Source: Escherichia phage vB_EcoP_PAS59. From it: a stretch of DNA of 64,000 nucleotides. Of this stretch, positions 1 to 64,000 are shown piece after piece. The translations under genes were made by a program, and so were the position numbers. The notes beneath the pieces are model-generated. The model worked only from the letters and a program-made list of their open reading frames with translations. It ran no database searches and had not been told where the DNA came from. The stretch lies in sequence record OQ921332.1. The stretch is one strand, 5' to 3'. Position 1 is the first letter of the stretch; every line of letters starts with the position of its first letter.

Positions 1-120
1 ATGTATATCTAACCAGTGAATACATACCCGTATTTCTCTTACTCATGTTGAGAAGGGATGAAAGGCTAGACTCTGATGTACTGTACAGGCATACTGATAG
101 TGACTATAATAACTGACATA

Positions 121-201
121 ATAACCTATGATAACTAATGATAACCTATGTAAACTATATCAATCCTCACACTACCCCAAGTTTAATAGTGATAACCTAT
201 G
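121..201. repeat. Direct repeat array ATAACCTATG x3 (121, 141, 192) plus variant ATAACTAATG (131)
   Basis: Exact 10-mers read directly in the non-coding left end; no ORF here. Confidence 0.8.
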
Positions 202-398
202 TTAATGTTTCATGAGTGGATTATTGATGTATGTATCATTAGACTGGTATTAGTTTCTTTTATCATTCTTTTAGGTCTGTTTCTTTTTCAGCGTGTCTTT
301 ATTCTTTTTCTTTTAGTTGTTTGAGTAAATTATTTGACTGGTAATTTACTACCGCATGGTCTGACCTGTTACCTGTAACTAACTTACATTATACCCTA

Positions 399-492
399 CC
401 CGTTTCCCCTTCCCCGTTAGGCTTCTTACCCATTGGCTAACCTATGCGGCACGTCTTACCCATCTATCTATCCCGTTGGTCTGCTACCCGTT
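399..492. repeat. Short-motif array: CCCGTT x4 (399, 413, 472, 487) interleaved with CTTACCCAT x2 (425, 455)
   Basis: Exact motifs read directly; non-coding; candidate protein-binding (packaging/replication) sites. Confidence 0.75.
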
Positions 493-608
493 CTGTAAGT
501 GTTATAAAATTGTAAGCTGTATCTCTGAACAAGAAAGTTTAGTAAATTAAATTCTCTTTATATTCAGTGAGTTAGGATTATAAATCTAGATAGTTTGAAA
601 ATAAGTGG

Positions 609-636
609 TTGACATGTTTTTCCTTTAATGTATAGT
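609..636 (+). promoter_or_regulatory. Promoter: TTGACA-16 nt-TATAGT; also contains the 9-mer TAATGTATA (626-634)
   Basis: Consensus -35 at 609-614, -10 at 631-636, about 135 nt upstream of the first gene. Confidence 0.6.
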
Positions 637-770
637 TGCAATCGTAGTTTGAATTATCGTTAATGAAGCAGTGATGTAAAGTAGTTAGCGGTGATAGTGA
701 GCAGTGAAGGTTGATCAGCCTAAGTAACTACACACGACAAACAATCTTTCATTTATCAGGAGTAGTAATA

Positions 771-1271
771 ATGGCTATCAAAGCAATGCAGGCTATCAAT
801 CTAGCGTCCTATGCACTGGTTGCAGCTATCGGTGTTAGTGCTATCGCTACCAATGTTCAGGCTAAAGATGATAAAGTGTTATCCGCTCCTACAGGTCTGC
901 AATCCTTTGTTAGCACGTTTAAGAATGCTCCTGATATGACTTGTCGTGACGTTGGTAGTGATGGTAATGATGCCTTCTGGCGTGTACACTTCAATGAAGT
1001 CACTACCGCTAATGTGCGTGTCACTCTTACCCCATTGGGCGAGAAATCTGGCACTCAGTCAGTCATTAAATTGAAACGTGCTGATAGTGATCATGACATG
1101 GTTACTTATTCTCTATATCAGAAGGTTGAGAAAGAAAAATTACAGTTTGTAACTAATCTCGTTAGTTATGGTGATGTGAGTGAAACCGTACTCGCTACTA
1201 CTGCATATCATGACGGTGTAGCAGTTTATACAACCTTTATTAACTTTGCTAATTGTGATATTGTTCAATGA
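771..1271 (+). CDS. Exported early protein (signal peptide), unknown function
   Basis: Frame of ORF 711..1271; ATG 771 follows AGGAG (758-762); N-terminus MAIKAMQAINLASYALVAAIGVSAIATNVQA/KD looks like a Sec signal with an AxA site. Confidence 0.75.
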   Translation: MAIKAMQAINLASYALVAAIGVSAIATNVQAKDDKVLSAPTGLQSFVSTFKNAPDMTCRDVGSDGNDAFWRVHFNEVTTANVRVTLTPLGEKSGTQSVIKLKRADSDHDMVTYSLYQKVEKEKLQFVTNLVSYGDVSETVLATTAYHDGVAVYTTFINFANCDIVQ

Positions 1272-1364
1272 ATATGGTTTACCCTTTCTTGTTCTTTCTT
1301 GCAATCTTATTGTATGTTCGTAGTTGTATAGCCCTTGTTTCTCAAGCTATTAAGGATTAAACTA

Positions 1365-1613
1365 ATGAATGAGTCATACGCAACCGTAATAAATGCCTAT
1401 ATGTGCATTCAGCATGGTGATTTGGTTATCAGTGGTAAATATGGCCTTGTACTGATTCCTATCCGTGCTTTGGCTTCCTTGTCTTCAGCACATGCACGCA
1501 TGACTATTGCCCGATTGTCCGGCCTTGATCCGATGACCGCTAGCGAGTATCGCGATTTGCTGGTTAAGTCTGGTTTATCGCTGGAAGAACTGTTAACCGT
1601 CGAGGATAATTAA
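1365..1613 (+). CDS. Hypothetical early protein
   Basis: ORF 1335..1613; internal ATG 1365 after TAAGGA. Confidence 0.55.
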   Translation: MNESYATVINAYMCIQHGDLVISGKYGLVLIPIRALASLSSAHARMTIARLSGLDPMTASEYRDLLVKSGLSLEELLTVEDN

Positions 1614-1615
1614 CG

Positions 1616-1888
1616 ATGGAAACTATTGCCATTATTGAAACACATAATTACGGCGTAGGCATTACACTGAATTATGACGCTATGGCTGACGTTGGTAATT
1701 TGTTATTGATCACCCCTAGCGATATGAAAATTATTGCCTTCACTGGTATTATGCTTATTGGTGCGGATTATCTTGAGCTGGCCCAATTCTTTGCCCGTAA
1801 TGGCCTACTATTGGACGTTGACGAGGTGCAAGCCATTTGTGAAACCTTTGATGACTATCTAGATAAGGTTGTAAGTGGTGATTCATAA
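1616..1888 (+). CDS. Hypothetical early protein
   Basis: ORF abuts the previous stop (coupled). Confidence 0.6.
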   Translation: METIAIIETHNYGVGITLNYDAMADVGNLLLITPSDMKIIAFTGIMLIGADYLELAQFFARNGLLLDVDEVQAICETFDDYLDKVVSGDS

Positions 1889-1980
1889 ATACTTCTTGCA
1901 TTGCCTGTTAGTAATTAGTATCATGTTATTTATCTATGACGTGATTTCTTATGTTGTTCGTTCCTTCTAAGGCTTGAATT

Positions 1981-2307
1981 ATGAAAATTAAATTAGCTGT
2001 ATGTGCTGCCTTGTTCGCTGTTTCTTCCGTGTCACATGCTGCCGTATTCAACGAGGCCAGTTTAGATGGTCTGCAATGCACCTATCTAATGGAAAACTAC
2101 GACACTGGCAAGAAGTCCAGCAAGGCAATATTGATTGACCTGAACGACTACGACAGCAAGATAGTTGATAGTAAGTCTGCAATGCTGGTCAATCAGACAA
2201 CAGGCAAGCAAATCACCATTGATCACATGATGCGATCTAGCATGACGTTGTTCGATGAGTCGATGAATGAAATAGCATCAGGTAACGGCACTTGCACCAA
2301 TCCGTAA
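1981..2307 (+). CDS. Exported early protein (signal peptide), unknown function
   Basis: MKIKLAVCAALFAVSSVSHA/AV signal peptide; followed by a terminator. Confidence 0.75.
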   Translation: MKIKLAVCAALFAVSSVSHAAVFNEASLDGLQCTYLMENYDTGKKSSKAILIDLNDYDSKIVDSKSAMLVNQTTGKQITIDHMMRSSMTLFDESMNEIASGNGTCTNP

Positions 2308-2327
2308 CTAATCCGTAAGACTCTCTA

Positions 2328-2352
2328 AGCGCCCTTTTGAGGCGCTTTTTTC
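2328..2352 (+). terminator. Rho-independent terminator
   Basis: GCGCC-CTTTTGA-GGCGC followed by TTTTTTC. Confidence 0.8.
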
Positions 2353-2513
2353 ATTTCTAAGGTGATTGCACATCTTGCCCCTGTTTAGCTCGTTAGGATG
2401 CTTCCTATGTGCCTAGATTTCGATTATAGGGCTTGTTTTCTTCCTCCCTTGATGTTATTCGTGTGTGCGTTCCTTTATGCCTAAAAGAAAGTGAAATTAT
2501 TTTAGAAAAAGAC

Positions 2514-2541
2514 TTGCAACGGTTTTAGGATAGTGTATATT
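2514..2541 (+). promoter_or_regulatory. Promoter P0: TTGCAA-16 nt-TATATT
   Basis: Sigma70-like hexamers; also TAGTGTATA (2531-2539), one mismatch from the TAATGTATA 9-mer. Confidence 0.5.
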
Positions 2542-2581
2542 GAATCTTGTCAGGACGTGATGCAGTAAGTTACCTCCTGAT

Positions 2582-2612
2582 AGGCTAGATTCTTAGCCTT
2601 GCTCTTTAATAA
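2582..2612 (+). promoter_or_regulatory. Hairpin (AGGCTA/TAGCCT) followed by boxA-like TGCTCTTTAATAA (2600-2612)
   Basis: 12/13 match to E. coli rrn boxA TGCTCTTTAACAA; hairpin-then-boxA order as in rrn leaders. Confidence 0.6.
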
Positions 2613-2666
2613 TTCGATTAGTGTATCTTGATAAACTCCCAACCATGCCATAATGAGGATTTATCA

Positions 2667-2867
2667 ATGAACGTGTATACCTTCTCAAGCAAAGACACGC
2701 AAATCACTTGCACTAGCATTAACGTTACTAACATGATTATGAGAATAGTCGGTAGTACATTACAGCAGGCAAAAGAGATGGTAGCCGATGCCGATAAAGG
2801 CAAAGCTATTGCGGTGTTATCGCTGGTAAGTACGGATAAAGATTTAACCTTTAAACGTATGAACTAA
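2667..2867 (+). CDS. Hypothetical early protein (66 aa)
   Basis: ORF 2628..2867; ATG 2667 after GAGGA. Confidence 0.55.
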   Translation: MNVYTFSSKDTQITCTSINVTNMIMRIVGSTLQQAKEMVADADKGKAIAVLSLVSTDKDLTFKRMN

Positions 2868-2929
2868 GGTAAGGTTAGCGGCCTTAACGGTCGCTAGTTT
2901 ATCAAGATGCATTAATCGAAAAATAGTTG

Positions 2930-2957
2930 TTGACACATCGAATCATTATGATAAGAT
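2930..2957 (+). promoter_or_regulatory. Promoter P1: TTGACA-16 nt-TAAGAT with extended -10 TG; A-tract upstream
   Basis: TTGACA 2930-2935; TGaTAAGAT 2949-2957. Confidence 0.7.
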
Positions 2958-2989
2958 GTTCACACGGTCAGCGATGACATAAAACATCC

Positions 2990-3022
2990 GGCACTTAGTG
3001 CCCCGCTCTTTAACAATTTATC
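2990..3022 (+). promoter_or_regulatory. Hairpin GGCAC-TTA-GTGCC followed by boxA CGCTCTTTAACAA (3004-3016)
   Basis: 12/13 match to rrn boxA; GCTCTTTAACAATTTATC (3005-3022) matches the E. coli rrn leader as I remember it. Confidence 0.7.
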
Positions 3023-3089
3023 GTCTTGCCCTTTCGCAAAGATTCACGCGAGATAAGGGAAGAGAATAAAAAGAAGACGATAAAAAGAG

Positions 3090-3117
3090 TTGACAAGGTG
3101 AAACGTTCTGATAGAAT
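3090..3117 (+). promoter_or_regulatory. Promoter P2: TTGACA-16 nt-TAGAAT with extended -10 TG
   Basis: TTGACA 3090-3095; TGaTAGAAT 3109-3117; A-tract upstream. Confidence 0.7.
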
Positions 3118-3140
3118 GTTCACTAAGCAGTAAGAAACAC

Positions 3141-3153
3141 CGCTCTTTAAAAA
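3141..3153 (+). promoter_or_regulatory. boxA variant CGCTCTTTAAAAA
   Basis: About 17 nt downstream of the predicted P2 start; 11/13 match to rrn boxA. Confidence 0.5.
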
Positions 3154-3256
3154 TATGAATCAGAAAGTTAAGCGCAACCGCTTACAATCTTGTTAATCCA
3201 ATGCGTGATTAACTGGTCATTCGAAAGAATAGACGAGAAAAAGATTAAAAAAGTGG

Positions 3257-3285
3257 TTGACACGCTAAACAGGATGATTCATAAT
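3257..3285 (+). promoter_or_regulatory. Promoter P3: TTGACA-17 nt-CATAAT
   Basis: TTGACA 3257-3262; CATAAT 3280-3285; A-rich upstream. Confidence 0.65.
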
Positions 3286-3338
3286 GAGCACTCACTAGAC
3301 AACTAGTGAAACGCGAAACCACGGCGAACGGTGGCGGG

Positions 3339-3379
3339 AGGTGAGAAAGCACCTCGATAGATTTACCGCTCTTTAACAA
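3339..3379 (+). promoter_or_regulatory. Hairpin AGGTG-AGAAAG-CACCT followed by boxA CGCTCTTTAACAA (3367-3379)
   Basis: 18-mer CCGCTCTTTAACAATTTA is identical to the copy at 3003-3020. Confidence 0.7.
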
Positions 3380-3439
3380 TTTAAACTTCTTCCTATATCG
3401 GTTGAACATGGCGAGCAATAATAACCATTGCAAGCTATG

Positions 3440-4185
3440 CCAGATAAAACGATGTAAGGCGCTCTAAAATATCAGAGGAAACCGCTTTATAATCCCTTAC
3501 TGGAAACGACACCACTGATAAATGAAGTTATTGAGTACATGCAAGGCTTAAGCTAATCGCCTACGGTTAAAGGGTAGCGGCGGCGGTGCTAGTAAAGTGC
3601 TACAATAATAGACGTTTATCGGGGTAGTCAAGTCCGACGAATTAACGCTCAATAGCGAGCGGCGGGAGGGGGTTAAAGAGTAGCAAATTGCTATTTAACA
3701 ATAAGGTTTAAGCGTGAGTATTTACTAAGTGAGTGTTTTGATACACATCAATAGCGATGTGAGTACATAAACATGTAGTGTAGTAAATCGTGAGAGAGAT
3801 AATCAAACGCCAAAGTATCAGGCGGTCAATGACTCTTTACCATATGCTTTCCCTTAGTAGGCGATAAGCAGGTTTAGAGAGTTGATATAAAAGGGTATCA
3901 CGAAGCGAAAGCAAAGTAGATAGTAATGCCATCGGCTAGAAATTTAGCTAATTAGAGATGGACGCGCTTGCCTTATTGTGATGATTGATCATCGCTGGCA
4001 AATCGGCTTTGTTTATAGCGATTAGTTGAATCCACCAGATGAAACATCACGGCAAGTTAGGCGGCAAGGTTAACTCCTGATAAGACCGCCTGATTTACCA
4101 CTGGTTACTAATGGTTAGTGATTAGTGTTAAGTCATAGTGACTTGAATAGCCCATAGAGGGCGGCGCATAGTGCGTTTATAATTG
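3440..4185 (+). ncRNA. Long untranslated leader or non-coding RNA (~750 nt) downstream of the promoter/boxA array
   Basis: No ORF of 60 aa or more on the + strand; internal repeats (3565-3610 vs 3671-3706); 11-nt long-range complement 3817-3827 / 4084-4094. Confidence 0.45.
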
Positions 4186-4198
4186 AAAGGTGAATATC

Positions 4199-5101
4199 AT
4201 GGCTAAAGTTTTTAATCTGGTTAACGAATCCGGCTTTAATGCACTGGCAAACAACATTCGTAGCAATAACGCGGCGATCAAACAAGATGTTTCTAACTTC
4301 CTGTTAGGGCATTTGCAGCACTTCCGCACCAACGGTAAGAAACTGGATGTATTGCAGGCGGCGGTTGATTTCTTGTTAACTGAACGTTATCGTGACTTAG
4401 ATGTGATTGCGGTTGCCATCTCTTTCTTAACTCCTATCAAATATAACACTGACGGGGCGAACGGTAAGAAGAAATGGATTAATCTGGAAGGTGAAGCGAA
4501 AGCTAAAGAAGATGCTAAACCGGAACAGGTTAAATCTAAAATGGAACAAAACCGCGCCCGCTGGTCGAATTCCTTTGAACGCTTTGCTAAAGGTGAAGAC
4601 GTGCAGGTTGATAACCCAGCATTCTACAAAGGTTGCAATGACAACGTTCCGGTAGCAAACCAGATCAACCAGAAGGTTAACGAAAACTTTAATCAGGATA
4701 TTTATGCACTGGTTGACCGTCTGGCTGCAATCCGTATTGAAGCGGCATTACTAGCAGATGAACGCAATGGCGCATCTTCTGATAACACTATCGCATTGAG
4801 TGAAGAAGTCGGCAAAGTTAAGAAAACTTTCGATTCACTCCTTAAGAAAGTGACCGCATCAACTGTATCTATCAGCGATGACTACCTGATTAATGCCTCG
4901 ACTAAAGAGCTTGAATCTCTGGACTCATACGCTGATGAAATGGAAAAAGCGATCAACGAAATGACTGAAAAATTGTCTAACCTTCGTGGTCGCATCTCAA
5001 ATGCTTCAACTATCAAAGCGAACGAGAAAGCTGCGCAGGAAGAAGAAGAAGTGTTGCGCAAAGCTGCCGAAATCATGGCAGCACGCCAACAAGCTGCATA
5101 A
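4199..5101 (+). CDS. Early protein (300 aa), C-terminal coiled-coil, unknown function
   Basis: ORF 4190..5101; ATG 4199 after AAAGGTGA; strong terminator follows. Confidence 0.8.
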   Translation: MAKVFNLVNESGFNALANNIRSNNAAIKQDVSNFLLGHLQHFRTNGKKLDVLQAAVDFLLTERYRDLDVIAVAISFLTPIKYNTDGANGKKKWINLEGEAKAKEDAKPEQVKSKMEQNRARWSNSFERFAKGEDVQVDNPAFYKGCNDNVPVANQINQKVNENFNQDIYALVDRLAAIRIEAALLADERNGASSDNTIALSEEVGKVKKTFDSLLKKVTASTVSISDDYLINASTKELESLDSYADEMEKAINEMTEKLSNLRGRISNASTIKANEKAAQEEEEVLRKAAEIMAARQQAA

Positions 5102-5119
5102 CCTATAATAAAACACATG

Positions 5120-5154
5120 AGGCGCTATTCGAAAGGGTAGCGCCTTTTTCTTTT
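5120..5154 (+). terminator. Rho-independent terminator
   Basis: GGCGCTA-N10-TAGCGCC followed by TTTTTCTTTT. Confidence 0.8.
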
Positions 5155-5208
5155 ACTAGTGCATTGATTCAGTGTGCTAATCAAAGAAACTAAAAAGAGA
5201 TAAACACC

Positions 5209-5433
5209 ATGCCAAAACTGAAAACAGAAGTTAAGATGTATCGTAACATTCTCAACAACATGACCTATCGTAAAACCGATAAATACGGAATCGAATGCAA
5301 ATGCATTCTTACTGGCAAGTGGTATCCGTCGCCGATTCAAGAACAAGCATTGATTGAAAACTCTGTTACTTACACTATCACGCAGGAAACTAAGCTAGGC
5401 CGATTCCTTCGTAAGCTGGGGTTACGCAAATGA
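5209..5433 (+). CDS. Hypothetical protein
   Basis: ORF with ATG; overlaps the next start (ATGA coupling). Confidence 0.6.
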   Translation: MPKLKTEVKMYRNILNNMTYRKTDKYGIECKCILTGKWYPSPIQEQALIENSVTYTITQETKLGRFLRKLGLRK

Positions 5434-5651
5434 TCTTAACTCAATCCCATTTGTGCCCTATCTGTAAGAAAGCACGTGCTAACAATAACCATCGCAAGTG
5501 TAGTAGAATCTTACAGCGTCGTCGTAATGATGCCGAGATGGATAAGATTCGAAAGAATCAGTATGAGCACGAAAGAAAACAAGCGGCGATTAGTGCATCT
5601 TCTGTAATGTATCGTCGTGTAAGAGCACTCCAATATAAAGAGGTTGTTTAA
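5430..5651 (+). CDS. Hypothetical basic protein with a CPICK...C motif
   Basis: ORF, coupled to its neighbours. Confidence 0.6.
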   Translation: MILTQSHLCPICKKARANNNHRKCSRILQRRRNDAEMDKIRKNQYEHERKQAAISASSVMYRRVRALQYKEVV

Positions 5652-5861
5652 ATGACTAGTTTAAGCACGTTAGAGAAGAAAGCGACTCGACTGCTAGGAC
5701 GTCGTGTCCGCTACCACTACCTGAATAAAGGTAAGGCATTAACTGGACGTATTACCACGGTATCAAGTCGCTGCGGTAAACTAATCTCCGTAAGTGTTCT
5801 CTTTGATGGCGAACGTGTAGCAATTACACGTAGTTGGAAATCGTTTAGTTTAATTGATTAA
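5652..5861 (+). CDS. Hypothetical protein
   Basis: ORF starts 1 nt after the previous stop. Confidence 0.6.
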   Translation: MTSLSTLEKKATRLLGRRVRYHYLNKGKALTGRITTVSSRCGKLISVSVLFDGERVAITRSWKSFSLID

Positions 5862-5931
5862 GTTATTTGGTTAAGCCTTGCTATGTGGTAAGGCTTGCAC
5901 GATATAATTTATCAGCGAAAGGAATAAAGCA

Positions 5932-6375
5932 ATGGCTAAATCTAAAATCAGCATGAAAGGCGGACGAGTGTTCTCTATGAGTGAGCTGGAAAAAGAAAAG
6001 CCAGCCGCTGTTAGTCATATTAGCAAACGTAGCCTTAAACGAAGAGCTATGAAACAGGCCGCTCAAGCACATAAAGAATCACCTGTACCAAAGGTGCTAG
6101 GTCGTCGTGTTCATCGTGCTGATGCGCTTCTTCTTGCTGATCACAAGCGTTCCTTGTTAACCAACGGGGCAGCAAAAACAGAACAAGAAAAACGTTTAGA
6201 AATCTTTTGTAATGGTCGCACTAAAGGTAAGCAGAAGAATAAAGGTAGCACTAAGCCACCGAAAGCATTTCCTACTACTAGTCAATGTGCACCGGATGTT
6301 TTCTACGCTGACAGTAAACACAAGTGGGGAGTTGAAAAATATATTGACCCAATCAAAACAGCAAGAGTTAAGTAA
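5932..6375 (+). CDS. Hypothetical highly basic protein
   Basis: ORF; GGAATAAAGCA precedes the ATG; Lys/Arg-rich. Confidence 0.6.
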   Translation: MAKSKISMKGGRVFSMSELEKEKPAAVSHISKRSLKRRAMKQAAQAHKESPVPKVLGRRVHRADALLLADHKRSLLTNGAAKTEQEKRLEIFCNGRTKGKQKNKGSTKPPKAFPTTSQCAPDVFYADSKHKWGVEKYIDPIKTARVK

Positions 6376-6405
6376 GCCCCTTCTGTACCAGTGGTCAACT
6401 ACTAT

Positions 6406-6430
6406 GACGCTCTTCTTGAGCGTCTTTTGT
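6406..6430 (+). terminator. Rho-independent terminator T1
   Basis: GACGCTC-TTCTT-GAGCGTC followed by TTTTGT. Confidence 0.75.
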
Positions 6431-6432
6431 CT

Positions 6433-6453
6433 GCCGCCTCTGTGCGGCTTTTT
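6433..6453 (+). terminator. Rho-independent terminator T2
   Basis: GCCGC-CTCTGT-GCGGC followed by TTTTT. Confidence 0.75.
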
Positions 6454-6532
6454 GCGTAGCTAGTGATGCCTAAAGGGAACTCCCTTTGTGAATCATTGGC
6501 ATGGTTCAATCCCTATTGGATGGTCATTTGAC

Positions 6533-6558
6533 CGGGCCTTTAACGAGGCCGCTTTTTT
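6533..6558 (+). terminator. Rho-independent terminator T4 (short stem)
   Basis: GGCC-TTTAACGA-GGCC-GC followed by TTTTTT. Confidence 0.55.
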
Positions 6559-6612
6559 AAGAGTCTTTGCGAGGATTTTTAAATGAGTGAGGTCATGTTC
6601 ACTTTTCAGGTC

Positions 6613-6638
6613 GCCCCGTCTTCGGATGGGGCTTTTTT
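6613..6638 (+). terminator. Rho-independent terminator T5
   Basis: GCCCCGTC-TTCG-GATGGGGC followed by TTTTTT. Confidence 0.85.
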
Positions 6639-6690
6639 ATGCCCGTAAAACAGGGGGTAGTAAGTTCTGATAACGACAGCACAGCTACTT

Positions 6691-7077
6691 TTGACATTGA
6701 CTATTTATTATGAGGCAGGGAATCAGCCAACCGCTTGCAAAGCATTAGTAGCGGATACCGTAATAAACAGAATGTCACAACGAAAACTGACTGCCGAGCA
6801 GGTTATAAATCAACGAAACCAGTTCGAGTGGATACCCGTCCTATTAAAGAAGGAGAAACCTTTTAAGCGTTATGTAAAGCTGATTCGTGATGATAATCCT
6901 CTGACGAAGAAGTCAATCAGAGAGAGCGAGTGGCTTGCAAGGCGTGCACTGAAGAAAGGTTATGTGCCTTTGTACAGCGGTACATACTTTCAGAGTAAGA
7001 GCGAAGGGGTGCCAAAGTGGTATACCAATCCAATGTATTGTGGTGATTTAGTGTTCAATAATAGTGCCCGTGATTGA
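6691..7077 (+). CDS. SleB-like cell-wall hydrolase domain protein
   Basis: TTG start. TIYYEAGNQPTACKALVADTVINRM...QFEW resembles the Hydrolase_2/SleB signature (a.tiy.Ea....g..AVa.Vi.NR....qF). Confidence 0.5.
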   Translation: MTLTIYYEAGNQPTACKALVADTVINRMSQRKLTAEQVINQRNQFEWIPVLLKKEKPFKRYVKLIRDDNPLTKKSIRESEWLARRALKKGYVPLYSGTYFQSKSEGVPKWYTNPMYCGDLVFNNSARD

Positions 7078-7278
7078 TTCATAGGTGCCAAGATTGACAA
7101 ACTAAATTTCCTTATAAATCACACACTTATGATTTTCTCTGCAAAAAGTGGAAGTGATTTGGGACCAGAGGTAATGACTGTATATAGACCTCTGAAAATT
7201 ATTGATAGAAATTAAGTTTAGAAATAATAAATTCTAAATAACATTTCTTATAATATCTTACTTTAAGAGGATAAAGAT

Positions 7279-7584
7279 ATGACTTTAGAGGTTTATAGAT
7301 TCCTTCTCGTACTCACCGTAACGATTTCTGTTCTAGGATTTATTGCGTTAAGTAATAAGTCAGCAAGCTGGAAGCGTCGTTATGAGTTCCTTCTTAAGCA
7401 AGAGGAAGTCTTTAATGCTGATGTTCGTTCCAAACTGCTCAAGATGCAGGAGCAAATTGAAGCACGTAATGATCGTTTGGCTTCTTTGGGTTGGGAGATT
7501 AAACGTATTCAAGATCTCAACAAGCAACTCGCTGAAGAAATTAAACGCCAGAATGAGGAAACAGAGGATGCGCTCAAAGGTTAA
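7279..7584 (+). CDS. Membrane-anchored coiled-coil protein
   Basis: N-terminal TM segment VYRFLLVLTVTISVLGFIAL, then a heptad-like region; AGAGGA RBS. Confidence 0.65.
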   Translation: MTLEVYRFLLVLTVTISVLGFIALSNKSASWKRRYEFLLKQEEVFNADVRSKLLKMQEQIEARNDRLASLGWEIKRIQDLNKQLAEEIKRQNEETEDALKG

Positions 7585-7744
7585 GTTTACCACTGGTAAC
7601 ACTGTTCGCCTTGTTGGCGGTACTCAAACAGGTGTTATTCGTCGGAGAACAACGATTGATGGTGTTCTCTGTTATCTTGTTCAGTGGAATGGTGAGTCTT
7701 CTCCTTCCTTCGAACGTCGTACTGATTTGGTGCTAGTCAAATGA
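7568..7744 (+). CDS. Small protein (58 aa), SH3/KOW-like pattern
   Basis: Internal ATG of ORF 7382..7744, overlapping the end of the previous gene. Confidence 0.45.
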   Translation: MRSKVKFTTGNTVRLVGGTQTGVIRRRTTIDGVLCYLVQWNGESSPSFERRTDLVLVK

Positions 7745-7974
7745 AGATAAACTTCGAAATCATCCCAAAGGTTAAAGAAAAGCAGCTAATCTTCAGTGAT
7801 CTCTCTAACGGGGATATTTTTAAATTTAAGAATGTTGATGCTGATACTTATCTTTGGATGAAAATTGACAAACGGTCTGCCATGAAGTTAAGTGACACTT
7901 CTGACATCACTGATGTATTTATCCATTCTGAAGTCTCTAAGTACAAATACAAAATTATCATTGAGGGTAAGTGA
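7741..7974 (+). CDS. GDxF-family small protein, paralog a
   Basis: LSNGDIFKF motif shared with 6 other ORFs. Confidence 0.65.
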   Translation: MKINFEIIPKVKEKQLIFSDLSNGDIFKFKNVDADTYLWMKIDKRSAMKLSDTSDITDVFIHSEVSKYKYKIIIEGK

Positions 7975-8204
7975 TGAAAATTAATCTCTTCTCTGTAGTT
8001 GTTACTAAAAAGCTCAGTGAGTTACGTCCGGGCGATGTATTCCGTTTACCGACTAACTCTGAAAATGTCTACCTAAAGACAGACACTAGACTTAACGATA
8101 TGCATCGTGTGGTTGGTCTTAGTCAGGGGACACTGTTCCAATTACAGGAAGACCATGAAGTTATCCCTGTACCTGATGTTCAAGTAACTCATATCAATGG
8201 TTAA
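7974..8204 (+). CDS. GDxF-family small protein, paralog b
   Basis: LRPGDVFRL...GLSQGTLFQL...VIPVP; closest to 13948..14199; TGATG overlap. Confidence 0.7.
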   Translation: MKINLFSVVVTKKLSELRPGDVFRLPTNSENVYLKTDTRLNDMHRVVGLSQGTLFQLQEDHEVIPVPDVQVTHING

Positions 8205-8335
8205 GTAACATCGACTTATAGCCCTTGTGTTTATCAGAGGGCTATGTGAGGGTGTTCCTCAATTAACTATAATCTCAACGCCATATGGCTCACCGCTAGG
8301 GCGAGACTTGTCTCAAACATCCGGTGATAGACTAA
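8205..8335 (+). ncRNA. Conserved structured non-coding element, copy A
   Basis: Aligns with 14197-14335; hairpins at 8218-8245, 8247-8261, 8280-8289 and 8303-8314 show compensatory changes between the copies. Confidence 0.5.
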
Positions 8336-8510
8336 AACCTGTTAATTTTCGAACAGCTTTCCGATATGTAGGGGTATGTATCGGTTTGGGATAGAGAACA
8401 ATCTAGGGGTAGAGAGTTCTCGACAGTTAGTACAAGCGGAAGCCTTAACGTGTAGGGCTTCCCTTTATATTAACTGGCAAACCTGCCTCCACCAACAAAG
8501 AGAGAACGAT

Positions 8511-8651
8511 ATGAAGAAGACAACCAAACGTATGAACCGTCCTGAACGTATGGATGCAGTAGCAAATGGTGCTCTGAAGATTGAGTCTGCCATGCTTCGT
8601 CTGACAACTAACATCCGTAAGCGTCAAGGTGATTGGTTCTACGGTGGATAA
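8511..8651 (+). CDS. Small basic protein (46 aa)
   Basis: Internal ATG of ORF 8376..8651 after AGAGAGAA; terminator follows. Confidence 0.45.
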   Translation: MKKTTKRMNRPERMDAVANGALKIESAMLRLTTNIRKRQGDWFYGG

Positions 8652-8660
8652 TTAATAATG

Positions 8661-8690
8661 GGCTGCCCTTCGGGGTGGCCTTTGTTGTTT
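8661..8690 (+). terminator. Rho-independent terminator
   Basis: GGCTGCCC-TTCG-GGGTGGCC followed by TTTGTTGTTTT. Confidence 0.7.
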
Positions 8691-8734
8691 TAATTAAGGG
8701 ACAACTCTTAATTAAACTAACAAGAGAGGTTGAT

Positions 8735-8986
8735 ATGTTCAATCGTTTATTTGACCGTAAAGGTCGCACTGACATACTGATACCCTCTATCGGTGTGCCA
8801 GCTAAGTTCGGTGAGATACGTGCTGGTGATTTCTTCATGGAATCAGGTCGTCTTCATCTGAAGATTAATCTTGAACACGCTGTAGAAATCCTCAGTGATG
8901 ATAAGCCAATCATTGGCACTTCGGTGTACAGTGCAAACCATACTGTATTTGTTGTCAACGTCCAGATTGAGATTAAAAAGCCATGA
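8735..8986 (+). CDS. GDxF-family small protein, paralog c
   Basis: ATG 8735 after AGAGAGG; IRAGDFFM motif. Confidence 0.6.
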   Translation: MFNRLFDRKGRTDILIPSIGVPAKFGEIRAGDFFMESGRLHLKINLEHAVEILSDDKPIIGTSVYSANHTVFVVNVQIEIKKP

Positions 8987-9291
8987 CAATTTCATCTTCA
9001 ACTCGCTGCAATCCTAATGTAGATATCCGTGCTCAAATGTCTAAGATGCCCGGTGTTACTCATTTAGAGTTCACCTACAGTCACTCGCGGTATGAACCGG
9101 GCTTTACTGTGGTAATAAAATCTCCGTGGTTAACAATGACATTGTTCTCGGATGAAGTTGAGAAGGCGGTGAATGGTATTAAGTCAGGCGGACTTAAACT
9201 TTTATCCACTGAACTGGCTGATGAGTTCATGCCTCTTATCCGTAAAGGTGTGGCTAAAATGAACAAAATGATGGAGGCTGCAAAGCAATGA
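8983..9291 (+). CDS. Hypothetical protein
   Basis: ORF, ATGA-coupled. Confidence 0.6.
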   Translation: MTISSSTRCNPNVDIRAQMSKMPGVTHLEFTYSHSRYEPGFTVVIKSPWLTMTLFSDEVEKAVNGIKSGGLKLLSTELADEFMPLIRKGVAKMNKMMEAAKQ

Positions 9292-9542
9292 CAAACTTCC
9301 GAGCAGCAGTTATTACGAAAGTAATAGCAGTTGGTGATGTAATGATGCAAGTTCCTCTGAACACTCGTTACATTGCCATTGACCGAATGGGTTATGTGTG
9401 GGCTTGGAAGTGGAAGCCTACTTACAATGAACTGTTCGACGAATACCAGTGCGCTGGGCCTTACATGCCAACGTTGGTTGGTGTGTATGAAGACGGTCCT
9501 TGTCGTACTCCTCAGTTAATTGAACTACCGGCGTGTGCTTAG
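9288..9542 (+). CDS. Hypothetical protein
   Basis: ORF, ATGA-coupled. Confidence 0.6.
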   Translation: MTNFRAAVITKVIAVGDVMMQVPLNTRYIAIDRMGYVWAWKWKPTYNELFDEYQCAGPYMPTLVGVYEDGPCRTPQLIELPACA

Positions 9543-9543
9543 T

Positions 9544-9708
9544 ATGATTAAATGGTTCAAGCGTCTTGTGCATCTGCATGATTGGGTAATCCTTGAAAAA
9601 TATACGCTGAAGATTACTGACGATCACGGTGGGACAAAGCACAAAGGTCTTCGCTATATTATGCAGTGTAAAGTGTGTGGTCATGTTACCAAGCGTGACA
9701 TGATCTAA
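9544..9708 (+). CDS. MIKWFKRL/CKVCG small protein, tandem paralog 1
   Basis: Internal ATG of ORF 9520..9708; MIKWFKRLVHLHDW...CKVCGHVTKRDMI. Confidence 0.6.
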   Translation: MIKWFKRLVHLHDWVILEKYTLKITDDHGGTKHKGLRYIMQCKVCGHVTKRDMI

Positions 9709-9717
9709 GGGATCATT

Positions 9718-9882
9718 ATGATTAAATGGTTCAAGCGTCTCTTTCATTTCCATGAGTGGGAAGATCTTTCTACTTATGAATTGACGATCACAAATAAACT
9801 TACTGACAGAGAGCGACAAGGGTTGCGTATCTACTCTCGCTGTAAAGTGTGTGGTCTGCACAAGAAAACAGATTTGATCTAA
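9718..9882 (+). CDS. MIKWFKRL/CKVCG small protein, tandem paralog 2 (54 aa, below the ORF-track cutoff)
   Basis: My translation: MIKWFKRLFHFHEWEDLSTYELTITNKLTDRERQGLRIYSRCKVCGLHKKTDLI. Confidence 0.6.
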   Translation: MIKWFKRLFHFHEWEDLSTYELTITNKLTDRERQGLRIYSRCKVCGLHKKTDLI

Positions 9883-9890
9883 GGGGTGTT

Positions 9891-10100
9891 ATGTTCTTTC
9901 GTAAGAAAAAGCCCGAAGATTCTGGATGTAAACATGAATGGGTGGTCACTGAAAACTTACATATCACTCACGCTAAAGACACTCCAGTAGAGAGAAAAGA
10001 ATCTCGTGTATCTCGCATCTGTAAACACTGTTTGAAAATAGAACAGCATAAAGTTCCCGGTCATATCGGTCATGATGTGGCCTTGCGTATTTTCAGTTAA
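9891..10100 (+). CDS. Related CxxC small protein, tandem paralog 3
   Basis: Internal ATG of ORF 9849..10100; ...CKHEW...ICKHCLK. Confidence 0.55.
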   Translation: MFFRKKKPEDSGCKHEWVVTENLHITHAKDTPVERKESRVSRICKHCLKIEQHKVPGHIGHDVALRIFS

Positions 10101-10109
10101 ACAAATCCA

Positions 10110-10185
10110 GCACCCTTAGCTCAATGGACAGAGCAGCGACCTTCTAAGTCGTTGGTTACAGGTTCGAATCCTGTAGGGTGCACCA
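10110..10185 (+). tRNA. tRNA-Arg (anticodon UCU), CCA encoded
   Basis: Acceptor stem GCACCCT/AGGGTGC, anticodon stem GCGAC/GTCGT, loop CTTCTAA, T-arm GGTTCGAATCC, 3' ACCA. Confidence 0.9.
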
Positions 10186-10203
10186 ATCAACGTAGGAGGG
10201 TTT

Positions 10204-10344
10204 ATGACCCCTGAGTTTAATGAGTGGTTCGATGATATCTTTACTTCTCCTTTGTTCAGCGAAGAAGAAAGAGAAGAACTTAAAACCTACCTATGGATGG
10301 CTTGGCGAGATAGCCGCCGTAAGGCGCTTCAGGAGGGATCATGA
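10204..10344 (+). CDS. Small protein (46 aa) with ELKTY.W.AWRDSRRK motif, paralog 1
   Basis: My translation: MTPEFNEWFDDIFTSPLFSEEEREELKTYLWMAWRDSRRKALQEGS; paralog at 11879. Confidence 0.55.
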   Translation: MTPEFNEWFDDIFTSPLFSEEEREELKTYLWMAWRDSRRKALQEGS

Positions 10345-10667
10345 GCTGGGGTGGTGTAATTACCTTAACCTGTATCTTTATCGCCTGTGTAGCTCTTACA
10401 GGCTGTGTACAGCATCGTCCTGATGGGTGGTGTGCATTATCTGTAGAAGGTGTCTGTGTTTCCCGTTGGCATAGTGGGGAGAAGGTTCCTAGCGGTGAAA
10501 TTGATATGCGTTATGCTGGCGCTTCTTGTTCTAATGGCGGTGCTGTTGACGAGAAAGCTTATGCAAAACGTGACATGGAAACACAAGGTGATTGGTCACG
10601 ATACGACTTCATCTCCCGTGGTGTACAGTGTAGTGGCTCTGTGACAACAACAGGTAAGGAGTGGTGA
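10341..10667 (+). CDS. Predicted lipoprotein
   Basis: Signal peptide with lipobox VALTG/C; ATGA-coupled. Confidence 0.7.
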   Translation: MSWGGVITLTCIFIACVALTGCVQHRPDGWCALSVEGVCVSRWHSGEKVPSGEIDMRYAGASCSNGGAVDEKAYAKRDMETQGDWSRYDFISRGVQCSGSVTTTGKEW

Positions 10668-10668
10668 T

Positions 10669-10923
10669 ATGTCTAGTCATTATTCTGATACGAAAGCTTT
10701 ACTGGAAACAGCGGCTCAGACTTCATGCCAACAGCAAGTAAAAATGTTGTTGGTTGATATTCGTAATCTGCGTTGGCTTATCAAAGAAGGTCATATCGGA
10801 AACGCTGCCTATTACAACGTTAAAGATATCCTTCGCCGCCAGCACTTTCTTATCCACGGAAACGTGGTCACTCGCAACTATCAGTGGAATGGTCAATGGT
10901 TACAGCAGCGTATGTCCTCCTGA
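10669..10923 (+). CDS. Hypothetical protein
   Basis: ORF with GGAG upstream. Confidence 0.55.
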   Translation: MSSHYSDTKALLETAAQTSCQQQVKMLLVDIRNLRWLIKEGHIGNAAYYNVKDILRRQHFLIHGNVVTRNYQWNGQWLQQRMSS

Positions 10924-11150
10924 TTTATGTTATTGGTTGGTGGTTAGCAGCCATCGTAGTTAAGTGGTGCTTCAAAACCAATACATTCTATAACTTCTTC
11001 CACAACCCGTGGAGTGGTAAGCCTGATGAATATTCTATCTGGATAGTAATATTCTTCTGGCCTATTTTGTTATTATTCCTCTTACTCATCCCTTTCATGC
11101 TCCTGTTAGGGTGGGTGTTGGACAAGATGACAATCTTTATTATACATTGA
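10884..11150 (+). CDS. Two-TM membrane protein, paralog 1
   Basis: LLIYVIGWW...IVIFFWPILLLF; similar to 11622..11870; start uncertain. Confidence 0.55.
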   Translation: MEWSMVTAAYVLLIYVIGWWLAAIVVKWCFKTNTFYNFFHNPWSGKPDEYSIWIVIFFWPILLLFLLLIPFMLLLGWVLDKMTIFIIH

Positions 11151-11248
11151 AAGAAAGGATTAATAAAACCCACTTCATCATGTATGGTCGTACTAGAAGT
11201 TATATCAAGTATGACTTTTGGAACTCTTACTACGGTTAGGATGTTATT

Positions 11249-11470
11249 ATGAAACTGAATTCTAAACAGTGCCTTAAAACTGTTGAACTATCCTCCCTCT
11301 CTAATGGGGATGTTTTTGGGCACGATAAACATTTCTGGATTAAAACAGATTTCTTAAATGACGGGTACATCACCTGCGTCAATCTTTGGAATGGTTCGGT
11401 AGATGGTTATCGCCCTAGTGCACAAGTGGTTCCTCAGCCTGATGCAAAGGTTGTAGGTTTAGTCTACTAA
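11249..11470 (+). CDS. GDxF-family small protein, paralog d
   Basis: LSNGDVFG motif. Confidence 0.65.
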   Translation: MKLNSKQCLKTVELSSLSNGDVFGHDKHFWIKTDFLNDGYITCVNLWNGSVDGYRPSAQVVPQPDAKVVGLVY

Positions 11471-11479
11471 GGAATTCAT

Positions 11480-11653
11480 ATGGCTTGCTATGGTGGTGGT
11501 GAAGTGTGTGACGATGATGACATGGAATCCAACGGAGAGTGCCCTGACTGTGGGTGTGAGACGTGGAATGGTGTGTCAGTATATCCTGCCTGTAGTTATT
11601 CACCAGTGATTTGTAAAACATGTGGAGATCAACCTTGTGATCAGTCCTGTTAG
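11480..11653 (+). CDS. Cys-rich small protein (57 aa)
   Basis: My translation: MACYGGGEVCDDDDMESNGECPDCGCETWNGVSVYPACSYSPVICKTCGDQPCDQSC; 12 Cys. Confidence 0.45.
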   Translation: MACYGGGEVCDDDDMESNGECPDCGCETWNGVSVYPACSYSPVICKTCGDQPCDQSC

Positions 11654-11870
11654 TGTGTTAATAGTCTACCTGATAGGTATTGTGTTAACCTCAGCTCTGA
11701 TAAAATTCCTTGATGTAAAAGGTAGTGTCGAGTTCAGAGGATGGGGTAACGAACCAAACCTATCAAAGATAGCAATTATAGTTTTTCTATGGCCCATTGT
11801 TGCTGTGATGTTTATATCCCTTTGCTTGTGGGCAGGGCTGTGGGGTTTCATTCTTCCTAAAAAGGAGTAG
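11622..11870 (+). CDS. Two-TM membrane protein, paralog 2
   Basis: LIVYLIGIV...IIVFLWPIVAVMF; start uncertain (GTG options). Confidence 0.55.
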   Translation: MEINLVISPVSVLIVYLIGIVLTSALIKFLDVKGSVEFRGWGNEPNLSKIAIIVFLWPIVAVMFISLCLWAGLWGFILPKKE

Positions 11871-11878
11871 GGGTATTT

Positions 11879-12010
11879 ATGACTAAAGAATTTTTAGAGT
11901 GGTTTGGAAATACCTTCAAAGAATATCTATTCTCTCCAGAAGACTTTGAAGAGCTGAAAACCTACACTTGGTTGGCTTGGAGAGATAGCCGACGAAAAAT
12001 GAATAAGTAA
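11879..12010 (+). CDS. Small protein (43 aa) with ELKTY.W.AWRDSRRK motif, paralog 2
   Basis: My translation: MTKEFLEWFGNTFKEYLFSPEDFEELKTYTWLAWRDSRRKMNK. Confidence 0.55.
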   Translation: MTKEFLEWFGNTFKEYLFSPEDFEELKTYTWLAWRDSRRKMNK

Positions 12011-12305
12011 TATCGTGAAGGACTCTTACGAGAGTCCTTTGAGATAGGACTTCAGATCTTCTATCAAACTAACTTTCACGTAACTAGCCCATAAGGGCGT
12101 TACCCTTCAATAACCCAGCCCACTAAGGGGGCGGGAGTTTAGTGCTGGAAAAGCATAACGCTTATCCTACAAAGGCAACCGATTGTTAGATCTTACATGC
12201 AATATTAATTAATAGGATATGGGAGGATTCGTCCCCTCCCCCTATTTATGAAAGCATTCTCCCGAGAGTTCTCTCATAAATTGGTCCATAACTAAAGGTG
12301 GTAAA

Positions 12306-12560
12306 ATGAAAGTTAACAAACCAGCCAGTAAGAACGCAATACCACTCAGCGCTCTGCGTCTTGGGGATTGCTTCATGTACCCTAACAGTGAAGATGGTGA
12401 TTTGTATATCTTACTGTCTACAGAGTTCTCCACTCGTTTGTGCATTAAGGGTGCGGACGAGCACAGACTTGTAGCCTGTCTTAACACAGGCCGAGCGACA
12501 GCTCCTCGTAAAGATGTTGCTGTTATTCCTATTAAAGCTGAAGCAACTATTAAGGAGTAA
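12306..12560 (+). CDS. GDxF-family small protein, paralog e
   Basis: LRLGDCFMY motif; AAAGGTGG RBS. Confidence 0.65.
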   Translation: MKVNKPASKNAIPLSALRLGDCFMYPNSEDGDLYILLSTEFSTRLCIKGADEHRLVACLNTGRATAPRKDVAVIPIKAEATIKE

Positions 12561-12563
12561 GCA

Positions 12564-12827
12564 ATGGCTCTGACCATTAACAAAACTCGTATTGCGGATA
12601 TTCCTCTAATGGTGGCAGGTGTTTCTATCGGTTCTTTCTTTACTTTGAAAGAAGATAAAGAACAAACCATTTACATGAAAGTGAACAAAAGCTCTAATGG
12701 TTGTGAATACCACCGAGCTGTGTCTGTGCAGAGTGGATACGTTCGTAATATGGCATCCAATATGCCAGTTGGTGTTGTGTTTGAATCAGCAACTCTGGAT
12801 TTAGTGGAGAAGATCAGTGAAACATAA
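12564..12827 (+). CDS. GDxF-family-like small protein, paralog f (divergent)
   Basis: SIGSFFTLKED...YMKV pattern. Confidence 0.55.
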   Translation: MALTINKTRIADIPLMVAGVSIGSFFTLKEDKEQTIYMKVNKSSNGCEYHRAVSVQSGYVRNMASNMPVGVVFESATLDLVEKISET

Positions 12828-13074
12828 AGACCATCCAAAGTATGTATCGCTATTGGATGCAGCCCTTCTCTGCACGTACTGGCTCCTTATTGTTATTGGG
12901 GTTGTGCTAATGATATGTGGTGTCGTACAGTTCTTTATGTATCTGCAAAGCGTGTTAGATACCACATTAGCTAACACTATAATCCTTGCAATTCTCGGTG
13001 TTATTGCTTTCTGTGTGATTGTCTTCTTCGTTTGGTTATCTATGAACGACGACTCTACACACACCTTCTATTGA
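12817..13074 (+). CDS. Membrane protein (2-3 TM)
   Basis: Hydrophobic segments LLCTYWLLIVIGVVLMICGVV and ILAILGVIAFCVIVFFVWL. Confidence 0.6.
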   Translation: MKHKDHPKYVSLLDAALLCTYWLLIVIGVVLMICGVVQFFMYLQSVLDTTLANTIILAILGVIAFCVIVFFVWLSMNDDSTHTFY

Positions 13075-13273
13075 CAGGAGAAAATCAGTGAGAAAACGTG
13101 CCTACTCTGAAGAAGAAATGGTTAACTTGAAAGGCTTCGGTCAACGACAGCCTGACGGTTCAGTTATCTGGTACATTAACGGACAGAAAAAGGCAAGTAA
13201 ATAAGCCCTCTTCTCTCCTCCTTTTAACTACTATGACGCCTCTCTTTTCGGCGCTGTTTTGGAGCTTCAAAAA

Positions 13274-13687
13274 ATGGCTGGGAAATTCCCCAACGTAAGC
13301 AAGAAATTGGCTTACCTCACGTATAAAGAAAACATTGATCTTCTGGTCAAGCTTTATCCGGCTTCATTCAACAAGCAATTCCCTCTTCCTTTGGAGCTTA
13401 ACATCCATAAGGAAATAGCCCGTAAGACCGGTTGGTCAGCGGAGAAAACAAGCATGGTGCTCAACATCTGGACTACTCGTATGGAGTATGTGATGATGGC
13501 CTGTAGCACTGGTAAACGCTTCAAGCTGCACTCTGTAGCTATGAAGATTCGTAGCCCTATCGACCCTGAGCCGATGGCTGGGTTCAGTAGCCGTTTGAAA
13601 TCTTTCCGTGATCGTGGTCGTGTAGTGAAATTCAAGCATGACTTCTCTTACAAGTTTGGATACGAAGCGTTCCAATTTGTTGTTTAA
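13274..13687 (+). CDS. ProQ/FinO-domain-like RNA-binding protein
   Basis: LVKLYPASFNKQFPLPLELNIHKEIARKTGWSAEKTSMVLNIWTTRMEYVMMACSTGKRFKL aligns by eye with the ProQ N-terminal domain (FP.cF....PLKIGI..dl....s...lr.al..Yt....Y......g..R.dL). Confidence 0.55.
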   Translation: MAGKFPNVSKKLAYLTYKENIDLLVKLYPASFNKQFPLPLELNIHKEIARKTGWSAEKTSMVLNIWTTRMEYVMMACSTGKRFKLHSVAMKIRSPIDPEPMAGFSSRLKSFRDRGRVVKFKHDFSYKFGYEAFQFVV

Positions 13688-13714
13688 TCTCTCTTTAAAA
13701 TAAGGTAATAAAAC

Positions 13715-13948
13715 ATGTCTAAAGTTAGCGCAATTGATGCCATCCGTCAGCCGTTCCAGTTCCAGTCTAAATCAACTCAGACCCACAGCGAACCTAAACA
13801 GATTCGTCTGGGCGGTACAGAGAAGACTGTATTTGATATTGCGAAAAACAAAAGCGTAACCATCGTCGAAGGCGGCGAACTGGTTAATGTTTCCCACCGT
13901 ATTCGCACTGGCAAGACTGCCAAAGATCGTGCTAAGAAAGGTTTGTAA
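13715..13948 (+). CDS. Hypothetical protein
   Basis: ORF; AAGGTAATAAAACATG. Confidence 0.6.
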   Translation: MSKVSAIDAIRQPFQFQSKSTQTHSEPKQIRLGGTEKTVFDIAKNKSVTIVEGGELVNVSHRIRTGKTAKDRAKKGL

Positions 13949-14199
13949 TGCAAATTTCCAATAAAACACCTCCTGAGCCTACTGTTCAAGTAAAAGATAT
14001 GACACCGGGAGATGTGTTTCGTTCGGTTGAATATCCGGGGGAATTCTTTATCCGAACCCCTTCTGCCTCTGTTGATGGTGTCACTAAGCCGGTAACAGCA
14101 GTTCAGTTGAGCACAGGTCATCTCTTCCGTTTAGAGCTTGACATGGCAGCTATTCCTGTTCCGACAGCAATCCTCCGCTTCGACGGAGACACAGAGTAA
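13948..14199 (+). CDS. GDxF-family small protein, paralog g
   Basis: MTPGDVFRS...LSTGHLFRL...AIPVP. Confidence 0.7.
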   Translation: MQISNKTPPEPTVQVKDMTPGDVFRSVEYPGEFFIRTPSASVDGVTKPVTAVQLSTGHLFRLELDMAAIPVPTAILRFDGDTE

Positions 14200-14335
14200 C
14201 ATCTATAGCCCTCGTGAGTATCAGAGGGCTATGTGAGCTATTCTGGCTCAACTAACCTAATCTTAATTTAATCTTACCCGTATGGGGCCGATGCTAGGGA
14301 GAGGAACAATCCTCAAACATCCGTCGGATAGAATA
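14197..14335 (+). ncRNA. Conserved structured non-coding element, copy B
   Basis: Aligns with 8205-8335; hairpins at 14205-14232, 14234-14250, 14277-14286 and 14301-14314. Confidence 0.5.
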
Positions 14336-14395
14336 TTTTAAGAGCAGGTTATCCACAGATATTGGGTGATATCTATTTAATTGGCCTTAAAGCTT

Positions 14396-14420
14396 GGCTC
14401 TCTTAGGAGAGTCCTTTTTT
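14396..14420 (+). terminator. Rho-independent terminator
   Basis: GGCTCTC-TTAG-GAGAGTCC followed by TTTTTT. Confidence 0.7.
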
Positions 14421-14440
14421 AAGTTCAAAGAAGAGGTTGT

Positions 14441-14608
14441 ATGGATAATAAGTTGAAAGCTAAATTCTTATTGGCAGCAATCTTTATTTGCTTAGCCACT
14501 GTAGGGTTTGTCAGGATGTACTCTTTTGCATCTTGTGAATTAAGCAAGAATGATAGAGGGTCTTACAACTGGCTAACCAATCAATGTGACAAACAGGAGA
14601 AGTTATGA
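14441..14608 (+). CDS. Small membrane or exported protein (55 aa)
   Basis: My translation: MDNKLKAKFLLAAIFICLATVGFVRMYSFASCELSKNDRGSYNWLTNQCDKQEKL; ATGA overlap with the next gene. Confidence 0.45.
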   Translation: MDNKLKAKFLLAAIFICLATVGFVRMYSFASCELSKNDRGSYNWLTNQCDKQEKL

Positions 14609-14967
14609 ACCTACGCCCCATTAAAGGCCATGTGAACCTGTCTACGCTTCATAAAGTAGCAAATGATTTAGGTGGTATGGATGAGAATGATTTGGAGCAG
14701 AATTTGCTCTGGATTGCTAATGGCATCAAGGCGGCAAAGGCCAAAATGGCTCGTGCACAAGGTAAACTAAAAGCGAATAAATATCTTATTCGTCGTCGTA
14801 ATGTCTTGCCTCAGGATGTGGTGAGTTTAGCTTTATCGGGATATAAAGCGGCAGAGTTAGAACTTCAGGAAGCTGAATTTGAAAAGATGCGCTTCCAAGA
14901 GAACTATCGAAACTTCCGTAGTATTGACTACATTCGCAAATCTCTGGGCCTTCTGGTATCAGAGTAA
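14605..14967 (+). CDS. Hypothetical coiled-coil protein
   Basis: ORF; GGAGAAG RBS. Confidence 0.65.
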   Translation: MNLRPIKGHVNLSTLHKVANDLGGMDENDLEQNLLWIANGIKAAKAKMARAQGKLKANKYLIRRRNVLPQDVVSLALSGYKAAELELQEAEFEKMRFQENYRNFRSIDYIRKSLGLLVSE

Positions 14968-14977
14968 AGAGGTAAAA

Positions 14978-16195
14978 ATGTTCCCTGTAACACTTCAAAG
15001 CTGGAAAGAATCAGAAGACGTTGTAACTGTTTGGCCTCCTTGTTATGGTTTCCTGAAAGCAGGTTACTATCAGGGTGGTGATTATGATGAAGATGAAGAT
15101 GGTTATCCTGACTACTACAACGCATATGACAGCAATTTTGGCTGGAATATCCGTATTAAGGTGTGGAGTGAGGGTATGATGGTTCGTCAAGGCACTGCTG
15201 AAGAGAATGTTCTCGAAAACATGATGCCTATGTCCGAAATCAAGTACATCTGGAACTCTGGTACACACCTTCCCGCTTATGGTGTAAAACGTTATGGCGA
15301 TAAAGAGCCTATTACCACTCAGTATTTCCGCGAAGGGTTGGAGAATGGAGACCCTCGTCCTCCGTCTCATGTAGAAACATGGGCAGAAGAAAACAACCGT
15401 CCTGATATTACTGATCGCGCTGTAATGGAAACCTTTGAAGCATTCATGGATAAAGACCTCGATTCATGTCTGGTGTGGCATGAAGCAGGATTCATGGGTG
15501 TTTGTACTGATGGTTGTCCTGCTGATCGCGCTCTGTTCTATCTGATGCTGAATCGCACATTCTATACAGATGATGAAAAATCTGCTGTGTATGAAATGTT
15601 GAACAAGATGTATAAGAAGGGCTGGTCTCCTTTAGCCTCTCTTGCATTCAGCCGACTGATCAACTCTTCAGTGGATGTGTTCGGTAACGAACGTGTTGCT
15701 TTAACAGGGAATGATTACGATTCCTGTATCTTCCAAGCATCTCTGTATACAGTGGGTGTTGGCAGTACAATGGTTGAACCTCGCCAGACCAAGTGGCGAC
15801 AGTGTGAATACACCGAAGGTGAAGGGCATCTTCGTGATGAAGACTTCCCCAGTCTGCTCTACCGTAGTGAAGGTGTGCGAGACTGTCGAGTGAATAACTC
15901 AATGTTCTTACCAATCCTTCTTCCTCAGTATTGCAATCTGCCGAATGGTGAACGTCCGGTCATCACAGAGAAGTCACTCTTGGTTGAATTTATCCGAGAA
16001 GTAGCTGAATCTGAAACATCTTTTGATAAAATTGTGTTCGGTTATAACTGGAACAATGAAACAGCTTCAGCTCGAAGCTACAACACGTATAACATTATCA
16101 GTAGTATGTCCAATGGACTGACAGGTAGTAATTATACAGTACGTCCCTCAGAAGAGTGGGAAAACATTTTGGAAAAATTATTCTTCAATAAATAG
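14978..16195 (+). CDS. Conserved protein of the amidoligase operon (405 aa), unknown function
   Basis: Internal ATG of ORF 14879..16195 after AAAGAGG. Confidence 0.75.
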   Translation: MFPVTLQSWKESEDVVTVWPPCYGFLKAGYYQGGDYDEDEDGYPDYYNAYDSNFGWNIRIKVWSEGMMVRQGTAEENVLENMMPMSEIKYIWNSGTHLPAYGVKRYGDKEPITTQYFREGLENGDPRPPSHVETWAEENNRPDITDRAVMETFEAFMDKDLDSCLVWHEAGFMGVCTDGCPADRALFYLMLNRTFYTDDEKSAVYEMLNKMYKKGWSPLASLAFSRLINSSVDVFGNERVALTGNDYDSCIFQASLYTVGVGSTMVEPRQTKWRQCEYTEGEGHLRDEDFPSLLYRSEGVRDCRVNNSMFLPILLPQYCNLPNGERPVITEKSLLVEFIREVAESETSFDKIVFGYNWNNETASARSYNTYNIISSMSNGLTGSNYTVRPSEEWENILEKLFFNK

Positions 16196-16203
16196 AGGCG
16201 AAT

Positions 16204-17154
16204 ATGTCAATCTCCGCATCGATTGCTCCGGTAACACCGGCAGAGGATTTCGGTGAGTCAGTGTTTAAAGGAAGGGCTTGCTTTGGTACTTTTAACTGTA
16301 TGCACATGTACTCTGTTACAGACATTAATGGCGACAGTCTTAGACAAACAAACCTTCGTGATAGAACTTCAGAAATTGAAGTTATTAACTTCTGGCCTCA
16401 CAATTTTTATGGCGTACCGTCTAAAGATATCGAAAGAGCTTTAGTTGAAGCAACAGACATTTTTAACTCAATGTCTTGCTATAAAGATATGTTCTCTGTC
16501 ACTTCGGTGAACTCTATTGCCGTGAACCTTCGAAACCATCCAGCAGACAAGGTGTTTACTGGACTAATGACCATCCGTAGCTATTTGGATGGTGATTTTA
16601 ATGGAATGGAGTTCCTTCAGGAAGGCGTACAAGACAAGGAAGAGTTGCTTAAGCGACAACGAATCGGTTTAGCTCTACGCCTAGCTGGTTTAAGTCGTAA
16701 CTTCTTTGGTCGCTGGTGTTATAGTAATGACGTAGACTCAACTGATGAGTCAGCAGCGACTTATTTTGATGGTGACATGAGTGCAATTGCATTTCTGCCA
16801 CTAATTTGCACCACTGATGAATTTTCTGAAAACGTATGGGTTCAGAATGTGTTCGGTGTTGATGATAACCGAGATGGTTATGTACGAAACCATAATGATG
16901 GAGTTCTCCGTCGTATGGCACGTCGTCGTGACCAAGACCCTGACCATTATGAGAGTATGAGTGAGTGGTTGCGTCTCTGGTCAACTTGTGCAGGTCACAA
17001 GCGAGAAGTATTAGATCAGCGTATGGACAGAATTACTGTTCGCAGTTTTATTGAACGTCTGATGCAAGCAGTACCTTCCTCAATGACACCAGAAGAAGCT
17101 GGTGCCCGTGTTGTTTCCCTTTTTGATGAACTCGTGGAGTATTACAATGACTAA
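16204..17154 (+). CDS. Conserved protein of the amidoligase operon (316 aa), unknown function
   Basis: ORF; overlaps the next start. Confidence 0.75.
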   Translation: MSISASIAPVTPAEDFGESVFKGRACFGTFNCMHMYSVTDINGDSLRQTNLRDRTSEIEVINFWPHNFYGVPSKDIERALVEATDIFNSMSCYKDMFSVTSVNSIAVNLRNHPADKVFTGLMTIRSYLDGDFNGMEFLQEGVQDKEELLKRQRIGLALRLAGLSRNFFGRWCYSNDVDSTDESAATYFDGDMSAIAFLPLICTTDEFSENVWVQNVFGVDDNRDGYVRNHNDGVLRRMARRRDQDPDHYESMSEWLRLWSTCAGHKREVLDQRMDRITVRSFIERLMQAVPSSMTPEEAGARVVSLFDELVEYYND

Positions 17155-17953
17155 GCGCGCTTTCCTTATTGGCTCTGACCCTGAAATGTTTGTTCGTACT
17201 GCTTCCGGTATTATCACCTCTGTGGCTGGTAAGCTGGGCTGTTCTAAAGATAATAAAATTGATCTGGCTCCTGATGTTCGTCTTCAAGAAGACAACGTTC
17301 TGGCTGAATTCGATATTAACCCACAGAAAGGGTTTGAAGCGTTTGATGATAATATTCAGCGTGGTATTGATCTGACTAACAAAGTTCTCAATGAACGTGG
17401 CATGGAGGCAGCACTTGGGATTAGCTCTCATGTGTTCACTTCAGAAGAACTTGAATCATTCCACCCGTCAGCTTTTGTATTTGGCTGTACTCCTGATTTC
17501 AATGCCTTCACTGGACAAAAGAACCCTTCACCAGTCGCAACCGATAAGGGTTTGCGTACTGCTGGGGGTCATGTGCACCTTGGTGTCTCCGGGACTTTAG
17601 AGATTACTCGACAAACTCAAATGATGTTGGGTGTGTTATGTGATTACTTCCTGTCCTTGCCAGCTGTGATCATGGATAAAGACACTCGTCGTAAAGAGTT
17701 GTACGGAAAGGCTTCTGCCATTCGCTACAAAGATTACGGTATTGAATATCGTTCTCTTTCTAACTTCTGGATTGGTGATAAGTCCACTCGCAAGTTTGTT
17801 TACGAGCAAGTGGATAAGGTTGTTCAGGGTTGTGATATGGAAGTGTTGATGTCACTTCACTCTCGCCTTCCAATTGAAAAGCTTCATAACATCATCAACA
17901 GCAACGATGTTAAAGAAGCGGATAAATTCTCCTCTAAACTCCAGATTGTATAA
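17147..17953 (+). CDS. Putative COOH-NH2 ligase (phiEco32-like amidoligase type 2)
   Basis: FLIGSDPEMF...EFDINP...GCTPDFNAFTG...GGHVHLG...EYRSLSNFW pattern, recalled from the phage COOH-NH2 ligase family. Confidence 0.55.
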   Translation: MTKRAFLIGSDPEMFVRTASGIITSVAGKLGCSKDNKIDLAPDVRLQEDNVLAEFDINPQKGFEAFDDNIQRGIDLTNKVLNERGMEAALGISSHVFTSEELESFHPSAFVFGCTPDFNAFTGQKNPSPVATDKGLRTAGGHVHLGVSGTLEITRQTQMMLGVLCDYFLSLPAVIMDKDTRRKELYGKASAIRYKDYGIEYRSLSNFWIGDKSTRKFVYEQVDKVVQGCDMEVLMSLHSRLPIEKLHNIINSNDVKEADKFSSKLQIV

Positions 17954-17962
17954 GGTGATATT

Positions 17963-18589
17963 GTGAGCTTGTTAAGAGATTTTCAACACTATTATTGTGG
18001 AACATGGATTGCTCAGCGATCACCTGATGGTAAAAACCTCCCTCTATATGTGCTTGATGTTCGTCAGCAAGGTAACTTTGATATCGACGACTACTCACAC
18101 GACGCTGAAAGGTCTTTAGTGTTTGAGGCGGAACGCTGGACTAAAAACTCTGAAGGTCAGTTTGAACGTCAGATTGTTAGTAATATCCCAGTGTTTGATC
18201 ACAGCCTCATTCTAGAGTCTCCAGATGTAGGATACCTTCAGCATGGTAATAACATGGTGAGCTGGACCCATATCAACCCTGTTCGTCAGCGAGCTAAAGG
18301 CTTGATGGGGAATAAACTTCGTGGTGCTGCACCTTCTCTCGGACGTTCGATTCCGGGTGATTTGGTGTACAACTTGTTTAATCCAGAGTTTGAAGGGTTG
18401 GTTACTCGTTTCATCTATATCAACCCTGTCGATGGAAAAGTGTATTACAAAGGGGCTTACGTTGGAAACGTGCTTCTTGAAGCTGGCTATGGCGACAACG
18501 GTCGCCAATCTTTAAACCTTCTGGAGAAGTTCAAGCACATTTCTTCAGACCTGTCATCATATAATGTAGAGTTGGTGGAATCACTATGA
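17963..18589 (+). CDS. Conserved protein of the amidoligase operon (208 aa), unknown function
   Basis: GTG start after AAGGTGA; ATGA-coupled to the next gene. Confidence 0.65.
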   Translation: MSLLRDFQHYYCGTWIAQRSPDGKNLPLYVLDVRQQGNFDIDDYSHDAERSLVFEAERWTKNSEGQFERQIVSNIPVFDHSLILESPDVGYLQHGNNMVSWTHINPVRQRAKGLMGNKLRGAAPSLGRSIPGDLVYNLFNPEFEGLVTRFIYINPVDGKVYYKGAYVGNVLLEAGYGDNGRQSLNLLEKFKHISSDLSSYNVELVESL

Positions 18590-19686
18590 CAACCGTAGCA
18601 CAAGTTTTTGGATACCGTAACCCTCGCTTATCTGAACCGCATCCAAGCATTGCTTTTCAGTGTGGTGTTGGTATTGAGTTAGAAGTCGAAGGTACTACTG
18701 ACATTGACGTTGATATGTGGGTTTGTACTGAAGACGGCTCTCTTCGTGATGGTTGTGAGTTAGTGTGTTCACGACCTTACAACGGTGAAGAATTACTTCG
18801 TGCTATTAACAATCTGAGTGAAGCAGTACAGGATTCTGGAGCCGAGGGGACTTGGCGCTGCTCCACTCACGTTCATATGGATATGCGGGACGCTGATAGT
18901 AATATCCTTAAGAAAGTTATTCTTGGGTGGACGTTCTATGAAAAGATGATGTTCAAATGTTCTGGATATCATCGTTACCGTAGTAACTTCTGCCCAGCTT
19001 TTGCTGTTGTTCAAGCTCAAGTTATGAATGCTTCATCAGCGTTCAACCGAGATGGGGAAGATTTCTTCCGTACTCTTGTTAATAGCTGGGACAAGTATAC
19101 CTCCCTTAACCTGTTGCCTCTATCTCAGTTTGGTTCTGTTGAGTTTCGTATTTCAGAGCCGAAGTGGAAAAAGAGTCAGCTGCTAAATCTGGTCAATCGC
19201 TTCTTGGTTCTCAAGAAACTGGCTGTTGAATATGCAGATTTAGATAATGAAGCTTATGTTGAGAAGTTGAATGAGCTGCGCTTCGCTCCTATGATTCAAC
19301 ATCTACCTCTAGACTATACTCCAAGAGATAGCGATCTCACTGAAGGGTATCGTCTTGCCCGTGATATTCTGTTCTGTCGTGAGCAATCTGTAACTTTGGT
19401 TGGTCGTGTTCGTGTGCAACAGACTGGCCCTGATGGTGAAGTCCTTATCAACTTACGTGACATGAATGACTTCTATGGTTTCTTGGGATATGTGCGCGGT
19501 AATGCCAACACTGTCTATGAAGAGATCATGACCTACTACACCCCTCAGATTGAAAGCACTCGAATCGCAACGGTTCGTGAAATTCGTCACATGTTTGCAT
19601 TGATGCGTGAATCAGGTAGCAGTGATAATAACATCACTGATTACATTCCAGACCATCTGGAAATGCAATTAGAACGACTGCTGTAA
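18586..19686 (+). CDS. Putative amidoligase (glutamine-synthetase-like COOH-NH2 ligase fold)
   Basis: GVGIELEVEG...EDGSLRDGCELV...STHVHMD...GSVEFRI motifs typical of the Amidoligase_2 family. Confidence 0.6.
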   Translation: MTTVAQVFGYRNPRLSEPHPSIAFQCGVGIELEVEGTTDIDVDMWVCTEDGSLRDGCELVCSRPYNGEELLRAINNLSEAVQDSGAEGTWRCSTHVHMDMRDADSNILKKVILGWTFYEKMMFKCSGYHRYRSNFCPAFAVVQAQVMNASSAFNRDGEDFFRTLVNSWDKYTSLNLLPLSQFGSVEFRISEPKWKKSQLLNLVNRFLVLKKLAVEYADLDNEAYVEKLNELRFAPMIQHLPLDYTPRDSDLTEGYRLARDILFCREQSVTLVGRVRVQQTGPDGEVLINLRDMNDFYGFLGYVRGNANTVYEEIMTYYTPQIESTRIATVREIRHMFALMRESGSSDNNITDYIPDHLEMQLERLL

Positions 19687-19763
19687 CACAATGGGCGCTC
19701 TGATAAAGGGCGCATTTAAAGGTTAATTAGATGAAAGGGTTTACCCTTCAGGTGGATTAGAAA

Positions 19764-21797
19764 ATTTGTGGTATCGTATTAGCTGGCGGCAACATGACCT
19801 CAACAGATTTGGATATTTTCAACCAACTTCTGTATGCTGGTGTTTTCCGTGGACAGCACTCAACTGGTGTGTTTGGTCAGCGTAAAGGTGAAAAGCAAGT
19901 CTTCTCTTATAAAGAAGCTCTTCCTTCTTATGCTTTTATGCTCCAGACAGAATATACAAATATTACCAAAGGGCTTACGAACTACGTAGTTCCTCCTTCG
20001 TGGATTGTTGGTCACAGCCGACATGCCACTCGTGGGGCTGTCAATGCTCGAAATGCTCACCCATTTACTCACGGGGATATTACTCTGGTTCATAATGGAA
20101 CCCTGTTAGATCAAGATCTCCTTCCTGACAGTAAGCGTTTCGAAGTTGATAGTGAAAACATCTGCCACTCAATTAATACCATTGGAGCAGCAGAGACTAT
20201 CCAAAAACTGGATGGTGCATTCACTTTGATTTGGCATGATGCTAAAGACAACACGCTTCACATTATCCGTAATGATGAGCGTCCTTTCCACCTAGCCCGT
20301 TGTGGTTTAGATTGGTTTGGGGCTTCTGAAGAAGCTATGCTTATGTGGATTTTAGAGCGTTCTAAATCCCACAAGAACCGTATCAATGACCACTTCGAAT
20401 GTAAAGTGGGAACTGAGTATATCTTTGATGTGTCTAACAGTCGTATGACTCTGGTTCAAGAGGTGGAGCACAAGCTTCCGGTTTTTACGATAACGAGTCG
20501 CTGGGGCGGCTATTACTCGAACTCCTCTCTATATCAGAACCGACAGACAAACAAATCAAGCAGCAGCACAAGCGACATTTACGGAAACAAAGACGACAAG
20601 CCCGGCGTGACAAGCGGAGACATTCGTCGTCGTAAAGCGATTGAAGACCAGAACAAACTGGCTGCCGATCGTGGTCTTCCTTATCGTCGTGATGGTCGTG
20701 TGGATATTATTCCTCACGAGTTCCATGCTTATAACAACACAGATCGTGGTAAGATGGTTGGTTACATCTACGACGATAAAGCCCAAGAGTATGTCGAAGG
20801 GGATGTTCACAACGTAGCCAAAGATGAATATCTTAAGGCTCTTGAAAACCCAAAGGTAGTATATCGCGGGACGATTGCTTGTATCTCCGAAGTGGACAGT
20901 ATGATTCGCCTCGTACTAACTTCAGGGCTGTTTGTTGATGCTACAGATAAGGAGCCTCAAAGCACTACTGCTGATTTTGATGATGATATCCCTTTTGATG
21001 CAGAGGACTCCTTCATCACTAAAAATGGTGTAGAAGTCACTCGTAAGTTCTGGGAATCTCACTCTCATGGAGATTGTGGTGGCTGTGATAAGCACATTGA
21101 CTGGAAAGATGCTCGTAAGGCTGTGTTTGCTTACCAAGCGTACTGGCATCCAGAATGCTTCGAAGCGTTGTCTAAAACCTCTGAAGAGGAAGAAGACGTA
21201 CCTTTGGGTGTATGTGCTGTCTGTGGTGAAGTCAAGACTGATTTCGAGTTTGACAACGAAATGAGTAAACTTCGTGGTGAAGATATTTGTTATATCTGCT
21301 CCAAAGAAATCAAAGATAAAGTAAAAAATGTTACTCTGTCTGAAGGTTATATTTGGACTAAAGCAGTAGACACAACTAATCCGCGTCGTCCTGAAGTGGC
21401 TGTTCGTGTTGATGAACGTATGCTTAGCCGTATGATTGTAATGGTCAGCTCAGCAAAACGTTCAGGGGATATTACACTCGCAGATGTTCCTAACTCATAT
21501 TTGGAAAAACGTGGTGGCGATACTTATGCCATTTCCGTTTACGGTCCAAAGAATGCCCCAAAGGAGGTACCCGCTGAGAAAGCGGAGACATTTCCAGAAA
21601 AATCAACCTCTCTCCGAAAAACAGTTGTCAGTTATGACGGACAACGAACAGCTGAGTTCACAAAAGCCCTCTGGACTTCAATTGGGTTTTGTGCAGTCTG
21701 TTATAAACAAATTCCGTGGCGTGATGCAGAAACTTGCTCACTAAACAAAGAAAATAGAGTGATCTGTAATTCAGATTACTGTAAAGGTAAACACTAA
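19764..21797 (+). CDS. Class-II (Ntn) glutamine amidotransferase with a C-terminal multi-Zn-ribbon extension; ATT initiation codon
   Basis: In-frame (ATT)CGIVLAGGN... precedes the ATG at 19794; stop TAG at 19758-60; AGGTGGA lies 7 nt upstream of the ATT; GHSRHATRG, HPF and LVHNG motifs. Confidence 0.7.
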   Translation: MCGIVLAGGNMTSTDLDIFNQLLYAGVFRGQHSTGVFGQRKGEKQVFSYKEALPSYAFMLQTEYTNITKGLTNYVVPPSWIVGHSRHATRGAVNARNAHPFTHGDITLVHNGTLLDQDLLPDSKRFEVDSENICHSINTIGAAETIQKLDGAFTLIWHDAKDNTLHIIRNDERPFHLARCGLDWFGASEEAMLMWILERSKSHKNRINDHFECKVGTEYIFDVSNSRMTLVQEVEHKLPVFTITSRWGGYYSNSSLYQNRQTNKSSSSTSDIYGNKDDKPGVTSGDIRRRKAIEDQNKLAADRGLPYRRDGRVDIIPHEFHAYNNTDRGKMVGYIYDDKAQEYVEGDVHNVAKDEYLKALENPKVVYRGTIACISEVDSMIRLVLTSGLFVDATDKEPQSTTADFDDDIPFDAEDSFITKNGVEVTRKFWESHSHGDCGGCDKHIDWKDARKAVFAYQAYWHPECFEALSKTSEEEEDVPLGVCAVCGEVKTDFEFDNEMSKLRGEDICYICSKEIKDKVKNVTLSEGYIWTKAVDTTNPRRPEVAVRVDERMLSRMIVMVSSAKRSGDITLADVPNSYLEKRGGDTYAISVYGPKNAPKEVPAEKAETFPEKSTSLRKTVVSYDGQRTAEFTKALWTSIGFCAVCYKQIPWRDAETCSLNKENRVICNSDYCKGKH

Positions 21798-21808
21798 GAG
21801 GTATAGTT

Positions 21809-22042
21809 ATGGAAGTTCGTAAACTGATGTTGGATAACGTGGTAACTACCCGTCGTATTCCGATGACAAGCACAGGATGTGATAACCTCCGAGCAATTCA
21901 GAAGTGGATGCAAGAAGGTATTGGGAAGCTGGTTGACTCTCCAGTAGAAATCCCTTTTCCAACCGTTATCAATAACGTGTTGGCTGACTATGTTAAAATG
22001 AAGGGGATTAAAGTTGAGCCTCATGTCAAGCAAGGGAGCTAA
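21809..22042 (+). CDS. Hypothetical protein
   Basis: ORF after AGAGG. Confidence 0.6.
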   Translation: MEVRKLMLDNVVTTRRIPMTSTGCDNLRAIQKWMQEGIGKLVDSPVEIPFPTVINNVLADYVKMKGIKVEPHVKQGS

Positions 22043-22244
22043 GCCTCACCTGACAATGCTGGAGTATCAACAACTCCGACTTCAACAACTGGTAACGGAG
22101 CAGCGAAAGCTGTATCCGTTTGCTTTTAACTTAATCGACTCTCCAAGTGATGCCCAAGAAGACGAAATGTTCGCCGAGTATTGGGCAATCGAAGCTAAAA
22201 TTCAATCCTGTCGTAACGAAATTCTTAAACTAAAAGGTATCTAA
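22014..22244 (+). CDS. Hypothetical protein (start uncertain; ATG 22056 possible)
   Basis: ORF bridging to the ATP-grasp gene. Confidence 0.45.
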   Translation: MSLMSSKGAKPHLTMLEYQQLRLQQLVTEQRKLYPFAFNLIDSPSDAQEDEMFAEYWAIEAKIQSCRNEILKLKGI

Positions 22245-22246
22245 AA

Positions 22247-23494
22247 ATGACTACTCGTATCCGTGTTCTTCCGTATGGCCCGTCTGATTCTGTTAACGCT
22301 CTGGTATCTGCTATCAGTGATACTATCCGTGATGAACGTATCAACGCTAACATAATGGGTCTTCTTTCAGAGAACAGTCGCTGGCGTTCTCGTGAGGATG
22401 ATGTGGTTGTGAACTACGGGAACCGTCGCTATCCTGAATCCTTCTTTGGTTCTGCAACTGTCCTTAACCGTACCGCAGCCTTACATATGGCAGCGAACAA
22501 ACGTCGTGCTTTCAGCGTGATGGACCAAGCAGGTGTTAAAACTGTTGAGTATACAGATGTTCAAGAGATTGCTCAGGAGTGGTCAAACTCTGGCAACATT
22601 GTGTATGAACGTCATGAACTGACTGGTCACTCTGGTTCGGGTATCGTTGTTGTTGAGCCTCGTGATTCAATTGGTCAAGCTGAACTGTACACCAAAGGTA
22701 TTCAAGGTCCACGTCGTGAATGGCGTGTCCATGTGTTCAAAGGTGTTATCACCTATGTTCAGAAGAAGATTCGTCGTAACGGCTATCGTGAAGACCCTAA
22801 CTATCGTGAAGATGTTCGTAACCATCACACTGGTTGGGTTTACTCAAGTTCCTTCACAGACGCTCCAAATGATGCATCTCTGATCAACGCAGTGAAGGCC
22901 GTTGAATCGATGGGTCTGGATTTTGGTGCAGTTGATATCATTACCAAAGGCCGAGAAGCATGGGTACTGGAAGTTAACACAGCACCGGGCCTGACTGGTA
23001 CAACTCTGGATATCTACCGTCACAACATCCTTGAGTTTGTTAAAGCTCAAAATCCTCTCTATACTCCTCAGTATAAAGTGGGTTACCAGACTCCTGTTGA
23101 AGCTCCAATCGAAGACGGAGATGGAGAGTTGGTAGATGACAGCGAAAGCGCTAATGATGAAAACTTTGCACTGGAAGGTCAGGTAGCACAGCCGGTTGAG
23201 TTGGTAGATGTAGTTCCTGAAGAGATGCAACTGGAAGGTCAGATGAATACTCAAACTATTCGTAATGCACCTACTGGTTACACTTTATCTCGTGGTTATT
23301 GGATTGCAGATATCCGTCATGTCCATAACAACCTGCAACCGAATGCAATGTCTTCCAATGTCATTTTGTTCTGTGATGGTCGTAACTTCTACCGTAGTGG
23401 CTGGAACGTTCCGGTCAATCCAGTCCAGATTCATAACCCTCGCAAGTTAGAATCTGTCAATGTTGAAGGTAGCGAAGTAGCAGTAACTCTGTAA
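22247..23494 (+). CDS. ATP-grasp (RimK-like) ligase with a C-terminal extension
   Basis: ELTGHSGSGIVVV...EWRVHVFKG...FGAVDIIT...AWVLEVNTAPGL, typical ATP-grasp motifs. Confidence 0.75.
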   Translation: MTTRIRVLPYGPSDSVNALVSAISDTIRDERINANIMGLLSENSRWRSREDDVVVNYGNRRYPESFFGSATVLNRTAALHMAANKRRAFSVMDQAGVKTVEYTDVQEIAQEWSNSGNIVYERHELTGHSGSGIVVVEPRDSIGQAELYTKGIQGPRREWRVHVFKGVITYVQKKIRRNGYREDPNYREDVRNHHTGWVYSSSFTDAPNDASLINAVKAVESMGLDFGAVDIITKGREAWVLEVNTAPGLTGTTLDIYRHNILEFVKAQNPLYTPQYKVGYQTPVEAPIEDGDGELVDDSESANDENFALEGQVAQPVELVDVVPEEMQLEGQMNTQTIRNAPTGYTLSRGYWIADIRHVHNNLQPNAMSSNVILFCDGRNFYRSGWNVPVNPVQIHNPRKLESVNVEGSEVAVTL

Positions 23495-23520
23495 TTAAAT
23501 TAAACAAAAAGGAATTTGTA

Positions 23521-23763
23521 ATGTTGTCTATCGAAGATTTGATCAGCCGTGGAATGACCGAAGAAAAAGAGCCTCTGATTGTAGGCTCTCGTAAAGCTAT
23601 CAACCAACTCTGTGAAGAGTTCGGTATCACAAATAAGAGAATGATTGGTAATCAGTTCTCTGCAATCATCACCTTCCTCAAACGAGGTGATAAATATTCA
23701 ATGGAAAGTGCTGAGCGTATCATCGCAATTGCACAAGCAGATAAGGGAGTAACAAGTCTGTGA
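23521..23763 (+). CDS. Hypothetical protein
   Basis: ORF after AAAGGAA. Confidence 0.6.
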   Translation: MLSIEDLISRGMTEEKEPLIVGSRKAINQLCEEFGITNKRMIGNQFSAIITFLKRGDKYSMESAERIIAIAQADKGVTSL

Positions 23764-23945
23764 ATAAATATACAATCATGTTTCGTACAGTAACATCAGA
23801 AGGGAATATTCAATCTCTGGATATTCAAGCAGACCGCTTTGAATCACTTGGAACAAATGTCAATTTCTTCCGAGGCGCAGAGCTAGTAGGTACGTTCCAA
23901 TCTGATGTATTAACTGGTGTGATCAAACACTTCGAAGTAGAATAA
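23760..23945 (+). CDS. Hypothetical protein
   Basis: GTG start overlapping the previous stop. Confidence 0.5.
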   Translation: MNKYTIMFRTVTSEGNIQSLDIQADRFESLGTNVNFFRGAELVGTFQSDVLTGVIKHFEVE

Positions 23946-24011
23946 TTTGCTTTAGCCTCTTCGAAAGAGGAGGCTAGTTCGAATTTAACTGAAACACTAA
24001 AAGGTAATATA

Positions 24012-24443
24012 ATGTCTGATAAAGTACTAGTTGCAACTTACGGAAGCTTGAGAAAAGGTCAACACAACCACGCTATCAATGCTCGTGCAGGTGGTGTGTC
24101 TATTGGTGAAGGGTGGACAGTAAACAACTGTAACCTGTATCAGTATTGCACAGCATACTTCCCAAGTGTATCTTTGGAGCATGACAGCAATGGTAAGCCT
24201 GTTCGTGTAGAAGTCTTTGAAACAACCCAAGCTGGTCTGGAAGGTCCGTATGACGGTCTGGAAGGTCATCGTGGTAATGATAACCCATACACCTTTTATA
24301 AGCGTACACTGATTCCAGTATTATTGGACAGCGGTGAAACTGTGGAAGCGTGGATTTATCACATCGACGAAGAACAAGATGTTCTGGTTGAATCGGGTGA
24401 CTGGACAGCATATCTGGCAGGTGAGAAGGATGACAGTAACTGA
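24012..24443 (+). CDS. Gamma-glutamyl cyclotransferase (AIG2/GGACT-like)
   Basis: VATYGSLRKGQHNH...YFPSV...VEVFE...LDGLEGH...YKRTLIPV...AWIY pattern. Confidence 0.7.
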   Translation: MSDKVLVATYGSLRKGQHNHAINARAGGVSIGEGWTVNNCNLYQYCTAYFPSVSLEHDSNGKPVRVEVFETTQAGLEGPYDGLEGHRGNDNPYTFYKRTLIPVLLDSGETVEAWIYHIDEEQDVLVESGDWTAYLAGEKDDSN

Positions 24444-24636
24444 CAGGCAGAAGTTAAGAAAGCTTGAATCTGACTACTTAAAGATGCGGTGGAAGATTAA
24501 TCGCTATGAAAAGTTTGTCAGTATGCTCACACCTGATAAGCACTCTGAAGAGTTTATTCACAGAACAAAGCAAACCTTGCAGGGTTTTCGAAACTTGCAA
24601 GATGACGTGTGGGAAGAAATACGATCGTTTTATTAA
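24430..24636 (+). CDS. Hypothetical protein (68 aa)
   Basis: Internal ATG of ORF 24334..24636 after GAGAAGG. Confidence 0.5.
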   Translation: MTVTDRQKLRKLESDYLKMRWKINRYEKFVSMLTPDKHSEEFIHRTKQTLQGFRNLQDDVWEEIRSFY

Positions 24637-24671
24637 GAAGATTGCTCAAGGAATTCCAAGGAGGATAGAGC

Positions 24672-26462
24672 ATGTCAAAGATCATTTTGGGAGACACAGG
24701 CTGTAAAGAGTGCATCTCTCATGGTCGTGATAAGACCCATAATCACATGATTCTCTTCCGAAATGAAGAGTCCGGTGAGGAGTGGGGTTCATGTAACAGA
24801 TGTGGTGCGTATGAAATCTTCGAGAAAGGAACGACGCCCACTCCTAATGAAAAGAAAGAGCTGTCCCCTGAAGAACTTCGAGAAGTCTTAGACGATTGCT
24901 TAGAGCTTCCTCAGGGAGAGTTGACTCGTCGCTTAATCCCTAAAGCTGTGTCTGAACGCTATGGATGCCGTATTGGTTTAAGTCAAACAGACGGTCAAAC
25001 TCCTGACAGCTACTTCTTCCCTCGTGAACGTGATGGGAATATTGTTGGATATGAAGTAAAACTTCTAGACAGCAAGAAATTCTATTATGTAGGTAATGTG
25101 AAAGAAGCCGACTTATTTGGTATGGCTCAAGCACAACGTGGTGACGTATACAACAAGAAACTCTTCATCTTTGAAGATCCTCTCTCTTGTATGTCTGGGT
25201 TCCACGTACTTACCGCGTTTACAAACGCAACTAACATCAAACCTGCTTGCGTCTCTCTTCCGTTCGGTGCAGGTTCAATCTCTTCTGTCTTATCAAGAAA
25301 CCGTGATTTTATTAATGGTTTCGAGGAGATTGTACTCTGCATGGACAATGATGATGCAGGTGAGATTGCTTTAACTAAGGGTCGTTCTCTGTACCCGCAT
25401 GTTAAGTTTTCAAGGATTCCAAAAGGTACGTTCACTTATAACGGACAAGAAAAGGAAATCAAAGATGCAAACGACATGTTACTGGCAGGGAGAGGTCAAG
25501 AGCTTTTCAATAATCTTAAGTATTCAGCTAAGCGGGAATCTCCTGCTGGAGCTGTTACAGTTTTTGATTGCCTCGAAGATGCTCTGAAGAAAGCGGAATG
25601 GGGTATTCCTTATCCGTGGAAAACTCTTAACGACATGACCTTTGGTATTCGTTGGGGAGAGATGGTTGCAATCGGCGGTGGTGTTGGTTCAGGTAAAACC
25701 TTAATCGCACACGAACTGGTAGCATGGCTTTGCCTTGAGCATGGTTTTAATGGTGGTGGCTTCTTCTTGGAAGAGAAGGTAGGCATGTCTGTTAAGAACA
25801 TTGCTGGTAAGTCTGCATCTGTTCCATTTCACCGACCAGATGTTGAGTATGAAGAAAGCCAGCTACGAGATGAAGCACTTCGATACGCTGATAAGTTTTT
25901 CTTATACGACAACTTTGGACAGAATGAGTGGGAAGACATTAAGCAGTGTATTCGCTTTTGGGTAGTTGAGAATCAATGTAAGTTTATCATCCTTGATAAC
26001 ATCACTGCATTGGTATCTCACTTAACTCCATCCGAAGTGAATACAGAAATCAGTAAGATTGCTTCAGAGCTTGCTGGTATGTGTAAGGAATTAGACTTCA
26101 CTGCTTTTGTGTTATCTCACTTGAATGCTCCGGCGGGCGGTGCCCCTCACGAAGAAGGTGGTCAGGTTAAAGAAGTACAGTTTACTGGCTCACGTTCATT
26201 AATGCGCTGGTGTCAATGTATTATCGGTTTCGAACGTAATAAACAAGCGGATGGGTTAGGTAAAAACTTGTCAATCATACGTCTGCTCAAAGAGCGTAAC
26301 TATGGACAGACGGGGGTTTGCTATACCAAATATATTAACGAAACAGGTCGTCTTGTAGAACGAGAAGATCATGAAGTTGATGAAGATAATCCGTTTACAG
26401 TCACCAACGGAGAAGATGCAGCTTCCTTACTCTCACAAGAAGGGGAGGCGCGTCCGTGGTAA
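24672..26462 (+). CDS. Bifunctional DNA primase/helicase (T7 gp4-like)
   Basis: N-terminal Cys4 Zn finger, TOPRIM (FEDPLS...MDNDDAG), Walker [10 protein letters not shown], Walker B IILDNI. Confidence 0.9.
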
Positions 26463-27004
26463 AGAAACTGTATGCGTTTGATATTGAAGGTGATAACCTC
26501 TATGACGGTATTCAGAATGTCTGGTGTATATGGATATTTGATGTACTGTCTGGAGAACGGTGGGGGTATCGCCCTCACCAAATTGAAGAAGCACTACACA
26601 AACTGAAAGAAGCTGATGTAGTAATAGGTCACAATATTATTGATTTTGACCTTCCTGCTTTGTTTAAATTCTATTCTCATGTGATACCTTTTCGTTTTAA
26701 TGTCTTTGATACTCTGTGCCTGAGTCGATACCTCAAGCCTGACCGTATTGGTGACAGTCCAGAATACCCCAAAGGCGACCCTAGACATGGCCCTCGCGGT
26801 CATGGCCTCAAGCAATGGGGTGAATTTCTGGGAGAGCTGAAGGGTGATTATGGTGAACAGGAAGAAGCATGGGACGCATTCACTGAAGACATGTTCACAT
26901 ATTGTGAGCAAGACGTTAACTTGACAGTTAAGGTTTACATGTGTCTTTGCCAAATGGCAGGATTTGATTATAAGAATCCCCCATCTCTCAACTGGAAAAT
27001 GTAG
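26456..27004 (+). CDS. DNA polymerase 3'-5' exonuclease subunit (T7 gp5 N-terminal-domain-like, separate gene)
   Basis: GTG start after GGGGAGG; ExoI FDIEGDN, Exo[11 protein letters not shown], ExoIII YCEQDV. Confidence 0.85.
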
Positions 27005-27006
27005 AA

Positions 27007-28479
27007 ATGATTAAGATTCCATTATCTGAATTGAACCTTCAAGAAGGAGAAGCCCTCAGTGTAGGGCTTGACCTGATTCGTAATTTGATCAGAGATAACG
27101 TAGTCCCTGATGGCATCTATCCTGTTATTGCAGGTGGTGCTATCCGTGATACGTTCTTTCAAAATAGAACTCCGAATGATGTTGATATCTTCCTAGTTCA
27201 AGGAGGATTACGTTGGAACGCTCGTCAGGAAAATAGCCCTGCTAACGTAGGTAATGCTGCACTTTTCCTTGACAACTTCTTATCTTGGACAGAAAGTAAA
27301 GGGCTTCAGGTTACATCTCGACTAATTCAGCCTGTTAACGGGACAACCTATGCTGAAGCGCTTTTCACTTTCCAAGAGATTCTGGAAATCGAGATTGATC
27401 AAGTTAAAATCCAGATGATGATTAATCTACCTTTGGATATGGATACTTTAAGCCGTCGCTTCCCTATGATCTGTCAAGGGTTTATGACTCTTGGTAATCT
27501 GTATGTGTCAAACGAAGGTTTGTTTGCAATGTCATACACTCGTGACATTCCTGTGGTGTCCAGTCGTGAAATGAAGTATGTTCACAAGAAGTGGCCTGAA
27601 GCAACTGTTGCAGTTTATAGCAGTTCTACCGAATATATGCACCTTGCAATGGGAGCTTTCGGTGAGCCAGAAGTTCACCTGATTAGTGATTTAGTTGGAC
27701 CTATGGCTGGTGTAAATTTATATCAGAATCAGCGTCGTCATTATACCCTGAAGATGATGGAAACTACATTAAACATTCCTCAGGAAAGGGGTCGTAGTTA
27801 TCTGGACGAGGAAGTTAACCTACAGACAGAATGGTCTAGTGGATTAACCACTATAGGTGCTGAAGCAATTACACGACCTTGGACTCCGGGAACTAACAGA
27901 CGAGATCTTCAAGCTTTTAATGAAGAAACTTCTCGAACTGTTCGAGGAGGTGTTGTAGGGTATAACGTACAACCTCATGAAAGACCTCGTGATACTTTCA
28001 CTGGTAGTTTTGGTAGTGCACACTCTTCTGGAATGGATACTCGTACATGGCATGTCCAAGGAGGAACTGCTCGTCCTATTCCCTCTCCGTCAATGGATGA
28101 TTTGCAGCGTTCTCGTCGTTCATGGGAAACAGTAAGCTCTGTTGTTCAGGGTCTACGTGCTAGTGATATTGAACGTGTAGAAGTTGGTGATTTGCCAACC
28201 TCTACAGAAGATCGAGTATCAGCTATAGCGGCTCGTGAAGCTGCTCATATTGGTTTTGCATCATTAGCTAATGACGCTAACGAAGCTCCTCGACCTGTTG
28301 GTCGTCGTAATGGTCTAGCTCACTCTGACACTGCACTTGGTGCAGAACTACGAGCAGCAGCTCGTGAGCTATCTGGTGAGCTTCACAACAACCTGGCAGG
28401 TGTTACACTATCTCGTGAAACAGCTCGTAATATGATTAATAATTTGGCATCATCTGTACAAGGAAACAGAAACTCATGA
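27007..28479 (+). CDS. Pol-beta-superfamily nucleotidyltransferase (CCA-adding / poly(A) polymerase-like head) with a long low-complexity C-terminus
   Basis: AGGAIRDTFFQNRTPNDVDIF matches GG.(V/I)RD-x9-D.D of class II tRNA nucleotidyltransferases. Confidence 0.5.
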   Translation: MIKIPLSELNLQEGEALSVGLDLIRNLIRDNVVPDGIYPVIAGGAIRDTFFQNRTPNDVDIFLVQGGLRWNARQENSPANVGNAALFLDNFLSWTESKGLQVTSRLIQPVNGTTYAEALFTFQEILEIEIDQVKIQMMINLPLDMDTLSRRFPMICQGFMTLGNLYVSNEGLFAMSYTRDIPVVSSREMKYVHKKWPEATVAVYSSSTEYMHLAMGAFGEPEVHLISDLVGPMAGVNLYQNQRRHYTLKMMETTLNIPQERGRSYLDEEVNLQTEWSSGLTTIGAEAITRPWTPGTNRRDLQAFNEETSRTVRGGVVGYNVQPHERPRDTFTGSFGSAHSSGMDTRTWHVQGGTARPIPSPSMDDLQRSRRSWETVSSVVQGLRASDIERVEVGDLPTSTEDRVSAIAAREAAHIGFASLANDANEAPRPVGRRNGLAHSDTALGAELRAAARELSGELHNNLAGVTLSRETARNMINNLASSVQGNRNS

Positions 28480-29009
28480 GTCTTTTAGGTTCTCAAGAAT
28501 TACACAGCGTTATTGATAATGGCTTTTTAGATGCGGAGCATAAATATGTTAACGCTGCTAGTGTGGATATCCGTATTGGTGATACTATCCTTGTTGAAGA
28601 GCAGGCTGATGGTATTGTTGACATTGATGCTAAAGAAAACCTCAAGTGGAAAGAAGTAAAAATCCCTGAAGATGGTATCGTTATCACTCCGGGACAGTTC
28701 TTCTTAGCTCACTCAATGGAAGAGTTTAACCTTCCAGACAATATTTCAAGTCTGTTTGTACTCCGCTCCTCAATGGCTCGTTGTGGTTTAAACCATCTCC
28801 ATGCTGGTTGGGCTGATGCAGGGTTTAATAACAGTAAGCTGACCTTTGAGTTCCATAACGTTACTCACAATCACAGCTTACGAGTTCGTGCTGGGATGCG
28901 TGTCGGTCAAATGGTTATGTTTGAACACTCTCACGCTGGTGATGATTCCTATGCAGTGAAGGGTCGTTATAACAACTCCGATGGGGTTGTTGCTTCTAAA
29001 GGTGTATAA
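28476..29009 (+). CDS. dcd: dCTP deaminase
   Basis: ASVDIRIG...LRSSMARCGL...AGWADAGF...LEF.N motifs. Confidence 0.8.
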   Translation: MSLLGSQELHSVIDNGFLDAEHKYVNAASVDIRIGDTILVEEQADGIVDIDAKENLKWKEVKIPEDGIVITPGQFFLAHSMEEFNLPDNISSLFVLRSSMARCGLNHLHAGWADAGFNNSKLTFEFHNVTHNHSLRVRAGMRVGQMVMFEHSHAGDDSYAVKGRYNNSDGVVASKGV

Positions 29010-29012
29010 CTG

Positions 29013-29225
29013 ATGGAGTTTGGAACAATGAAAAGACGTTGGGTTGTTCGTGTTCACTGGAGCAGTGGTACAGAATCAATGGGTATCAGAAACACTCGTC
29101 AAGAAGCTCGCGCTCATAAGAAGTTCCTATTAAGCTGCGAAAGTACTATTGACAAGATCACTATCCACAAAGCTCAGGACTTTAAATCAGGTCGTTTCTA
29201 TATCAGCGGAAAGGTACATTACTAA
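29013..29225 (+). CDS. Small protein, tandem paralog 1 (W.VRV.W...TRQEAR..KK...KVHY)
   Basis: Similar to 29225..29431; alternative start at 29028. Confidence 0.6.
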   Translation: MEFGTMKRRWVVRVHWSSGTESMGIRNTRQEARAHKKFLLSCESTIDKITIHKAQDFKSGRFYISGKVHY

Positions 29226-29431
29226 TGGCTAAATTATGGGCAGTTCGTGTTAAATGGGCTAACAAAGATCTCGGTGGTGACTGTCTTAAATTATTCGACA
29301 CACGACAAGAAGCTCGTCTTGCTAAGAAAGCTACAAAAGCTTTAGGACTCGCTGAAAAAGTGGATATTCATCGCTGGTTTCAAAATGATAATAACAGTGC
29401 TGGGTCCTTGACTAGCAAGGTCCACTACTAG
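29225..29431 (+). CDS. Small protein, tandem paralog 2
   Basis: MAKLWAVRVKWAN...TRQEARLAKKA...KVHY. Confidence 0.6.
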   Translation: MAKLWAVRVKWANKDLGGDCLKLFDTRQEARLAKKATKALGLAEKVDIHRWFQNDNNSAGSLTSKVHY

Positions 29432-29455
29432 TTGGTAGTAGATATGATAACTCTC

Positions 29456-29464
29456 AAATGTATA
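29456..29464 (+). promoter_or_regulatory. AAATGTATA, one mismatch from the TAATGTATA 9-mer
   Basis: Intergenic, 38 nt upstream of the ATG at 29502. Confidence 0.35.
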
Positions 29465-29501
29465 TACAGTATAAGAATATTGTATGAAACAGGAGAGAGT
29501 T

Positions 29502-29831
29502 ATGTTAGATTTGAGTAAAGTGGCCCCGCCATCTGAAGAGATTAGCAAAGCTAAAGTTATGCAGCAGTTCTATCATCGTGACATGCTTGGTCGTTATATC
29601 AAGAATCGTGATGTTGTTGCATGGTCTATTGGAAACCAAGGCTATCTTCTCAAAGTGTTGCAAGTTACTGGCTCAACAGCCAAGCGAGTCAAAGTCTATG
29701 ACCCTGAGATGGGGCGTTCTAAATCGGTAGACCCACAGAATTGCATTGTTATTACACAGCAGGTCATGGATAACATTGCTCGTAATGTAGCTAATTCAAC
29801 TAACTTAGAAGGGGATGCACCTAATGCATAA
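29502..29831 (+). CDS. Hypothetical protein
   Basis: Internal ATG of ORF 29484..29831 after CAGGAGAGAG. Confidence 0.6.
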   Translation: MLDLSKVAPPSEEISKAKVMQQFYHRDMLGRYIKNRDVVAWSIGNQGYLLKVLQVTGSTAKRVKVYDPEMGRSKSVDPQNCIVITQQVMDNIARNVANSTNLEGDAPNA

Positions 29832-30390
29832 TAATGTCTTCGACTTACCAGAACTAACAAGAGTGGGTTCTAGTAATCCATTCTCTACTACTGATTCTTC
29901 TATCTCTCGTCTTGAGGGAATGAATAAACTGATTAGCAGTAACAGCCTAGAGCACATTCTTTGTGGTGTGCAGGCTAACCTTGAACTTCTACACATCAAA
30001 GCAAAGAACTACCACTGGAACGTCTCTGGAGCTGGTTTCCAAGGTGTTCATGGGATGTTCGATGAGTTAGAAGATTATGCTCGTGAGGCAGGCGACCGAA
30101 TAGCAGAGCGTATGCGCTTCCATTGTGTTAAGGTGGATGCCACTGCTAGTAACTATTTAGGTCACGCTTGGTTCCGAGAAGGTAACGCTGATCTCGACAT
30201 GGACGGTATGCTTTCCGACATGTGCATGACTCTTATGTGTATCATTGAGAAGATGGACGAGTTTGATTCAGACTTGTGCACCTATCCAGTTGATCAGAGT
30301 ATGCTTCAAGAAATTAATGAAGGTCTTGGCAAGTTCTGTTACTTTGTCAAGAGCAACATGTCCCACTCTGGTGGTGATGTGTCTTACTAA
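29815..30390 (+). CDS. Dps-like ferritin-fold protein
   Basis: KNYHWNVSGAGFQGVHGMFDELEDYAREAGDRIAERMR matches the Dps signature (H.W.v.G..F..vH..f.e......D.iAER). Confidence 0.7.
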   Translation: MHLMHNNVFDLPELTRVGSSNPFSTTDSSISRLEGMNKLISSNSLEHILCGVQANLELLHIKAKNYHWNVSGAGFQGVHGMFDELEDYAREAGDRIAERMRFHCVKVDATASNYLGHAWFREGNADLDMDGMLSDMCMTLMCIIEKMDEFDSDLCTYPVDQSMLQEINEGLGKFCYFVKSNMSHSGGDVSY

Positions 30391-30453
30391 TCAAACCTCC
30401 GCCCTGTCTCGTTTGTTCAAGAGGTGGGGCGAACTTTTTATAAGGATGTGAAT

Positions 30454-30633
30454 ATGTTTTCAGCAATCGTATGGTCTGTGTGGGCAATTCTTGTTGGCGG
30501 TATCGTTTATCTGGCTCAGAAGCAGATGCTTAAAGAGAATCCGAATGATGCCAAACCTATTAAACATGGTAGCATTGCTCTGGTAGTTTTCTCTGTTGTC
30601 ATTCCTTTCCTTCTCCACCTGTTGACTGCATAA
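30454..30633 (+). CDS. Two-TM small membrane protein, tandem paralog 1
   Basis: MFSAIVWSVWAILVGGIVYLAQKQMLKENP... Confidence 0.6.
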   Translation: MFSAIVWSVWAILVGGIVYLAQKQMLKENPNDAKPIKHGSIALVVFSVVIPFLLHLLTA

Positions 30634-30642
30634 GGGTTTGAT

Positions 30643-30828
30643 ATGATTTCACTGATTGTGTGGGCCGTGTGGTCGTTAATAGTTGGTACTGTTATATATA
30701 AAGCTCGAAATTTAGCAATTAAAGAAAACCCAGCAGAAGAGGATGTTAAAGCTATCAAGCTAGGTAGTGTTGTTCTGGTACATTTTGCTATAACACTACC
30801 TCTTGTTATTATTCTTTGTATGCTATAA
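30643..30828 (+). CDS. Two-TM small membrane protein, tandem paralog 2
   Basis: MISLIVWAVWSLIVGTVIYKARNLAIKENP... Confidence 0.6.
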   Translation: MISLIVWAVWSLIVGTVIYKARNLAIKENPAEEDVKAIKLGSVVLVHFAITLPLVIILCML

Positions 30829-30840
30829 GGAACCCAAAGA

Positions 30841-31017
30841 GTGAAACTAAACCTACCTGAAGAATTACAAGCACATGCCATTATCGTTAGTGGCTGTGTG
30901 ATGGGTCTTGGTCAGACAAAGAAGATTGCTCATGACTTAGCAAAAGGTCAGTATAAATCTTTTATTGTTGTTCCTGCTACCCAGCGTCATATCAATCTGT
31001 TTATTAACAAGGAATAG
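30841..31017 (+). CDS. Small protein (58 aa)
   Basis: GTG start 9 nt after AAGGA; fills the gap before the thioredoxin gene. Confidence 0.4.
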   Translation: MKLNLPEELQAHAIIVSGCVMGLGQTKKIAHDLAKGQYKSFIVVPATQRHINLFINKE

Positions 31018-31018
31018 A

Positions 31019-31294
31019 ATGAGTAAAGTAATTAAGTTTTATAGTGATCAGTGTGCTCCATGTAAAGCAATGGCTCCTACCTTTGAGAAGGTTGTTAAGG
31101 AGTTTGATGTAGAAGTGGAAGAGATTAACATCCTTGAAGGTGATGGTCGTGAACAAGCTGTTAAGTATGGTGTACGAAGTATCCCTGCTTTCGTTGTGCC
31201 TGACCGTAACAGTGGTGCACACTACAGCCTCTCCGGTATGCAGACTGAAGCAAACCTGAAAGCATTTTTGGATACAGCTCTAGGCAATAAATAA
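31019..31294 (+). CDS. Thioredoxin
   Basis: Internal ATG of ORF 30965..31294; FYSDQCAPCKAMAP (CxxC) ...IPAF. Confidence 0.8.
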   Translation: MSKVIKFYSDQCAPCKAMAPTFEKVVKEFDVEVEEINILEGDGREQAVKYGVRSIPAFVVPDRNSGAHYSLSGMQTEANLKAFLDTALGNK

Positions 31295-31309
31295 TAAGGG
31301 TATTCACGG

Positions 31310-31801
31310 ATGAATAATATTGACCCGTCAATAAAAGAAGCTCTTGATTACGACCCTTTGACTGGAGATTTCCGATGGGTTAAAACTTATGGAAAAGGAC
31401 ACAAAGGGTCTATAGCTGGTTCTGTAAATACCAATGGGTATTTGAGAATCGTTTATAAAGGTGCTAGATACTACGCTCATCGACTTGCTTACTGGTGGGA
31501 CACTGGATTGCTTCCTGAAGAAGTAGATCACATAGACCGCAACAGGATAAACAACAAAAGAGAGAATCTTAGGGGGACTACTAGATCAGGAAATGGCCTA
31601 AACAAAGTAGCTCAGAGTAATAATTTATCAACCGGAGTGATTGGAGTGACTGTCCATAGAAGGAAAAGTGGCTCTATTGCTTACCGGGCGGTATTTAAAT
31701 CTAAGCACATAGGACTCTTCTCAACCATAGAAGAAGCCTCTAGGGAATATAATAAAGTCAAGGAGACTTACATAAATGACAATCAAAGCTTCATTAATTG
31801 A
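31310..31801 (+). mobile_element. Free-standing HNH (HNH_3) + AP2-domain homing endonuclease gene
   Basis: YAHRLAYWW...VDHIDRNRINNKRENLR; C-terminal GVIGVT...YRAVF..KHIGLF.TIEEA; overlaps the thyX start by 26 nt. Confidence 0.8.
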
Positions 31802-32423
31802 TAACTTCGGTTCAGATCTTACAGTAGTCAATGCTGCTCGTGTAACTATGGGGGTAGAAAGGGAAGAATTAAAAGAAAGTGACACTCGTCTAATAAATTT
31901 TCTAGCTCGGGAACGGCACGTAAGTCCTTTTCGTCACCCACAAGCGAGCTTCAGATGCGAAGCTCCTATAGCAATTGCACGACAGTTACAGAAGCATCAA
32001 GTTGGTTTTTCTTGGAACGAGATGAGTCGTAGATATAAAGATGGAGCAGTGGATATTTTCATACCTAAAGAAATCTTCTCCCGTCCAGATGATCTACATT
32101 CTGGTTCTGGAATACTTCTTGAAGGGGAGGAAGAGGCAAAAGCTTTAGCTTTGTTTAACTCTGCGTACGAGGCATCTCTTGCTAGTTATGACGAATTGAT
32201 TAAGTTCGTAGCTCCTGAACAAGCTAGATTTGTTTTACCTCAAGGTATGGTAACTACTTGGTACTGGACTGGTAGCTTGTATGGCTGGTTTGAATTGTGT
32301 CGTCAACGACTATCATCCCATGCTCAATATGAAGTTCGACTATTTGCTCAGTCATTAGATGAAGAGATGGCTAAACTCTATCCAATCTCATGGGCAGCTT
32401 TGAAGAAAACTTTGGAGAGTTAA
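31776..32423 (+). CDS. thyX: FAD-dependent thymidylate synthase ThyX
   Basis: ERHVSPFRHP...IARQLQKHQVGFSWNEMSRRY (ThyX RHR...S motif region). Confidence 0.85.
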   Translation: MTIKASLIDNFGSDLTVVNAARVTMGVEREELKESDTRLINFLARERHVSPFRHPQASFRCEAPIAIARQLQKHQVGFSWNEMSRRYKDGAVDIFIPKEIFSRPDDLHSGSGILLEGEEEAKALALFNSAYEASLASYDELIKFVAPEQARFVLPQGMVTTWYWTGSLYGWFELCRQRLSSHAQYEVRLFAQSLDEEMAKLYPISWAALKKTLES

Positions 32424-32568
32424 TTTTGGAAGAAAACGATGATGATGTTTTCTGTACACGGTGCGGTATGACAGTTGATGATGCTTACGACCCTACAGTA
32501 GAGATTTGTCCTTGCTGCGGAGTTTGTGAGTATTGTTGTAGTCACAATTCAGATGAATAGGTAAAACT

Positions 32569-32754
32569 GTGGACTTATACAAAACATGTAGCTTCTGTCA
32601 AAAGCAGAAGCTTCTTATCAACTTCAAGCTGAACGAGGAAACAGGTTTGGGTCATGCTTTTTGTCATGATTGCAGACACTACCTTGAACAGAAACAATAT
32701 ATAAACTGGTTGCATTATTTCAACCCCAGCATCTACGAGCACAAGGTTATCTAA
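32569..32754 (+). CDS. Small Zn-finger-like protein
   Basis: GTG start; CSFC...CHDC. Confidence 0.45.
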   Translation: MDLYKTCSFCQKQKLLINFKLNEETGLGHAFCHDCRHYLEQKQYINWLHYFNPSIYEHKVI

Positions 32755-33075
32755 ATGATCAACGATAGTACATTTAGGACTGGTAACGGAAATGAAATCA
32801 GTCCTGCTGAAGTGATTAAACGACACAGAACACAGATGCTTATCCACTCCTATTTGTATTATTGGTTGGATGACCCAATCTGGTCTGACGATAAGTGGCA
32901 ACAAGTGGCTGATGACTTAACCACCTTGCAAGAGATGTATCCTGAGCCTATTGGATTCTTCGATTCAGAGTTCAATGGATGGAATGGCTCCACTGGTATG
33001 CATCTTCCTCATGACGAGCGTATAGCTTGTATGGCTACTGAAGTATACCGTTTACATAAGGACAAATCAATCTGA
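32755..33075 (+). CDS. Hypothetical protein; N-terminal half resembles NAD-dependent ligase domain Ia
   Basis: HSYLYYWLDDPIWSDDKWQQVADDLTTLQEMYPE versus the LigA pattern YY..d.P.isD.eyD.l...L..le..yPe (by eye only). Confidence 0.55.
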   Translation: MINDSTFRTGNGNEISPAEVIKRHRTQMLIHSYLYYWLDDPIWSDDKWQQVADDLTTLQEMYPEPIGFFDSEFNGWNGSTGMHLPHDERIACMATEVYRLHKDKSI

Positions 33076-33257
33076 AATGTTTTAAATGTGAATCAACTCT
33101 TCTCCATTTGGACTCGAAAGTAATACGGGAGCTTGCCAAAGGCTCCCCGACTAAAGGGAAGAATAAGAAGTTTGTCGAAATTAAGGTTATAGGTATCCAT
33201 TGCTCAGAGTGTAAATCCTGTAGCTTCTTATATGAAGAACACGGAGGTAGGAAATGA
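33072..33257 (+). CDS. Zn-ribbon ORF with no ATG/GTG/TTG start (CTG candidate)
   Basis: Open frame 33060-33254 encodes KCFKCE...HCSECKSC; AAGGA lies 9 nt upstream of CTG 33072. Confidence 0.3.
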   Translation: MKCFKCESTLLHLDSKVIRELAKGSPTKGKNKKFVEIKVIGIHCSECKSCSFLYEEHGGRK

Positions 33258-33991
33258 GTCGTAGAGAATCTCGGAAAGCATCACGGAGAGAATTACGTCG
33301 TGAAGCTCTCGTCACCAAGAAAGGAAAGCGGGAATTTGAAGAAGTAGTTCTTGCTAAGCCGGTAGTACCTCAGAACCAATTCCAGAGTGAGCTGCTTGAT
33401 GCAATTAAAACCAAACAGGTTGTATTCACAGATGCTCCTGCTGGCTGTGGTAAGACATTCGTAATCACTTCTACAGTGATCGATGCTCTGAAGAGTGGGA
33501 AGATTGAGAAGATTATCCTAAGCCGACCTGCTGTTGGTATGGGTAACAGTCTAGGATTACTTCCCGGTGGGCTTCGTGAGAAATTTGAACCATACCTGAT
33601 GCCAATTGTTGATGTTATCACTCAGCGTTATGGTAAAGGCTTCTATGAGTGTCAAATTGGTAATGGTAACATTGAGTTTGTACCTCTGGAATACCTCCGT
33701 GGCCGTTCATTCAACGATGCTATTGTGATTGTTGATGAGTTCCAGAATACCACTCCTGATGAAGCATATTCAATTATGACTCGTCTTGGTGAAACCTCTC
33801 AGATGTTCTGTATGGGGGACACCAATCAGCACGATATGCGTGGTGAGAGTGGTCTAGATTGGGCTACTGATTTCATATACCGTCACAAATTGTTTGAATT
33901 TGCCGCTCTAGTAGATGGTGAATCGGATGATATTGTTCGTTCAGGTTTCTGTAAAGCTATTGTCAAAGCAATGGAATCTGAAAAATCATAA
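33254..33991 (+). CDS. phoH: PhoH-like ATPase
   Basis: Walker A DAPAGCGKT; VIVDEFQN; typical PhoH C-terminal region. Confidence 0.85.
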   Translation: MSRRESRKASRRELRREALVTKKGKREFEEVVLAKPVVPQNQFQSELLDAIKTKQVVFTDAPAGCGKTFVITSTVIDALKSGKIEKIILSRPAVGMGNSLGLLPGGLREKFEPYLMPIVDVITQRYGKGFYECQIGNGNIEFVPLEYLRGRSFNDAIVIVDEFQNTTPDEAYSIMTRLGETSQMFCMGDTNQHDMRGESGLDWATDFIYRHKLFEFAALVDGESDDIVRSGFCKAIVKAMESEKS

Positions 33992-33994
33992 ACA

Positions 33995-34003
33995 TAATGT
34001 ATA
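33995..34003 (+). promoter_or_regulatory. TAATGTATA 9-mer (candidate phage-sigma promoter element)
   Basis: Perfect copy, intergenic, 33 nt upstream of 34036. Confidence 0.5.
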
Positions 34004-34035
34004 CTCCTTAGTGTACACTGATATATTAAGGAGTT

Positions 34036-34353
34036 ATGATGACCGATAAGGCGAAAAGAGATTATGCACAAGAACGAAGAACTGCAATCAAACGTGGGGA
34101 GACAGGTGTTGGTAGCAAGAGCGGAGATGCTCAGCGCCACCGTGCACGTCGCATCGTTGAAAAACGCGATGGAAAAGCTGCTGTCCGAGGTAAAGATGTT
34201 GGACACAAACGATCAATCAAGTCGGGAGGTTCTAATGCGTCAAGTAACTTACGTGTTGAATCAGTCTCTCGAAATCGCTCGAACGGCGGCAAAAGTGGAG
34301 ATCGTGCTGGAAAATCAGCAGGCGGTCGCAAAGGAGCTTTAAGCTCAAGCTAA
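34036..34353 (+). CDS. Small, very basic protein with a degenerate HNH-like segment
   Basis: GKDVGHKRSIKSGGSNASSNLRVESVSRNRSNGG; own promoter motif and terminator. Confidence 0.55.
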   Translation: MMTDKAKRDYAQERRTAIKRGETGVGSKSGDAQRHRARRIVEKRDGKAAVRGKDVGHKRSIKSGGSNASSNLRVESVSRNRSNGGKSGDRAGKSAGGRKGALSSS

Positions 34354-34357
34354 TATA

Positions 34358-34388
34358 AGGCTACCCATTTCGGGTGGCCTTTTCTTTT
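34358..34388 (+). terminator. Rho-independent terminator
   Basis: AGGCTACCC-ATTTC-GGGTGGCCT followed by TTTCTTTT. Confidence 0.8.
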
Positions 34389-34409
34389 ATGTAACCTAAG
34401 GTAATAAAT

Positions 34410-34661
34410 ATGTCTAAAGTAACTTATATCACTGTAACTGATTTCCTTCCTTCTCTGAACACAACTGAGAGTTATACTTTTCCTGTAGAAAATGTTACAA
34501 GCTCTGTTGAGATGATTCAGTTTAACAAAACAACAGCTCGTACTAATGTAACCCTTCGTGGCCCTGATGGCAAGTTCATCTCCTTCCGTGATAAGGGTGT
34601 TCCTAAGCGTATTGCTAAATCTATTGAAAATCTGAAACCTTTCCCCAACTTTGGTGCATAA
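34410..34661 (+). CDS. Small protein, tandem paralog 1 (TARTNV..RG.DGKF.S.RD...NLKPFP)
   Basis: Similar to 34663..34920. Confidence 0.65.
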   Translation: MSKVTYITVTDFLPSLNTTESYTFPVENVTSSVEMIQFNKTTARTNVTLRGPDGKFISFRDKGVPKRIAKSIENLKPFPNFGA

Positions 34662-34662
34662 T

Positions 34663-34920
34663 ATGAAGATTAGCTTAATCCAAATTCGTGATCATCTCTT
34701 TAATGGTGACGCTCAGACTCATGACTACAAGGTTAATCAAGGACAACACCCTACCAATCACCTGATTGGAGGGATTTCTTTATTGCCTAATAAAACAGCA
34801 CGGACTAATGTAATGATTCGTGGTAAGGATGGTAAATTCCTCTCTTATCGTGACCCTGAAATCTGTGCTATTGTTCGTACAGCCATGAACAACCTAAAAC
34901 CATTCCCGACAGTGGAGTAA
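34663..34920 (+). CDS. Small protein, tandem paralog 2
   Basis: Internal ATG of ORF 34651..34920. Confidence 0.65.
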   Translation: MKISLIQIRDHLFNGDAQTHDYKVNQGQHPTNHLIGGISLLPNKTARTNVMIRGKDGKFLSYRDPEICAIVRTAMNNLKPFPTVE

Positions 34921-34923
34921 GTT

Positions 34924-35274
34924 ATGCCAGTACCTCAACGCCTAGAACGTCACTGCGTTCTCAAATGGGACAATATTCATGACAACCTCTCTAGTCAAGA
35001 GTTTCGTCAGTTTATTGAATTGACAGCGAAGATTAACCGAAACCGACCAGCTCGAAATTATGTGGTGGTTAGTGACAAGTATCCAGAGCTGTATGAGCAG
35101 GTGTGGGGTATGAAACTTGCACAAGTTCAGAGGAACAGTAACGAACGGAGAGAAGCTCGTAGACAGAGAGCAGAAGATATTCCAGCAGTCTTTTATGTGG
35201 ATGAAGCGGAATCCTACGAACAGTTAGATATTGTTGAGGATAACCAAGCGTTCACTGATTTAATATACCGATAA
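34924..35274 (+). CDS. Hypothetical protein
   Basis: ORF. Confidence 0.6.
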   Translation: MPVPQRLERHCVLKWDNIHDNLSSQEFRQFIELTAKINRNRPARNYVVVSDKYPELYEQVWGMKLAQVQRNSNERREARRQRAEDIPAVFYVDEAESYEQLDIVEDNQAFTDLIYR

Positions 35275-35290
35275 CTATAAGGAGTGGGTG

Positions 35291-36982
35291 ATGGATAACC
35301 CTGATAAGTTACCTTTCATAACGGAGATGACAGTCGCTGATATAATCTCAAAACAGGCGAAGCATGGAGTCAACTTCAACAGAAGAAACGCTCGGTGGTT
35401 TGTTCATCTTCTCAAAGAGATTATTGTCAATATTGATAAAGAACTGATTCCTCTCCTCCCCAAAATGCGGGTGGATGGTTCAACTTATTCTAAACCTTTT
35501 AAGAAATCAGGTGCTTTACAGAAGTGGCCTCAGCTCTATTGCGATAGGGTTGGTCTTAAAAGAGAAGATATCGGTGGGGCGTTTACTTGCGTTGAGTATG
35601 TAGATTTTGACCCATCAAAAGATGCACGTATTAAAGAAGCCTTGATGGATGAAGGTTTTATACCTCCAGAGTGGAATTATTCTAAGAAACCTTGGAATAC
35701 TTTTGAAATTCGTAAAGCTATGAAGAAGTATGGTACATACTCTGCATGGTATTCTGCTTGGATTCGAGGTAACGCTAAAGAGAAACAGACAGCAGAGATG
35801 ATAGATGCTGATATCCGAAGGTTTTTGGATAAGCACTTCCGTTATCACACTGTCAATTATATGAAAGCCTATGTCAGCGGTTTAGGTCTTAACCCTAACA
35901 GGAAGAAGCCTGTAACCTTTGATGAAATCAAAAAAGCTTTGGCTACATCAAACAAGTGGCCTACAGCCCCTACAAACCTTGAGGAGACTCTTGAAGAGGG
36001 GCTTGGGGGTGAACTAGGGGGTGTAGGAAGTTTGCTTAAGAGACGCGTTGTAGCGGCTCACAGGCTAGGTTTGATTAGCGGGCTTATCGACAAGGAACGT
36101 AAAGATGGTAAACTGTCCGCCGAAGCTAATAGCTGCGCTACTCCGACATTTCGTTTTAAACATCGCATTGTTGTTAATATTCCTTCTCGCGGTTTGTTTG
36201 GTCACGAGTGCCGCAGTCTTTTTCAATCTGACTATTCCTCAGACGATAGTCATAACCATCCTTTCATCATTACCAACCATATCCCTGATGGGTGTTACGT
36301 ACGAAAGGGTACTAACATTATCTACGAAATGGGAAAACCGGGCAAGAAAGACAAACCAATAGGTGCTTATAAATTTTATGTACCTGCTGGTCGTGAAGTC
36401 TTCTTAGGTTATGATGGCTCTGGTCTTGAGCTGAGGATGCTTGCTCATTACCTTATCAAAGAGTGTCGTGAGATGCTCGCTGAAGCAGAGCGGGAAAACA
36501 ACCCAGCTAAGAAACGGGAAGCTGAACGCGGTCTAGCTTCTGCTGTTATGTACAGAGATATTCTTTTAGAAGGGGATATTCACTCACATAACCAAAAACT
36601 TGCTGGCCTTCCTACTCGTGATAATGCTAAAACGTTTATCTACGCATTCAACTACGGAGCTGGTGACGCTAAGTTAGGAAGCATCGTAGGTGGTGGCTCT
36701 GATGAAGGGGCTGTCATGAGGGCAAGATTCTTAGCAGAGAATCCTTGTATTGCAATTCTTATTGAACGTATGACAGAGAAAGCACAAAGTGGATACATCT
36801 ACGGTGTGGATGGACGTCGTATTACAATGAGGAGGGATGCAACTGGAAAGGTTATGGTTCATAAAGCCTTAAACACCCTCTTACAGAGCGCTGGGGCGAT
36901 TGTTATGAAGTATGCAATGCTATTCCTTAATAAATGGATTGAGCGTGATGGTGTTCGTTGTGCGAAGGTTATTGACATGCAT
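35291..36982 (+). CDS. Family A DNA polymerase, polymerase domain, exon 1
   Basis: T7 gp5-like; motif A region GYDGSGLELR, motif B NAKTFIYAFNYGAG; the frame breaks inside motif C after ...VIDMH. Confidence 0.85.
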
Positions 36983-37589
36983 AAACTTCATTGTGCATGT
37001 AAAAGTTGGTGAACTCGGTGAAACCCGACCATTAAGTTGAGGGCAATACCGAGCTAAGCTATTAGGAGGTGATATGGCTAAGAAAGATCTAGTGTTAGAA
37101 ACTACTGACACAGGATGTATCATCCCTATCTCACACAAACTTAATAAAGATGGTTACTTCAGAAAGGTAATAGATGGCAAATGGGTCATGTATCACCGAT
37201 ACGTCATGGAAGAAAAGTTTGGAAAGATTCCTGATGGGTTTGAAGTAAACCATAAATGCAAGAACAGAGCTTGCTGTAACACAGACCACCTAGAGATTCT
37301 ATGGGGGAGTGCTCATGCAATAGAATCCAATACAGGTAGAAACAGAGAAAGACAGGAAGCTGCTAAAGAATTCTGGCTTAATAATGAATGTACCGGTGTT
37401 GCTCTTGCGGAAAGATTTGGTGTGAGCTTTGGAATCGCTTGTAGATGGATTCGAAAGTGGAAAGTGTAGAGACTATCCTTTGGGAGTAGGGGGTTAACAG
37501 GGAAACCCTCGAAGCGCCAACAACAGCAAATTAGCTATGCTGTTATGATATAGTCCGATACCCGAAGTAATTTGGGAATAACATAAATG
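36983..37589 (+). mobile_element. Group I intron carrying an HNH homing endonuclease, inserted in DNA polymerase motif C
   Basis: Exon 1 ends in U (..CAT); the intron ends in G (37589); R-like TAGAGACTATCC (37468-37479) and S-like ATGATATAGTCC (37545-37556) elements; joining the exons restores MH-DEGQ (HDE motif). Confidence 0.7.
37074..37469 (+). CDS. Intron-encoded HNH homing endonuclease
   Basis: EVNHKCKNRACCNTDHLE His-Me finger; C-terminal HTH-like ALAERFGVSFGIACRWIRKW; GGAGGTGA RBS. Confidence 0.8.
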   Translation: MAKKDLVLETTDTGCIIPISHKLNKDGYFRKVIDGKWVMYHRYVMEEKFGKIPDGFEVNHKCKNRACCNTDHLEILWGSAHAIESNTGRNRERQEAAKEFWLNNECTGVALAERFGVSFGIACRWIRKWKV

Positions 37590-37742
37590 GATGAAGGTCA
37601 GTTCACTGTACATCGTGATGATGTTAACAAACTTCGTACCCTCACTGAAGAGTGTGTTCGTAAAGCAGGAGAGTACCTCAAGATGGAATGTCCTCTGGCA
37701 TCTGATTGCAAAATTGGATTAAACTGGAATCACACCCACTAA
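37590..37742 (+). CDS. Family A DNA polymerase, exon 2 (C-terminus)
   Basis: DEGQFTVHRDD...KIGLNWNHTH* parallels the T7 gp5 C-terminus ...HDEIQV...GPNWAICH*. Confidence 0.75.
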   Translation, partial: DEGQFTVHRDDVNKLRTLTEECVRKAGEYLKMECPLASDCKIGLNWNHTH

Positions 37743-37759
37743 TTTGTAGTGGAGGAATA

Positions 37760-37951
37760 ATGACTAGACATGTACATGAAACATGGGCCATTACGGGAGC
37801 AAAAGATGCAATTGTTTGCTGTAATGGACATTTCTGCATCTATAACACAGAAAGAAAAGCTATTCAAGAAGCGGCTGAGTTAATGGAAGAGTTTCCTGAT
37901 AAAGATTTCTCCATTAAGAATTTAACCATCAATCTCCCGTGGAAGAGCTGA
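37760..37951 (+). CDS. Hypothetical protein
   Basis: Internal ATG of ORF 37706..37951 after GGAGGA. Confidence 0.55.
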   Translation: MTRHVHETWAITGAKDAIVCCNGHFCIYNTERKAIQEAAELMEEFPDKDFSIKNLTINLPWKS

Positions 37952-38008
37952 ATCGTATTACGAAATGAACTAGTCTTATTGATTAGTTCTTTTTAAGGAG
38001 ACAAGGAA

Positions 38009-38143
38009 GTGGAAGAAGTAAAAAGTTCTGAATGGTGCTTGAAGCAACAAAAACTCGCACAGGAAGAAGGACGTTTTGATGATGCCAAAGTGTATGGGGA
38101 GCTTTTCCGTACATGGGTTGAACGAGAGGAGAAAGATCAATGA
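38009..38143 (+). CDS. Small protein (44 aa)
   Basis: GTG start 8 nt after AAGGAG; my translation VEEVKSSEWCLKQQKLAQEEGRFDDAKVYGELFRTWVEREEKDQ. Confidence 0.4.
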   Translation: MEEVKSSEWCLKQQKLAQEEGRFDDAKVYGELFRTWVEREEKDQ

Positions 38144-38307
38144 TGGATTTGATTCGTAAACCTGCTCCAAAATGGAATGTATATTTCCAAGATGCTACAG
38201 GAAAATTTCACAACCAACTGGTTTATTCTGACGAAGAACGCGATGAAGTCGCTGCTCAGATTAAAGCAGGCGGTGGTACAGTTCTCAAAATTTATGAAAG
38301 GGAGTAA
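38140..38307 (+). CDS. Small protein (55 aa)
   Basis: ATGATG overlaps the previous stop; my translation MMDLIRKPAPKWNVYFQDATGKFHNQLVYSDEERDEVAAQIKAGGGTVLKIYERE. Confidence 0.45.
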   Translation: MMDLIRKPAPKWNVYFQDATGKFHNQLVYSDEERDEVAAQIKAGGGTVLKIYERE

Positions 38308-38552
38308 TGATGACTTTAACATCTAAAGAATTAAAAGAGACTTTGGAAACAACTGAAGGTAAGCAATTCTTTGTTGCACAGATTCATTCTATGGGCAAAG
38401 ATTCACTACGTCAGGCTTTGTATGAACTAACTACTGCGGTTCTTCAAACAGAAGCTGACGCTGAAGAAGCTCTAATTAAGCTAGAAGCCGCTCAGGCTGA
38501 AATTAATGGTTTGAAAGTTCGTATCAGTGAACTGGAAACACAGAATAAATAA
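38307..38552 (+). CDS. Coiled-coil protein
   Basis: ORF; terminator follows. Confidence 0.6.
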   Translation: MMTLTSKELKETLETTEGKQFFVAQIHSMGKDSLRQALYELTTAVLQTEADAEEALIKLEAAQAEINGLKVRISELETQNK

Positions 38553-38575
38553 GCTACCTTCGGGTGGCTTTTCTT
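38552..38575 (+). terminator. Rho-independent terminator
   Basis: AGCTACC-TTCG-GGTGGCT followed by TTTCTT. Confidence 0.8.
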
Positions 38576-38590
38576 GTCTAAGAGGCTAGT

Positions 38591-38983
38591 ATGAATATTG
38601 GTTTAGATTATGATGATACTTTTACAGTGGACAAGGAGATGTGGACCCACATTGTAGGTCTTATGAAATCTCGTGGACATGATGTTCGTATCGTCACTTA
38701 TCGTTTTGCTCAGCCCAATGGGTATTCAAATGAAGAGCTTCTAGCAGATGCAGCAAGTCTAGATATTCCTGTTATCTTTTGCAACGGTGTTCAGAAGGAT
38801 TCTGTCACTCAGAGCTTGGGTTTCTTTGTGGATGTTTGGATTGATGACTTCCCTGTCGGTATCCCTAAAATGGACCACCTAGATGGAATGCTAAAGGGTG
38901 TAAGACTTAATGACCTTAAAGCAGCACCTCCGGTAGAAATAGCCTCTCCTGTGTACTCTGAAGAGCCTCTGGTGATACGATGA
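38591..38983 (+). CDS. HAD-superfamily phosphatase / 5'-nucleotidase-like
   Basis: N-terminal GLDYDDT (DxDxT motif I). Confidence 0.5.
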   Translation: MNIGLDYDDTFTVDKEMWTHIVGLMKSRGHDVRIVTYRFAQPNGYSNEELLADAASLDIPVIFCNGVQKDSVTQSLGFFVDVWIDDFPVGIPKMDHLDGMLKGVRLNDLKAAPPVEIASPVYSEEPLVIR

Positions 38984-39159
38984 AGAAGTTTCTAATCTGG
39001 TCTATTGTAATTGCTCTGTTTCTTTGGGTGATGGATGCTCTTGGAGATTATAGCAAAGAAGACTGTGAGACTCGAATCTCTCAAGAGTTTAAATCAGAGA
39101 CCAAGTGGGTTGATGGTCGCTGTTACATCAAGGATTGGGGAAGGGTCTTATCAAGATGA
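38980..39159 (+). CDS. Small membrane or exported protein (59 aa)
   Basis: MKKFLIWSIVIALFLWVMDALG...; ATGA-coupled at both ends. Confidence 0.45.
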   Translation: MKKFLIWSIVIALFLWVMDALGDYSKEDCETRISQEFKSETKWVDGRCYIKDWGRVLSR

Positions 39160-39335
39160 AGAAATACAGCGTGTGGTTCAATGAGGTAGAAGAGGGTTTT
39201 GATGAAGTTGGTGGTTGGGTTAATATCCTAAACACAGACGACATAGAAGAGGCCGAGAAATGCGCCCTAAACTACAACTCTGGATATTATGAAAGAAATT
39301 GGGAGCACGATGAAATACTACAAAGTAGTTTATAA
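39156..39335 (+). CDS. Acidic small protein, paralog 1
   Basis: MKKYSVWFNEVEEGFDEVGGWVNILNTDDIEEAEK...; similar to 39903..40070. Confidence 0.55.
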   Translation: MKKYSVWFNEVEEGFDEVGGWVNILNTDDIEEAEKCALNYNSGYYERNWEHDEILQSSL

Positions 39336-39495
39336 GTTAAATTTATACCTTCGTGGAACAGGCAGTCTTGAAGTGTCAGGGTGTAAAGTTGTAGAAGAAG
39401 AAAACCCTATTAAAGCTGTTGAGAAGGTTAAAGAGACTATTAAGCTTGAAGAAATAGGAAGTTTTGAATTAGTTGATATTGAGGAAGTTAAATGA
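39310..39495 (+). CDS. Hypothetical small protein
   Basis: Internal ATG of ORF 39289..39495 after GGGAG. Confidence 0.45.
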   Translation: MKYYKVVYKLNLYLRGTGSLEVSGCKVVEEENPIKAVEKVKETIKLEEIGSFELVDIEEVK

Positions 39496-39716
39496 TTTGG
39501 GTTCATACTTATAAGATTGGAAAGAAAATAGTTGACCGAATTCACTATGATGAAGCAGAAGCTCAGGCTTCTCTGGCAGTTCTTGGTGGTAAGGTGAGGA
39601 ATTATGTAGAGGCTGGTAAGCCAGTTAACAATCCACCTGTTCTAGAGTATCTCGGAACAAACAATCCAATCACAGCAATGTCAATCATCAACAATAAACA
39701 AAGGGAGTTGTTATAA
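39492..39716 (+). CDS. Hypothetical protein
   Basis: ORF, ATGA-coupled. Confidence 0.55.
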   Translation: MIWVHTYKIGKKIVDRIHYDEAEAQASLAVLGGKVRNYVEAGKPVNNPPVLEYLGTNNPITAMSIINNKQRELL

Positions 39717-39919
39717 TGACTAATGAATATATTATTAAAAATGATGCGACAGGTTTGTTTCAATTCATCACAGATGCGACAGACTATGGACAACTTATCA
39801 ATTTCGTAGAACTTGCAAAGCTCAAGGAAGAAATTGATGCTCTATATGCCGACGAGCAATCTAAACTCCTACAAGAGTCTCTAAGTGGAGATTACATCTG
39901 TGATGGTTGCACAATCTAA
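39716..39919 (+). CDS. Hypothetical acidic protein
   Basis: ORF. Confidence 0.55.
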   Translation: MTNEYIIKNDATGLFQFITDATDYGQLINFVELAKLKEEIDALYADEQSKLLQESLSGDYICDGCTI

Positions 39920-40070
39920 ACGATATAAAGTCTGGCTAGATGAAGGAGCTGAGTATCCTGAAGGTTTTGGCTGGAAAGTTATTCTGGAAACAGATGATAT
40001 GGAGGAGGCTGAAACGAAAGCTGAATCTTTCAACTACTCATATTATGAGGACACATACGAGAATGGCTGA
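39903..40070 (+). CDS. Acidic small protein, paralog 2
   Basis: ...KRYKVWLDEGAEYPEGFGWKVILETDDMEEAETK... Confidence 0.5.
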   Translation: MVAQSKRYKVWLDEGAEYPEGFGWKVILETDDMEEAETKAESFNYSYYEDTYENG

Positions 40071-40569
40071 AGTTTATTTTGCAGGTGATGGTCACCTAGG
40101 CCATCGTAATATTTGTAACTTTAGAAAGAAGTTTAGTAGTATTGAAGAGCATGACAAAGCTATCTTAGCAGCGTTTGATCATGTTACTAAACGTGATAAA
40201 ACTTTCTTTACAGGTGACTGGGTGTTTGAGAAGTATGCACTTGATATTATCGCTGAAGTAAAAGGAGAGAAGCATCTTGTCTTAGGGAACCATGACAGAT
40301 TAGAACTTCTCCCTGATATGATGAAAGTCTTTAGACACATCAGTGGTGATTATAAGTACAAAGAGTTTTGGGTAACTCATATTCCTATTCACTCTGATGA
40401 AATGAGAGGAAAGTATAATATCTATGCTCATACTCATAATCATGTGATTGATGATTGGAGATACTTCTGTACTTCGATGGAACAAATCAACTTTAAAGCT
40501 GTATCTCTGCAAGAGATTAGGAAGACCTTTGATGAAAGAAGAAAAGAACAAAGTATCATCACTATTTAA
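40063..40569 (+). CDS. Calcineurin-like metallophosphoesterase
   Basis: Internal ATG of ORF 39940..40569; GDGHLGH, GDW, GNHD, THIPIH and AHTHN motifs. Confidence 0.75.
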   Translation: MAEVYFAGDGHLGHRNICNFRKKFSSIEEHDKAILAAFDHVTKRDKTFFTGDWVFEKYALDIIAEVKGEKHLVLGNHDRLELLPDMMKVFRHISGDYKYKEFWVTHIPIHSDEMRGKYNIYAHTHNHVIDDWRYFCTSMEQINFKAVSLQEIRKTFDERRKEQSIITI

Positions 40570-40699
40570 ACCACCTGTTGTTTATAAAGATAGTCTCAGA
40601 GATCAATACAGTAAGATGTTAAAAGATCAAGCTGAATCTAACTTACTTTATCAGCGAATAGTAGAAGAATCTAGATTAAAAGGAATGATGGAGTGGTAA
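40532..40699 (+). CDS. Small protein (55 aa)
   Basis: Internal ATG of ORF 40448..40699 after AGGAAG. Confidence 0.4.
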   Translation: MKEEKNKVSSLFKPPVVYKDSLRDQYSKMLKDQAESNLLYQRIVEESRLKGMMEW

Positions 40700-40813
40700 C
40701 TTATGTTCTTTACTTCTTAGCTTTCTTAGGAATAATCTTTTTATCTATTATTATTGAATTTGGTTTAAGTAAGTTAGTTAACTATTTAGGTAGTAAGTAA
40801 TTAATATTCTTTT

Positions 40814-40884
40814 AAATAGAGAATCAAAGTCCCTAGGAGTCCCCACAACCTAAATCAAGGATTCCTTAATTCTCTATTTTTATC
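40814..40884 (+). terminator. Large inverted repeat AAATAGAGAAT...ATTCTCTATTT followed by TTTAT (terminator-like)
   Basis: 11-bp arms at 40814-40824 and 40868-40878. Confidence 0.4.
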
Positions 40885-40974
40885 TCGCAGGTGTCTCCTG
40901 CCCTTCGGTACTTGCAAGGGTTACAATGATTGCCCAATATACAAGCCTGCAATAGCTTTACTAGCTATACCATA

Positions 40975-40983
40975 TATACATTA
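40975..40983 (-). promoter_or_regulatory. TAATGTATA 9-mer on the minus strand (leftward, antisense to the + genes)
   Basis: The plus strand reads TATACATTA. Confidence 0.45.
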
Positions 40984-41045
40984 CTACTTGTCATTATCTA
41001 CTACCAAAAAGGTTATAGTATAATAGAACCTTATCTGTATAGGTG

Positions 41046-41054
41046 TAATGTATA
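41046..41054 (+). promoter_or_regulatory. TAATGTATA 9-mer upstream of the SSB gene
   Basis: Perfect copy 60 nt upstream of the ATG at 41114. Confidence 0.55.
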
Positions 41055-41113
41055 TAGTATACAAACCGCTCAAAGAGAGCAACAATCTTAAATCTATATA
41101 AGGAAATATTAAT

Positions 41114-41854
41114 ATGTCTATGATCCCTGAACTGTCTGTATCCCGTAAATCCAACTACGATGTAATCCCTGATGGTGAGTACGAAGCACGTATTGTTCGT
41201 GTTGTAGGTTTGGGTGTTCACAATCGTGACCCTTGGATTGACCCTAAGACCAAAGCAGTTACCCCTAAGAACCCAGCTTTCCGTATGGACTTAGCTTTTG
41301 AGCTGATTGGCGTAGATGCAACAGGGACTGATAATGAAGGCAAACCTCTGGACCCTCGTCCTGCTTGCCAGTTTAAATCTTTCGATGTAAACCCACGAGC
41401 TAAGAACTCTGGTATTCTAAATCTGATTAAAATGATCGACCCAAGTGTTCAAGCACTGAAAGGTGATTTGGGTTGGTTTAAAGATATGCTGTTAGGTCAG
41501 CCTGTTAACATTCTGGTTAACTCTTACACCAATAAAGCTGGTGAGAAGAAAAACTCCATTAAAAGCATCACTCCAATCCCGACTAAATATCGTGACGCGG
41601 TAGGTGCTCCTCGTAGTGAGTTGATCTTCTTCGAACCGTATGCTGAGACTGACGCTAACTTAGCTGCTTATCAAGCAATCTTCCCATTCCAACGTAACCT
41701 CTTGACTCAAGCTAACGATGCTAAGAATATCCCTCTGGCTGGTCGTGAAGTTACTAAAGCTTCTGATACTGAACAGAAAGATGCTACTCCAAGCATCCCT
41801 ACCATTAATGAAGAGCCGCAATCAACCTTTGAAGAGGATGATTCGCCTTTCTAA
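41114..41854 (+). CDS. Single-stranded DNA-binding protein (T7 gp2.5-like class)
   Basis: Acidic C-terminal tail ...FEEDDSPF, comparable to the SSB/gp2.5 tails; own promoter motif and terminator; replication-gene context. Confidence 0.6.
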   Translation: MSMIPELSVSRKSNYDVIPDGEYEARIVRVVGLGVHNRDPWIDPKTKAVTPKNPAFRMDLAFELIGVDATGTDNEGKPLDPRPACQFKSFDVNPRAKNSGILNLIKMIDPSVQALKGDLGWFKDMLLGQPVNILVNSYTNKAGEKKNSIKSITPIPTKYRDAVGAPRSELIFFEPYAETDANLAAYQAIFPFQRNLLTQANDAKNIPLAGREVTKASDTEQKDATPSIPTINEEPQSTFEEDDSPF

Positions 41855-41877
41855 GAATCTCTCCTTGTAACAGCTTA

Positions 41878-41900
41878 GCCACCTTCGGGTGGCTTTTTTC
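41878..41900 (+). terminator. Rho-independent terminator
   Basis: AGCACC-TTCG-GGTGGCT followed by TTTTTC. Confidence 0.75.
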
Positions 41901-41912
41901 GTTGGAGTTAAA

Positions 41913-42254
41913 ATGGAAAAGCTTCAAAACAATATAGGTTTTTTAATCTTCACAGCTCTGGTTTTCTTTGGTGGTGTCAAGTTTGAGCAATACAGAAGTG
42001 ATAGTAATGCTCTTGACCATGAGAAGAAACAGCAAGAGATTGAGGTTGAGAGAGCTAAGGCTGCTGATGAAGTGGCTCAGAAAGTTCTGACTGGTTTATC
42101 TAACTGGAAGAAGAACACGGAAACTATTTACAAAGAGATGCATTATGAAAAGACTAAGCCAGTTTTTTACAATGTGTGTGCTAGTGATGAGTATGTAGGA
42201 CTTTTCAATGAACGACAGCAACAAGCAGCGGAGGCACTGAAATTAAAGAATTAG
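41913..42254 (+). CDS. N-terminally anchored coiled-coil protein (i-spanin-like)
   Basis: TM segment IGFLIFTALVFFGGV, then a helical Gln/Glu/Lys-rich domain with one Cys near the C-terminus. Confidence 0.4.
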   Translation: MEKLQNNIGFLIFTALVFFGGVKFEQYRSDSNALDHEKKQQEIEVERAKAADEVAQKVLTGLSNWKKNTETIYKEMHYEKTKPVFYNVCASDEYVGLFNERQQQAAEALKLKN

Positions 42255-42736
42255 TTAAATATCTATCTTACAATGAGGTTTCTGGTCTTCTCTGCTGGAA
42301 ACAGTCTGAGGATAAGAGCGCTCAGTGGAATTCAAGATTCGCTGGAAAGGTGGCAGGTTGTAAAGCCACAGATGGCTATACAGTGATTACCTATCAATAT
42401 AAACAGTACAAAGCTCATAGAATTGCTTGGTATATCAAAACTGGAGAGATTCCTGATTTTCAAATAGACCATAAAGATTTAGACAAATCTAATAATTCTT
42501 GGAGCAATCTAAGAAGAGCAACACCTGTCCTTAATAATGCCAACAAAATAGTTCAAAAGAACTCTTTAACTGGAATAAAAGGTGTAGGGTACAGGTCGGA
42601 TATTAACAAATGGAGTGCTCGCATCGGATATCAAAACAAAGTAATTTGGCTTGGTTATCACAGCACTCAAGATGGTGCAGAAAATGCTTACAAAGAAAAA
42701 GCAAAAGAGTTGTTTGGTGATTTTTCTCGCTTCTAG
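42242..42736 (+). mobile_element. HNH (HNH_3) + AP2 homing endonuclease gene, probable ATT start
   Basis: The conserved N-terminus (I)KELVKYLSYNEVSGLLCWK lies upstream of GTG 42350 with no ATG/GTG/TTG; GGAGG lies 7 nt upstream of ATT 42242; AHRIAWY...IDHKDLDKSNNSWSNLR. Confidence 0.65.
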
Positions 42737-42950
42737 TTTGATGGCTTGTTCAACGAGCGACAACAGCAGGCAGCTAATGCCCTTACCAACAAACCTAAAA
42801 GCTGAATGTGATGTAGACCTCCCTTTACTTCAGAGTGGACAGGGAGTAGCACTTGCAACAACACTCGAGTGGTATCAGGACAATTATACAACCTGTGCCG
42901 CTAACCACAACGGTTTGCTTAAAGCTCTCAAGGAGAGAGGAATACAATGA
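42684..42950 (+). CDS. Predicted lipoprotein (o-spanin-like or exclusion lipoprotein)
   Basis: MLTKKKQKSCLVIFLASSLMA/C lipobox. Confidence 0.5.
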   Translation: MLTKKKQKSCLVIFLASSLMACSTSDNSRQLMPLPTNLKAECDVDLPLLQSGQGVALATTLEWYQDNYTTCAANHNGLLKALKERGIQ

Positions 42951-43171
42951 TCAGAGCGGAACTTACAATACCAGAAGGTGTTACTCAGTTTCATGCAGTA
43001 TGGGAACACAATAACCAAATCTTTGGTTGTACCTTCAAGTTCTTTATTAATGAAAATGGGTCTTATTGGGCTTATTATGTCCCTGAAGATGATATATGGT
43101 CTCGGATTGGGCATCCAAGTCAACACATTCCTTGCCCTGAAACAGCAATGTATTTATTCTGCGTAGTTTAA
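42947..43171 (+). CDS. Hypothetical protein
   Basis: ORF, ATGA-coupled. Confidence 0.55.
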   Translation: MIRAELTIPEGVTQFHAVWEHNNQIFGCTFKFFINENGSYWAYYVPEDDIWSRIGHPSQHIPCPETAMYLFCVV

Positions 43172-43195
43172 TATAAAGTAAGTTAAGGATGACTT

Positions 43196-43846
43196 ATGAA
43201 GAAAAAGACAACACCCACACGCTATCGTATTCATGGCATACCTATTAAATACTACCCAACCTTCGATGAATTCTATCGAGAGAATTGGAAAGTTGTGCAT
43301 AAGTATTTTATGTACGACATTAAAGATTATCACGAAGCAGAGGATGTTGCTCAGGAAGTGTTACTGAACTCTTGGCGTTTTGTATTTGCAAAGCAAGAAG
43401 AACTGCTGCTTACCGATGAAAAAGATATTGAACACATGACTTATCGTGTGAAGAATATCATCTGGTCGATTCGTTCTAATCGACAGACAGTTGGAGACAG
43501 ACGTATCTATTCTATTCCAGAGGCTGATATGTTTAGACCTCCCGAGATGAATTCATGGGAAAGTCCTTTAGAGATTGCTATGGATAAGCATGATTCTACT
43601 GGAGACCCATTCTTGGAATCTAGAATCTTTTTCTTCTTCCAAGACCTAAGTGATATTATGGAAAACCGCAAGATGGCAAGTATGTTCTCAATGCTCTTCC
43701 TCGGTATTCCTCATGATCACATCCAACAAGAGCTGGGAATTTCACACGGAACCTTCTATCGCCGTTATTCGGAGAATCGTGATCTGTATGAAGCGGTAGT
43801 AGAGAAGCACTTTGATAAAGAAGATCTTCAAGGGATGATTCAATAA
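43196..43846 (+). CDS. Phage-encoded sigma70-family (ECF-like) sigma factor
   Basis: Region 2-like [18 protein letters not shown]; C-terminal region 4 [23 protein letters not shown]. Confidence 0.6.
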
Positions 43847-44442
43847 TGAGTAAACCTTTAGTAGTAATCCTAAATGGACCTCCGGGTTGTGGTAAAGATA
43901 CAATCGCTAATGCTTGGTTAGAGAAGACAGCTGGTAACACTGAGTTTAGACCGCATGTAAAGGCTTTTAAGGAGCCTATGTATCGGGTGGCTGCTGCTGC
44001 ATTAGGTCTCCCTCTTTATGAGTTCATGGAGCTGTACAACGACCGTGAGTGGAAAGAACTTGTCCGTCCTGAATGGGGAGGTAAGTCAGTTCGAGATTTG
44101 ATGATTGCAACTAGCGAGAATTATCTGAAGCCTATGTTTGGTGAGACCTGCATGGGTAAACTTGCTGTTAGCAGTATCCAACAACATATCCCATCACAGA
44201 ATGATGTTATCGTCTTCTCTGATGGTGGTTTTAGAGCAGAAGTTGAAGAACTAGAGAGACACTTCCATGTTCGAGTAGTTCAGGTTCTCCGCGATGGCTG
44301 CTCCTTTGAAGGAGACTCCCGTTCTTATATTGAAGGAACAAACCTACCAACCTACCTCCTCTTTAATGACCGTTCTGTAGAAGAGGCAGTTGAGGATTTA
44401 GAGTGGATTATTGAAGGGACACGGAGAGATCTCTATGTCTGA
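43846..44442 (+). CDS. dNMP kinase (T4 gp1-like P-loop kinase)
   Basis: GPPGCGKDT P-loop; SVRDLM, FSDGGFRAE and GDSRSYIE resemble T4 gp1 landmarks. Confidence 0.55.
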   Translation: MSKPLVVILNGPPGCGKDTIANAWLEKTAGNTEFRPHVKAFKEPMYRVAAAALGLPLYEFMELYNDREWKELVRPEWGGKSVRDLMIATSENYLKPMFGETCMGKLAVSSIQQHIPSQNDVIVFSDGGFRAEVEELERHFHVRVVQVLRDGCSFEGDSRSYIEGTNLPTYLLFNDRSVEEAVEDLEWIIEGTRRDLYV

Positions 44443-45253
44443 TGTAATCTATCCTGAAGTGGCAATTGTGGATGCAGATGTTCTACGATATGAAGTCGGT
44501 GCTCTTACACAAGAGCATCCTTTTCTAGACACAGGTCGTGTTCCAGTTGATTATGGATTCTTGATTGAACGACTTCAACATAAAATAGATGTAATCATTG
44601 CAAGGTCTGGTTGCGAGAAAACAATCTTTTACTTCAGCGAAGGTGGTAATTTTCGGTTTGATATTGCTAAGCAGCAAGGCTATAAAGCTAATCGACCACC
44701 GGGAGAAAGACCTCACCACTGGCAAAATGTCAGTGATTACATTAAAGAGAATTACGAATACGTAGAAGTTTTTGGGAGAGAGGCGGATGATGCCCTAGCT
44801 GAAAGACAGAGACGTGATAAGAACACTATCATTTGCACCCGTGATAAAGATTTGTTAATCACTCCCGGATGGCATTACCGTTGGGCTTGCGGGGAGAGAC
44901 AGAAAGAAGTACCTCCTCACTATGTATCAGAGGAAGTAGCATGGCAGAACTTCTTCTACCAGATGCTGATCGGGGATAGCACAGATAACATTCCCGGATG
45001 CGGTGAGAAGGTTGAAATGATGTGGGGTGGCAATCTAGTAATGCGTCGTAAAGGCATTGGTAGTAAGGCTGCAATCAAACTTATTGAGAAGGTATTCGAT
45101 AAGTGGACTCTTTATCATATTATACGAATGGAATACTATAAAAGGTTCGAGGAAGAAGCAGAAGCTAAGATGTTAGAAAATGCTCGATTGCTCTTCGTTG
45201 GACAAGCTGAAGGTGACCTCTTTGATTGGTCATGGTTAAACAAGGAATGGTGA
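44435..45253 (+). CDS. 5'-3' exonuclease / flap endonuclease
   Basis: VDADVL..., YKANR, EADDALA, TRDKDL and GDSTDNIPGCG motifs. Confidence 0.8.
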   Translation: MSDVIYPEVAIVDADVLRYEVGALTQEHPFLDTGRVPVDYGFLIERLQHKIDVIIARSGCEKTIFYFSEGGNFRFDIAKQQGYKANRPPGERPHHWQNVSDYIKENYEYVEVFGREADDALAERQRRDKNTIICTRDKDLLITPGWHYRWACGERQKEVPPHYVSEEVAWQNFFYQMLIGDSTDNIPGCGEKVEMMWGGNLVMRRKGIGSKAAIKLIEKVFDKWTLYHIIRMEYYKRFEEEAEAKMLENARLLFVGQAEGDLFDWSWLNKEW

Positions 45254-45741
45254 TCTTGGATAGAGAAGAGTTAAAAAGGCTTCTCAAGTATGATCCAAAT
45301 AGTGGTCAGTTTACTTGGAAAGTTAAGAAAGGTAGGAAGAATGTTGGAGATGCGGCTGGATGCTTTTATGGAAAACATAGATACCGCTGCATCAAGTTAA
45401 ATCAAATATTGTATCAATCTCATAGACTTGCATACCTTTACATGGAAGGTTACATTCCTGATTGTGTAGACCACATAGACGGAGACCCTTCTAATAACAA
45501 GTGGTGCAATCTAAGAGAAGCAACTTTAAGTCAGAATCAGTGGAACAGAAAGATCTCTATAAACTGCACTTCCGGAATCAAGGGAGTCTCTTTCCATAAA
45601 AGAGCTAATAAGTGGAGAGCTATTATTGGAGTGTCTGGGAAATCTATCCATCTAGGGTATTATGCAACTAAAGAAGAGGCTGAAGAAGCCCTGAGACTGA
45701 AAAGAGAAGACCTACACTTAGGCTTTCATCGTCACAAATAA
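45232..45741 (+). mobile_element. HNH (HNH_3) + AP2 homing endonuclease gene
   Basis: SHRLAYLYMEGYIPDCVDHIDGDPSNNKWCNLR; GIKGVSFHKRANKWRAIIG; start uncertain (45232 or 45247). Confidence 0.75.
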
Positions 45742-45764
45742 AACTTGGGAATAAGGATATTATA

Positions 45765-45956
45765 ATGGGTAAATTTGACTATCGTTCGTATGATGAAAAC
45801 TTCTCTACTCGCGAATCTCGTAAAGATCAAAAGATTAAGCACCAAGCATTTGATCGTCGCACAGGTCGTATCCCTCGTGCTGATAAAGAATCACACCGAG
45901 TCAATAAACGCATTTGGGAAGACGCTGATATGGATGTAGGTTATGGCGAAAGCTGA
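45765..45956 (+). CDS. Small basic protein
   Basis: ORF after AAGGA. Confidence 0.55.
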   Translation: MGKFDYRSYDENFSTRESRKDQKIKHQAFDRRTGRIPRADKESHRVNKRIWEDADMDVGYGES

Positions 45957-46347
45957 GAAGACAAGATGCTCTGGTCAGTGGACTGAAGCACGTTATAACT
46001 CCTTCATTAAGTCAGGGATTCGTTCTCTGACTAGGAAATGGAAACCTATGTTTGATTCTCTCAAAGAGGCTCAGACAGAACGTAAAATCAACCCTAAAAC
46101 TGGCAAACTGGCAATGCACTATAAGTGTGCTATGTGTGGTAATGATTCTCCTCTTAAAGACGTAGCAGTAGACCATATAGAGCCTATTGTTCCAGTGGAC
46201 CATGAAGCTACTTGGGATGAAATCATCGAGAGGGCTTTAGTTGAGAAAGATGGTTTTCAAGTCTTATGCAAAGAGCCTTGCCATAAGATAAAAACTAAGG
46301 AAGAGAATGATGCAAGACGTGAATTTAAAAAATCTAGAGACTCCTGA
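45943..46347 (+). CDS. HNH endonuclease (small, Zn-binding)
   Basis: CAMCGN...VDHIEPIVP...VLCKEPCHKIKT. Confidence 0.7.
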   Translation: MAKAEKTRCSGQWTEARYNSFIKSGIRSLTRKWKPMFDSLKEAQTERKINPKTGKLAMHYKCAMCGNDSPLKDVAVDHIEPIVPVDHEATWDEIIERALVEKDGFQVLCKEPCHKIKTKEENDARREFKKSRDS

Positions 46348-46609
46348 AGAAAAGGAAGTCTTTGAATCCATGAACAAGGAAAGCACAAATGATCAAGTAT
46401 CTACGAAACAAGTTCTTCGCTTTAGCTATCGTAATTGGAGAGGCGAGATTGCAGACCGCTCCGTTATTCCTATACGAACCTCAGTTGCTTCTTCCCGTTA
46501 TCATAATGGGGGCAAACCTTGTTGGATAATGACCGCTTGGGACAATGACAAGAATGACATTCGAGAGTTTAAGCTCTCTGATATTATTAAGTATTATGAT
46601 TTAATCTAG
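46307..46609 (+). CDS. Small protein with a WYL-like pattern
   Basis: RFSYRNWRGEIADRSVIPIRT...WIMTAWDNDKNDIREFKLSDI (by eye); start uncertain. Confidence 0.45.
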   Translation: MMQDVNLKNLETPEEKEVFESMNKESTNDQVSTKQVLRFSYRNWRGEIADRSVIPIRTSVASSRYHNGGKPCWIMTAWDNDKNDIREFKLSDIIKYYDLI

Positions 46610-46617
46610 GAGGTCTT

Positions 46618-47121
46618 ATGAATGAAGAGAAGTGGACCCATTTTCTATACTCCTCTGAATCTCCTTCTGGATTTCTCTGGAGGAGTAAACCAGCCCCTTT
46701 TGTAAAAATAGGAAGCGTGGTAGGTACGAAAAACAAGAAAGGTTATTGGGAAATCAACACCAAAAACTCTGGAAGAATTAAAGCTCATCGGTTGGTTTGG
46801 GAGTACCATAATGGACCTATCCCAGAAGGGTTTTTGGTAGACCACATAGATAATAACCTAGACAACAATACAATAGAAAATCTTAGACTTTGTAATGCGA
46901 AGGAAAGTGCTAGGAATACTAGAGGTTGGAGCAGTAAAAGAGATTCTTTACCTAAAGGTATTCATGACAACTCTCATGGAGGAAAGAATCCGGGATACTA
47001 CCAAGCTCGAATTTACATATCAGGTAAATCTTACACGAAATCTTCATACGATATCTTATATTTACACAGATGGCTTAAGAGTAAAAGAGAGGAACATCAT
47101 GGAGAGTTTAAAAAAGATTGA
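46618..47121 (+). mobile_element. HNH (HNH_3) homing endonuclease gene
   Basis: KAHRLVWEYHNGPIPEGFLVDHIDNNLDNNTIENLRL. Confidence 0.75.
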
Positions 47122-47154
47122 TGAATTCGATGGATTCTAACATCTAGAAATAAA

Positions 47155-47190
47155 GAAGCCCCCTTCCTTTTCAGGTTGGGGGCTTTTCTC
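47155..47190. terminator. Bidirectional terminator between the convergent + and - gene blocks
   Basis: AGCCCCC-N14-GGGGGCT with T-runs on both strands. Confidence 0.75.
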
Positions 47191-47193
47191 GTT

Positions 47194-50100
47194 TTACTCC
47201 TTAGCTCGAACTCTAACACGGAGTTTAGCTTGACGCTTACTTCTCTCCAACTTGTCAGACAGAGAACCACGTTTGACTTTCAACTCTCCCTCGTCATTAT
47301 ACTTCTCCAAGAACTGTAAATACTCTTGTCGAGTAGTTGTCTTGTAAGAAGGAATCTTAGCATTAGGATTCGCTTCAATCACACGTCTAATCTTAGCTAC
47401 ATCATCCCTCCCTAAAAGTTTCCCTTTAGCTTGTTCTGCTGTAGAACCAAAGATCTTCTCAAGTGCTCGAGATTTGTTACCACCTGCCGAAGCAGCACCA
47501 AGTTTCGCAATAGCAGAATAATCATCAGCACTAAACCAAGCCACTGGATTATCTCCATAACGTTTCTTGTTCTCAGCAGCAGTCTGTAGAGCACGCACAA
47601 ATCGACGGTTGTTACCAGCCTTATCTGCACCATGAACCCTATCTAGAACCTCTGCAACACTCGCCAACTCCTGCAAGTCTTTCCCTTCAATAAAAGCTTT
47701 CTCTGCTTTGTTAGCAAAGTCGTCTTCCTGCTTCTTAATACTTTCAAGAATATCAGAGTTAGCCTGAGATCTTTCATCCTCAGGTAGAGCCGAACGAATC
47801 TTCTCCATTTCTTTCTCTTCATCTAAAAGTTTCTTAAAGTCAGAATCAACTTTACGAGCATCTTCGATAGCTTTTGATGTTTCTGCATCAAGGTCAGAAG
47901 TTTTCCCATCTGCATCACCAGTTGCCTTAGCAATCTCTCTTTCGATTGGAGTAGCTGTTTCATACTTCTTAACAAACTTCTCTACGTCAGATTCGATACG
48001 AGCACGAGCATTCTGATGTTCCACTGGAGTCATAGGTTTCTCTAACAAAGCATACCGATTGTCCATATAAGAACCAGCATACGCTTCAGCATCCTCCCTA
48101 GAAACCCCCTTCTCTTCCAAAGTGTTGACTAAACGCTTATGAATGTCGTCACGTTGACGTTGAACTGCCATTAGGTCATTCTCTCGTTCCTGAGCTTCTT
48201 TCAGAGCCTTATCTCTCTTCACTCTAGAATCAATATCAAACCTACGGTTCATTTCCTCAGCCTGTTCATACATCCTATTCCACTTAGCCTCACGAGCATC
48301 TTCCTCTGCTTCGGTCAAACGACGTTTGCGATCGAGGTAATCACTCTCAGCGTTGTGAATACGTTCAATAATACTACGGAAACGCTCTGGTGGTACTGGA
48401 GAGTTTTTATCATGGTGAGCAGCAAGCTGCTTCAAAGTACGACCTTCCTGAGCTTCTCTGACACTTTCAGGCAATTCTTTGAACATCTTCTCCATCTCGG
48501 ACTTCTGAGCCGCTATAGCTTCCAAGGACTGCTTTTCAGCTTCCATAGCTGCCTTGGCATCATTACGAGCCTTAGCTCTGTTACGGAGCGTCTCAAGACG
48601 TTCTTGACGTGCTTGCAAGTGTTTAGCCGCTGCTTCGTATTGAGAGTTCTTGTTAGCCTTGTTGAACATGTTAACTTCTCGGTTATATGTATTGATAAAC
48701 CCATCCCACACATCCTTCATTTGACCAACTTCCAAAGCCTCAACCCTTCCAGCTTTCTCTGAAGATTTAAACTTACTCTCCACGAAGTCTTCCATAATCC
48801 TACGCATAGCATCTTTCTGAGCAGGACGTAACGGTTCTGCATCAAGCAGTGTACCAATTTCATCCTGAAGCTCTTTCTTCTGATCTACCAGTTTAGGAGC
48901 ATCTTTCTTGTCAAAAGCTTTATTCTCTTCCAGAGCCTCTCGATAGAGACGGTCAAATTCATCATCTCTCTGTTTCTGATATAAACGCTCAGCTCTTCGT
49001 TTCAGTGAGTCTAGACTTGTGACGTTTCCACCCAAACCCTTCTCTTCAGCACGTAAAGCCTTAGTAGCAATATCAGAAGGCAACCCACGCTCTTTTACCC
49101 AATCAGCAAAAGAAGAACGAACATGTTGAGACTTAGCAGAAGCAATACCTTGCTGTGAAGCTAGCTGGTTTCTAGCCATCTCTTCATGACGCTGTGTGTT
49201 GTTTGCTTGGTCTTCCTGACGGATACGACGCATAAGCTCTTTAGGGTCTCCTTTATAAGAAAGGAAGTTTTCCGCAGTAGCTTTGGCTTTAGCAGCAGCC
49301 GAATACAAAGAACGAGCAAATCGGTCAGCACGATCTTTTGTTGCCTGACGGGCAGCAGTTGACATAGAAGCCAGACGCTCTACACCGAGTGATGGTTTAA
49401 CAGGCTCAGGAGCCTTCTCAGGAGCTTTGGGCGCACGAGCAGGTAATGGCTCAGGTTTCTCTTGAGGTTCCTCTACGGTCTTCTCAGGAGCTTCTTTAGC
49501 ACGTTCTGCTTCCTCTGCTTCTTGACGTTTCTTCGCTTCTGCTACAGCTCTGCGCTGAGCTACTAGTTCTCTTGCTGTCAGTGCTTCTTGCTGTGGTTCA
49601 GGTTCTGGAGTAGTGCTTTCTTGAGCCTGAGCAGCTTCCGCTTCTTGACGTCTAAGTTCTGCTTGTTGTAGAGCACGTCTTTGAGCAACTAAATCTCTTG
49701 CCGTAAGAGGTGTTTCAGTAGGAGCTGGAGAGGAAGGAATTTCTTCCGTCACAGTAGTAGCAGAAGGCTCCTCACGAACCGGTTCGGAAGGGGCATCATT
49801 TTGGGTACGGAATTTGATGTCTTCTGTGGTTGGTTCTTCTTCCATTTTTGCTCTTGCTTCTTCGGCTTGAGTTCTAGCTCGTTGTACTTCTAAATCCGCT
49901 CTAGCCAAAGAACGAATAGCTTCACTATTAGCTGACTGTTGTTTCTCTCGTTGAGCACGAGCACGATCAGAAGTGAAACGATTAAGTACATACTTAGCCG
50001 CACCAAGAGGATTCTTAACCAAGACAGGAGCTGGAGCTTCACGGAAACCATCATCAGTCAGAGAGGTCCAACCGCGATCTTGGTTGCTCATGAACTTAGC

Positions 50101-51639
50101 CGTGTTATTTAAAGTGAAAGCATCTTGAATAGGATTAAACCCTTCAGGCATACCTTTCAGTTTCTTCAACCCACCAATAGCCTTCTTCATCTCTGGAGAA
50201 ACATTATCAGAGAGCTTCTGCAACTGAGTAGCTTTCTCAATGAAGTTATTTAGATCTTCGCCATCACGAGCTTTGAAACGATTTGCTTCGCTGTAGAAGG
50301 TCTTGTAGGCATCAATAAAGTCACGGTCAGCTTGTGTACGGTTCTTAATGTCAATAGCACTACCAGTAAAGTCACCACTCGCTCGGAGAGCTACTAACTC
50401 TCGGTCTAGGTTGTCTAGAACATCAGTAAGAGCCTTGGTGTTGTCTTTAGTGTAGTCAGCCATCGCATCTTTCATTGCTACAGCTTGTTTCTGGTTATAC
50501 TCATTGTCAGCAAAAGCTTTACCTTGAGTCTTCTTAGGAGAAGCTAAAGGATTGAGACCGGGAACGTTAGAACTGTCTTTCTGAACAGTAGCAGCCTTCT
50601 CTGCACGACTTTGGTCTGTATTTAAGATGCGCTGAACAGCAGGAGAATCCATAGCAACTGCATCAGTGATACGGAAACCATTTTCATCTAGAAGATTTAA
50701 AGCAGAAGCAGCATTAGCATTCTCAGCTTTAGAGTAGGCTTCACGAAGTTCATCAGCATTAGCAGCTTTACGAATAGCTTCATCTTCAGCAGCAATATCA
50801 GTTTTAACATGCTCAGGAGTACGGTCAAATACTTGAGGGCTAGAACGACTTATCAATCCATGAACCCCACCAATTGCCCCACCATAAGCAGCACCAAGTG
50901 CACCCTCTTCAATAGCCCCTTCTAAGACATTAGCGAGAGTAGTATCATCCCCATATTTGTTCTGAGCTTCAGCAGCACCTACAATAGCACCACCCTTAGC
51001 ACCCGCAACTGCGTTGGAAGCTACGCTCTGTCCTACACGACCAAGAGTCGTAGAAGCTGTACCAGTCATACCCGGAAGGATTTTCTGAGCAGCGTAGTTA
51101 GCACCACCAACAAGAGCAGCATCCAGAACTGACTTGTCTTCGTCTTCTTTTGGAGTTTGGTCAGCATATGCACGACCTGTTTCACGAGCCGCAATAACAG
51201 CAGCAGCAACAGCAGGGTTTGCAACTGTCAAACCAATATCAGCAGCAACTCCAGCATACTGACCAGCTGTTTTACCAAAACCATCTTCTATTTTAGATAA
51301 GCGCTCTTCTAACAATTGCTTGGAGTTCTCTTGAATACGCTTACCGTAGCTTGTTTCTGAACCAGTTAAGTTTTCACCAATCTCTACCAGCCCACCTATA
51401 CCCCTAGCAGCACTAGCTGCAATGTTAGCACCACCAGATTGAAGAGCGTTAGACACACCTTGAGCAAACTCCCCAATAGCACCTCGTTCTTCTTGTTGTG
51501 GTTGCTCTTGTGGTTGAGTCTCAGGAATAGTGCCCCCTGCTGCCTTGTATTGTTCTCTCATTTGAGCCTGTTGCTCTGGAGAGGCATTCAGATACGCAGG
51601 AGCTTTGGAAGCTTCTTCCCACGATTTTAAATTAGCCAT
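47194..51639 (-). CDS. Very large virion-associated protein (1481 aa), probably an internal/ejection protein
   Basis: Gly/Ala-rich N-terminal third, long coiled-coils, internal repeat LTAR[DE]LVAQRRA x2; late-strand context; AAGGAG RBS. Confidence 0.8.
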   Translation of the reverse strand: MANLKSWEEASKAPAYLNASPEQQAQMREQYKAAGGTIPETQPQEQPQQEERGAIGEFAQGVSNALQSGGANIAASAARGIGGLVEIGENLTGSETSYGKRIQENSKQLLEERLSKIEDGFGKTAGQYAGVAADIGLTVANPAVAAAVIAARETGRAYADQTPKEDEDKSVLDAALVGGANYAAQKILPGMTGTASTTLGRVGQSVASNAVAGAKGGAIVGAAEAQNKYGDDTTLANVLEGAIEEGALGAAYGGAIGGVHGLISRSSPQVFDRTPEHVKTDIAAEDEAIRKAANADELREAYSKAENANAASALNLLDENGFRITDAVAMDSPAVQRILNTDQSRAEKAATVQKDSSNVPGLNPLASPKKTQGKAFADNEYNQKQAVAMKDAMADYTKDNTKALTDVLDNLDRELVALRASGDFTGSAIDIKNRTQADRDFIDAYKTFYSEANRFKARDGEDLNNFIEKATQLQKLSDNVSPEMKKAIGGLKKLKGMPEGFNPIQDAFTLNNTAKFMSNQDRGWTSLTDDGFREAPAPVLVKNPLGAAKYVLNRFTSDRARAQREKQQSANSEAIRSLARADLEVQRARTQAEEARAKMEEEPTTEDIKFRTQNDAPSEPVREEPSATTVTEEIPSSPAPTETPLTARDLVAQRRALQQAELRRQEAEAAQAQESTTPEPEPQQEALTARELVAQRRAVAEAKKRQEAEEAERAKEAPEKTVEEPQEKPEPLPARAPKAPEKAPEPVKPSLGVERLASMSTAARQATKDRADRFARSLYSAAAKAKATAENFLSYKGDPKELMRRIRQEDQANNTQRHEEMARNQLASQQGIASAKSQHVRSSFADWVKERGLPSDIATKALRAEEKGLGGNVTSLDSLKRRAERLYQKQRDDEFDRLYREALEENKAFDKKDAPKLVDQKKELQDEIGTLLDAEPLRPAQKDAMRRIMEDFVESKFKSSEKAGRVEALEVGQMKDVWDGFINTYNREVNMFNKANKNSQYEAAAKHLQARQERLETLRNRAKARNDAKAAMEAEKQSLEAIAAQKSEMEKMFKELPESVREAQEGRTLKQLAAHHDKNSPVPPERFRSIIERIHNAESDYLDRKRRLTEAEEDAREAKWNRMYEQAEEMNRRFDIDSRVKRDKALKEAQERENDLMAVQRQRDDIHKRLVNTLEEKGVSREDAEAYAGSYMDNRYALLEKPMTPVEHQNARARIESDVEKFVKKYETATPIEREIAKATGDADGKTSDLDAETSKAIEDARKVDSDFKKLLDEEKEMEKIRSALPEDERSQANSDILESIKKQEDDFANKAEKAFIEGKDLQELASVAEVLDRVHGADKAGNNRRFVRALQTAAENKKRYGDNPVAWFSADDYSAIAKLGAASAGGNKSRALEKIFGSTAEQAKGKLLGRDDVAKIRRVIEANPNAKIPSYKTTTRQEYLQFLEKYNDEGELKVKRGSLSDKLERSKRQAKLRVRVRAKE

Positions 51640-51675
51640 AACGTCTCCTTATAAATAAAAATGTCCTACCTCCTA

Positions 51676-51684
51676 TATACATTA
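51676..51684 (-). promoter_or_regulatory. TAATGTATA 9-mer on the minus strand upstream of the 1481-aa gene
   Basis: The plus strand reads TATACATTA; 37 nt upstream of the start at 51639. Confidence 0.55.
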
Positions 51685-51709
51685 TAAGAGATAGGACTTA
51701 GGTCTTAGA

Positions 51710-53377
51710 TTACTGTAACATCCAACTTGTGTCCGCTGGAGCAGAAGAAAGAGCACCTGTTAATCGAGGATTTGTAGCATCCCCACCAACAGCTGCTTCA
51801 GCTTCACTCTCAAACGTACCGAATGGGTCATAGAAACCAGCAGAAGGAATAGCACGGTTGACAAGAGCTGTCGCTCGTTTCTTATCCATACCAGAGCCAA
51901 TATACGCTTCGATCGTTGCTTTCTTAGCATCCTTAACACCCTTCTCAGCGGAAGTAGCACCAACAGTTGCCTGCTTACGAGCATATGACAGAGCAGCATC
52001 AGAGGGACGATAACCTGCTTTAAGTGACCATGTATTACCCAACTTAACAAAGATGGACGGGTCTTCTGCAAAGTGGGCTAAGTCATCAGCTTGGAGAGAA
52101 CGGTTAGCACCGATTTCTGCCCTTGCGGAGTTCATAATAGCCTGCATGTAAGCAGAACGAGCAGTTTGGTAATCCTTATCCTTAACAGCTTTGTCTGCCA
52201 AATCCAAGTCCTTATGAGACTGGTTGAACAGACCTGCTTTCTCTGCCCACTGCTTAGCAACTGTACCTTCTGCTGTGTTCTGAGCCAGACGAACTTCTTT
52301 CGGATTGAAAGTAAAGCTCTGAGCAGCTTTCTCTGCACGATCTGCTTTAACTTGATCACGATATCCAATAAGTTCTTTCTGTTTCTCAAACTGAGCATTA
52401 GCACGTTCTTCAGCAGCACGGCGAGTTTCAGCAGCACGCTCCCGCATAGAGTTCTCTTGAATCTGCTGACGTCTATCCCATTCACGGTTAGCACGTTCTT
52501 CATCTTGAGCAGCAAGAGCCATTTTCTCCTGAGGACTAATTTGACGCATTTTAAGAAGAGAAGGATCTCCTGAAGCAATTGCAGCAGCAACCGAGTCTTG
52601 AGAGTAGCCTTGCTCTAACAGAGCGTCACGATTAGCTTCTAACTGTTGTTTAGTTTCATCCTGAGCAGCCAAACCAGAGCCAATCTGGAAAGCTTCAATA
52701 GGGGACTTACCAGACATAATAGAAAGACCAACACCCATCAACCCTGTATAGAAACTAGACTTCTGATAGAAAGGTTGTTTTTGAAGTTCATTCCAAGCTT
52801 GAGCTGGGTCTTTGGCTTTAGCAACTTCCATAATATCATTATTGATACGCTCTTGATCTTTAGCACGGGTAGCACCAGCCATACCTTCAGGAGCAGGATT
52901 ACTATTAGCTAGAGTATTAATAACGTTCTGAGCCTGTTCCACCTGAACTGGAGAAAACTCTTTATCTGTTTCTTCCAGAGGTTTACGAGGGGGGGTAACA
53001 GGAAGAGGATCACTAGGCATTAATCCAGCAGCCTGTAAACCTTCATCAGAGGAAAGATCTGGATTAGCCACAGCAGGAGCTGGTTCACCGATATCAATAC
53101 CCTGAAGGCTCGTAGGGGTTCCTTGATTCTCTGATTCCAGAAGTCTCTGTCTGAATCCTGGGTTTAACATAGCCTCTTGATCTTCCTGAGCAGTAGCAAC
53201 AAGAGAAGATAAACCTACAGGAGAGGCAGGAGGTCTCTGACTATACATTGAAACATCAGCAGCTGGGTAAGCAGGTCTTGCCATGTATGGAGAGGCCGAA
53301 GCGGCCCCTTGTTTAACACCATAAATCTGATTTCTTGGGTCTTGACTGCGAAGATACGCATAAGAAGTTTGTTGCAT
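51710..53377 (-). CDS. Virion-associated protein (555 aa)
   Basis: ORF with AGGAG RBS; late cluster. Confidence 0.75.
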   Translation of the reverse strand: MQQTSYAYLRSQDPRNQIYGVKQGAASASPYMARPAYPAADVSMYSQRPPASPVGLSSLVATAQEDQEAMLNPGFRQRLLESENQGTPTSLQGIDIGEPAPAVANPDLSSDEGLQAAGLMPSDPLPVTPPRKPLEETDKEFSPVQVEQAQNVINTLANSNPAPEGMAGATRAKDQERINNDIMEVAKAKDPAQAWNELQKQPFYQKSSFYTGLMGVGLSIMSGKSPIEAFQIGSGLAAQDETKQQLEANRDALLEQGYSQDSVAAAIASGDPSLLKMRQISPQEKMALAAQDEERANREWDRRQQIQENSMRERAAETRRAAEERANAQFEKQKELIGYRDQVKADRAEKAAQSFTFNPKEVRLAQNTAEGTVAKQWAEKAGLFNQSHKDLDLADKAVKDKDYQTARSAYMQAIMNSARAEIGANRSLQADDLAHFAEDPSIFVKLGNTWSLKAGYRPSDAALSYARKQATVGATSAEKGVKDAKKATIEAYIGSGMDKKRATALVNRAIPSAGFYDPFGTFESEAEAAVGGDATNPRLTGALSSAPADTSWMLQ

Positions 53378-53391
53378 AATTATTCTCCTAA

Positions 53392-54363
53392 TTAAGAGCT
53401 AGCTAAGCCACCGATAACACCGCCAGCTAAAGCACCCCAAGGGCCAAAAGCTGAACCAGCAGCAGCACCACTCGCAGCACCGCCTAGGAAGCCTCCACTA
53501 CCACCAGATGTTTTAGTAGTTGTGGTTGTTCCCAAAGCCCCGTTAAGAACCCCGGCAGCACCTAGTTGATTGTTAATATCCTGCCAACCCCAATTAGCAG
53601 CATTCTGAGCATTCTCATAAGCATTGTTCAAATCAGACTGCTGTTGTTGCTGCTGTTGCAGTCCTGCATTCCACTGATTCATCATTTGCTGTTGTGATAG
53701 CTGACCAGCTTGGTTTCCTAGATTAGCAAGGTTGGAGCCAATGTTAGATAAACCACCTAAAGCAGATGCTTGTGTTTGTCTATTACCAGAAAGAATGTTC
53801 TGTGCTTGAGTTAGAGCAGAGTCATAGGCACTATTAGTAATATTAGTTGCTGTGTTCTGCATCTGGTTCAGAGCATCACCCTGAGCAAAAGATTTAGCCA
53901 TACGTGCACCAGAACCTTGCTGACCAGCAAACTGCTGAGAGATTTGAGGAAGTGCATTCCTAGCCAAACTCTGTTGGGTTTGTTCATTATTCGCTGCAAT
54001 AGCTGCTTGCACAGCCTCGTCGTCATAGAGCTGGCCTGCAAGAGCCCCAATCTGTTCTCCAGTGATTTGACCAGAGTTTGCAAGGTTGTTATATCCAGAG
54101 TATGTGTTATCTAGATACCCTAAACCAGATTGAGCAGCATCCATGTATTGAGAAGAAAGTGCACCTAATGCACCAGATTGTGATAGGTTGTTCAGAGCCT
54201 CTTGCTGGTTTTGATTAAGTCCAACATTTTCTCGATACACATAATCGCCTGAACTAGTGTTATTAACCTGATTGACCAGCTGATCAATATAGGATTGAAT
54301 GTAGTCAGGTCTTGTCATTTTAGAAGTAGTCTTGCTACTCCCACCACCAAATAAACCTGCCAT
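53392..54363 (-). CDS. Gln/Asn/Gly-rich protein with a C-terminal glycine-zipper, paralog 1 (putative ejection protein)
   Basis: MAGLFGGG..SKTT N-terminus, QQQQQQQ tract, C-terminus GALAGGVIGGLASS; homologous to 54822..55874. Confidence 0.75.
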   Translation of the reverse strand: MAGLFGGGSSKTTSKMTRPDYIQSYIDQLVNQVNNTSSGDYVYRENVGLNQNQQEALNNLSQSGALGALSSQYMDAAQSGLGYLDNTYSGYNNLANSGQITGEQIGALAGQLYDDEAVQAAIAANNEQTQQSLARNALPQISQQFAGQQGSGARMAKSFAQGDALNQMQNTATNITNSAYDSALTQAQNILSGNRQTQASALGGLSNIGSNLANLGNQAGQLSQQQMMNQWNAGLQQQQQQQSDLNNAYENAQNAANWGWQDINNQLGAAGVLNGALGTTTTTKTSGGSGGFLGGAASGAAAGSAFGPWGALAGGVIGGLASS

Positions 54364-54812
54364 TATTTACCTCCTCGCAGATATTTAATTGCATTTTCTA
54401 GGTTTTCTGGTGAATCTTTAAAAAGACCTAAACCAGTGTTACAACTAGAACACAGCAAACCTCTAATGTGAAGACCTTCATGACAATGATCGACAGCAAG
54501 TCTCTTAACAACCCCTTTCAGGGTTGCTGTCTCTGGTTGACCACAGATTGCACAAAGTCCTTCTTGCTTTTCAAACAGTGCATCATATTCTGCAAGAGTT
54601 ATTCCATAAAGTCTTCTCAGGTTTCGGTCTGTTATATTCTCAACAGGTTCACCATAGAGTTTTTTATAGTATGACGGACTGGTTGTTTCTAAACCAGAGC
54701 TTTTGAGTTTTCTTTTTTCTTTCTCTCTCTGGCGGCTAGCCAGATATTTAGATACATCCCTATAACCTTTCTTACGAGCAGCAGCTATAGTGGATTCTGA
54801 GTATTCTTCCAT
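54363..54812 (-). CDS. Endonuclease VII-family nuclease
   Basis: CAICG...LAVDHCHEGLHIRGLLCSSCNTGLGLF matches the Endonuclease_7 signature. Confidence 0.75.
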   Translation of the reverse strand: MEEYSESTIAAARKKGYRDVSKYLASRQREKEKRKLKSSGLETTSPSYYKKLYGEPVENITDRNLRRLYGITLAEYDALFEKQEGLCAICGQPETATLKGVVKRLAVDHCHEGLHIRGLLCSSCNTGLGLFKDSPENLENAIKYLRGGK

Positions 54813-54821
54813 AGCTCCTCC

Positions 54822-55874
54822 TTAATTTGCTCCAAAGGCTCCTAGAACACCACCTAAGATATTACTCCCTGCGGTAGATAGCCAGTTGCTCTGACCGTTC
54901 TGTTGAGACAGGTTTGAGCCACCAATCATAGGACCAGCCATCCCAGCTTGACCTCCAGAAGCATTGTACGAATTCCAAGCATTAGTAGTTTGCTGGTTAG
55001 GGGTAAAAGCACCTAGACGACCAGCAATACCAAGACCAGTAATCCCAGCACCAAGGATTTGTTGTGAAGCATTAGGGGCAGCACCTCTATTAGTAATAGT
55101 GTACCCAGCCATTGGACTTACTGAGTTTAATACATTAAGCTGATTGTTAAGCTGATTCCAACCATACTGCTGACTACCAATAGCATTCTCCCAATTGTTG
55201 TTAGCTTGGAGTTGATCTTGCTGCTGTTGAAGGTTTCCAGCAATGAGCTGATTCTGTATTGCCTGTTGACCAGCTTGTACTCCAGCAGCACCTAGATTCA
55301 AGTTCTGACCTGCTAAACCAGATTGAGCATTTAGCAAACCTTGCTGATAAGAGTTGTTATTCAGAAGATTACTAACACCCATATTTTTACCCTGAATAGA
55401 GCGAGAGAGGTTAGTATTCGCTGAAGAAAGAGCAGCACCTTGGGCAGCAGCACGTCTCAGAGAACCTGAGTCAGATCCATTGCCAAGGGATACATTAGCA
55501 GCAGCTTTACCTGTAGACTTAGCTAGTGCAGAATTATTCAATCCAGAACTAAAGTTATTAACATCCTGAGCAGAGATACCACCTTTATTAACTAGGTTTT
55601 GGTATTTCTGAGCCAACTCATTCATCTGGTCTAGCCCTTGTTGAGTTCGAGGAGTATACATCTGACTAAGTTGGTTAAGTGTATTAGAGTTTGCTAAATT
55701 AGAAAGAGCTGCCGTTTGGCCTTCATTAAAGCCCGCTATATTACGACTGATGAACCCTTGGTCATTTTGATTCATAGCTTGGGCATTGGCTACAATCTGT
55801 TTCAGAAGAGCATCAACCTGAGAAGACGGAGCTACCGTAGTCTTAGATTTAGGAGCAGAACCGAAAAGAGACAT
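54822..55874 (-). CDS. Gln/Asn/Gly-rich protein with a C-terminal glycine-zipper, paralog 2
   Basis: MSLFGSAPKSKTT..., QQQQDQ, C-terminus GGVLGAFGAN. Confidence 0.75.
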   Translation of the reverse strand: MSLFGSAPKSKTTVAPSSQVDALLKQIVANAQAMNQNDQGFISRNIAGFNEGQTAALSNLANSNTLNQLSQMYTPRTQQGLDQMNELAQKYQNLVNKGGISAQDVNNFSSGLNNSALAKSTGKAAANVSLGNGSDSGSLRRAAAQGAALSSANTNLSRSIQGKNMGVSNLLNNNSYQQGLLNAQSGLAGQNLNLGAAGVQAGQQAIQNQLIAGNLQQQQDQLQANNNWENAIGSQQYGWNQLNNQLNVLNSVSPMAGYTITNRGAAPNASQQILGAGITGLGIAGRLGAFTPNQQTTNAWNSYNASGGQAGMAGPMIGGSNLSQQNGQSNWLSTAGSNILGGVLGAFGAN

Positions 55875-55883
55875 ATGTCCTCC

Positions 55884-56681
55884 TTATCTGTAAATGTCAG
55901 TGCCTATGCTAGACAGACGTCTAAGCACGGCTTGTGTTTGTGGACTATATCGAGAACCTGCCTGAGTGGGAGCATGTGCTCTTTGCACAGTTTGAGAGTT
56001 AGGTTGCTTTCCTGCAAGCATAGAGGCAGCTGCCAATACAGCATTACCAAAATTCTGTTGAGGTTTTTGATCCTCTCCGGAAGATTGTTCGTCAGAGTAA
56101 AACTCTACAGGACTACCACCTAAAGCTCCAGCCTTACTTGCAGCTATCTCTGCCTGAGTTGGAGCATTAGCAGCTCCTTCTTTAGTAAGTGTGTTAGAGC
56201 CGAATTGGTCTACAGGTTGTGCTGCTTTCAAAGCACCGACAGGGTTAGCCACTTGAGATGCTGCTGTATTCTTATCAAAGAATGGTAGGAACAGTTTGTT
56301 ATTCATCGAATCCAAAGCCTGAGGCGTAAACCCCTTCTTACCAGAGAACATCTGTTTAGCACCGCCAGTCCCTTCTGAATATCCCACCAAAGCCTTCCTC
56401 ACATCGCCATCAAAAGCTTTTAGATTATCTCTTAAATATCTAGCACCCATGTCAATATTCTTTGCAGGGTCTAGCCTATCTTCAAGTTTGTACCCATAAT
56501 CTTTAGCCAACCCCTTACTAATTTGCATTAAACCTACTGGCCCTGTACCTGATGCAACAGAGGGTCTACCACTAGACTCCCTCTGGATAACTGCATGGAT
56601 AAGAGCAGCAGGAATGCCGTACTTCTTAGAAGCTTGCTGGACCATAGGATCTAGCTCAGACACTCCCATTCTTATTGTCAT
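55884..56681 (-). CDS. Virion lytic transglycosylase (SLT domain)
   Basis: IQRESSGRPSVASGTGPVGLMQI...YG (catalytic E-S ... GLMQ). Confidence 0.8.
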   Translation of the reverse strand: MTIRMGVSELDPMVQQASKKYGIPAALIHAVIQRESSGRPSVASGTGPVGLMQISKGLAKDYGYKLEDRLDPAKNIDMGARYLRDNLKAFDGDVRKALVGYSEGTGGAKQMFSGKKGFTPQALDSMNNKLFLPFFDKNTAASQVANPVGALKAAQPVDQFGSNTLTKEGAANAPTQAEIAASKAGALGGSPVEFYSDEQSSGEDQKPQQNFGNAVLAAASMLAGKQPNSQTVQRAHAPTQAGSRYSPQTQAVLRRLSSIGTDIYR

Positions 56682-56693
56682 ACGTCCTCCTTG

Positions 56694-57728
56694 TTATATA
56701 CTTGCAAAAACTTTAGTTGCATCTAATACAGGAACGGAGATCCCTATAGTTGAGTTAGAGCCTAGGTCGTAGGAGTTATCCCACTGGAACATATACCTCC
56801 CATACCCTGTACCAAAAGAAGAACCATTCATAGTGTGTGACCTAGCATGTTGGAAATACCAACCACTACCACTACCTCGGATAGCACCTACACCAGAAGA
56901 TAAAGGTATCATTGGGTATGAGATTCCTGTATTCCCACCACTATAAGGCATGAAATTGTGAATCATCATTGGTGTTCTGTAAGTAGAGAATACACACTGA
57001 GAGCCGTTAGGAGAATAAATGTTTAGTCCTCCATTGTGAGTAGGGACACTACCACCATCACAGAATACTGCAACCCTAACTGTTCCAATGTTACCACCTG
57101 CGTTGTTGTTTCCGTTATTGTAAGATCTGTTCTGATACACACGGATAGTTCTATCACCAGCTGTGTAGAGAAGACCTGCACCACTATTTGACCAGTTAGC
57201 AAATACCATGTATCTATTTGAGTCAAACCCGCTAATTGCTGGTATTTGCATAGAGCCGTTGATTGTTCCCTCCCAAGCATAGATACACTGACCAACTGTA
57301 CCACTATCAGAGATGGAGAAATAGTCAGCTGTGTTTGAAAAAGTAATACCGTAATTTCTATTAGCTCTAGGCCAAATCTGATATACGTTAAACCCACAAT
57401 CAAACAAAGGGTTGCTTCCGGGGTTTTGATTGATACTGACCCTAAAGGTAGAATTGTTAACCACAGATATTCCGGTGACACAATAAACATCAGGAACCAA
57501 GTTAGGAGGGACTTCCCATTGCCAACACAAACTACCAATCGGAGCAATAACAATCTGACCTGAACCATCCCAGCCAGATATAGGAAAATCTCTACTCCCA
57601 CCATTGAAGTTGTAATTACCACTTACTCTGTTCTTAAACTGAGGGAATGTTGAATCGCTATCAATATATAAGTCAGCTGGAGAAGCTGGTCCCGGACCTA
57701 CCGGAGTTGTCCAAATCCCATATGCCAT
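56694..57728 (-). CDS. Tail/virion protein (344 aa)
   Basis: ORF in the late cluster. Confidence 0.7.
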   Translation of the reverse strand: MAYGIWTTPVGPGPASPADLYIDSDSTFPQFKNRVSGNYNFNGGSRDFPISGWDGSGQIVIAPIGSLCWQWEVPPNLVPDVYCVTGISVVNNSTFRVSINQNPGSNPLFDCGFNVYQIWPRANRNYGITFSNTADYFSISDSGTVGQCIYAWEGTINGSMQIPAISGFDSNRYMVFANWSNSGAGLLYTAGDRTIRVYQNRSYNNGNNNAGGNIGTVRVAVFCDGGSVPTHNGGLNIYSPNGSQCVFSTYRTPMMIHNFMPYSGGNTGISYPMIPLSSGVGAIRGSGSGWYFQHARSHTMNGSSFGTGYGRYMFQWDNSYDLGSNSTIGISVPVLDATKVFASI

Positions 57729-57729
57729 A

Positions 57730-58743
57730 TTACCATGTCCCTATTCTGATTCTCAAAACACCATTACCGTCATAGAAATCTATACGGCTTCCATTCATCC
57801 ACAGCCTGTTACCACCAGAGCTTGGACCTAGTTGGAAATCTCCACCAACTGTAAGTCTCCAGTTAGTTCCGCTCATTGCACCAGCAGTGATTTTATTAGC
57901 TGCCAAGTTTTGAATCTGAGCATTACTAACAGACACATTATCAATTTGTGCCCATTGGATTCTAGCATTTGCTATCATTGCTGTCGTTATATTGACATTC
58001 TTGATGTCCGCAAATTCCATCCTAGCTCGACCGTTCTCAAAAACAAAAGGAGTGTTACCTGTTGTTCCGTTACCAACTATAAACTTGTTAGCAGTAACTT
58101 GAAATTGGCTATTAGTTCCGTTGTTGGTCAGCTTAACACCAGCATACTGACCGTTGACAGAAGAGTTGACACCCCAAGTAGCCTCATATGAAGAAAGTTT
58201 CATATATTGAGATAAAGAGTTCTGAACTGTAGTAACTTTACCATCTACCGTTGCTATCTGTTGACCTTGAGCGGTAAGCTCTGTTTGAACTAAAGCAATC
58301 TCTTGACCTTGGTCATTTACAATACCTTCTACCGTTTGAATCTTAAGATTAGCCCCTTCAATAGAGGTCTTGAAGCCTGCTACCGTCCCATCTAGTTTGG
58401 TAGGAGGAACAGTTGAGTTATCCCAAATATCTTCAGTGGACAGATTACCCATTTGTGTCTGGATATCAGCAATAGCTGTTTCAATCTCTGTAGTAATTCT
58501 ATTCTCAAGTTCGTCAAATTGAAGATTCATTGCATTAAGAGCTTTGATTCGAACATCAATCTCATCATGTATCTCATCAATTGCTTGGAACATTTGGTTT
58601 GTAGCGGTGCTGACTTTCTGGAGTTCATCATAAACCGCAACGTTGTATTTATCCGTATCCTCTACATTGTTGAGAAAGCCAACGTTGTAGGGAAGCGTGG
58701 TGTTGTTTCTTCCAGTATTCTTACGAAAACCTCCAGCACCCAT
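57730..58743 (-). CDS. Tail fibre / host-specificity-like protein
   Basis: N-terminal coiled-coil; C-terminal I..A.I repeats (ITTAMIANARIQWAQIDNVSVSNAQIQNLAANKITAG) as in J-type tip proteins. Confidence 0.6.
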   Translation of the reverse strand: MGAGGFRKNTGRNNTTLPYNVGFLNNVEDTDKYNVAVYDELQKVSTATNQMFQAIDEIHDEIDVRIKALNAMNLQFDELENRITTEIETAIADIQTQMGNLSTEDIWDNSTVPPTKLDGTVAGFKTSIEGANLKIQTVEGIVNDQGQEIALVQTELTAQGQQIATVDGKVTTVQNSLSQYMKLSSYEATWGVNSSVNGQYAGVKLTNNGTNSQFQVTANKFIVGNGTTGNTPFVFENGRARMEFADIKNVNITTAMIANARIQWAQIDNVSVSNAQIQNLAANKITAGAMSGTNWRLTVGGDFQLGPSSGGNRLWMNGSRIDFYDGNGVLRIRIGTW

Positions 58744-58764
58744 AAGTACCTCCCATTATAAACA

Positions 58765-58786
58765 ATAAAAGGGGCCGAAGCCCCTT
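58765..58786 (-). terminator. Rho-independent terminator/attenuator within the late operon
   Basis: Minus strand reads AGGGGC-TTCG-GCCCCT followed by TTTATT. Confidence 0.7.
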
Positions 58787-58790
58787 GTCG

Positions 58791-61790
58791 TTACCTTCGA
58801 CCGCCAACAGCAAACTCTATAGTGAGTCCATTCATAGAGGCATTACTATTAACATCATTATCTATAACATTATAGAATAGGTATGGATGGTTCAATCTGA
58901 CCGATACGTGACGATCTACACCAACCCTAAACTCTTTAGTTGAGTGATTATGTCCATACTCATTAGAGAATTGACTTCCACCTGCTTCGAACACATAAGT
59001 ACCTGTTCCAGTTACTTGTGGTCTAAACTTGTTGATGTGTTTTTGATTCCATTCATTAGTGACATTATCAAAGTCAATACCAGTCCTCTCTAGCCTCATT
59101 TCTAAAGGCCTTTCTATAACTGTATCATTTGATCTGTCATAAAAATAATCTAAAGCACCAACATCTACTTGATAGAACCCTCTCAAGAAAGAACCTACTA
59201 TTGTAACCCTCTGACGGAAGTTTGTTGCATCCTTTCTCCAGACAAGTTTGTCAATAGATGGATCATCCCAAGTGACTTCTTGAAAGTCTGCCCAAATAGG
59301 ACCACGCTCAAGAACAGGAGGATCAACCAAACCAATACAGTAAGAGTATGGAATAGTACGGAAAGACCAAGTATCAAATTCGTAGTTCCAAACAGCAGCT
59401 TTGGTACAAGCGAAACTCTCTTTTGGCTCTCCCGGTCCTACATATAGAATCCAAACTTCTTTCTTATCTTGATGTAGATGGACTTTGGTAGCTATAGGAT
59501 TTACTAGGCATATTTCATTGATTAGCATATTCTTAACACGGTTAGAAGCAATAGACTTCTTAGATGCCCCATTATGAAGAATAACATCGTTCTGAGTAAC
59601 TACAAAATGACCACCCTCTACTTCCACAACACATTCGGGAGCAAGAATTCCTGAATCGTTAAACAACTTCTTAAACATCAGAGGTTGATATGTGTTATTA
59701 GTGGGTGACCCAATGTATGTCTCAAATTCAGTGTAAACAAACAAATAGTCCTTCAGAGGTAACACTTCTATAAGACTACCGTTCGAATCTGCAAGATCAA
59801 TATACCCTGCATACCCATTCTCAAGAGCTTCAGTCTGTCCGACAATATTAGCAGCAAGATCAGAGCTGACAGCCCTATCATATGCATAATCATCCCACAG
59901 CTCTGGAGCCTTGTTCTCTTCTGCAAAATTAGACCAACGAAGACGCAACGGGTAATGTGTTGTAACGCCAGAAGCATTAGATTCTCTCATATTCAGAGCA
60001 AACAATCTGTTGTTAAATGCACGAATGCGCTCACACTTCCAGTTATACTTCTTAACAGAAGGGTTCCCTGATGCATCTACTACTGTCTGTTCACCCCATC
60101 CCGGCAAGTCAACAAAGTATTCAGAATCAAACTCTTTAACTTGAGGAGTTTCATAATGGGTGGTTGCAACTGCACAGTTAGAGATGATAGTATGATACCA
60201 CGGGTAATCTTCAAAAGCATCGTAGTCTTTTTGAACCATCTGACTTACAGTGCAGGTAACTTTCACTTCACCCTTACGGAGAGCTGTGAGCTTGAGAGTA
60301 GGACTACTGGTGTTGGTAGTAGACACATAACCACTCTTATCTACGGTCCATTTATAGGAATAGTTACCAGTCGGAGAAGCTGTTGCTGTCAATACAATCT
60401 CTTCACCAACATCCAGAGAGGCATCTATAATATCCAAAGTCACGCCACTTAAAGGAGGATCATTAGCTAGAAGAGCAGCTCTGCCAAAACCTTCAAGGTC
60501 CATTACGTTAGAGTAGTCATAGAAATTGTTACCTTCTGCCATACCTGTTGTATCAATTCCAGTGTTCTCTGATGCAAAATATACCACATCTTCTTTCTCA
60601 ATCACAGGCTCTTCTACCGGAGCTTCAGGAGTAATAGAGTAAGACAAAGAACGAGCCATTCTAGAAGCCAAACCAACTTGAACTTCACAAGTAGCGGTAC
60701 GATTACCTTCTACAGTTGTTGCTGTAATTTGAGTATACCCCGCTACTAAACCAGTAATAGTTGCTTCTGTACTAGAACCACTAACAGTAGCAATGTTGGG
60801 GTTAGAACTTGTCCAAGTGATTGCTTTGTTAGGGGCATTGGCTGGATTAACCGTAGCTGTTAGTATGTACTGAGTCCCTCTATTCATTGTTACATTCTCT
60901 TGACTTAGAGAGATGCTATCAATCTGAGGAATTGCAGAAACTACACAAGATGCAGTTTTTGTCCCATTATCAGCTGTAATGGTTACGTTACCTTCTCCTG
61001 AAGCCCTCAATACTGCGGTTAAAGAGTTTGAGTTAGGTGTGACTGACACAATACTTGGGTTAGAGCTTGTCCAAGTGACGCTTGGTTTTCCTGTAATAGC
61101 AGTAAGTGTTGAAGTTCCTCCTTTTCTCACTGTCAATGTATCCTGACTTAAGAAGATTCCAGAATCTCCATCAATAATGTTAACAGCAATCTGAGTGGAC
61201 ACAGATTCATCTGCTGTTCGAACTGTAACTACTAGATTTCCTTCAACAGCTTTAGAAGTAAGTGTTGCTTTTTTGGAATCTGTAGGGTCAACAACAATGC
61301 TACCATATGCTGAATTACTTACTGACCAAACTAGATTAGTATTCTGTGCATCTTCCGGGGTTATACTGACTTCTAAAACCTTTGTCTTGTTGAAAGTCAT
61401 TGAGACAGAAGACTCTTTAGGGGTAATAGAAGATACAACCGGATAGATCTTGAGTGTCGCTGTTGCTTTCTTAGTTGCCGTAGCAACCTTGCGGCTGATA
61501 TCAGTAAGCCCTTCATCAGTTAATTTGTACAACTTCTTGTCTGTACCAACTACAAGGAAACTATTGCCAGCACTGTAATAATCAAAAGGCATAGAGATAA
61601 AAGAAAGAGGGGTTAGGTCTTTATCTTCATCAACGTAAGAAAGAGGGGCATTGCCCCCCGTCTTAAATACCCTCTGCTCTACAAAGCGAGCATTAATAGC
61701 GTTAGTGAAAGCATTTGGTGCTAAGTCAGTAGGTGCTTGGTCAGCGATAACCCCAACTGCCCCTAATGATTTTATTGGATATAAAGCCAT
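58791..61790 (-). CDS. Large tail structural protein with 3-4 tandem Ig-like (Big_2) domains
   Basis: Repeated ...L.atV.P.nA.nk.itWtSSNp.iAtV...G.vT....G...ITA.. segments in aa ~105-530. Confidence 0.75.
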   Translation of the reverse strand: MALYPIKSLGAVGVIADQAPTDLAPNAFTNAINARFVEQRVFKTGGNAPLSYVDEDKDLTPLSFISMPFDYYSAGNSFLVVGTDKKLYKLTDEGLTDISRKVATATKKATATLKIYPVVSSITPKESSVSMTFNKTKVLEVSITPEDAQNTNLVWSVSNSAYGSIVVDPTDSKKATLTSKAVEGNLVVTVRTADESVSTQIAVNIIDGDSGIFLSQDTLTVRKGGTSTLTAITGKPSVTWTSSNPSIVSVTPNSNSLTAVLRASGEGNVTITADNGTKTASCVVSAIPQIDSISLSQENVTMNRGTQYILTATVNPANAPNKAITWTSSNPNIATVSGSSTEATITGLVAGYTQITATTVEGNRTATCEVQVGLASRMARSLSYSITPEAPVEEPVIEKEDVVYFASENTGIDTTGMAEGNNFYDYSNVMDLEGFGRAALLANDPPLSGVTLDIIDASLDVGEEIVLTATASPTGNYSYKWTVDKSGYVSTTNTSSPTLKLTALRKGEVKVTCTVSQMVQKDYDAFEDYPWYHTIISNCAVATTHYETPQVKEFDSEYFVDLPGWGEQTVVDASGNPSVKKYNWKCERIRAFNNRLFALNMRESNASGVTTHYPLRLRWSNFAEENKAPELWDDYAYDRAVSSDLAANIVGQTEALENGYAGYIDLADSNGSLIEVLPLKDYLFVYTEFETYIGSPTNNTYQPLMFKKLFNDSGILAPECVVEVEGGHFVVTQNDVILHNGASKKSIASNRVKNMLINEICLVNPIATKVHLHQDKKEVWILYVGPGEPKESFACTKAAVWNYEFDTWSFRTIPYSYCIGLVDPPVLERGPIWADFQEVTWDDPSIDKLVWRKDATNFRQRVTIVGSFLRGFYQVDVGALDYFYDRSNDTVIERPLEMRLERTGIDFDNVTNEWNQKHINKFRPQVTGTGTYVFEAGGSQFSNEYGHNHSTKEFRVGVDRHVSVRLNHPYLFYNVIDNDVNSNASMNGLTIEFAVGGRR

Positions 61791-61801
61791 TATAGCCCTC
61801 C

Positions 61802-62605
61802 TTAGCTAATACGTCTCCAAATGTGTGCTGCTCGGAACGGCGGCAATGTGTTAATAGGTTGGCGAGATGTATCATCACGACCAAAACTAACAGAACCTGT
61901 GATTGTGTGTGAGTGAGTATTAGTGTCAGTCACCTGAGTGTAACCACTACCCGGACTATACCAGTTAGGGCTGCTGTTATGACCACTTGCATCACCTCGT
62001 CCCATTCTGATATTGTGTGAGTGGGAATAAGAACTAACTTGGAAGCTAGAGCCATTGATTGTGGTTAGAGGTATGTTATCAGCACGAATCGTATTGAATA
62101 CGCGACCACCTGTACCACCTGCTTGAAATTCTACACGTTGGGCGTTAGGAACAGACCCATCAGGGTTAACAACACCAGTACCCATAATAACACCTGTTAC
62201 TTTAGCCCAAGAGCCAAAACCAAGAGATGCAGAATCACCGGGGTTAATATCTTCTTCAGTGATGTAATAAGAACCAATACGGTACAACTTATTCTGCATC
62301 CAGTTCAACATGAAAGCTTCCATCTGACCTTTTGTTACAGCATCCCTATCCCCGGTTCCCGGAGTAAGGTTCTTAATCATGAGATTACCAACATCCATAG
62401 CATCACCAGTAAAAGTGATCTTCTCTGATAGAGCTTTAAAAGATTCAGAAGAAAGGTTTACTGGTTCTGTAATATTTGGGAATGTGTTAATCAAAACCTG
62501 CTTAATAAGGCGGAGTTGAGCCGCCCCTTCATAAATGTAATCTCTGTCTCTAGGGTACAGAGGGTTTAAATCGGTAGTCACTACCGCAGTTGTTTCGATA
62601 GCCAA
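61802..62605 (-). CDS. Tail fibre-like protein
   Basis: TTG start 5 nt after GGAGGTG; late cluster. Confidence 0.65.
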   Translation of the reverse strand: MAIETTAVVTTDLNPLYPRDRDYIYEGAAQLRLIKQVLINTFPNITEPVNLSSESFKALSEKITFTGDAMDVGNLMIKNLTPGTGDRDAVTKGQMEAFMLNWMQNKLYRIGSYYITEEDINPGDSASLGFGSWAKVTGVIMGTGVVNPDGSVPNAQRVEFQAGGTGGRVFNTIRADNIPLTTINGSSFQVSSYSHSHNIRMGRGDASGHNSSPNWYSPGSGYTQVTDTNTHSHTITGSVSFGRDDTSRQPINTLPPFRAAHIWRRIS

Positions 62606-62617
62606 AAGGCACCTCCA

Positions 62618-63109
62618 TTAATATTTTCCTGTGGTGTATAGGTCTGCTTCTGCAACCCTACGATTGTGAAGTCCCGGACTCTGTTGTTTTACACCCTTAA
62701 CAGTTATCTTATCCCAACGCAAGAATTCTGAATAAACATCACCCTTTACGTCCCCGTTAATCACTTTCCTAAGTTTTGAGGTTGATAGAGCACCACCACC
62801 AACATTAAAGTTGAACGAGGTGACAGCATCAAACTCATGAGCTAACATAGGAACTCTTATGTTTTTCTGAGTAGCACGAACAGAGTCTTGTGTGTCTCTA
62901 TCTAGCAGAGCTAGACAATCCTCTATAGAATACGTTAATCCTTGTCTTACTGGATACCCATTCATATCGCGCGTAGCCCCTACACATATTGTCCAGATTC
63001 CAGCGGAGTCTTTATAGGCTTTAGTTCTCATGCCTTCATGTTTCATGATAAACTCCATACCGTCCGGACTCAGGCTCATTTGTACAGGTGGCAATGCGAT
63101 AGCGTCCAT
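62618..63109 (-). CDS. Endolysin, GH24 (T4/P22-type) lysozyme
   Basis: MKHEGMRTKAYKDSAGIWTICVG; start at MDAIAL (AAGGAGG RBS), inside ORF 62618..63142. Confidence 0.85.
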   Translation of the reverse strand: MDAIALPPVQMSLSPDGMEFIMKHEGMRTKAYKDSAGIWTICVGATRDMNGYPVRQGLTYSIEDCLALLDRDTQDSVRATQKNIRVPMLAHEFDAVTSFNFNVGGGALSTSKLRKVINGDVKGDVYSEFLRWDKITVKGVKQQSPGLHNRRVAEADLYTTGKY

Positions 63110-63142
63110 CTTGACCTCCTTTTTGTTATTATGATAGGTCAA

Positions 63143-63361
63143 TTAAGGAAGAATTTTTCTCAGAGCTGAAGATTGAGCATCTGGGCAAATAACAACCAAA
63201 TTATTTTGAATGGTCCTTTGTTTACATTGAGAACTAAGCTTCTCTACGGGAGCTTCTATAACAGAATGAGAGCTTACCGCATTTACAGGCACTGCCGTAG
63301 AAATCACAAAACCAGTCCCTAAGCAAGCAAGACCATAAGTTACTTGTTTCATCATTTTCAT
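63143..63361 (-). CDS. Small single-TM / signal-anchored protein next to the endolysin (holin candidate)
   Basis: MKMMKQVTYGLACLGTGFVISTAVPV...; AAGGAG RBS. Confidence 0.45.
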   Translation of the reverse strand: MKMMKQVTYGLACLGTGFVISTAVPVNAVSSHSVIEAPVEKLSSQCKQRTIQNNLVVICPDAQSSALRKILP

Positions 63362-63426
63362 TTTCTTCTCCTTTTCGTTTTCCTTTTGGATATAATAGTT
63401 TCATTACTTATTCATCAGTTTCACTC

Positions 63427-63448
63427 CTAAAAGCCCCCGAAGGGGCTG
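63427..63448 (-). terminator. Rho-independent terminator
   Basis: Minus strand reads AGCCCC-TTCG-GGGGCT followed by TTTT. Confidence 0.75.
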
Positions 63449-63452
63449 TTAA

Positions 63453-64000
63453 TCATTTAGCAGCTTTCAGCGTAGCAACCTCCTTCTTCAACTCATCAAC
63501 CTGCTTCATCAACTCTAAAATAGCTTCATGATGAAGTGCCGCAGCAACACCATAAGTGTCTACAGACTTTGTATCTTTAACAATCGAACCATCTTGAAGC
63601 TCTGTATCCCCGGTAACTTTGACAGCATCAGGGAAGATTTTTTCCACATCTTGTGCAATAAACCCATAACCCACTTTATCACCGGATGTTTTAAGTTTCC
63701 AAGAAACACCTTTTATCTCTTTCATCTTGTCCAAAGGTTTTTCTATTCTAGAAATATCATCTTTTATTCTTTCATCAGAATCAGTGCTCCAACCACCCGG
63801 GCAAACAGCTCTTCCATCCTTGAGAAATTGAAAATGTTTTAGATTAGTTCCGGCTGTAGATGTTGATATGGTAACGTCACCATCACGCTCTGTGTAAAGT
63901 CTTCCATATATAGCAGTGTTAGCGCTGTTTTTAAATTCAATGAAAGATTGATTATTGTTGTTACCTACAAAAGTTGCTTTACCTTCACGAGAAATTAACT
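63453..64000 (-). CDS. Tail fibre/spike C-terminus with a peptidase S74 intramolecular chaperone domain (partial; continues past the window)
   Basis: The frame stays open to 64000 upstream of the track's TTG; ...GGWSTDSDERIKDDISRIEKPLDKMKEIKGVSWKLK...GFIAQDVEKIFPDAV... (SDxRxK autocleavage motif). Confidence 0.75.
   Translation of the reverse strand, partial: LISREGKATFVGNNNNQSFIEFKNSANTAIYGRLYTERDGDVTISTSTAGTNLKHFQFLKDGRAVCPGGWSTDSDERIKDDISRIEKPLDKMKEIKGVSWKLKTSGDKVGYGFIAQDVEKIFPDAVKVTGDTELQDGSIVKDTKSVDTYGVAAALHHEAILELMKQVDELKKEVATLKAAK

Follow-up and report, generated by a model that had tools for sequence, protein, structure and literature searches.

A glutamine amidotransferase gene of a phiEco32-like coliphage that probably starts at ATT, and the recurrence of ATT and ATC starts in its enzyme family

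Background

To our knowledge, conserved AUU start codons are very rare, and in E. coli they are those of infC and pcnB. Initiation factor IF3, encoded by infC, discriminates against AUU, and the AUU of infC therefore senses IF3 in an autoregulatory loop. The second chromosomal AUU start of E. coli, that of pcnB (poly(A) polymerase I), limits translation, according to the account of Binns and Masters (2002) given in PMC3592434. In reporter genes, AUU yields about 1/6-1/8 of the output of AUG, and 1/4 within the infC junction, and an A/U-rich tract boosts AUU initiation about 3-fold (PMC3592434). Messenger RNAs with AUU starts are poor competitors when the temperature is low, when nutrients are limiting or when ppGpp is present (PMC5499595).

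The locus described here lies in a 64,000-nucleotide stretch of Escherichia phage vB_EcoP_PAS59 (OQ921332.1; hereafter the window), a phiEco32-like coliphage close to SU7. Its glutamine amidotransferase (GATase) gene resembles infC in having a probable AUU start with a Shine-Dalgarno (SD) sequence and in the conservation of AUU over a long evolutionary distance, and the geometry of the two junctions is identical (stop, 3 nt, AUU): UAA GGU AUU at thrS-infC and UAG AAA AUU in the phage (PMC3592434). However, the GATase is a metabolic enzyme that nothing ties to IF3, whereas the infC codon is a regulatory sensor. The pcnB case is that of a single cellular gene, whereas the phage GATase involves about 15 lineages of one family, with a compensating strong SD. 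We know of no counterpart in infC of a hairpin adjoining the SD, or of repeated independent origin.

Related cellular enzymes are PurF, GlmS and AsnB, the genes of which in E. coli (purF, glmS, asnB) all begin with ATG-TGY. In these enzymes the catalytic Cys1 is exposed by removal of the initiator Met, and the same is proposed for the phage GATase. Another route to an N-terminal Cys is taken by B. subtilis PurF and glutamate synthase (GltB), which have self-cleaved propeptides.

Results

The start region of the GATase gene

The elements of the gene and its leader are as follows.

19713..19730, plus strand: 5' segment of the conserved leader, rich in A and U (TTTAAAGGTTAATTAGAT), within the exact run of 59 nt (SU10) or 67 nt (EP335)
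19731..19760, plus strand: mini-ORF of nine codons (ATG to TAG) in the GATase frame, read directly from the sequence, encoding MKGFTLQVD
19732..19750, plus strand: predicted RNA hairpin of 7 bp with one bulged A and the loop UUUA, abutting the SD, in both MFE and centroid folds
19750..19756, plus strand: SD AGGTGGA, 7 nt (19757-19763) before ATT
19758..19760, plus strand: in-frame TAG, two codons before Cys1, read directly from the sequence
19764..19766, plus strand: probable ATT initiation codon, ATG in the outgroup, invariant in 96/96 records and the annotated start of phiEco32, SU10, LAMP and Bas87
19767..19769, plus strand: TGT, predicted catalytic Cys1 after initiator Met removal, invariant in the family alignment and aligned by the family profile with residue 1 of E. 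coli PurF (1ecb)
19794..19796, plus strand: ATG (Met10), the erroneous gene-caller start, CTG or CTC in SU10, phiEco32 and EP335
19764..21797, plus strand: full GATase CDS, 677 codons and stop, with a GATase-II N-domain and a Cys-rich C-part of about 420 aa

Read directly, the codons run TAG (19758-19760), AAA (19761-19763), ATT (19764-19766) and TGT (19767-19769), followed by GGT ATC GTA TTA GCT GGC GGC AAC and then by ATG at 19794-19796. An earlier sequence-only reading had described the TAG, the ATT, the TGT, the ATG and the SD spacing exactly as they stand. The ORF lister begins the gene at ATG 19794, which is codon 10, since the frame holds no ATG, GTG or TTG between the TAG and this point; the only plausible start directly before TGT 19767 is ATT 19764. 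As expected of a gene of the infC and pcnB type, no in-frame AUG, GUG or UUG can supply the conserved N-terminus, and the ATT combines an ATG-homologous position with functional SD spacing and the lack of a canonical alternative. TTG 19766 and GTG 19768 are both out of the GATase frame. The ORF opened by this TTG, 39 codons long in the window, is not a gene, because the same frame in SU10 closes after eight codons. An upstream ATG at 19731, in frame with TAG 19758 and absent from the earlier reading, opens the nine-codon mini-ORF.

Identity of the enzyme and its gene cluster

The protein is predicted, from its Cys1, domain match and glutaminase residues, to be a class-II (Ntn, PurF-type) glutamine amidotransferase. 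It matches Pfam GATase_6 with 53.7 bits (cutoff 27) and GATase_7 with 25.1 bits (cutoff 25). A PDB search with the single sequence gave no match, and the family profile alone succeeded, finding GlmS (E=3e-10), PurF and AsnB. This profile aligned residues 1-125 of the GATase with residues 1-111 of E. coli PurF (1ecb), placing the Cys on residue 1. C1 is invariant in 11/11 aligned relatives, and the family alignment shows no variation at G2, R85 (in GHSRHATRG), H109-N110-G111 or D128-S129. The regions of R85, N110-G111 and D128 align with AHTRWATHG, VHNG and ETDTE of GlmS, in which we take the glutaminase residues to be R73, the oxyanion hole N98-G99, and D123. The active site is thus intact, and the phage protein has in common with PurF, GlmS and AsnB the fold family, Cys1, Arg, Asn-Gly and Asp. 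It differs from them in its unrelated Cys-rich C-terminal region (roughly 420 aa, with no Pfam match) and in sitting in a cluster of amidoligase, COOH-NH2 ligase and ATP-grasp genes, of which the following are neighbours.

17102..17953, plus strand: COOH-NH2 ligase, phiEco32-like (Pfam PF14395)
18586..19686, plus strand: amidoligase (Amidoligase_2, Pfam PF12224), directly upstream of the GATase
22247..23494, plus strand: RimK-like ATP-grasp enzyme, with a marginal match to Pfam PF08443 (20.8 bits, cutoff 21), annotated as ATP-grasp in relatives

The order of the amidoligase, COOH-NH2 ligase, ATP-grasp and GATase genes is the same in the annotations of SU7, SU10 and phiEco32. The GATase thus lies in a phiEco32-type cluster, with Amidoligase_2, COOH-NH2 ligase and a RimK-like gene (marginal for PF08443) nearby.

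Conservation of the ATT codon

The 46-nt core at 19726-19771 is 100% identical in 96/96 Escherichia/Shigella phage records. At the codon corresponding to ATT 19764, ATG-TGY-GG stands in ten outgroup loci (among them Proteus 3H10_20, Cronobacter 009, Salmonella 7-11, Vibrio Vp_R1, Aeromonas LAh_6 and E. coli PJNS034), giving the N-terminus M-C-G-I-V. ATT is thus retained inside the clade, whereas relatives beyond it carry ATG at this codon, which supports the ATT start put forward in the sequence-only reading; the CGI segment, the loss of which from orthologues would have spoken against that start, is invariant across the family. SU10, phiEco32 and EP335 lack an ATG at 19794, yet keep CGIVLAGG with synonymous differences only. 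Within the 5.2-kb gene cluster, where the mean identity is 71%, no exact run is longer than that of the leader, which reaches 59 nt with SU10 and 67 nt with EP335; the next-longest runs are 29 nt and 37 nt, respectively. Conservation of this extent, like that of the 46-nt core, exceeds what chance would give.

Translation of the GATase therefore very probably begins at ATT 19764, a codon descended directly from an ancestral ATG, as one instance of a recurrent switch in the family that goes with a stronger SD.

Elements of the leader

In BUCT695 and in the family locus L187, sequence similar to the A/U-rich tract (19713..19730) is present, and in the window the tract gave no sigma70, terminator or gp36-promoter matches. 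By analogy with the tract described in PMC3592434, it may act as a translational enhancer. The mini-ORF is kept in BUCT695 with two non-synonymous changes; in L187 its ATG is CTG, and the stretch forms the 3' end of a long upstream ORF, of which the mini-ORF is probably a remnant. The mini-ORF may have a role in translational coupling. The hairpin has its sole change in the loop in BUCT695, and in L187 the stem is retained with an extra A-T pair; most ATT/ATC leaders carry analogous hairpins of different sequence. The SD of BUCT695 is AGGCGGA, the change being confined to the central position, which was already mismatched.

The folding stability of the 88-nt leader does not exceed that of shuffled versions (z=+0.65), so that the leader has a small hairpin only and no extended or riboswitch-like structure; an Rfam search gave chance-level matches only, and a sigma70-promoter and terminator scan found nothing. 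The consensus of promoters of the phage sigma factor (gp36), tAATGTAtA, has no match in the leader at up to one mismatch, and the 23-nt leader motif occurs once in the window. For these two reasons an internal promoter is unsupported, though BUCT695 carries AAATGTAAT there.

Start codons across the family

Among 136 distinct N-domains, ATG stands directly before Cys1 in 104, and the other starts are ATT (21), ATC (4), TTG (5) and GTG (1), with no ATA. ATT and ATC together account for 25/136, or about one in six. The non-ATG starts are scattered over about 15 lineages, and a neighbour-joining (NJ) tree with an ATG root gives at least 16 switches, a count of independent origins that is approximate because the tree is a quick one of very divergent sequences.

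The SD is stronger in ATT/ATC than in ATG leaders in two independent samples (discovery, p=0.003; validation, p=0.013), and the strong SD before ATT looks compensatory. A hairpin adjoining the SD was found in 11/11 ATT/ATC and 2/45 ATG leaders of the discovery set, on which this association itself originated, and in 4/8 ATT/ATC and 7/43 ATG leaders of the validation set (p≈0.05, marginal), in which the hairpin is missing from two ATT leaders and is only a weak A/T stem in two others. Over both sets, such a hairpin is present in 15/19 ATT/ATC leaders, whereas shuffled sequences give an expectation of 2.9. A scan of genome contigs yielded eight loci, a number insufficient for a further formal validation. 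No in-frame canonical start lies above the start codon in 17/19 ATT/ATC loci.

The near-identical loci L166/L177 and L167/L169 differ by a swapped cassette of hairpin, GGAGGA and ATT, and L096 and L129, with 99% identity, interchange ATT and ATC with no reversion to ATG.

Discussion

Proposed mechanism

We propose that the initiator tRNA would read AUU 19764, positioned by the SD AGGUGGA 7 nt upstream, and that the product would begin with fMet-Cys. Deformylase and then methionine aminopeptidase would remove the Met and expose Cys1, the Ntn glutaminase nucleophile. In the phage GATase family the change from ATG to ATT or ATC has taken place many times; as a rule the SD is strengthened as well (GGAGGA), and a small hairpin often lies directly 5' of it. 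Ribosomes may be helped to use AUU by the hairpin, the A/U-rich tract and the neighbouring stop codon, and the weak codon may have been kept by selection, either tying expression to IF3 and host physiology or limiting a glutamine-hydrolysing enzyme.

More tentatively, the hairpin, strong SD and AUU/AUC might form a portable initiation cassette, recruited repeatedly before GATases with Cys1 as a convergent, adaptive form of non-AUG initiation. The discriminated codon might then gate a glutamine-consuming enzyme to the state of the host (IF3, ppGpp, temperature); alternatively, paced initiation might let Met excision keep up, so that all molecules expose Cys1. Either way, if the cassette is real, the phage would draw from such a codon a benefit that AUG does not offer. 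About 15 lineages are concerned, with coliphages, marine phages and gut phages among them.

Alternative explanations

AUU might be used mainly by ribosomes that terminate at the adjacent stop and reinitiate, in the style of thrS-infC, coming here from the mini-ORF at 19731-19760. UAG-AAA-AUU matches the UAA-GGU-AUU geometry of infC, where reinitiation makes about half of the output (PMC3592434), and the mini-ORF has a weak SD of its own (AAAGG, 8 nt before its ATG). Elsewhere in the family, the long upstream ORF of L187 ends with TAG-TAA flush against the ATT, those of L039 and L095 terminate at -7, and 15/21 ATT/ATC leaders have a stop triplet at -7 or -6, compared with 26/92 ATG leaders (p=4e-4, a post hoc comparison). 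However, the -7 stops are for the most part out of frame with no start behind them and may belong to a common GGAGGATAG motif, and the SD of the mini-ORF is lost in BUCT695 (AAATG), as is its ATG in L187 (CTG). Canonical-start ORFs ending beside the start are not enriched (10/19 ATT/ATC and 46/86 ATG leaders), and an upstream ORF of this kind was rejected as a common feature of ATT/ATC leaders. Reinitiation as the main route thus appears rather unlikely. It would refine the preferred explanation, with the same start site, and translation of the mini-ORF would also melt the hairpin. We give about the same modest credence to drift without regulatory meaning, in which a very strong SD relaxes selection and ATG decays to a weaker codon. 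ATT and ATC are indeed accompanied by strong SDs in both samples, and TTG and GTG starts also occur in the family, but drift should favour the far more efficient GTG and TTG, whereas the counts are ATT 21, ATC 4, TTG 5, GTG 1 and ATA 0. Moreover, ATT is invariant in 96/96 phiEco32-group genomes although one T-to-G change restores ATG, L096 and L129 exchange ATT and ATC without reverting, and strong SD, hairpin and ATT arrive jointly in the L166/L167 pair.

Two further explanations dispense with the ATT altogether. According to the first, translation starts at ATG 19731, the TAG at 19758 is read through, and a propeptide of 12 residues is removed autocatalytically, as in B. subtilis PurF. This ATG is in the GATase frame and present in BUCT695, and Ntn amidotransferases with self-cleaved propeptides exist; the propeptides of B. 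subtilis PurF and glutamate synthase, however, need an open frame from a canonical start to the Cys, and in the phage TAG 19758 separates ATG 19731 from Cys1. Amber suppression would be required, but the sole tRNA in the window is tRNA-Arg, as also reported for SU7 (PMC8399022), and TAG terminates ordinary genes here, so that recoding or suppression of TAG was rejected. The outgroup ATG sits exactly at the ATT codon and not upstream, the 17/19 other ATT/ATC loci noted above have no in-frame canonical start upstream, and L187 has CTG for ATG and two stops before the ATT. The mini-ORF also shows no synonymous variation across 96 genomes, which points to constraint at the nucleotide and not the peptide level. 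Read-through is accordingly very improbable, and the earlier statement that the enzyme can acquire its Cys1 only from an ATT start is somewhat overstated, since an upstream ATG with TAG read-through and self-processing is formally conceivable, if poorly supported. It is scarcely credible, finally, that the gene callers are right and that the protein starts at ATG 19794 without Cys1, as an inactive or non-glutaminase domain. ATG 19794 is the first canonical start and is annotated thus in SU7 and ECBP2, but it is missing in phiEco32, SU10 and EP335 and is preceded by no good SD (GCGGC); the nine codons above it are under protein-level constraint, and the remaining catalytic residues are all kept.

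Annotation and significance

The ATT start is not new for the GATase gene itself. It is already annotated as the CDS start in phiEco32 (gp83, phi32_83; EU330206, 2008), SU10 (gp85; KM044272, the authors' own record), LAMP (gp83) and the BASEL phage Bas87 (Bas87_0079), that is, by four independent groups, and these genes are the same gene as that of the window, with the same 46-nt leader and ATT. The unusual start is undiscussed in the papers on SU10 (PMC4281155), SU7 (PMC8399022) and 7-11 (PMC8948821), and no description of ATT starts in the GATase family was found in the literature covered, with the 2008 phiEco32 paper lying outside it. The family-wide pattern of ATT/ATC starts thus appears to be undescribed. 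In SU10 proteomics, the GATase protein was detected by nine peptides with 23.7% coverage, and no N-terminal peptide was reported (PMC4281155). This detection argues against very low expression, and the low expression that the sequence-only reading had expected is unproven.

The truncation by gene callers predicted in that reading does occur: SU7 and ECBP2 start at ATG 19794, and EP335 begins even further downstream, while in most of the 60 phage records listed no CDS covers the leader. The catalytic Cys is cut off in most of the genomes deposited for this phage group and by any pipeline restricted to ATG, GTG and TTG, so that an active enzyme looks truncated or dead; the same loss is expected for about one in six family members in metagenomes. 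The repeated replacement of ATG by ATT or ATC with a strengthened ribosome-binding site also constitutes a natural experiment on the preference for a weak start; ready constructs for testing it are the 59-nt leader that is invariant in the coliphages and the pair of near-identical leaders with ATT and TTG.

A second proposed ATT start in the window

A similar arrangement precedes an HNH gene elsewhere in the window.

42230..42244, plus strand: proposed start region of the HNH-AP2 gene, GGAGG (42230-42234), 7 nt and ATT (42242-42244), identical in SU7
42242..42736, plus strand: CDS of an HNH_3 and AP2 homing endonuclease, if started at ATT (Pfam HNH_3, 51.1 bits)

The first canonical in-frame start of this gene is GTG 42350. 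The side remark of the earlier reading, that GGAGG, 7 nt and an ATT at 42242 precede the HNH gene, is exact and gains support from the alignment of this ATT with the ATG of the HNH gene of Salmonella phage SB18 (IKELV against MKDLV of SB18). Many phage HNH homologues align from query residue 1-3. In a census of the window for genes with a long open stretch above the first canonical start, the GATase and HNH genes were the only credible cases.

Start of the GATase gene

An ATT start for the class II (Ntn) glutamine amidotransferase (GATase) gene (19764-21797, plus strand) had been proposed from the window alone, with a Shine-Dalgarno (SD) sequence 7 nt upstream. This sequence-only reading was exact for the SD, TAG, ATT, TGT and ATG 19794 listed below. 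It also correctly stated that the ORF list begins the gene at ATG 19794, which it does because this is the first ATG, GTG or TTG in frame after the upstream TAG. It did not mention a mini-ORF in frame with the TAG that spans a small hairpin.

Leader and start region of the GATase gene (plus strand)
19713-19730, A/U-rich tract
19731-19760, mini-ORF of nine codons from ATG 19731 (MKGFTLQVD, then TAG)
19732-19750, hairpin of 7 bp with one bulge and loop UUUA, in both MFE and centroid folds
19750-19756, SD (AGGTGGA)
19758-19760, TAG
19761, AAA
19764-19766, ATT
19767, TGT (Cys1), followed by GGT ATC GTA TTA GCT GGC GGC AAC
19794, ATG

Four concordant comparative lines bear out ATT 19764 and together indicate that translation begins there. 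All ten outgroup loci, which include Proteus 3H10_20, Cronobacter 009, Salmonella 7-11, Vibrio Vp_R1, Aeromonas LAh_6, E. coli PJNS034 and IMG/VR contigs, carry ATG-TGY-GG (M-C-G-I/L-V) at this position, whereas the Escherichia/Shigella phage records carry ATT, which descends from ATG. All 96 of these records share a 46-nt core (19726-19771) at 100% identity, and the two differences from it in two Aeromonas records fall at positions other than ATT. The CGI segment on which the proposal depended is present in the orthologues: CGIVLAGG is unchanged in SU10, phiEco32 and EP335 and its codons differ synonymously (GGT/GGC, GCT/GCA, GGC/GGT/GGA); by this comparison, the codons from ATT to ATG 19794 are coding. 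Finally, C1, G2, R85 (GHxRxAT), H109-N110-G111 and D128 are invariant in the family alignment, and a profile of the family places residues 1-125 opposite residues 1-111 of mature E. coli PurF, with further hits to GlmS and AsnB, a conservation pattern that points to an enzyme needing Cys1. Methionine aminopeptidase is established to remove an initiator Met ahead of Cys, and would do so in this protein. The absence of ATG 19794 from most of the clade (CTG or CTC in SU10, phiEco32 and EP335) rules out a start there.

Two out-of-frame canonical starts, TTG 19766 and GTG 19768, lie across ATT-TGT-GG and might draw initiation away from AUU; the TTG frame stays open over 39 codons in the window but over just 8 in SU10.

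Gene setting and annotation

The window belongs to a phiEco32-like podophage (Gordonclarkvirinae), and EK010 and SU7 are 98% identical to it across the GATase region. This early gene, orthologous to phiEco32 gp83, lies in an already known cluster that also encodes a COOH-NH2 ligase (PF14395), an Amidoligase_2 protein (PF12224) and a RimK-like ATP-grasp enzyme. Mass spectrometry has detected the SU10 orthologue (9 peptides, 23.7% coverage; PMC4281155). The C-terminal part (20540-21797, about 420 aa) has no Pfam match; its several CxxC pairs (CGGCDKH, CAVCGEV, CYICSKE, CAVCYKQ) suggest zinc-binding modules.

The ATT start is not new for this gene, the CDS already beginning there in phiEco32 (EU330206, phi32_83), the SU10 authors' record (KM044272), LAMP and the BASEL phage Bas87. 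Truncation by gene callers, which the sequence-only reading had predicted, is found elsewhere: SU7 and ECBP2 start at ATG and EP335 still further downstream, and the leader lacks any CDS in most of the 60 listed records. No discussion of the unusual start was found in the SU10 (PMC4281155), SU7 (PMC8399022) and 7-11 (PMC8948821) papers or in the literature searched. In EP335 RefSeq NC_070979, product names seem displaced by one gene, the amidoligase being labelled 'L-glutamine-D-fructose-6-phosphate aminotransferase-like', and the GATase CDS is short by about 57 codons.

The conserved leader

No exact run in the 5.2-kb cluster is longer than that at 19713-19771, which spans 59 nt in the comparison with SU10 and 67 nt in that with EP335 (runners-up 29 and 37 nt; mean identity 71%). 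The tract and hairpin are followed by the SD, TAG-AAA and ATT. The 88-nt leader is no more stable than its own shuffles (z = +0.65), and its centroid fold leaves the SD and AUU unpaired. The leader matches no Rfam family, sigma70 promoter pattern, terminator pattern or phage gp36 promoter. In the diverged leader of Aeromonas phage BUCT695 (another family, 54% protein identity), changes to the core are confined to the hairpin loop and to the middle SD position, which was already mismatched. In that of L187, a relative with 61% protein identity, the hairpin is kept with one extra A-T pair, the SD is GGAGAGGA, and GATTAG and ATT are retained. Just past the amidoligase stop, a stem-loop (19694-19716) followed by a short T run shows compensatory changes (GCGCT...GGCGC in the window, GTGCC...GGCAC in SU10 and EP335); it did not pass a terminator scan, and may be a weak terminator or processing site.

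Start codons across the family

Relatives of the N-domain were gathered from IMG/VR (80 loci), metagenomes (80 loci, with flanks of 600 nt only), genome contigs (8 loci) and cultured phages. Among 136 distinct N-domains, the codon directly before Cys1 is ATG in 104, ATT in 21, ATC in 4, TTG in 5 and GTG in 1; one seeming TGC reflects an ATG one codon higher (M-C-C-G). The ATT/ATC cases form about 15 lineages, for most of which the nearest relative with a different start is closer than any other ATT/ATC lineage, and Fitch parsimony on a neighbor-joining tree of these very divergent sequences gives at least 16 switches from an ATG root. ATT and ATC exchange within one lineage (L096 and L129, 99% identical). 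Of 19 distinct ATT/ATC leaders, 17 offer no ATG, GTG or TTG in frame between the upstream stop and the start codon; the exceptions (L081 and L107) have one upstream TTG each, without an SD. The metagenome sample, analysed once the pattern had been seen in IMG/VR, has ATT/ATC in 8 of 55 new leaders. This recurrence across the family extends beyond the original finding.

In Zobellviridae, TTG stands directly before Cys1 behind SDs GGAGGTG/GGAGGA (Pseudomonas phage PA11, Citrobacter phage CVT22 and locus L193), so non-ATG initiation in the family is not confined to ATT/ATC. A further ATT start occurs in a relative on a MAG contig (CAZIWB010000043.1, L191), which has GAAGGAG, 7 nt and ATT-TGC-CGC (I-C-R-L-V), with Arg replacing the otherwise invariant Gly2.

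Features accompanying ATT and ATC

The SD is stronger in ATT/ATC than in ATG leaders, both in the IMG/VR discovery set (median duplex energy -7.4 versus -6.0 kcal/mol, p = 0.003) and in the metagenome validation set (-9.4 versus -6.3, p = 0.013). A compact hairpin abutting the SD and ending 13-16 nt before the start, a criterion fixed in writing before validation, occurs (stems of at least 5 bp) in 11 of 11 ATT/ATC versus 2 of 45 ATG discovery leaders, with mutually unrelated sequences. Because validation gave 4 of 8 versus 7 of 43 (p = 0.055), or 6 of 8 versus 15 of 43 with 4-bp stems, the hairpin is frequent rather than obligatory, and its replication is marginal; overall 15 of 19 ATT/ATC leaders have it against 2.9 expected by shuffling, a count that takes in the discovery set. 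A natural swap separates two pairs of loci whose coding DNA is 95% identical and whose upstream flanks are the same: L167/L169 have AGAGGTGTAAT-TTG and L166/L177 have TAAAGCCATTGGCTTTCGGAGGATAATATT-ATT, which brings hairpin, stronger SD and ATT jointly. In four marine ATT/ATC loci (L064, L092, L096, L129) a common promoter-like motif, GT(A/C)GAGTA(C/T)AT...TAAATA, lies about 20-45 nt upstream of the hairpin, so the transcript of those phages may begin with this stem-loop at its 5' end.

A stop triplet at -7 or -6 occurs in 15 of 21 ATT/ATC versus 26 of 92 ATG leaders (p = 4e-4, a post hoc test), and may merely be part of a shared GGAGGATAG motif. GGAGGA-TAG/TAA recurs in L039, L064, L091, L094, L095, L124, L162, L166 and L177 and in the window (19754-19760), the stop being at -7 but at -6 in the window; possible reasons are a cassette inherited in common, a preference in the spacer, or a stop at which ribosomes terminate before reinitiating.

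Proposed mechanism and rationale of AUU use

The initiator tRNA would read AUU aided by the strong SD, perhaps also by the A/U tract, the hairpin next to the SD and ribosomes terminating at the adjacent stop, and Met would then be removed to expose Cys1. In reporters an A/U-rich tract lifts AUU output about 3-fold, and the E. coli thrS-infC junction roughly doubles the output of isolated AUU and reaches a quarter of that of AUG, reinitiation providing about half (PMC3592434). UAG-AAA-AUU in the window has the same geometry as UAA-GGU-AUU at that junction, which, like the enriched stop triplet, favours termination-reinitiation coupling. The mini-ORF looks like a remnant of the 3' end of an upstream ORF, because in L187 a long ORF ends in TAG-TAA directly against ATT. 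However, a canonical-start ORF ending beside the start is no commoner in ATT/ATC (10 of 19) than in ATG leaders (46 of 86), and the SD and ATG of the mini-ORF are not conserved in BUCT695 and L187; given this, and the post hoc nature of the stop test, coupling is only a possible contributor.

Read-through of TAG from ATG 19731 followed by self-cleavage of a propeptide is disfavoured by the ATG of the outgroups at the ATT position, by other ATT/ATC loci without an upstream start, and by conservation of the mini-ORF in nucleotides rather than peptide; moreover, TAG is an ordinary stop in the phage and there is no suppressor tRNA. The sole tRNA in the window is tRNA-Arg(TCT) (10110-10185), as in the SU7 genome description. 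Neutral drift of the start codon behind a strong SD fails to account for the excess of ATT and ATC over the far more efficient GTG and TTG (25 to 6), or for the lack of any ATT reversion in 96 genomes. IF3 would discriminate against AUU, and AUU mRNAs are poor competitors at low temperature, when nutrients are limiting and in the presence of ppGpp (PMC5499595), so that GATase output would lie below the AUG level and depend on host state. We consider this the likeliest reason for the maintenance of AUU, at a little under an even chance; alternatively, AUU may hold back a glutamine-hydrolysing enzyme or keep initiation in step with Met excision.

The HNH gene

The arrangement claimed for a second gene is also real: GGAGG (42230-42234) lies 7 nt before ATT 42242, upstream of an HNH_3 + AP2 homing endonuclease whose first canonical in-frame start, GTG 42350, is 36 codons downstream. 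In the alignment with the Salmonella phage SB18 enzyme (MKDLV there, IKELV in the window), this ATT falls precisely on the ATG; many homologues align from residue 1-3, and the ATT is shared by SU7. The SD is not preceded by a hairpin. The gene may be weakly expressed, or may be a decaying homing endonuclease. It lies between a putative i-spanin gene and the o-spanin gene of the SU7 annotation (41889-42950), overlapping the ends of both.

Spanin region
41889-42254, putative i-spanin with N-terminal hydrophobic segment
42242-42736, HNH-AP2 gene
about 42684-42950, o-spanin (SU7 annotation)

The HNH-AP2 homing endonuclease seems to have inserted into the spanin pair recently, because high identity is confined to the window phage and SU7 (2 records, 95-99%).

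Follow-up and report, generated by a model that had tools for sequence, protein, structure and literature searches.

Class II CCA-adding enzymes recognise the ribose 2'-OH through motif B (RRD), use motif D (EDxxR) as a protein template for C and A, and hold tRNA with helical neck, body and tail domains. [quoted passage not shown] Small, head-only nucleotidyltransferases (NTases) of phages are collected in PHROG 1614, examples being LKD16 ORF16, phiKMV-group gp16, gh-1/phiPSA2 gp20, fHe-Kpn01 Gp22 and Emajogi gp22, all of Autographiviridae. Their only reported property is toxicity on overexpression, described for fHe-Kpn01 Gp22 (PMC7291057) and Emajogi gp22 (bioRxiv 10.64898/2026.09.15.751885), which would fit an active enzyme working on host molecules. 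Some database records name these small proteins 'tRNA nucleotidyltransferase', but such names are homology transfers. SPbeta-like Bacillus phages encode Gad2 (Gabija anti-defence protein 2; PF26128), a proven counter-defence enzyme whose chemical mechanism is still open (PMC12904381).

Here, we examine an NTase gene in a 64,000-nt stretch of Escherichia phage vB_EcoP_PAS59 (the window), the source of which is a Gordonclarkvirinae (phiEco32-like) coliphage. The label 'nucleotidyltransferase' has been attached to this gene since 2014 in phage SU10 (PMC4281155), where the ortholog was seen by mass spectrometry among early gene products, and the family has its own entry, PHROG 12715. The annotation as an NTase was thus already known; kinship with the head-only NTases of T7-like phages is what our analysis adds beyond the initial annotation of this stretch. 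The literature on phiEco32, Kuravirus, Gabija and phage NTases yielded no functional data for the phrog_12715 family.

Results

Motif A and the folded N-domain

The encoded protein matched phrog_12715 over residues 1-483 (E 4e-163) and shared 84-96% identity with annotated genes in SU7, EK010, ECBP2 and Bas86-88. Residues 42-62, AGGAIRDTFFQNRTPNDVDIF, the peptide quoted in the initial annotation as a pol-beta NTase signature, contain GGAIRD-x9-DVD (Table 1). A single match to the pattern GG.[VI]RD-x8-13-D.D was obtained when the window was translated in all six frames, compared with none in 200 shuffles, and G43, G44, R47, D48, D58, D60 and F62 were unchanged across 30 homologs with identities down to 21%, establishing that the signature is real. 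The same 30 homologs carry the broader superfamily pattern of an hG[GS] turn followed by [DE]h[DE]h, as A-G43-G44 and D58-V-D60-I.

Table 1. Positions of the NTase gene, its segments and other window features considered here.
Feature	Position (nt)	Strand	Details
T7 gp4-like primase/helicase	24672..26462	+	phrog_239 E 3e-174; PF03796; first gene in the conserved order of four
Family-A DNA polymerase 3'-5' exonuclease subunit	26456..27004	+	182 aa; upstream neighbour; PF01612 E 3.2e-5; phrog_38876, phrog_403
NTase, whole CDS	27007..28479	+	ATG start, 490 aa plus stop; from the ORF list
Folded domain, aa 1-285	27007..27861	+	class-II-type NTase head (about aa 1-200) plus lineage-specific alpha/beta extension
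Motif A, aa 41-63	27127..27195	+	IAGGAIRDTFFQNRTPNDVDIFL; helix-turn GG; catalytic D58 and D60
Beta-hairpin, aa 122-143	27370..27435	+	position 123 always E/D; Q136-x-M138 invariant (alignment)
F-P-x-x-C-x-G, aa 152-158	27460..27480	+	P153 invariant; RRD in 0/24 relatives
Helix, aa 186-197	27562..27597	+	S-R-E-M-K-Y-V-H-K-K-W-P; Y191 and K195 invariant
Disordered tail, aa 286-490	27862..28476	+	24 R, 0 K, 10 D, 14 E; net charge 0
dCTP deaminase (dcd)	28476..29009	+	downstream neighbour; PF22769 E 1.1e-34; phrog_1663
tRNA-Arg(UCU)	10110-10185		ends in encoded CCA
ThyX	31776-32423
PF00476 polymerase domain	35288-37012

AlphaFold2 modelled residues 1-285 with a pLDDT of about 90 in an alpha/beta NTase fold, and dN/dS across this N-domain was 0.03-0.12, indicating strong purifying selection. 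By its conserved residues and predicted fold, the protein is a stand-alone NTase of the pol-beta type, and it is probably catalytically active.

Beyond motif A, three segments of the N-domain are conserved. The hairpin carries [IFYV]Q.[MI] in all 24 relatives, and its Q136 falls at D-[VI]-D of the small phage NTases and at the invariant Q88 of Gad2 in profile alignments of low confidence; a manual comparison, likewise of low confidence, puts it at the canonical third-carboxylate position held by E79 of Bst CCA. The third metal ligand may be either E123 or Q136, and a Gln on this strand, if uncompensated by E123, could weaken or change the chemistry. F-P-x-x-C-x-G is, to judge by its position, probably a degenerate counterpart of class II motif B (RRDFTINA), and it aligns with FD[YF]T[LV][NC] of small NTases and Gad2 at low confidence only. 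Further along, the AlphaFold2 model has a helix at residues 186-195 and [DE]xxY..[KR]K is found in 23 of 24 relatives, making this segment a candidate nucleotide-binding helix in place of motif D (EDxxR). Its comparison with motif D and with R151-x-x-K-Y-x-x-K of Gad2 was made by eye and with low-stringency hhalign (mact 0.05), and alone is not significant.

Comparison with class II CCA-adding enzymes and PAP I

A structure search, as the initial annotation had proposed, returned class II CCA-adding enzymes and PAP I as the nearest solved structures to the N-domain, with CCA/PAP heads outscoring CD-NTases. Superposition on the class II enzymes aligned 137-170 residues, all in the head, at 11-16% sequence identity; because the likeness is limited to the head, the substrate class is not readable from homology. 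The two groups have motif A (GGxVRD-x9-DxD) in common, and this is the sole stretch aligning confidently to E. coli Cca (residues 5-27), the CCA profile and Gad2. At the level of families, hhalign against a small CCA/PAP alignment gave E 3e-6 to 8e-6, and PF01743 matched below threshold: 18 of 30 family members scored E <1 (best E 2.5e-4) and the SU10 ortholog reached 18.9 bits against a threshold of 23; the window protein itself had no match at E up to 1. Distant derivation of the head from the class II CCA-adding/poly(A) polymerase lineage is well supported by these comparisons. In contrast, motif B RRD was found in none of the 24 family N-domains, which have [FM]-P-x-x-[CAS] at the corresponding position, motif D ([ED]DxxR) was found in none of the 24 relatives, and neither Pfam nor structural comparison detected neck, body, tail or RNA-binding domains. 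PAP I differs here, as its PcnB sequence keeps RRDFTIN and EDPVR, both of which are gone from the window family. Given the absence of motifs B and D and of neck, body and tail, we do not file the window NTase as a tRNA CCA-adding enzyme.

Kinship with the small NTases of T7-like phages

The phrog_1614 profile matched the window protein at residues 32-66 (E 8.4e-6) and its relatives over about 110 residues (P0029, 3.5e-11; P0043, 5.3e-9; P0024, 1.7e-7). Profile-profile alignment of the window family with seven small NTases gave E 5.9e-7 in hhalign, against 0.14 for the reversed control, and the best BFVD structural matches outside the family itself were NTases of 167-224 aa from Autographiviridae. 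Both groups are restricted to phages, share the motif A variant GGAxRD...P.D[IV]D[IVL] and lie in the replication modules of podophages, where the small NTases adjoin helicase, ligase, primase/helicase or DNA polymerase genes in six of the seven phages examined. They differ in that the small NTases are 167-254 aa long, with neither a long disordered tail nor the 200-285 extension, carry D-[VI]-D on the strand where the window family has I-Q-x-M, have FD[YF][TN][LI]N where the window family has FPxxC, and are not located beside dcd. As the window NTase has its own PHROG 12715, it represents a sister family of PHROG 1614 and not a member. It is well supported that the small NTases are its closest relatives and that the window NTase is their long-tailed branch. 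This group is widespread, with 225 phage records retrieved by tblastn with LKD16 ORF16; a scan of viral contigs with the same query returned only LKD16 ORF16 itself.

Comparison with Gad2

Gad2 is also a phage-borne NTase, and its motif A in SPbetaL7 (L026:1064-2266), IIAGGAITSLFNNKEINDVDIYF, is 41% identical over 41 columns to that of the window NTase, VIAGGAIRDTFFQNRTPNDVDIFL. An invariant Gln, C-x-G and R-x-x-K-Y-x-x-K are common to both and occur in the same order, and both families match phrog_1614. Alignment of the two family profiles spanned 113 columns at 25% identity and gave a probability of 66-78% with E 1.8e-5 to 5.7e-5 (reversed controls, E 0.04-0.06), and the window-family HMM scored all 120 of 120 Gad2 homologs (median 13.6 bits, top 21.6), compared with 7.6 bits for the best of 2400 shuffled sequences. 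The HMMER alignment covers motif A only, however, and once motif A was removed the profile-profile match was not significant (E 0.083 vs 0.11 for the reversed control); outside motif A, homology with Gad2 is accordingly treated as a lead and no longer as a finding. No alignment extended past about residue 210 of Gad2, the C-terminal halves being unrelated, and PF26128, present in 119 of the 120 Gad2 homologs listed, was not recorded for the close homologs of the window NTase (P0001-P0022). Gad2 further differs in having T-S where the window family and CCA/PAP enzymes have R-D of the R47-D48 type, in a C-terminal half (about 200 aa) that is Lys-rich, as opposed to the Arg-rich, Lys-free and disordered tail of the window NTase, and in the location of its gene in an anti-defence locus, not a replisome operon. 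As a lead resting mainly on motif A, Gad2 may be another offshoot of the same stock.

The disordered tail

The C-terminal part was described in the initial annotation as a disordered, Arg/Ser/Gly/Ala-rich tail of 250 aa. A long and disordered tail of such composition was borne out (residues 266-490: A 10.7%, R 10.7%, S 10.2%, G 8.9%, T 8.4%, with neither Lys nor Cys), but since the AlphaFold2 fold is confident to residue 285, the disordered tail measures about 205 aa and not 250. Model pLDDT was 30-50 for residues 288-440, beyond which only low-confidence helices were predicted. The tail evolves quickly, at dN/dS 0.21-0.41 against the far lower range of the N-domain, and contains short conserved segments; tails are barely alignable between genera and measure only 74-130 aa in 18 of 27 relatives. 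The tail is genuine coding sequence under relaxed purifying selection: the possibility that a Lys-free tail marks a mis-called or wrong-frame ORF was rejected on these dN/dS values, the lack of a competing long ORF and conservation of the tail at protein level in 22 phages. The last 295 aa of the protein contain one Lys, against 5.8% Lys in other window proteins (P about 4e-7), and tails are Lys-poor in all relatives. Because several other window proteins are also Lys-poor, we draw no functional conclusion from this depletion, and a tail without net charge does not readily suggest itself as a binder of nucleic acids.

Extent of the family

Searching with the window NTase retrieved 97 phage records, and an exhaustive representative search of 1.84 billion proteins returned 28 hits only, one of which (P0045) was rejected as a repeat-protein false positive. 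A word-indexed protein search gave close homologs only, and its repetition with the family profile recovered four known members and thus no bridge to other families. Scans of the window NTase against Pfam, NCBIfam and PADLOC gave nothing usable, PADLOC models at E up to 10 matching neither the window protein nor the SU10 and EP335 proteins, and a profile search of PDB sequences gave chance matches only (eL24, lectin).

Gene neighbourhood

The gene is tightly packed between the polymerase exonuclease gene and dcd, as the initial annotation had it: the TAG stop of the exonuclease subunit ends at 27004 and is followed after two bases by the NTase ATG at 27007, and at its other end the NTase gene runs into dcd, stop and start codons overlapping in the ATGA at 28476-28479. 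This position inside the replisome block is kept in distant relatives, with the order primase/helicase, exonuclease, NTase and dcd conserved even in relatives of 28% identity and found in SU10, EP335, Bas86 and the metagenomic relatives L004-L007 and L016; translational coupling to dcd is not kept in distant relatives, where gaps are about 20 nt. It is therefore well supported that the NTase counts among the core genes of the replication module in Gordonclarkvirinae and related phages, although synteny with replication genes in a dense early/middle operon is weak evidence of functional linkage. The polymerase of this phage is split, and we considered whether the NTase ORF might be the missing polymerase domain of a split PolA; this was rejected, as the PF00476 domain sits elsewhere in the window (Table 1). 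Together, dcd, ThyX and a dNMP kinase provide an ordinary dTTP supply route. The phage tRNA with an encoded CCA that had been reported from the sequence is also present, as tRNA-Arg(UCU), and neither an RNA ligase nor a polynucleotide kinase was found encoded in the window.

Discussion

The explanation that we tentatively favour as a whole is that of a head-only NTase performing template-independent nucleotidyl transfer in a replication or counter-defence role. D58 and D60, with E123 or Q136 as the third ligand, would bind metal and an NTP or dNTP, and a nucleotidyl group would be moved without a template onto a 3'-OH, most probably that of a nucleic-acid end. The CCA-selecting motifs B and D appear to be replaced by F-P-x-x-C and R-[DE]-x-x-Y-x-x-K-K, and with both replaced we would not expect CCA as the product. 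The disordered tail, rich in Arg and free of Lys, may tether the protein flexibly to its substrate or to a partner in the replisome, and the enzyme would act in replication, or in host takeover and counter-defence, during the early-to-middle phase of infection rather than in tRNA maturation.

A Gad2-like counter-defence function, in which NTase activity neutralises a host nuclease-helicase defence such as Gabija, may coexist with this explanation, and we regard it as possible, if on the unlikely side. The likeness of motif A, the hhalign and HMM scores and the joint matches to phrog_1614 point towards it, as do the shared C-x-G and R-x-x-K-Y-x-x-K, the invariant Gln on the same strand and the toxicity of Gad2 when expressed, which parallels that of the small NTases; Gordonclarkvirinae are, in addition, unusually resistant to defences (PMC11990801). 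Yet the match loses significance without motif A, to which HMMER confines its alignment, PF26128 was not recorded for P0001-P0022, the C-terminal halves are unrelated, Gad2 has no R47-D48 pair and sits in an anti-defence locus instead of a replisome, and our literature search found no link between Gabija and Kuravirus. Repair or addition of tRNA 3' ends, by which acceptor ends cut by host nucleases would be rebuilt, had been put forward as the leading function in the initial annotation. It no longer holds that place, and we now think it doubtful: CCA-adding enzymes are the nearest solved structures, the phage has a tRNA gene and some records call the small homologs 'tRNA nucleotidyltransferase', but RRD and EDxxR are both absent from all 24 sequences, no neck, body, tail or RNA-binding domain was matched in Pfam, no RNA ligase or kinase partner lies in the window, and every lineage examined has the gene in a DNA replication context. 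The record names, moreover, are transfers and not tests, the phage tRNA encodes its CCA, as E. coli tRNA genes do, and the host already has Cca. The same head could instead extend host or phage RNAs with homopolymer or short tails and so steer their decay, as a poly(A) polymerase would. A head followed by a disordered Arg-rich C-terminus would mirror the architecture of PAP I, and indiscriminate RNA tailing would suit the toxicity of the small homologs; that PAP I keeps motifs B and D where the window family does not, and that the tail has a net charge of 0, leaves this reading a slender chance.

Participation with dcd in a pathway of DNA or nucleotide modification, as suggested in the BASEL paper, would explain restriction resistance and draws on the adjacency of the NTase gene to dcd in every member. 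We judge it very improbable, as dcd, ThyX and dNMP kinase amount to ordinary dTTP supply and the small homologs of T7-like phages are not beside dcd. Class II-type NTases, moreover, are not known to modify DNA bases. There is precedent, too, for phage NTases of the MNT clade making competitor cyclic dinucleotides that block TIR-STING, with the motif GS-x-AY[GAN]T-x4-SDxD (bioRxiv 10.1101/2022.06.09.495361), and the window NTase might similarly synthesise a nucleotide second messenger or decoy, as CD-NTases or MNT-like phage NTases do. This motif is absent from the window family, which has GGAxRD...DxD, PADLOC gave no matches, and CCA/PAP heads outscored CD-NTases, so that such a role seems extremely unlikely.

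A bolder extension of template-independent transfer near the replisome, which we offer as a long shot, would unite the window family, the head-only NTases of T7-like phages and Gad2 in one phage-specific clade of replisome-associated terminal transferases that hide 3' ends. DNA or primer 3' ends would be chemically capped or extended at replication forks or genome termini, and would thereby be hidden from host nucleases that sense ends, for example Gabija or RecBCD-linked systems, with the enzyme anchored by its Lys-free disordered tail to either the split polymerase or the primase/helicase.

In conclusion, hundreds of podophage genomes carry head-only NTases of the CCA/PAP lineage, nearly always among replisome genes, and the database labels 'tRNA nucleotidyltransferase' and 'CCA-adding' on these genes are unjustified by the defining motifs. 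As K-12-infecting isolates now exist (BASEL Bas86-93), a direct test by genetics and simple biochemistry has become possible. If the three groups did prove to form a single clade of end-hiding transferases, this would provide a mechanism for Gad2 and would identify a core, widely conserved counter-defence step in podophages with linear genomes.

Gene, fold and family

The source phage belongs to the Gordonclarkvirinae (phiEco32-like prolate podophages), near the genus Suseptimavirus, and the DNA of the region is 93–95% identical to that of Escherichia phages E20-1, EK010, SU7, Bas86/87, IME267 and ECBP2. The nucleotidyltransferase (NTase) gene occupies the position given in the initial annotation and is packed as tightly as described there, with 2 bases between the exonuclease-subunit stop codon and its start, and its own stop codon overlapping the dcd start. 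An NTase label was already present in RefSeq and BASEL records, phrog_12715 'nucleotidyltransferase' covers the protein end to end (E = 4e-163), and the BASEL-2 paper noted the conserved dcd and NTase pair within the replication locus. The SU10 ortholog is expressed (PMC4281155), and our literature search found no functional study of the window protein.

Coordinates of the features discussed
Feature	Position	Strand	Remarks
NTase ORF	27007-28479	+	490 aa
Primase/helicase	24672-26462		
PolA exonuclease subunit	26456-27004		
PolA polymerase subunit	35288-37012		8 kb downstream of exonuclease subunit
Thioredoxin	30965-31294		
Ferritin/Dps-like protein	29815-30390		PF00210, E 7e-8; annotated 'DNA binding protein'
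HNH homing-endonuclease-like ORFs	31310-31801, 45226-45741, 46618-47121		
tRNA-Arg(UCU)	10110-10185		
Ligase/amidotransferase cluster	14879-24443		
ORFs without assigned function in cluster	14879-16195, 16204-17154		
Lys-depleted proteins	56694-57728, 53392-54363, 54822-55874, 16204-17154, 18586-19686, 22247-23494		0.6-3% Lys
SPbetaL7 Gad2	OQ921347.1 109563-110765		400 aa

Residues 42–62 (AGGAIRDTFFQNRTPNDVDIF) hold the NTase signature from which the gene was first recognised. Across all six frames the window contains a single match to the pattern GG.[VI]RD-x8-13-D.D, 200 shuffles gave none, and G43, G44, R47, D48, D58 and D60 do not vary among 30 homologs with identity down to 21%, so a chance match can be dismissed. 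A Pfam scan of the window protein returned no match and a profile search of PDB sequences with the family no useful one, while PF01743 (PolyA_pol head) was matched by 18/30 relatives at E <1 (best 2.5e-4). Structure was more informative than sequence: the best 35 matches of the full model in a Foldseek search of the PDB were nearly all class II CCA-, CC- or A-adding enzymes (E 4e-5 to 1e-3), bearing out the proposed fold as far as the class II head is concerned. Structure comparison scored E. coli PAP I highest (10.6), followed by the B. stearothermophilus CCA (9.5), Aquifex (9.4), Thermotoga CCA (9.0) and human CCA (8.7) enzymes, with FAM46, CdnE, TUTases, Rel, OAS and pol beta/lambda at ≤7.7. 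These alignments span only 137–170 residues at 11–16% identity, corresponding to the head domain, and profile–profile comparison with a small CCA/PAP alignment (E 3e-6 to 8e-6) was confident in motif A only. Misannotation of a polymerase was rejected, as the PolA polymerase domain is encoded elsewhere in the window.

Of 1.84 billion representative proteins scanned exhaustively with HMMER, only 28 matched, among them P0045, a 3044-aa repeat protein with 15 matches to query residues 87–166 (E 1.7e-9); its 'TTICQGQ...' repeats mark it as a false positive, leaving a family of 27 representatives. Every member begins with an N-domain of ~200–230 aa, followed by a C-terminal region of 74 to 295 aa that is scarcely alignable between genera. 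Kuravirus SU10 and Nieuwekanaalvirus EP335 preserve the order primase/helicase, PolA exonuclease subunit, NTase, dCTP deaminase, as do metagenomic relatives at only 28% identity; the family profile also matched at ten IMG/VR loci, including 82–90 kb contigs, and the one checked for gene order (L016) has it too. The NTase gene itself is a recombination mosaic (compared with L001, L010 and L020–L023): its N-domain is nearest Bas86 and ECBP2 (dS 0.09–0.12) and distant from SU7 (dS 0.43), and its tail is near-identical to SU7 (dS <0.05) and distant from Bas86 (dS 0.34).

The C-terminal tail

The C-terminus had been described as a 250-aa disordered tail. Its low complexity and disorder stand, but its length is ~205 residues. 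Ala, Arg and Ser each exceed 10% of residues 266–490, which hold no Lys or Cys, and the tail has 24 Arg and a net charge of 0. In an AlphaFold2 model from a 30-sequence alignment, residues 1–285 are folded (pLDDT ~90) and residues 288–440 fall below 50, with low-confidence helices at 363–385, 401–425, 443–463 and 470–485. The tail is genuine coding sequence, since the window's ORF list contains no competing ORF, the protein sequence is conserved in 22 phages, and dN/dS is 0.21–0.41 (0.03–0.12 in the N-domain); short segments such as M363...S-R-R-x-S-x-T375 and F417 are also conserved. Tails are Lys-poor in every family member (0–2 Lys vs 3–28 Arg). Six other window proteins are also Lys-depleted relative to the pooled 5.8%, so Lys avoidance is not peculiar to the NTase tail, and we draw nothing from it.

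Head-only NTases of podophages

Foldseek against predicted viral structures ranked the kuravirus ortholog first, followed by a long series of 167–224-aa proteins from Autographiviridae and other podophages (including Providencia PS3, Aeromonas phiAS7, Caulobacter Cd1 and Lullwater, Pectobacterium PP2 and DU_PP_II, Dickeya Ninurta, Pseudomonas LKD16, Pantoea LIMEzero and Ralstonia RSB3). These small NTases, annotated 'Poly A polymerase head domain' or 'nucleotidyltransferase', constitute PHROG 1614, which was matched by LKD16 ORF16 (E 9.5e-40), family members (3.5e-11 to 1.7e-7 over ~110 residues), the window protein (8.4e-6), E. coli Cca (4.5e-10) and the Gabija anti-defence protein Gad2 (8.2e-6). 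When seven aligned small NTases served as hub, hhalign linked the family (E 5.9e-7), CCA/PAP (1.6e-10) and Gad2 (3.5e-5), against 0.14–0.62 for reversed-sequence controls. tblastn with LKD16 ORF16 alone found 225 phage records, and in 6/7 phages examined the small NTase directly adjoins a primase/helicase, helicase, ligase or DNA polymerase gene, making replisome-module location a class-wide property that extends beyond PAS59. The Gordonclarkvirinae protein is a divergent, enlarged and long-tailed branch of the head-only class. Toxicity has been reported for two small members, fHe-Kpn01 Gp22 (182 aa) in E. coli (PMC7291057) and, at high induction, Emajogi gp22 in P. putida, some of whose homologs are labelled 'Gad2 family' (bioRxiv 10.64898/2026.09.15.751885); Pectobacterium phage papers use 'tRNA nucleotidyltransferases' on homology alone (PMC7693777).

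Candidate functions

The analysis establishes the NTase fold, an intact G-G and D-x-D site, strong N-domain constraint, expression of the SU10 ortholog and conserved placement in the replication module. We tentatively favour a stand-alone NTase whose template-independent nucleotidyl transfer is linked to replication or counter-defence. Such an enzyme would add nucleotides to a 3'-OH in a metal-dependent reaction, probably with a specificity unlike that of CCA enzymes since motifs B and D are replaced, and the disordered tail may act as a tether. The acceptor may be RNA, DNA or another molecule, and the enzyme may support replication, sabotage host RNA or act in counter-defence. The initial proposal of tRNA 3'-end CCA repair fares poorly and is quite unlikely: motif B (RRD) and motif D (EDxxR) are each found in 0/24 family N-domains, and the helical neck, body and tail domains that hold tRNA are undetectable, and AlphaFold2 leaves the C-terminus disordered. 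The family instead has invariant features of its own, namely an always acidic position 123, I-Q136-x-M, F-P153-x-x-C and a helix R-[DE]-x-x-Y191-x-x-K-K195; going by their places in low-confidence alignments, F-P-x-x-C may stand for motif B and the Y-K-K helix for motif D. Neither an RNA ligase nor a polynucleotide kinase is encoded in the window, and its sole tRNA, tRNA-Arg(UCU), already carries an encoded 3' CCA, as initially noted, so that nothing specific speaks for repair; codon-usage analysis ties this tRNA to heavy AGA codon use by the phage (PMC9965538). PAP-like RNA tailing is very unlikely, a joint role with dcd in DNA modification more doubtful still, and nucleotide signalling scarcely credible, given that MNT-type phage NTases making cyclic dinucleotides use another catalytic motif.

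A Gad2-like counter-defence role is unlikely, yet it offers a functional lead. SPbetaL7 Gad2 is a toxic, predicted NTase needed to escape Gabija (bioRxiv 10.1101/2023.05.01.538930), with a mechanism 'yet to be elucidated' according to a February 2026 review (PMC12904381). Its motif A (IIAGGAITSLFNNKEINDVDIYF) closely resembles that of the window protein, the families align in hhalign over 113 columns (Prob 66–78%, E 1.8e-5 to 5.7e-5; reversed 0.04–0.06), and 120/120 Gad2 homologs outscore all 2400 shuffled sequences with the family HMM. Invariants align as Q136/Q88, C156-x-G158/C110-x-G112 and R187-x-x-K-Y191-x-x-K/R151-x-x-K-Y155-x-x-K (family/Gad2). However, masking motif A abolishes significance (E 0.083 vs 0.11 reversed), the HMMER alignment is limited to motif A, PF26128 is absent from records of close homologs, and the C-terminal halves are unrelated. 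We therefore treat Gad2 as a putative second divergent offshoot of the phage head-only stock, and as a lead rather than a family assignment.

Neighbouring features

The two subunits of the family-A DNA polymerase are encoded 8 kb apart with a thioredoxin ORF between them; host thioredoxin is the processivity factor of T7 DNA polymerase. The primase/helicase has an acidic C-terminus whose last residue is Trp (...EGEARPW), and many short-tailed NTase relatives (P0026, P0029, P0031–P0035) have Trp or Phe as their final residue (GGWTF, IRWQW, TTWDW, RRFNF, REVW, SEYDF, GRSEW), reminiscent of the aromatic residues with which T7 gp4 and gp2.5 dock at their C-termini; the NTase of the window ends in ...GNRNS. 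A ferritin/Dps-like protein in the replication block is kept in SU10, EP335 and Bas86. One of three HNH homing-endonuclease-like ORFs lies between the thioredoxin and thyX genes, in agreement with the BASEL description of a locus syntenic 'besides homing endonuclease insertions'. Upstream, a cluster encoding a phiEco32-type COOH-NH2 ligase (PF14395), amidoligase (PF12224), class II glutamine amidotransferase, RimK-like ATP-grasp, gamma-glutamyl cyclotransferase and two large ORFs without assigned function appears to form a pathway for peptide ligation or a metabolite.

Conclusion

That this gene is annotated as an NTase and that phages carry such enzymes was already known; not previously described is a long-tailed variant, devoid of motifs B and D, tied to replisome genes across a broad range of podophages. 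Its kinship with Gad2 is possible, and the window NTase is readily testable in BASEL K-12 isolates.

Follow-up and report, generated by a model that had tools for sequence, protein, structure and literature searches.

The DNA polymerase gene of Escherichia phage vB_EcoP_PAS59 is very probably interrupted by a mobile group I intron of subgroup IA2. We analyzed a stretch of 64,000 nt (record OQ921332.1), here called the window, in which the 607-nt element occupies positions 36983 to 37589; this and all features below lie on the plus strand unless stated otherwise. The host is a Suseptimavirus-like Escherichia coli podophage of the Gordonclarkvirinae, the interrupted gene encodes a family A polymerase, and the insertion separates the His codon from the Asp codon of the catalytic HDE (motif C), which corresponds to E. 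coli Pol I site 881. The assignment draws on comparison with phage EK010, a partial match to Rfam Intron_gpI, covariation, and homologous introns. A first-pass annotation, made from the letters alone, had proposed a mobile group I intron with an HNH gene at H|DE, and the exact intron-less allele, the covarying IA2 structure, and the intact open reading frame (ORF) described below all uphold that proposal.

Pairwise comparison with the intron-less allele of EK010 defined the insert as exactly 607 nt. In intron-less relatives such as EK010 the junction reads CATGCAT|GATGAAGG, and the boundaries of the insert are unambiguous, since a shift by one base is made impossible by T≠G on one side and A≠G on the other. 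The exons of EK010 and of the window share 97.7% nucleotide identity. Once the 607 nt are removed, the polymerase is identical to that of EK010 at 611 of 615 positions, so that the restoration of M-H-D-E by joining 36982 to 37590, as predicted in the first-pass annotation, holds at the sequence level. The predicted spliced junction reads ...GACATGCAT|GATGAAGGT..., and the predicted product of the gene is one spliced protein of 614 aa.

Exon 1 (35291 to 36982; identified from the ORF list, Pfam DNA_pol_A, and phrog_17), whose start codon was placed by comparison with the EK010 coding sequence (CDS), ends in ...KVIDMH with CAU as its last codon. Reading past ...RCAKVIDMH adds the tail KLHCACKSW and then reaches an in-frame UGA at 37010 to 37012, 10 codons into the intron and within the 5' strand of P3, as seen in the ORF list and by a sequence check. 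An in-frame stop early in the intron is common in bacterial group I introns (PMC3073962). After the 607 nt, the frame (M)DEGQFTVHRDD...KIGLNWNHTH, closed by a stop codon, starts again at 37590, and exon 2 (DEGQF...NWNHTH plus stop codon, 37590 to 37742; Pfam DNA_pol_A positions 335 to 380) encodes a protein segment identical to the EK010 C terminus. The match to the Pfam DNA_pol_A profile is divided over the two ORFs, with the break at profile positions 334|335. The last base of exon 1 is U and the last base of the intron is G. Both frames and both terminal bases had been read in this way from the letters alone, and we confirmed them. A scan for promoters and terminators between 34300 and 38300 gave no excess over shuffles and no indication that the intron contains a transcription unit of its own.

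The RNA architecture of the insert was then reconstructed helix by helix, and every helix of the P3-P9 core, including the P3/P7 pseudoknot, was found to be present and fully paired in the window. P1 is formed by the last 8 bases of exon 1, ACAUGCAU (36975 to 36982), and the internal guide sequence GUGCAUGU (36993 to 37000; from pairing and covariation), with 8 of 8 base pairs verified and a U36982·G36993 pair at the 5' splice site that recurs in 18 of 19 homologues. Compensatory changes in P1 track the host exon at positions -6 and -7, for example from A:U to G:C at -6. Within the P1 loop, CUUCAUU (36986 to 36992) pairs with GAUGAAG, the first 7 bases of exon 2, to form P10, which was paired in 94.5% of cells and showed both-side changes in 2 of 6 tested pairs. 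P2 is absent, P1 being followed by an AAAA linker alone. P3 joins GUUGGUG (37005 to 37011) to CGCCAAC (37515 to 37521), and both sides have changed in 6 of its 7 pairs across homologous introns. The P4-P5 domain (37015 to 37052), which has a weak partial Rfam match, was 100% paired, with compensatory changes in 5 of 8 pairs; P4 pairs 37015-37019 with 37048-37052 and P5 pairs 37024-37026 with 37041-37043, J4/5 being GAAA and J5/4 CAAU, and the extension of P5 is specific to the clade.

P6 consists of only 3 bp, in which GCU (37053 to 37055) pairs with AGU (37463 to 37465), which falls within the final sense codons of the intron ORF; the ORF therefore sits in the P6 loop. This placement came from covariation and from an ORF-less copy (L057) in which P6 and P6a are present without the ORF. 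A U:A to C:G change in P6 was seen in 8 of 19 sequences, and 4 of 19 have an A·C mismatch at the first pair. Two other placements of P6, as the second GCY after P4' or in pairing with the start-codon region, were ruled out by the same ORF-less copy. P7 is made of GACUA (R element, 37471 to 37475) and UAGUC (S element, 37551 to 37555). The R-like element TAGAGACTATCC begins at 37467 and the S-like element ATGATATAGTCC at 37545; the first-pass annotation had located the latter correctly and the former at 37468. Subgroup IA2 is recognized by two extra helices, P7.1 and P7.2, that are linked by GUA and separate P7 from the 3' strand of P3 (PMC3428280), and this is what we observed at 37476 to 37510, with P7.1 (UCC-UUUG-GGA, 37476 to 37485), GUA (37486 to 37488), and P7.2 (37489 to 37510) in succession. 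P8 is the hairpin AACAGCA...UGCUGUU (37522 to 37544). P9, the hairpin CCCGAA-GUAA-UUUGGG (37561 to 37576), was 100% paired, with compensatory changes in 4 of 6 pairs. The terminal guanosine, ωG, stands at the 3' splice site at 37589, a boundary fixed by the intron-less allele.

The structure was evaluated statistically on 46 pairs in 19 non-redundant cores. It was paired in 96.1% of cells, compared to 31 to 45% with slid partners, and compensatory changes on both sides were found in 21 of the 46 pairs. The covariation score was 0.359; slid partners gave 0.094 or less, and none of 500 shuffles reached the observed value. Support from covariation falls on P3, P4, P5, P6, and P9. P7 and P7.1 do not vary among the homologues and so carry no covariation information, the invariance of P7 arising in part because the homologue search pattern required its sequence. 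P7.2 and P8, where the MAFFT alignment is not structural, were tested per sequence and outside the column-based count; both hairpins form in all 20 lineages, P8 even though its sequences are unrelated. The ORF-deleted core folded with a z score of -4.7, with none of 200 shuffles folding as well, and the unconstrained minimum free energy fold recovered P1, P3, P4, P5, P7.2, P8, and P9.

A search with the Rfam group I model (RF00028) gave no match in the window at the gathering score of 50 bits. A local scan with Intron_gpI matched the 3' half of the intron (30.9 bits, E 6.8e-6), and a second, weak partial match covered P4-P6 (10.9 bits, E 6.7, model positions 60 to 139). The first-pass annotation had called for this search and had held that failure to match the covariance model would count against the intron. 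That test proved unsound, as none of seven homologous loci reached the gathering score, including the annotated intron of phage 13a and the ORF-less homologue. The latter, a 225-nt copy at the same site, scored 47.9 of the 50 bits in a local scan that matched the whole model (E 4e-11, model positions 1 to 253); since it too misses the cutoff, the miss in the window is not evidence against an intron. The low score of the window is explained by the penalty that the model places on the 396-nt ORF and on the P7.1/P7.2 insertions. The failure to reach the gathering cutoff is thus a limit in the sensitivity of that cutoff, which systematically misses this ORF-bearing IA2 family. Elsewhere in the window, a second exact GATATAGTCC at 55942 to 55951 on the minus strand raised the question of a further intron, but this copy falls within an ORF that is not interrupted, has no Rfam signal, and is a chance match.

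The intron carries an ORF at 37074 to 37469 that encodes a 131-aa homing endonuclease of the HNH (His-Me finger) type. It matched Pfam HNH_3 (E 9e-12, 44.9 bits with the cutoff at 24.8) and the phrog_6254 HNH endonuclease (E 2.8e-41), and a Shine-Dalgarno sequence, AGGAGG, precedes it at 37064 to 37069, in agreement with the earlier reading of a nuclease gene with its own ribosome-binding site. The protein has its nuclease motif at the N terminus and a helix-turn-helix-like C terminus, the latter with weak HTH matches in Pfam. Across 18 intron ORFs, H60, C62, N64, C67/C68, H72, H81, and N86 are conserved; the protein of the window is full-length with intact catalytic residues, and the catalytic His, the Asn, and the metal/zinc ligands expected of an HNH enzyme are present. 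It is 57% identical, without gaps, to the intron ORF product of phage 13a. The last codons of the ORF overlap the 3' strand of P6 and J6/7. A local hairpin with the stem AGCUAU/AUGGCU has the AGGAGG in its loop and the AUG in its 3' strand. This hairpin is present in the clade of the window and in phage Vp_R1 and is not conserved as a family-wide feature, and the notion that it hides the ribosome-binding site is speculative. A PDB sequence search with the HNH protein gave no meaningful relatives, and a single-sequence AlphaFold prediction was unusable (mean pLDDT of 44).

The distribution of the intron was examined among 35 related records, of which about 10 carry it and about 25 lack it. The tail of exon 1 is identical to that of the intron-less EK010 at 299 of 300 positions (99.7%) and only 77% identical to that of PE006, whereas the ribozyme core differs from the PE006 core at 2 of 211 positions. 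The intron of the window is thus closest to that of PE006, while its exons are closest to EK010 and not to any carrier. Related introns were found at an identical H|DE position in several groups of phages, among which polymerase identity is only about 28%; between the window and 13a, for example, identity is 28% for the polymerases, 57% for the HNH proteins, and about 70% for the ribozyme cores. This presence or absence at one precise site, together with the conflict between the phylogenies of element and host, marks the intron as mobile on comparative grounds. All six unique genomes of the same genus-level phage group that we compared (ECBP2, SU7, PE006, FH3, 1-6af/bf, and pEC-N1203-2Af.1) have a 607-nt insert at the same site, 84 to 92% identical in nucleotide sequence to that of the window. 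The records of these relatives annotate two polymerase CDSs and a homing endonuclease, with no intron, and our literature search found no description of an intron for ECBP2, SU7, phiEco32-like phages, or the Gordonclarkvirinae.

Among known introns, the closest parallel lies in T7-like phages. As summarized in PMC3428280, which cites Bonocora and Shub (2004), the ΦI and W31 introns of these phages occupy Pol I site 881 and were reported to splice. In the features given by that account, they agree with the intron of the window in site (881, H|DE, motif C), in the IA2 fold with GUA-linked P7.1/P7.2, in the absence of P2, and in an HNH ORF that has its own ribosome-binding site and is placed in the P6/P6a loop; the link to these experimentally tested introns runs through such shared features and through 13a-type homologues. 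Homologous copies are annotated in phages 13a, K1F, JeanTinguely, and Bas102, and that of 13a shares with the window an intron ORF of 131 aa. In contrast to the ΦI/W31 hosts, the phage studied here is a phiEco32-like podophage of about 77 kb (Gordonclarkvirinae, Suseptimavirus) and does not belong to the Autographiviridae; its polymerase has the low identity to the T7-like (13a) enzyme given above. Its intron also differs from the T7-like copies in an internal guide sequence and P10 fitted to its own exon, in an extended P5 and a shortened P7.2, and in ending with ...AAAUG instead of ...GAAAG.

The HNH proteins encoded by the introns of SPO1, SP82, Bastille, and Pf-WMP3 (I-HmuI, I-HmuII, I-BasI, and I-PfoP3I) are nicking enzymes. 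These introns resemble that of the window as HNH-bearing group I introns in family A polymerase genes, and the Pf-WMP3 intron is likewise of subgroup IA2, without P2 and with its ORF in P6a (PMC3428280). They differ in the insertion site, which is 674 for all four and 881 in the window, the site of SPO1, SP82, and Bastille lying in the fingers subdomain (PMC3428280). The SPO1 intron ORF is located in P8 and not in P6 (PMC3073962, Table 1), and the nucleotide searches that we ran found no DNA similarity to the SPO1, SP82, Bastille, or Pf-WMP3 introns. Of the two parallels drawn in the first-pass annotation, that with T7-like phages is hence well founded, with homologues at the same site, and that with SPO1-like phages is loose. 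A homologous nuclease is encoded outside any intron by gene 5.3 of T3 and φYeO3-12, a free-standing HNH gene just 3' of the polymerase gene. It is 38 to 44% identical to the intron HNH protein over the N-terminal 64 to 76% of the protein and lacks the C-terminal CxWIR(E/K)WK tail that is conserved in the intron-borne copies, where it overlaps the ribozyme core. Bonocora and Shub (2009, Curr Biol) reportedly showed that this enzyme targets the insertion site of the polymerase intron.

The GenBank annotations of SU7, ECBP2, and PE006 imply a different arrangement, in which the insert is a free-standing homing endonuclease cassette and two polypeptides, one of 574 aa ending in ...MHKLHCACKSW and one of 51 aa starting with MDEGQF..., assemble after translation. 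Such splitting has precedent in T4-like phages, where cases of polymerase and nrd genes split by endonuclease insertions are known (reference B58 of PMC3073962). It would also agree with the in-frame AUG at 37587 to 37589, directly 5' of exon 2, and with public records that list two "DNA polymerase" CDSs, the small one being given a ribosome-binding site in SU7. We consider it improbable, as it leaves unexplained both a complete group I core with 21 compensatory pairs in 211 nt of non-ORF sequence and the tracking of exon sequences by P1 and P10. It would further place the catalytic H and the D/E on separate chains. The AUG consists of ωG and the two preceding bases, is missing in most homologues (AAAG|GAU in T7-like copies), and is in frame by chance, which accounts for the 51-aa "DNA polymerase" CDS in pipeline annotations; the sole purine-rich run upstream of it, GGGAA, is the 3' strand of P9. 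Moreover, the curators of 13a, JeanTinguely, and Bas102 have entered the homologue of this gene as a spliced join. Since this AUG is in frame with exon 2 and follows a purine-rich stretch by a few bases, there is also a slim chance that, in this clade, unspliced or slowly spliced transcripts yield the 51-aa fragment, with the catalytic Asp and Glu, in addition to the spliced product. If so, the fragment could complement the 574-aa protein to give an active polymerase independently of splicing.

More improbable still is a decayed remnant that no longer splices, which would make the polymerase a pseudogene or the genome defective. The Rfam score below the gathering cutoff and a P7.2 shorter than that of the T7-like relatives could be read in this way, and in one relative (L102) the 419-nt intron contains an ORF that is visibly eroded. 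However, in the window every core helix is intact and paired, the HNH ORF is full-length, and the gene concerned encodes the replicative enzyme of the phage. The short P7.2 is common to all aligned isolates of the clade (SU7, ECBP2, and the PE006-like L085), and the near-identity of the core to that of PE006, despite 23% divergence of the exons, indicates strong purifying selection. An intein or another in-frame insertion removed at the protein level, which the interruption of a catalytic motif in a replication protein might have suggested as a typical intein site, is refuted, as the polymerase frame runs into a stop codon at 37010 to 37012. The insert is not a single continuous reading frame, its Pfam matches are to HNH and HTH only, with no Hint/intein domain, and the RNA structure also speaks against this reading.

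With a mobile group I intron as the preferred reading, we infer both catalysis of splicing and DNA cleavage by the HNH enzyme from sequence features, and a course of events can be proposed. The polymerase gene would be transcribed with the intron included, and translation of exon 1 on such a transcript would halt at the UGA. The intron RNA would fold into the P1-P10 core, in which an exogenous guanosine bound in P7 would attack 3' of U36982, positioned by the P1 U·G pair. The released end of exon 1 would then attack after ωG37589, with P10 aligning exon 2, and ligation would join CAU to GAU to restore ...MHDEGQF.... The 131-aa HNH enzyme would be made separately from the P6 loop by means of its own AGGAGG. 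In a mixed infection, this enzyme may nick or cut a polymerase allele that lacks the intron, close to the site of insertion, and recombinational repair may copy the intron and some flanking exon sequence into the cut genome.

The element is of a known kind, its site and architecture having already been characterized in T7-like phages, and it leaves the understanding of group I introns unchanged; its main value lies in annotation and in comparative data. For annotation, the records of ECBP2, SU7, PE006, and others appear to misread one spliced polymerase as two CDSs. For comparison, one intron lineage is found at H|DE in T7-like Autographiviridae, in Gordonclarkvirinae, and in the Vibrio phage Vp_R1 (Grimontviridae), and it clearly illustrates how a homing element can cross phage families by exploiting an invariant catalytic motif.

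The polymerase reading frame (35288/35291-37012) was found to read ...RCAKVIDMH, followed by KLHCACKSW and a UGA codon at 37010-37012. A second frame, from 37587/37590 to 37742, reads (M)DEGQFTVHRDD...NWNHTH up to its stop codon, and a 131-aa ORF (37074-37469) lies between the two. The Pfam DNA_pol_A profile was matched by the first ORF as far as position 334 and picked up again by the small ORF at 335, and the PHROG polymerase families continued across both in the same way. In the intron-less relative EK010, the junction reads CATGCAT/GATGAAGG; in the window, 607 nt (36983-37589, plus strand) separate these halves, at boundaries that cannot be shifted since the flanking bases permit no alternative position. 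The spliced translation of exons 1 (35291-36982) and 2 (37590-37742) is identical to the EK010 polymerase at 611 of 615 residues. Thus, the ORFs, the Pfam break and the EK010 allele bear out the proposal of the first-pass annotation that the polymerase is split into frames ending in VIDMH and starting with DEGQF, and that splicing would restore the HDE motif. The polymerase comprises 614 aa, and its similarity to T7-like gp5 (residues 192-614 versus 318-704 in phage 13a) covers the polymerase domain. Pfam identified no 3'-5' exonuclease domain in the window polymerase; proofreading, if present at all, may be encoded elsewhere.

A megablast search of phage genomes with 36400-37800 returned a group of E. 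coli podophages of roughly 76 to 78 kb (Gordonclarkvirinae, Suseptimavirus). EK010, E20-1, Bas86, Bas87, NC-B and others matched at 94 to 98% identity in two pieces spanning 794 bp (1401 minus 607), and about ten related records (SU7, ECBP2, PE006, FH3, 1-6af/bf and pEC-N1203-2Af.1) have 607 nt inserted at the identical position, annotated as two polymerase CDSs and a homing endonuclease. In the SU7, PE006 and ECBP2 records, exon 2 is a separate 51-aa CDS (37587-37742 in the window; 3688-3843, 905-1060 and 905-1060 in loci L002, L004 and L005) whose AUG consists of the last three intron bases, and the exon 1 CDS extends about 21 to 30 nt beyond the 5' splice site into the intron; both look like annotation artefacts arising from an unrecognised intron. 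A sensitive blastn search matched the insert, at 66 to 69% identity, to sequences that interrupt gene 5 (polymerase) in many T7-like phages, including 13a, HZP2, JeanTinguely, Bas102-104, VSG32 and members of Kayfunavirus, and a homologous insert was detected in Vibrio phage Vp_R1 (Grimontviridae). The polymerase CDS of 13a, JeanTinguely and Bas102 is annotated as spliced (a two-piece join), and the polymerases of all these phages are broken between H and DE. When viral contigs were screened with the P7/P7' signature of this intron, >120 loci were recovered; in about 35, the polymerase is interrupted at the same site, and these polymerases belong to many different lineages. The copies L057 and L102, described below, come from this screen.

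We then derived a secondary-structure model for the window and verified all pairs. P1 (36975-36982 with 36993-37000; 8 bp) places U36982·G36993 at the splice site, and its loop is paired to exon 2 in P10 (36986-36992 with 37590-37596). P2 is absent, an AAAA linker following P1. The core consists of P3 (37005-37011 with 37515-37521), P4 (37015-37019 with 37048-37052), P5 (37024-37026 with 37041-37043, an extension specific to the clade), P6 (37053-37055 with 37463-37465), which encloses the ORF, and P7 (37471-37475 with 37551-37555), which contains the R and S elements. P7.1 (37476-37478 with 37483-37485), the linker GUA (37486-37488) and P7.2 (37489-37495 with 37504-37510; short in the clade of the window) are found together with P8 (37522-37528 with 37538-37544), P9 (37561-37566 with 37571-37576) and the final intron base, ωG (37589). 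The R-like element starts at 37467 and not, as first annotated, at 37468; every other coordinate was exact. PMC3428280 places the ΦI, W31 and Pf-WMP3 introns in subgroup IA2 on the grounds that P7.1 and P7.2 are joined by GUA and P2 is missing, and the insert in the window has these same features.

Covariation was evaluated over 46 pairs of P1, P10, P3 to P7, P7.1 and P9 in 19 aligned cores, which were non-redundant and had the ORF deleted. Standard pairs occupied 96.1% of cells, compared to 31 to 45% when the 3' partners were slid by 1 to 3 columns. Both-sided changes were seen in 21 pairs (6 to 8 when slid) and the covariation score was 0.359 (0.030 to 0.094 when slid), values reached by none of 500 shuffles. 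Support was especially strong for P3 (6 of 7 pairs), P4, P5 and P9; P7 and P7.1 are invariant across the 19 cores and thus carry no covariation information, P7 being also part of the search pattern. Since P7.2 and P8 vary in length, they were tested sequence by sequence, and each forms a hairpin in 20 of 20 lineages despite unrelated sequences. When the window core, minus its ORF, was folded by minimum free energy with no constraints, P1, P3, P4, P5, P7.2, P8 and P9 were recovered independently (z-score -4.7; 0 of 200 shuffles folded as well). P1 and P10 track the exon sequence of each host: exon position -6 is in an A:U pair in the clade of the window and in a G:C pair in T7-like copies, and an exon 2 wobble-base change has its counterpart in the intron. 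This pattern is expected only if the contacts are used for splicing. It is highly improbable that the polymerase is made as two polypeptides, as several GenBank records imply and as the in-frame AUG at the intron end would allow, since this AUG is missing from most homologues, and both the conserved, co-varying ribozyme and the exon-tracking P1 and P10 would be left unexplained.

At gathering thresholds, Rfam matched only a tRNA in the whole window and no group I intron. This tRNA-Arg gene (anticodon TCT; 10110-10185, plus strand; 73.2 bits) was also found by ARAGORN. A permissive local scan placed Intron_gpI, for which the Rfam cutoff is 50 bits, at 37470-37577 (30.9 bits, E = 6.8e-6) and 37015-37079 (10.9 bits). 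The introns of 13a, Vp_R1, RCIP0053 and contig locus L057 were likewise unmatched at the gathering cutoff. L057 (IMGVR_UViG_3300045988_087812, about 2600-2830) is a natural 225-nt ORF-less copy at the same H/DE site, with a P6a hairpin (AUAAGCA/UGCUUAU) in place of the endonuclease gene of other copies; in the local scan it aligned to the whole model (positions 1-253; 47.9 bits, E = 4e-11). The model therefore sees this intron family as group I, its cutoff being set too high for IA2 introns with P7.1/P7.2 and an ORF. Hence, the absence of a covariance hit, which the first-pass annotation would have taken as refutation, is an unsound criterion at the gathering score, as the homologues in 13a and L057 are missed too. 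An exact S-element decamer, GATATAGTCC, at 55942-55951 (minus strand) was considered as a second intron and rejected as a chance match, lying in an uninterrupted ORF that encodes a protein resembling lytic transglycosylase and giving no Rfam signal. In viral contig L128, a second S-like element (AATGATATAGTCT) about 860 nt upstream of the H/DE intron suggests that this polymerase gene is interrupted by two group I introns.

AGGAGG precedes the AUG of the intron ORF by 4 nt, and the ORF matches Pfam HNH_3 (E = 9e-12) and phrog_6254, HNH endonuclease (E = 2.8e-41), as anticipated for a His-Me finger nuclease with its own ribosome binding site; weak helix-turn-helix matches were obtained at the C-terminus. 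Its product and that of the 131-aa ORF in the 13a intron align without gaps at 57% identity. The core E(V/I)(D/N)H-x-C-x-NRACCN-x2-HL and the downstream His and Asn, kept in 18 intron-borne homologues, are intact in the window. By tblastn, homologues were found in 190 phage records; the free-standing gene 5.3 of T3 and φYeO3-12, which adjoins the polymerase gene, is 38 to 44% identical over the N-terminal two-thirds. Neither a PDB sequence search nor structure prediction from the single sequence was informative for this protein. The ORF occupies the P6 loop, as in ΦI and W31 (PMC3428280). The P6 3' strand is made up of the last codons of the ORF, and J6/7 contains the stop codon; the conserved C-terminus CxWIR(E/K)WK is therefore constrained at both protein and RNA levels. 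In contig loci L027, L040, L073 and L087, CAG replaces the UAG stop and the frame extends about 15 codons (...WKVQRLSE..) through P7 and P7.1 into P7.2, enlarging the overlap with the ribozyme core. In L102 (419-nt intron) and L117, the ORF is eroded or frameshifted and the core is intact, in keeping with the usual course by which homing endonuclease genes decay after fixation of their intron. A local hairpin at 37054-37079, AGCUAU-(UAGGAGGUGAU)-AUGGCU, holds the endonuclease AUG in its stem and the Shine-Dalgarno sequence in its loop; it is present in the clade of the window and Vp_R1, is absent from T7-like copies, and may lower translation of the endonuclease, an effect known from other phage introns.

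Presence of the intron varies among close relatives. The last 300 nt of exon 1 differ at a single position from intron-less EK010 (299/300 identical) and are 95% and 77% identical to SU7 and PE006, whereas the intron is closest to that of PE006 (91.9%; SU7, 84.6%). Differences from the PE006 intron number 0/91 and 2/120 in two ribozyme segments and 47/396 in the ORF. With helices intact and a core near-identical between genomes whose exons are 23% divergent, a decayed remnant that no longer splices is even less credible than a split polymerase. An intein is excluded by the stop codon in the insert. Exon 2 (153 nt; 37590-37742 versus 3084-3236 in the EK010 locus, L001) carries 10 differences from EK010, all synonymous, compared to 1 in the 300 nt on the other side of the intron; at four of the ten positions it matches SU7. 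These differences may mark one-sided co-conversion by an intron donor outside the sampled genomes, but the sign is only suggestive, because the next 650 nt downstream are also 2.4 to 2.7% divergent. Taken together, presence/absence, the intron-exon conflict and the exon 2 differences point to mobility, as the first-pass annotation had held. Across families, host polymerases are 28% identical, HNH proteins 57% and ribozyme cores about 70%, implying that the intron has passed from one phage family to another at the invariant HDE codons.

Having documented the structure, ORF and population pattern of the intron, we consider that the element most probably operates in the standard manner of phage group I introns that encode a homing endonuclease. 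The intron would be co-transcribed with the polymerase gene, and a scan of 34300-38300 gave no internal promoter or terminator signal above chance. Exon 1 translation would stop at the in-frame UGA, early stops of this kind being typical of bacterial group I introns (PMC3073962). Two guanosine-initiated transesterifications would join CAU to GAU. The HNH enzyme would be translated independently and would cut or nick intron-less alleles in co-infection, and repair would copy the intron into them. For this chemistry we rely on family membership and on published work on ΦI/W31 and other polymerase introns, as summarised in PMC3428280 and PMC3073962.

The boundaries, covariation and HNH ORF indicate that the group I intron is real and was interpreted correctly, with its splicing chemistry presumed by analogy. 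In site, subgroup, ORF position and nuclease family it agrees with what PMC3428280 describes for the ΦI/W31 family of T7-like phages, and by sequence it belongs with the 13a-type introns of such phages. The suggested parallel to SPO1-like phages is limited to the presence of an HNH-bearing group I intron in a polymerase gene and does not extend to the site, since those introns sit at site 674 (PMC3428280). Public genomes from this genus already contain near-identical copies, and the searchable literature yielded no description of this intron in Gordonclarkvirinae. What appears to be new is thus its recognition as an intron in this subfamily and the finding that, in several phage families, one intron lineage occupies a single codon boundary.
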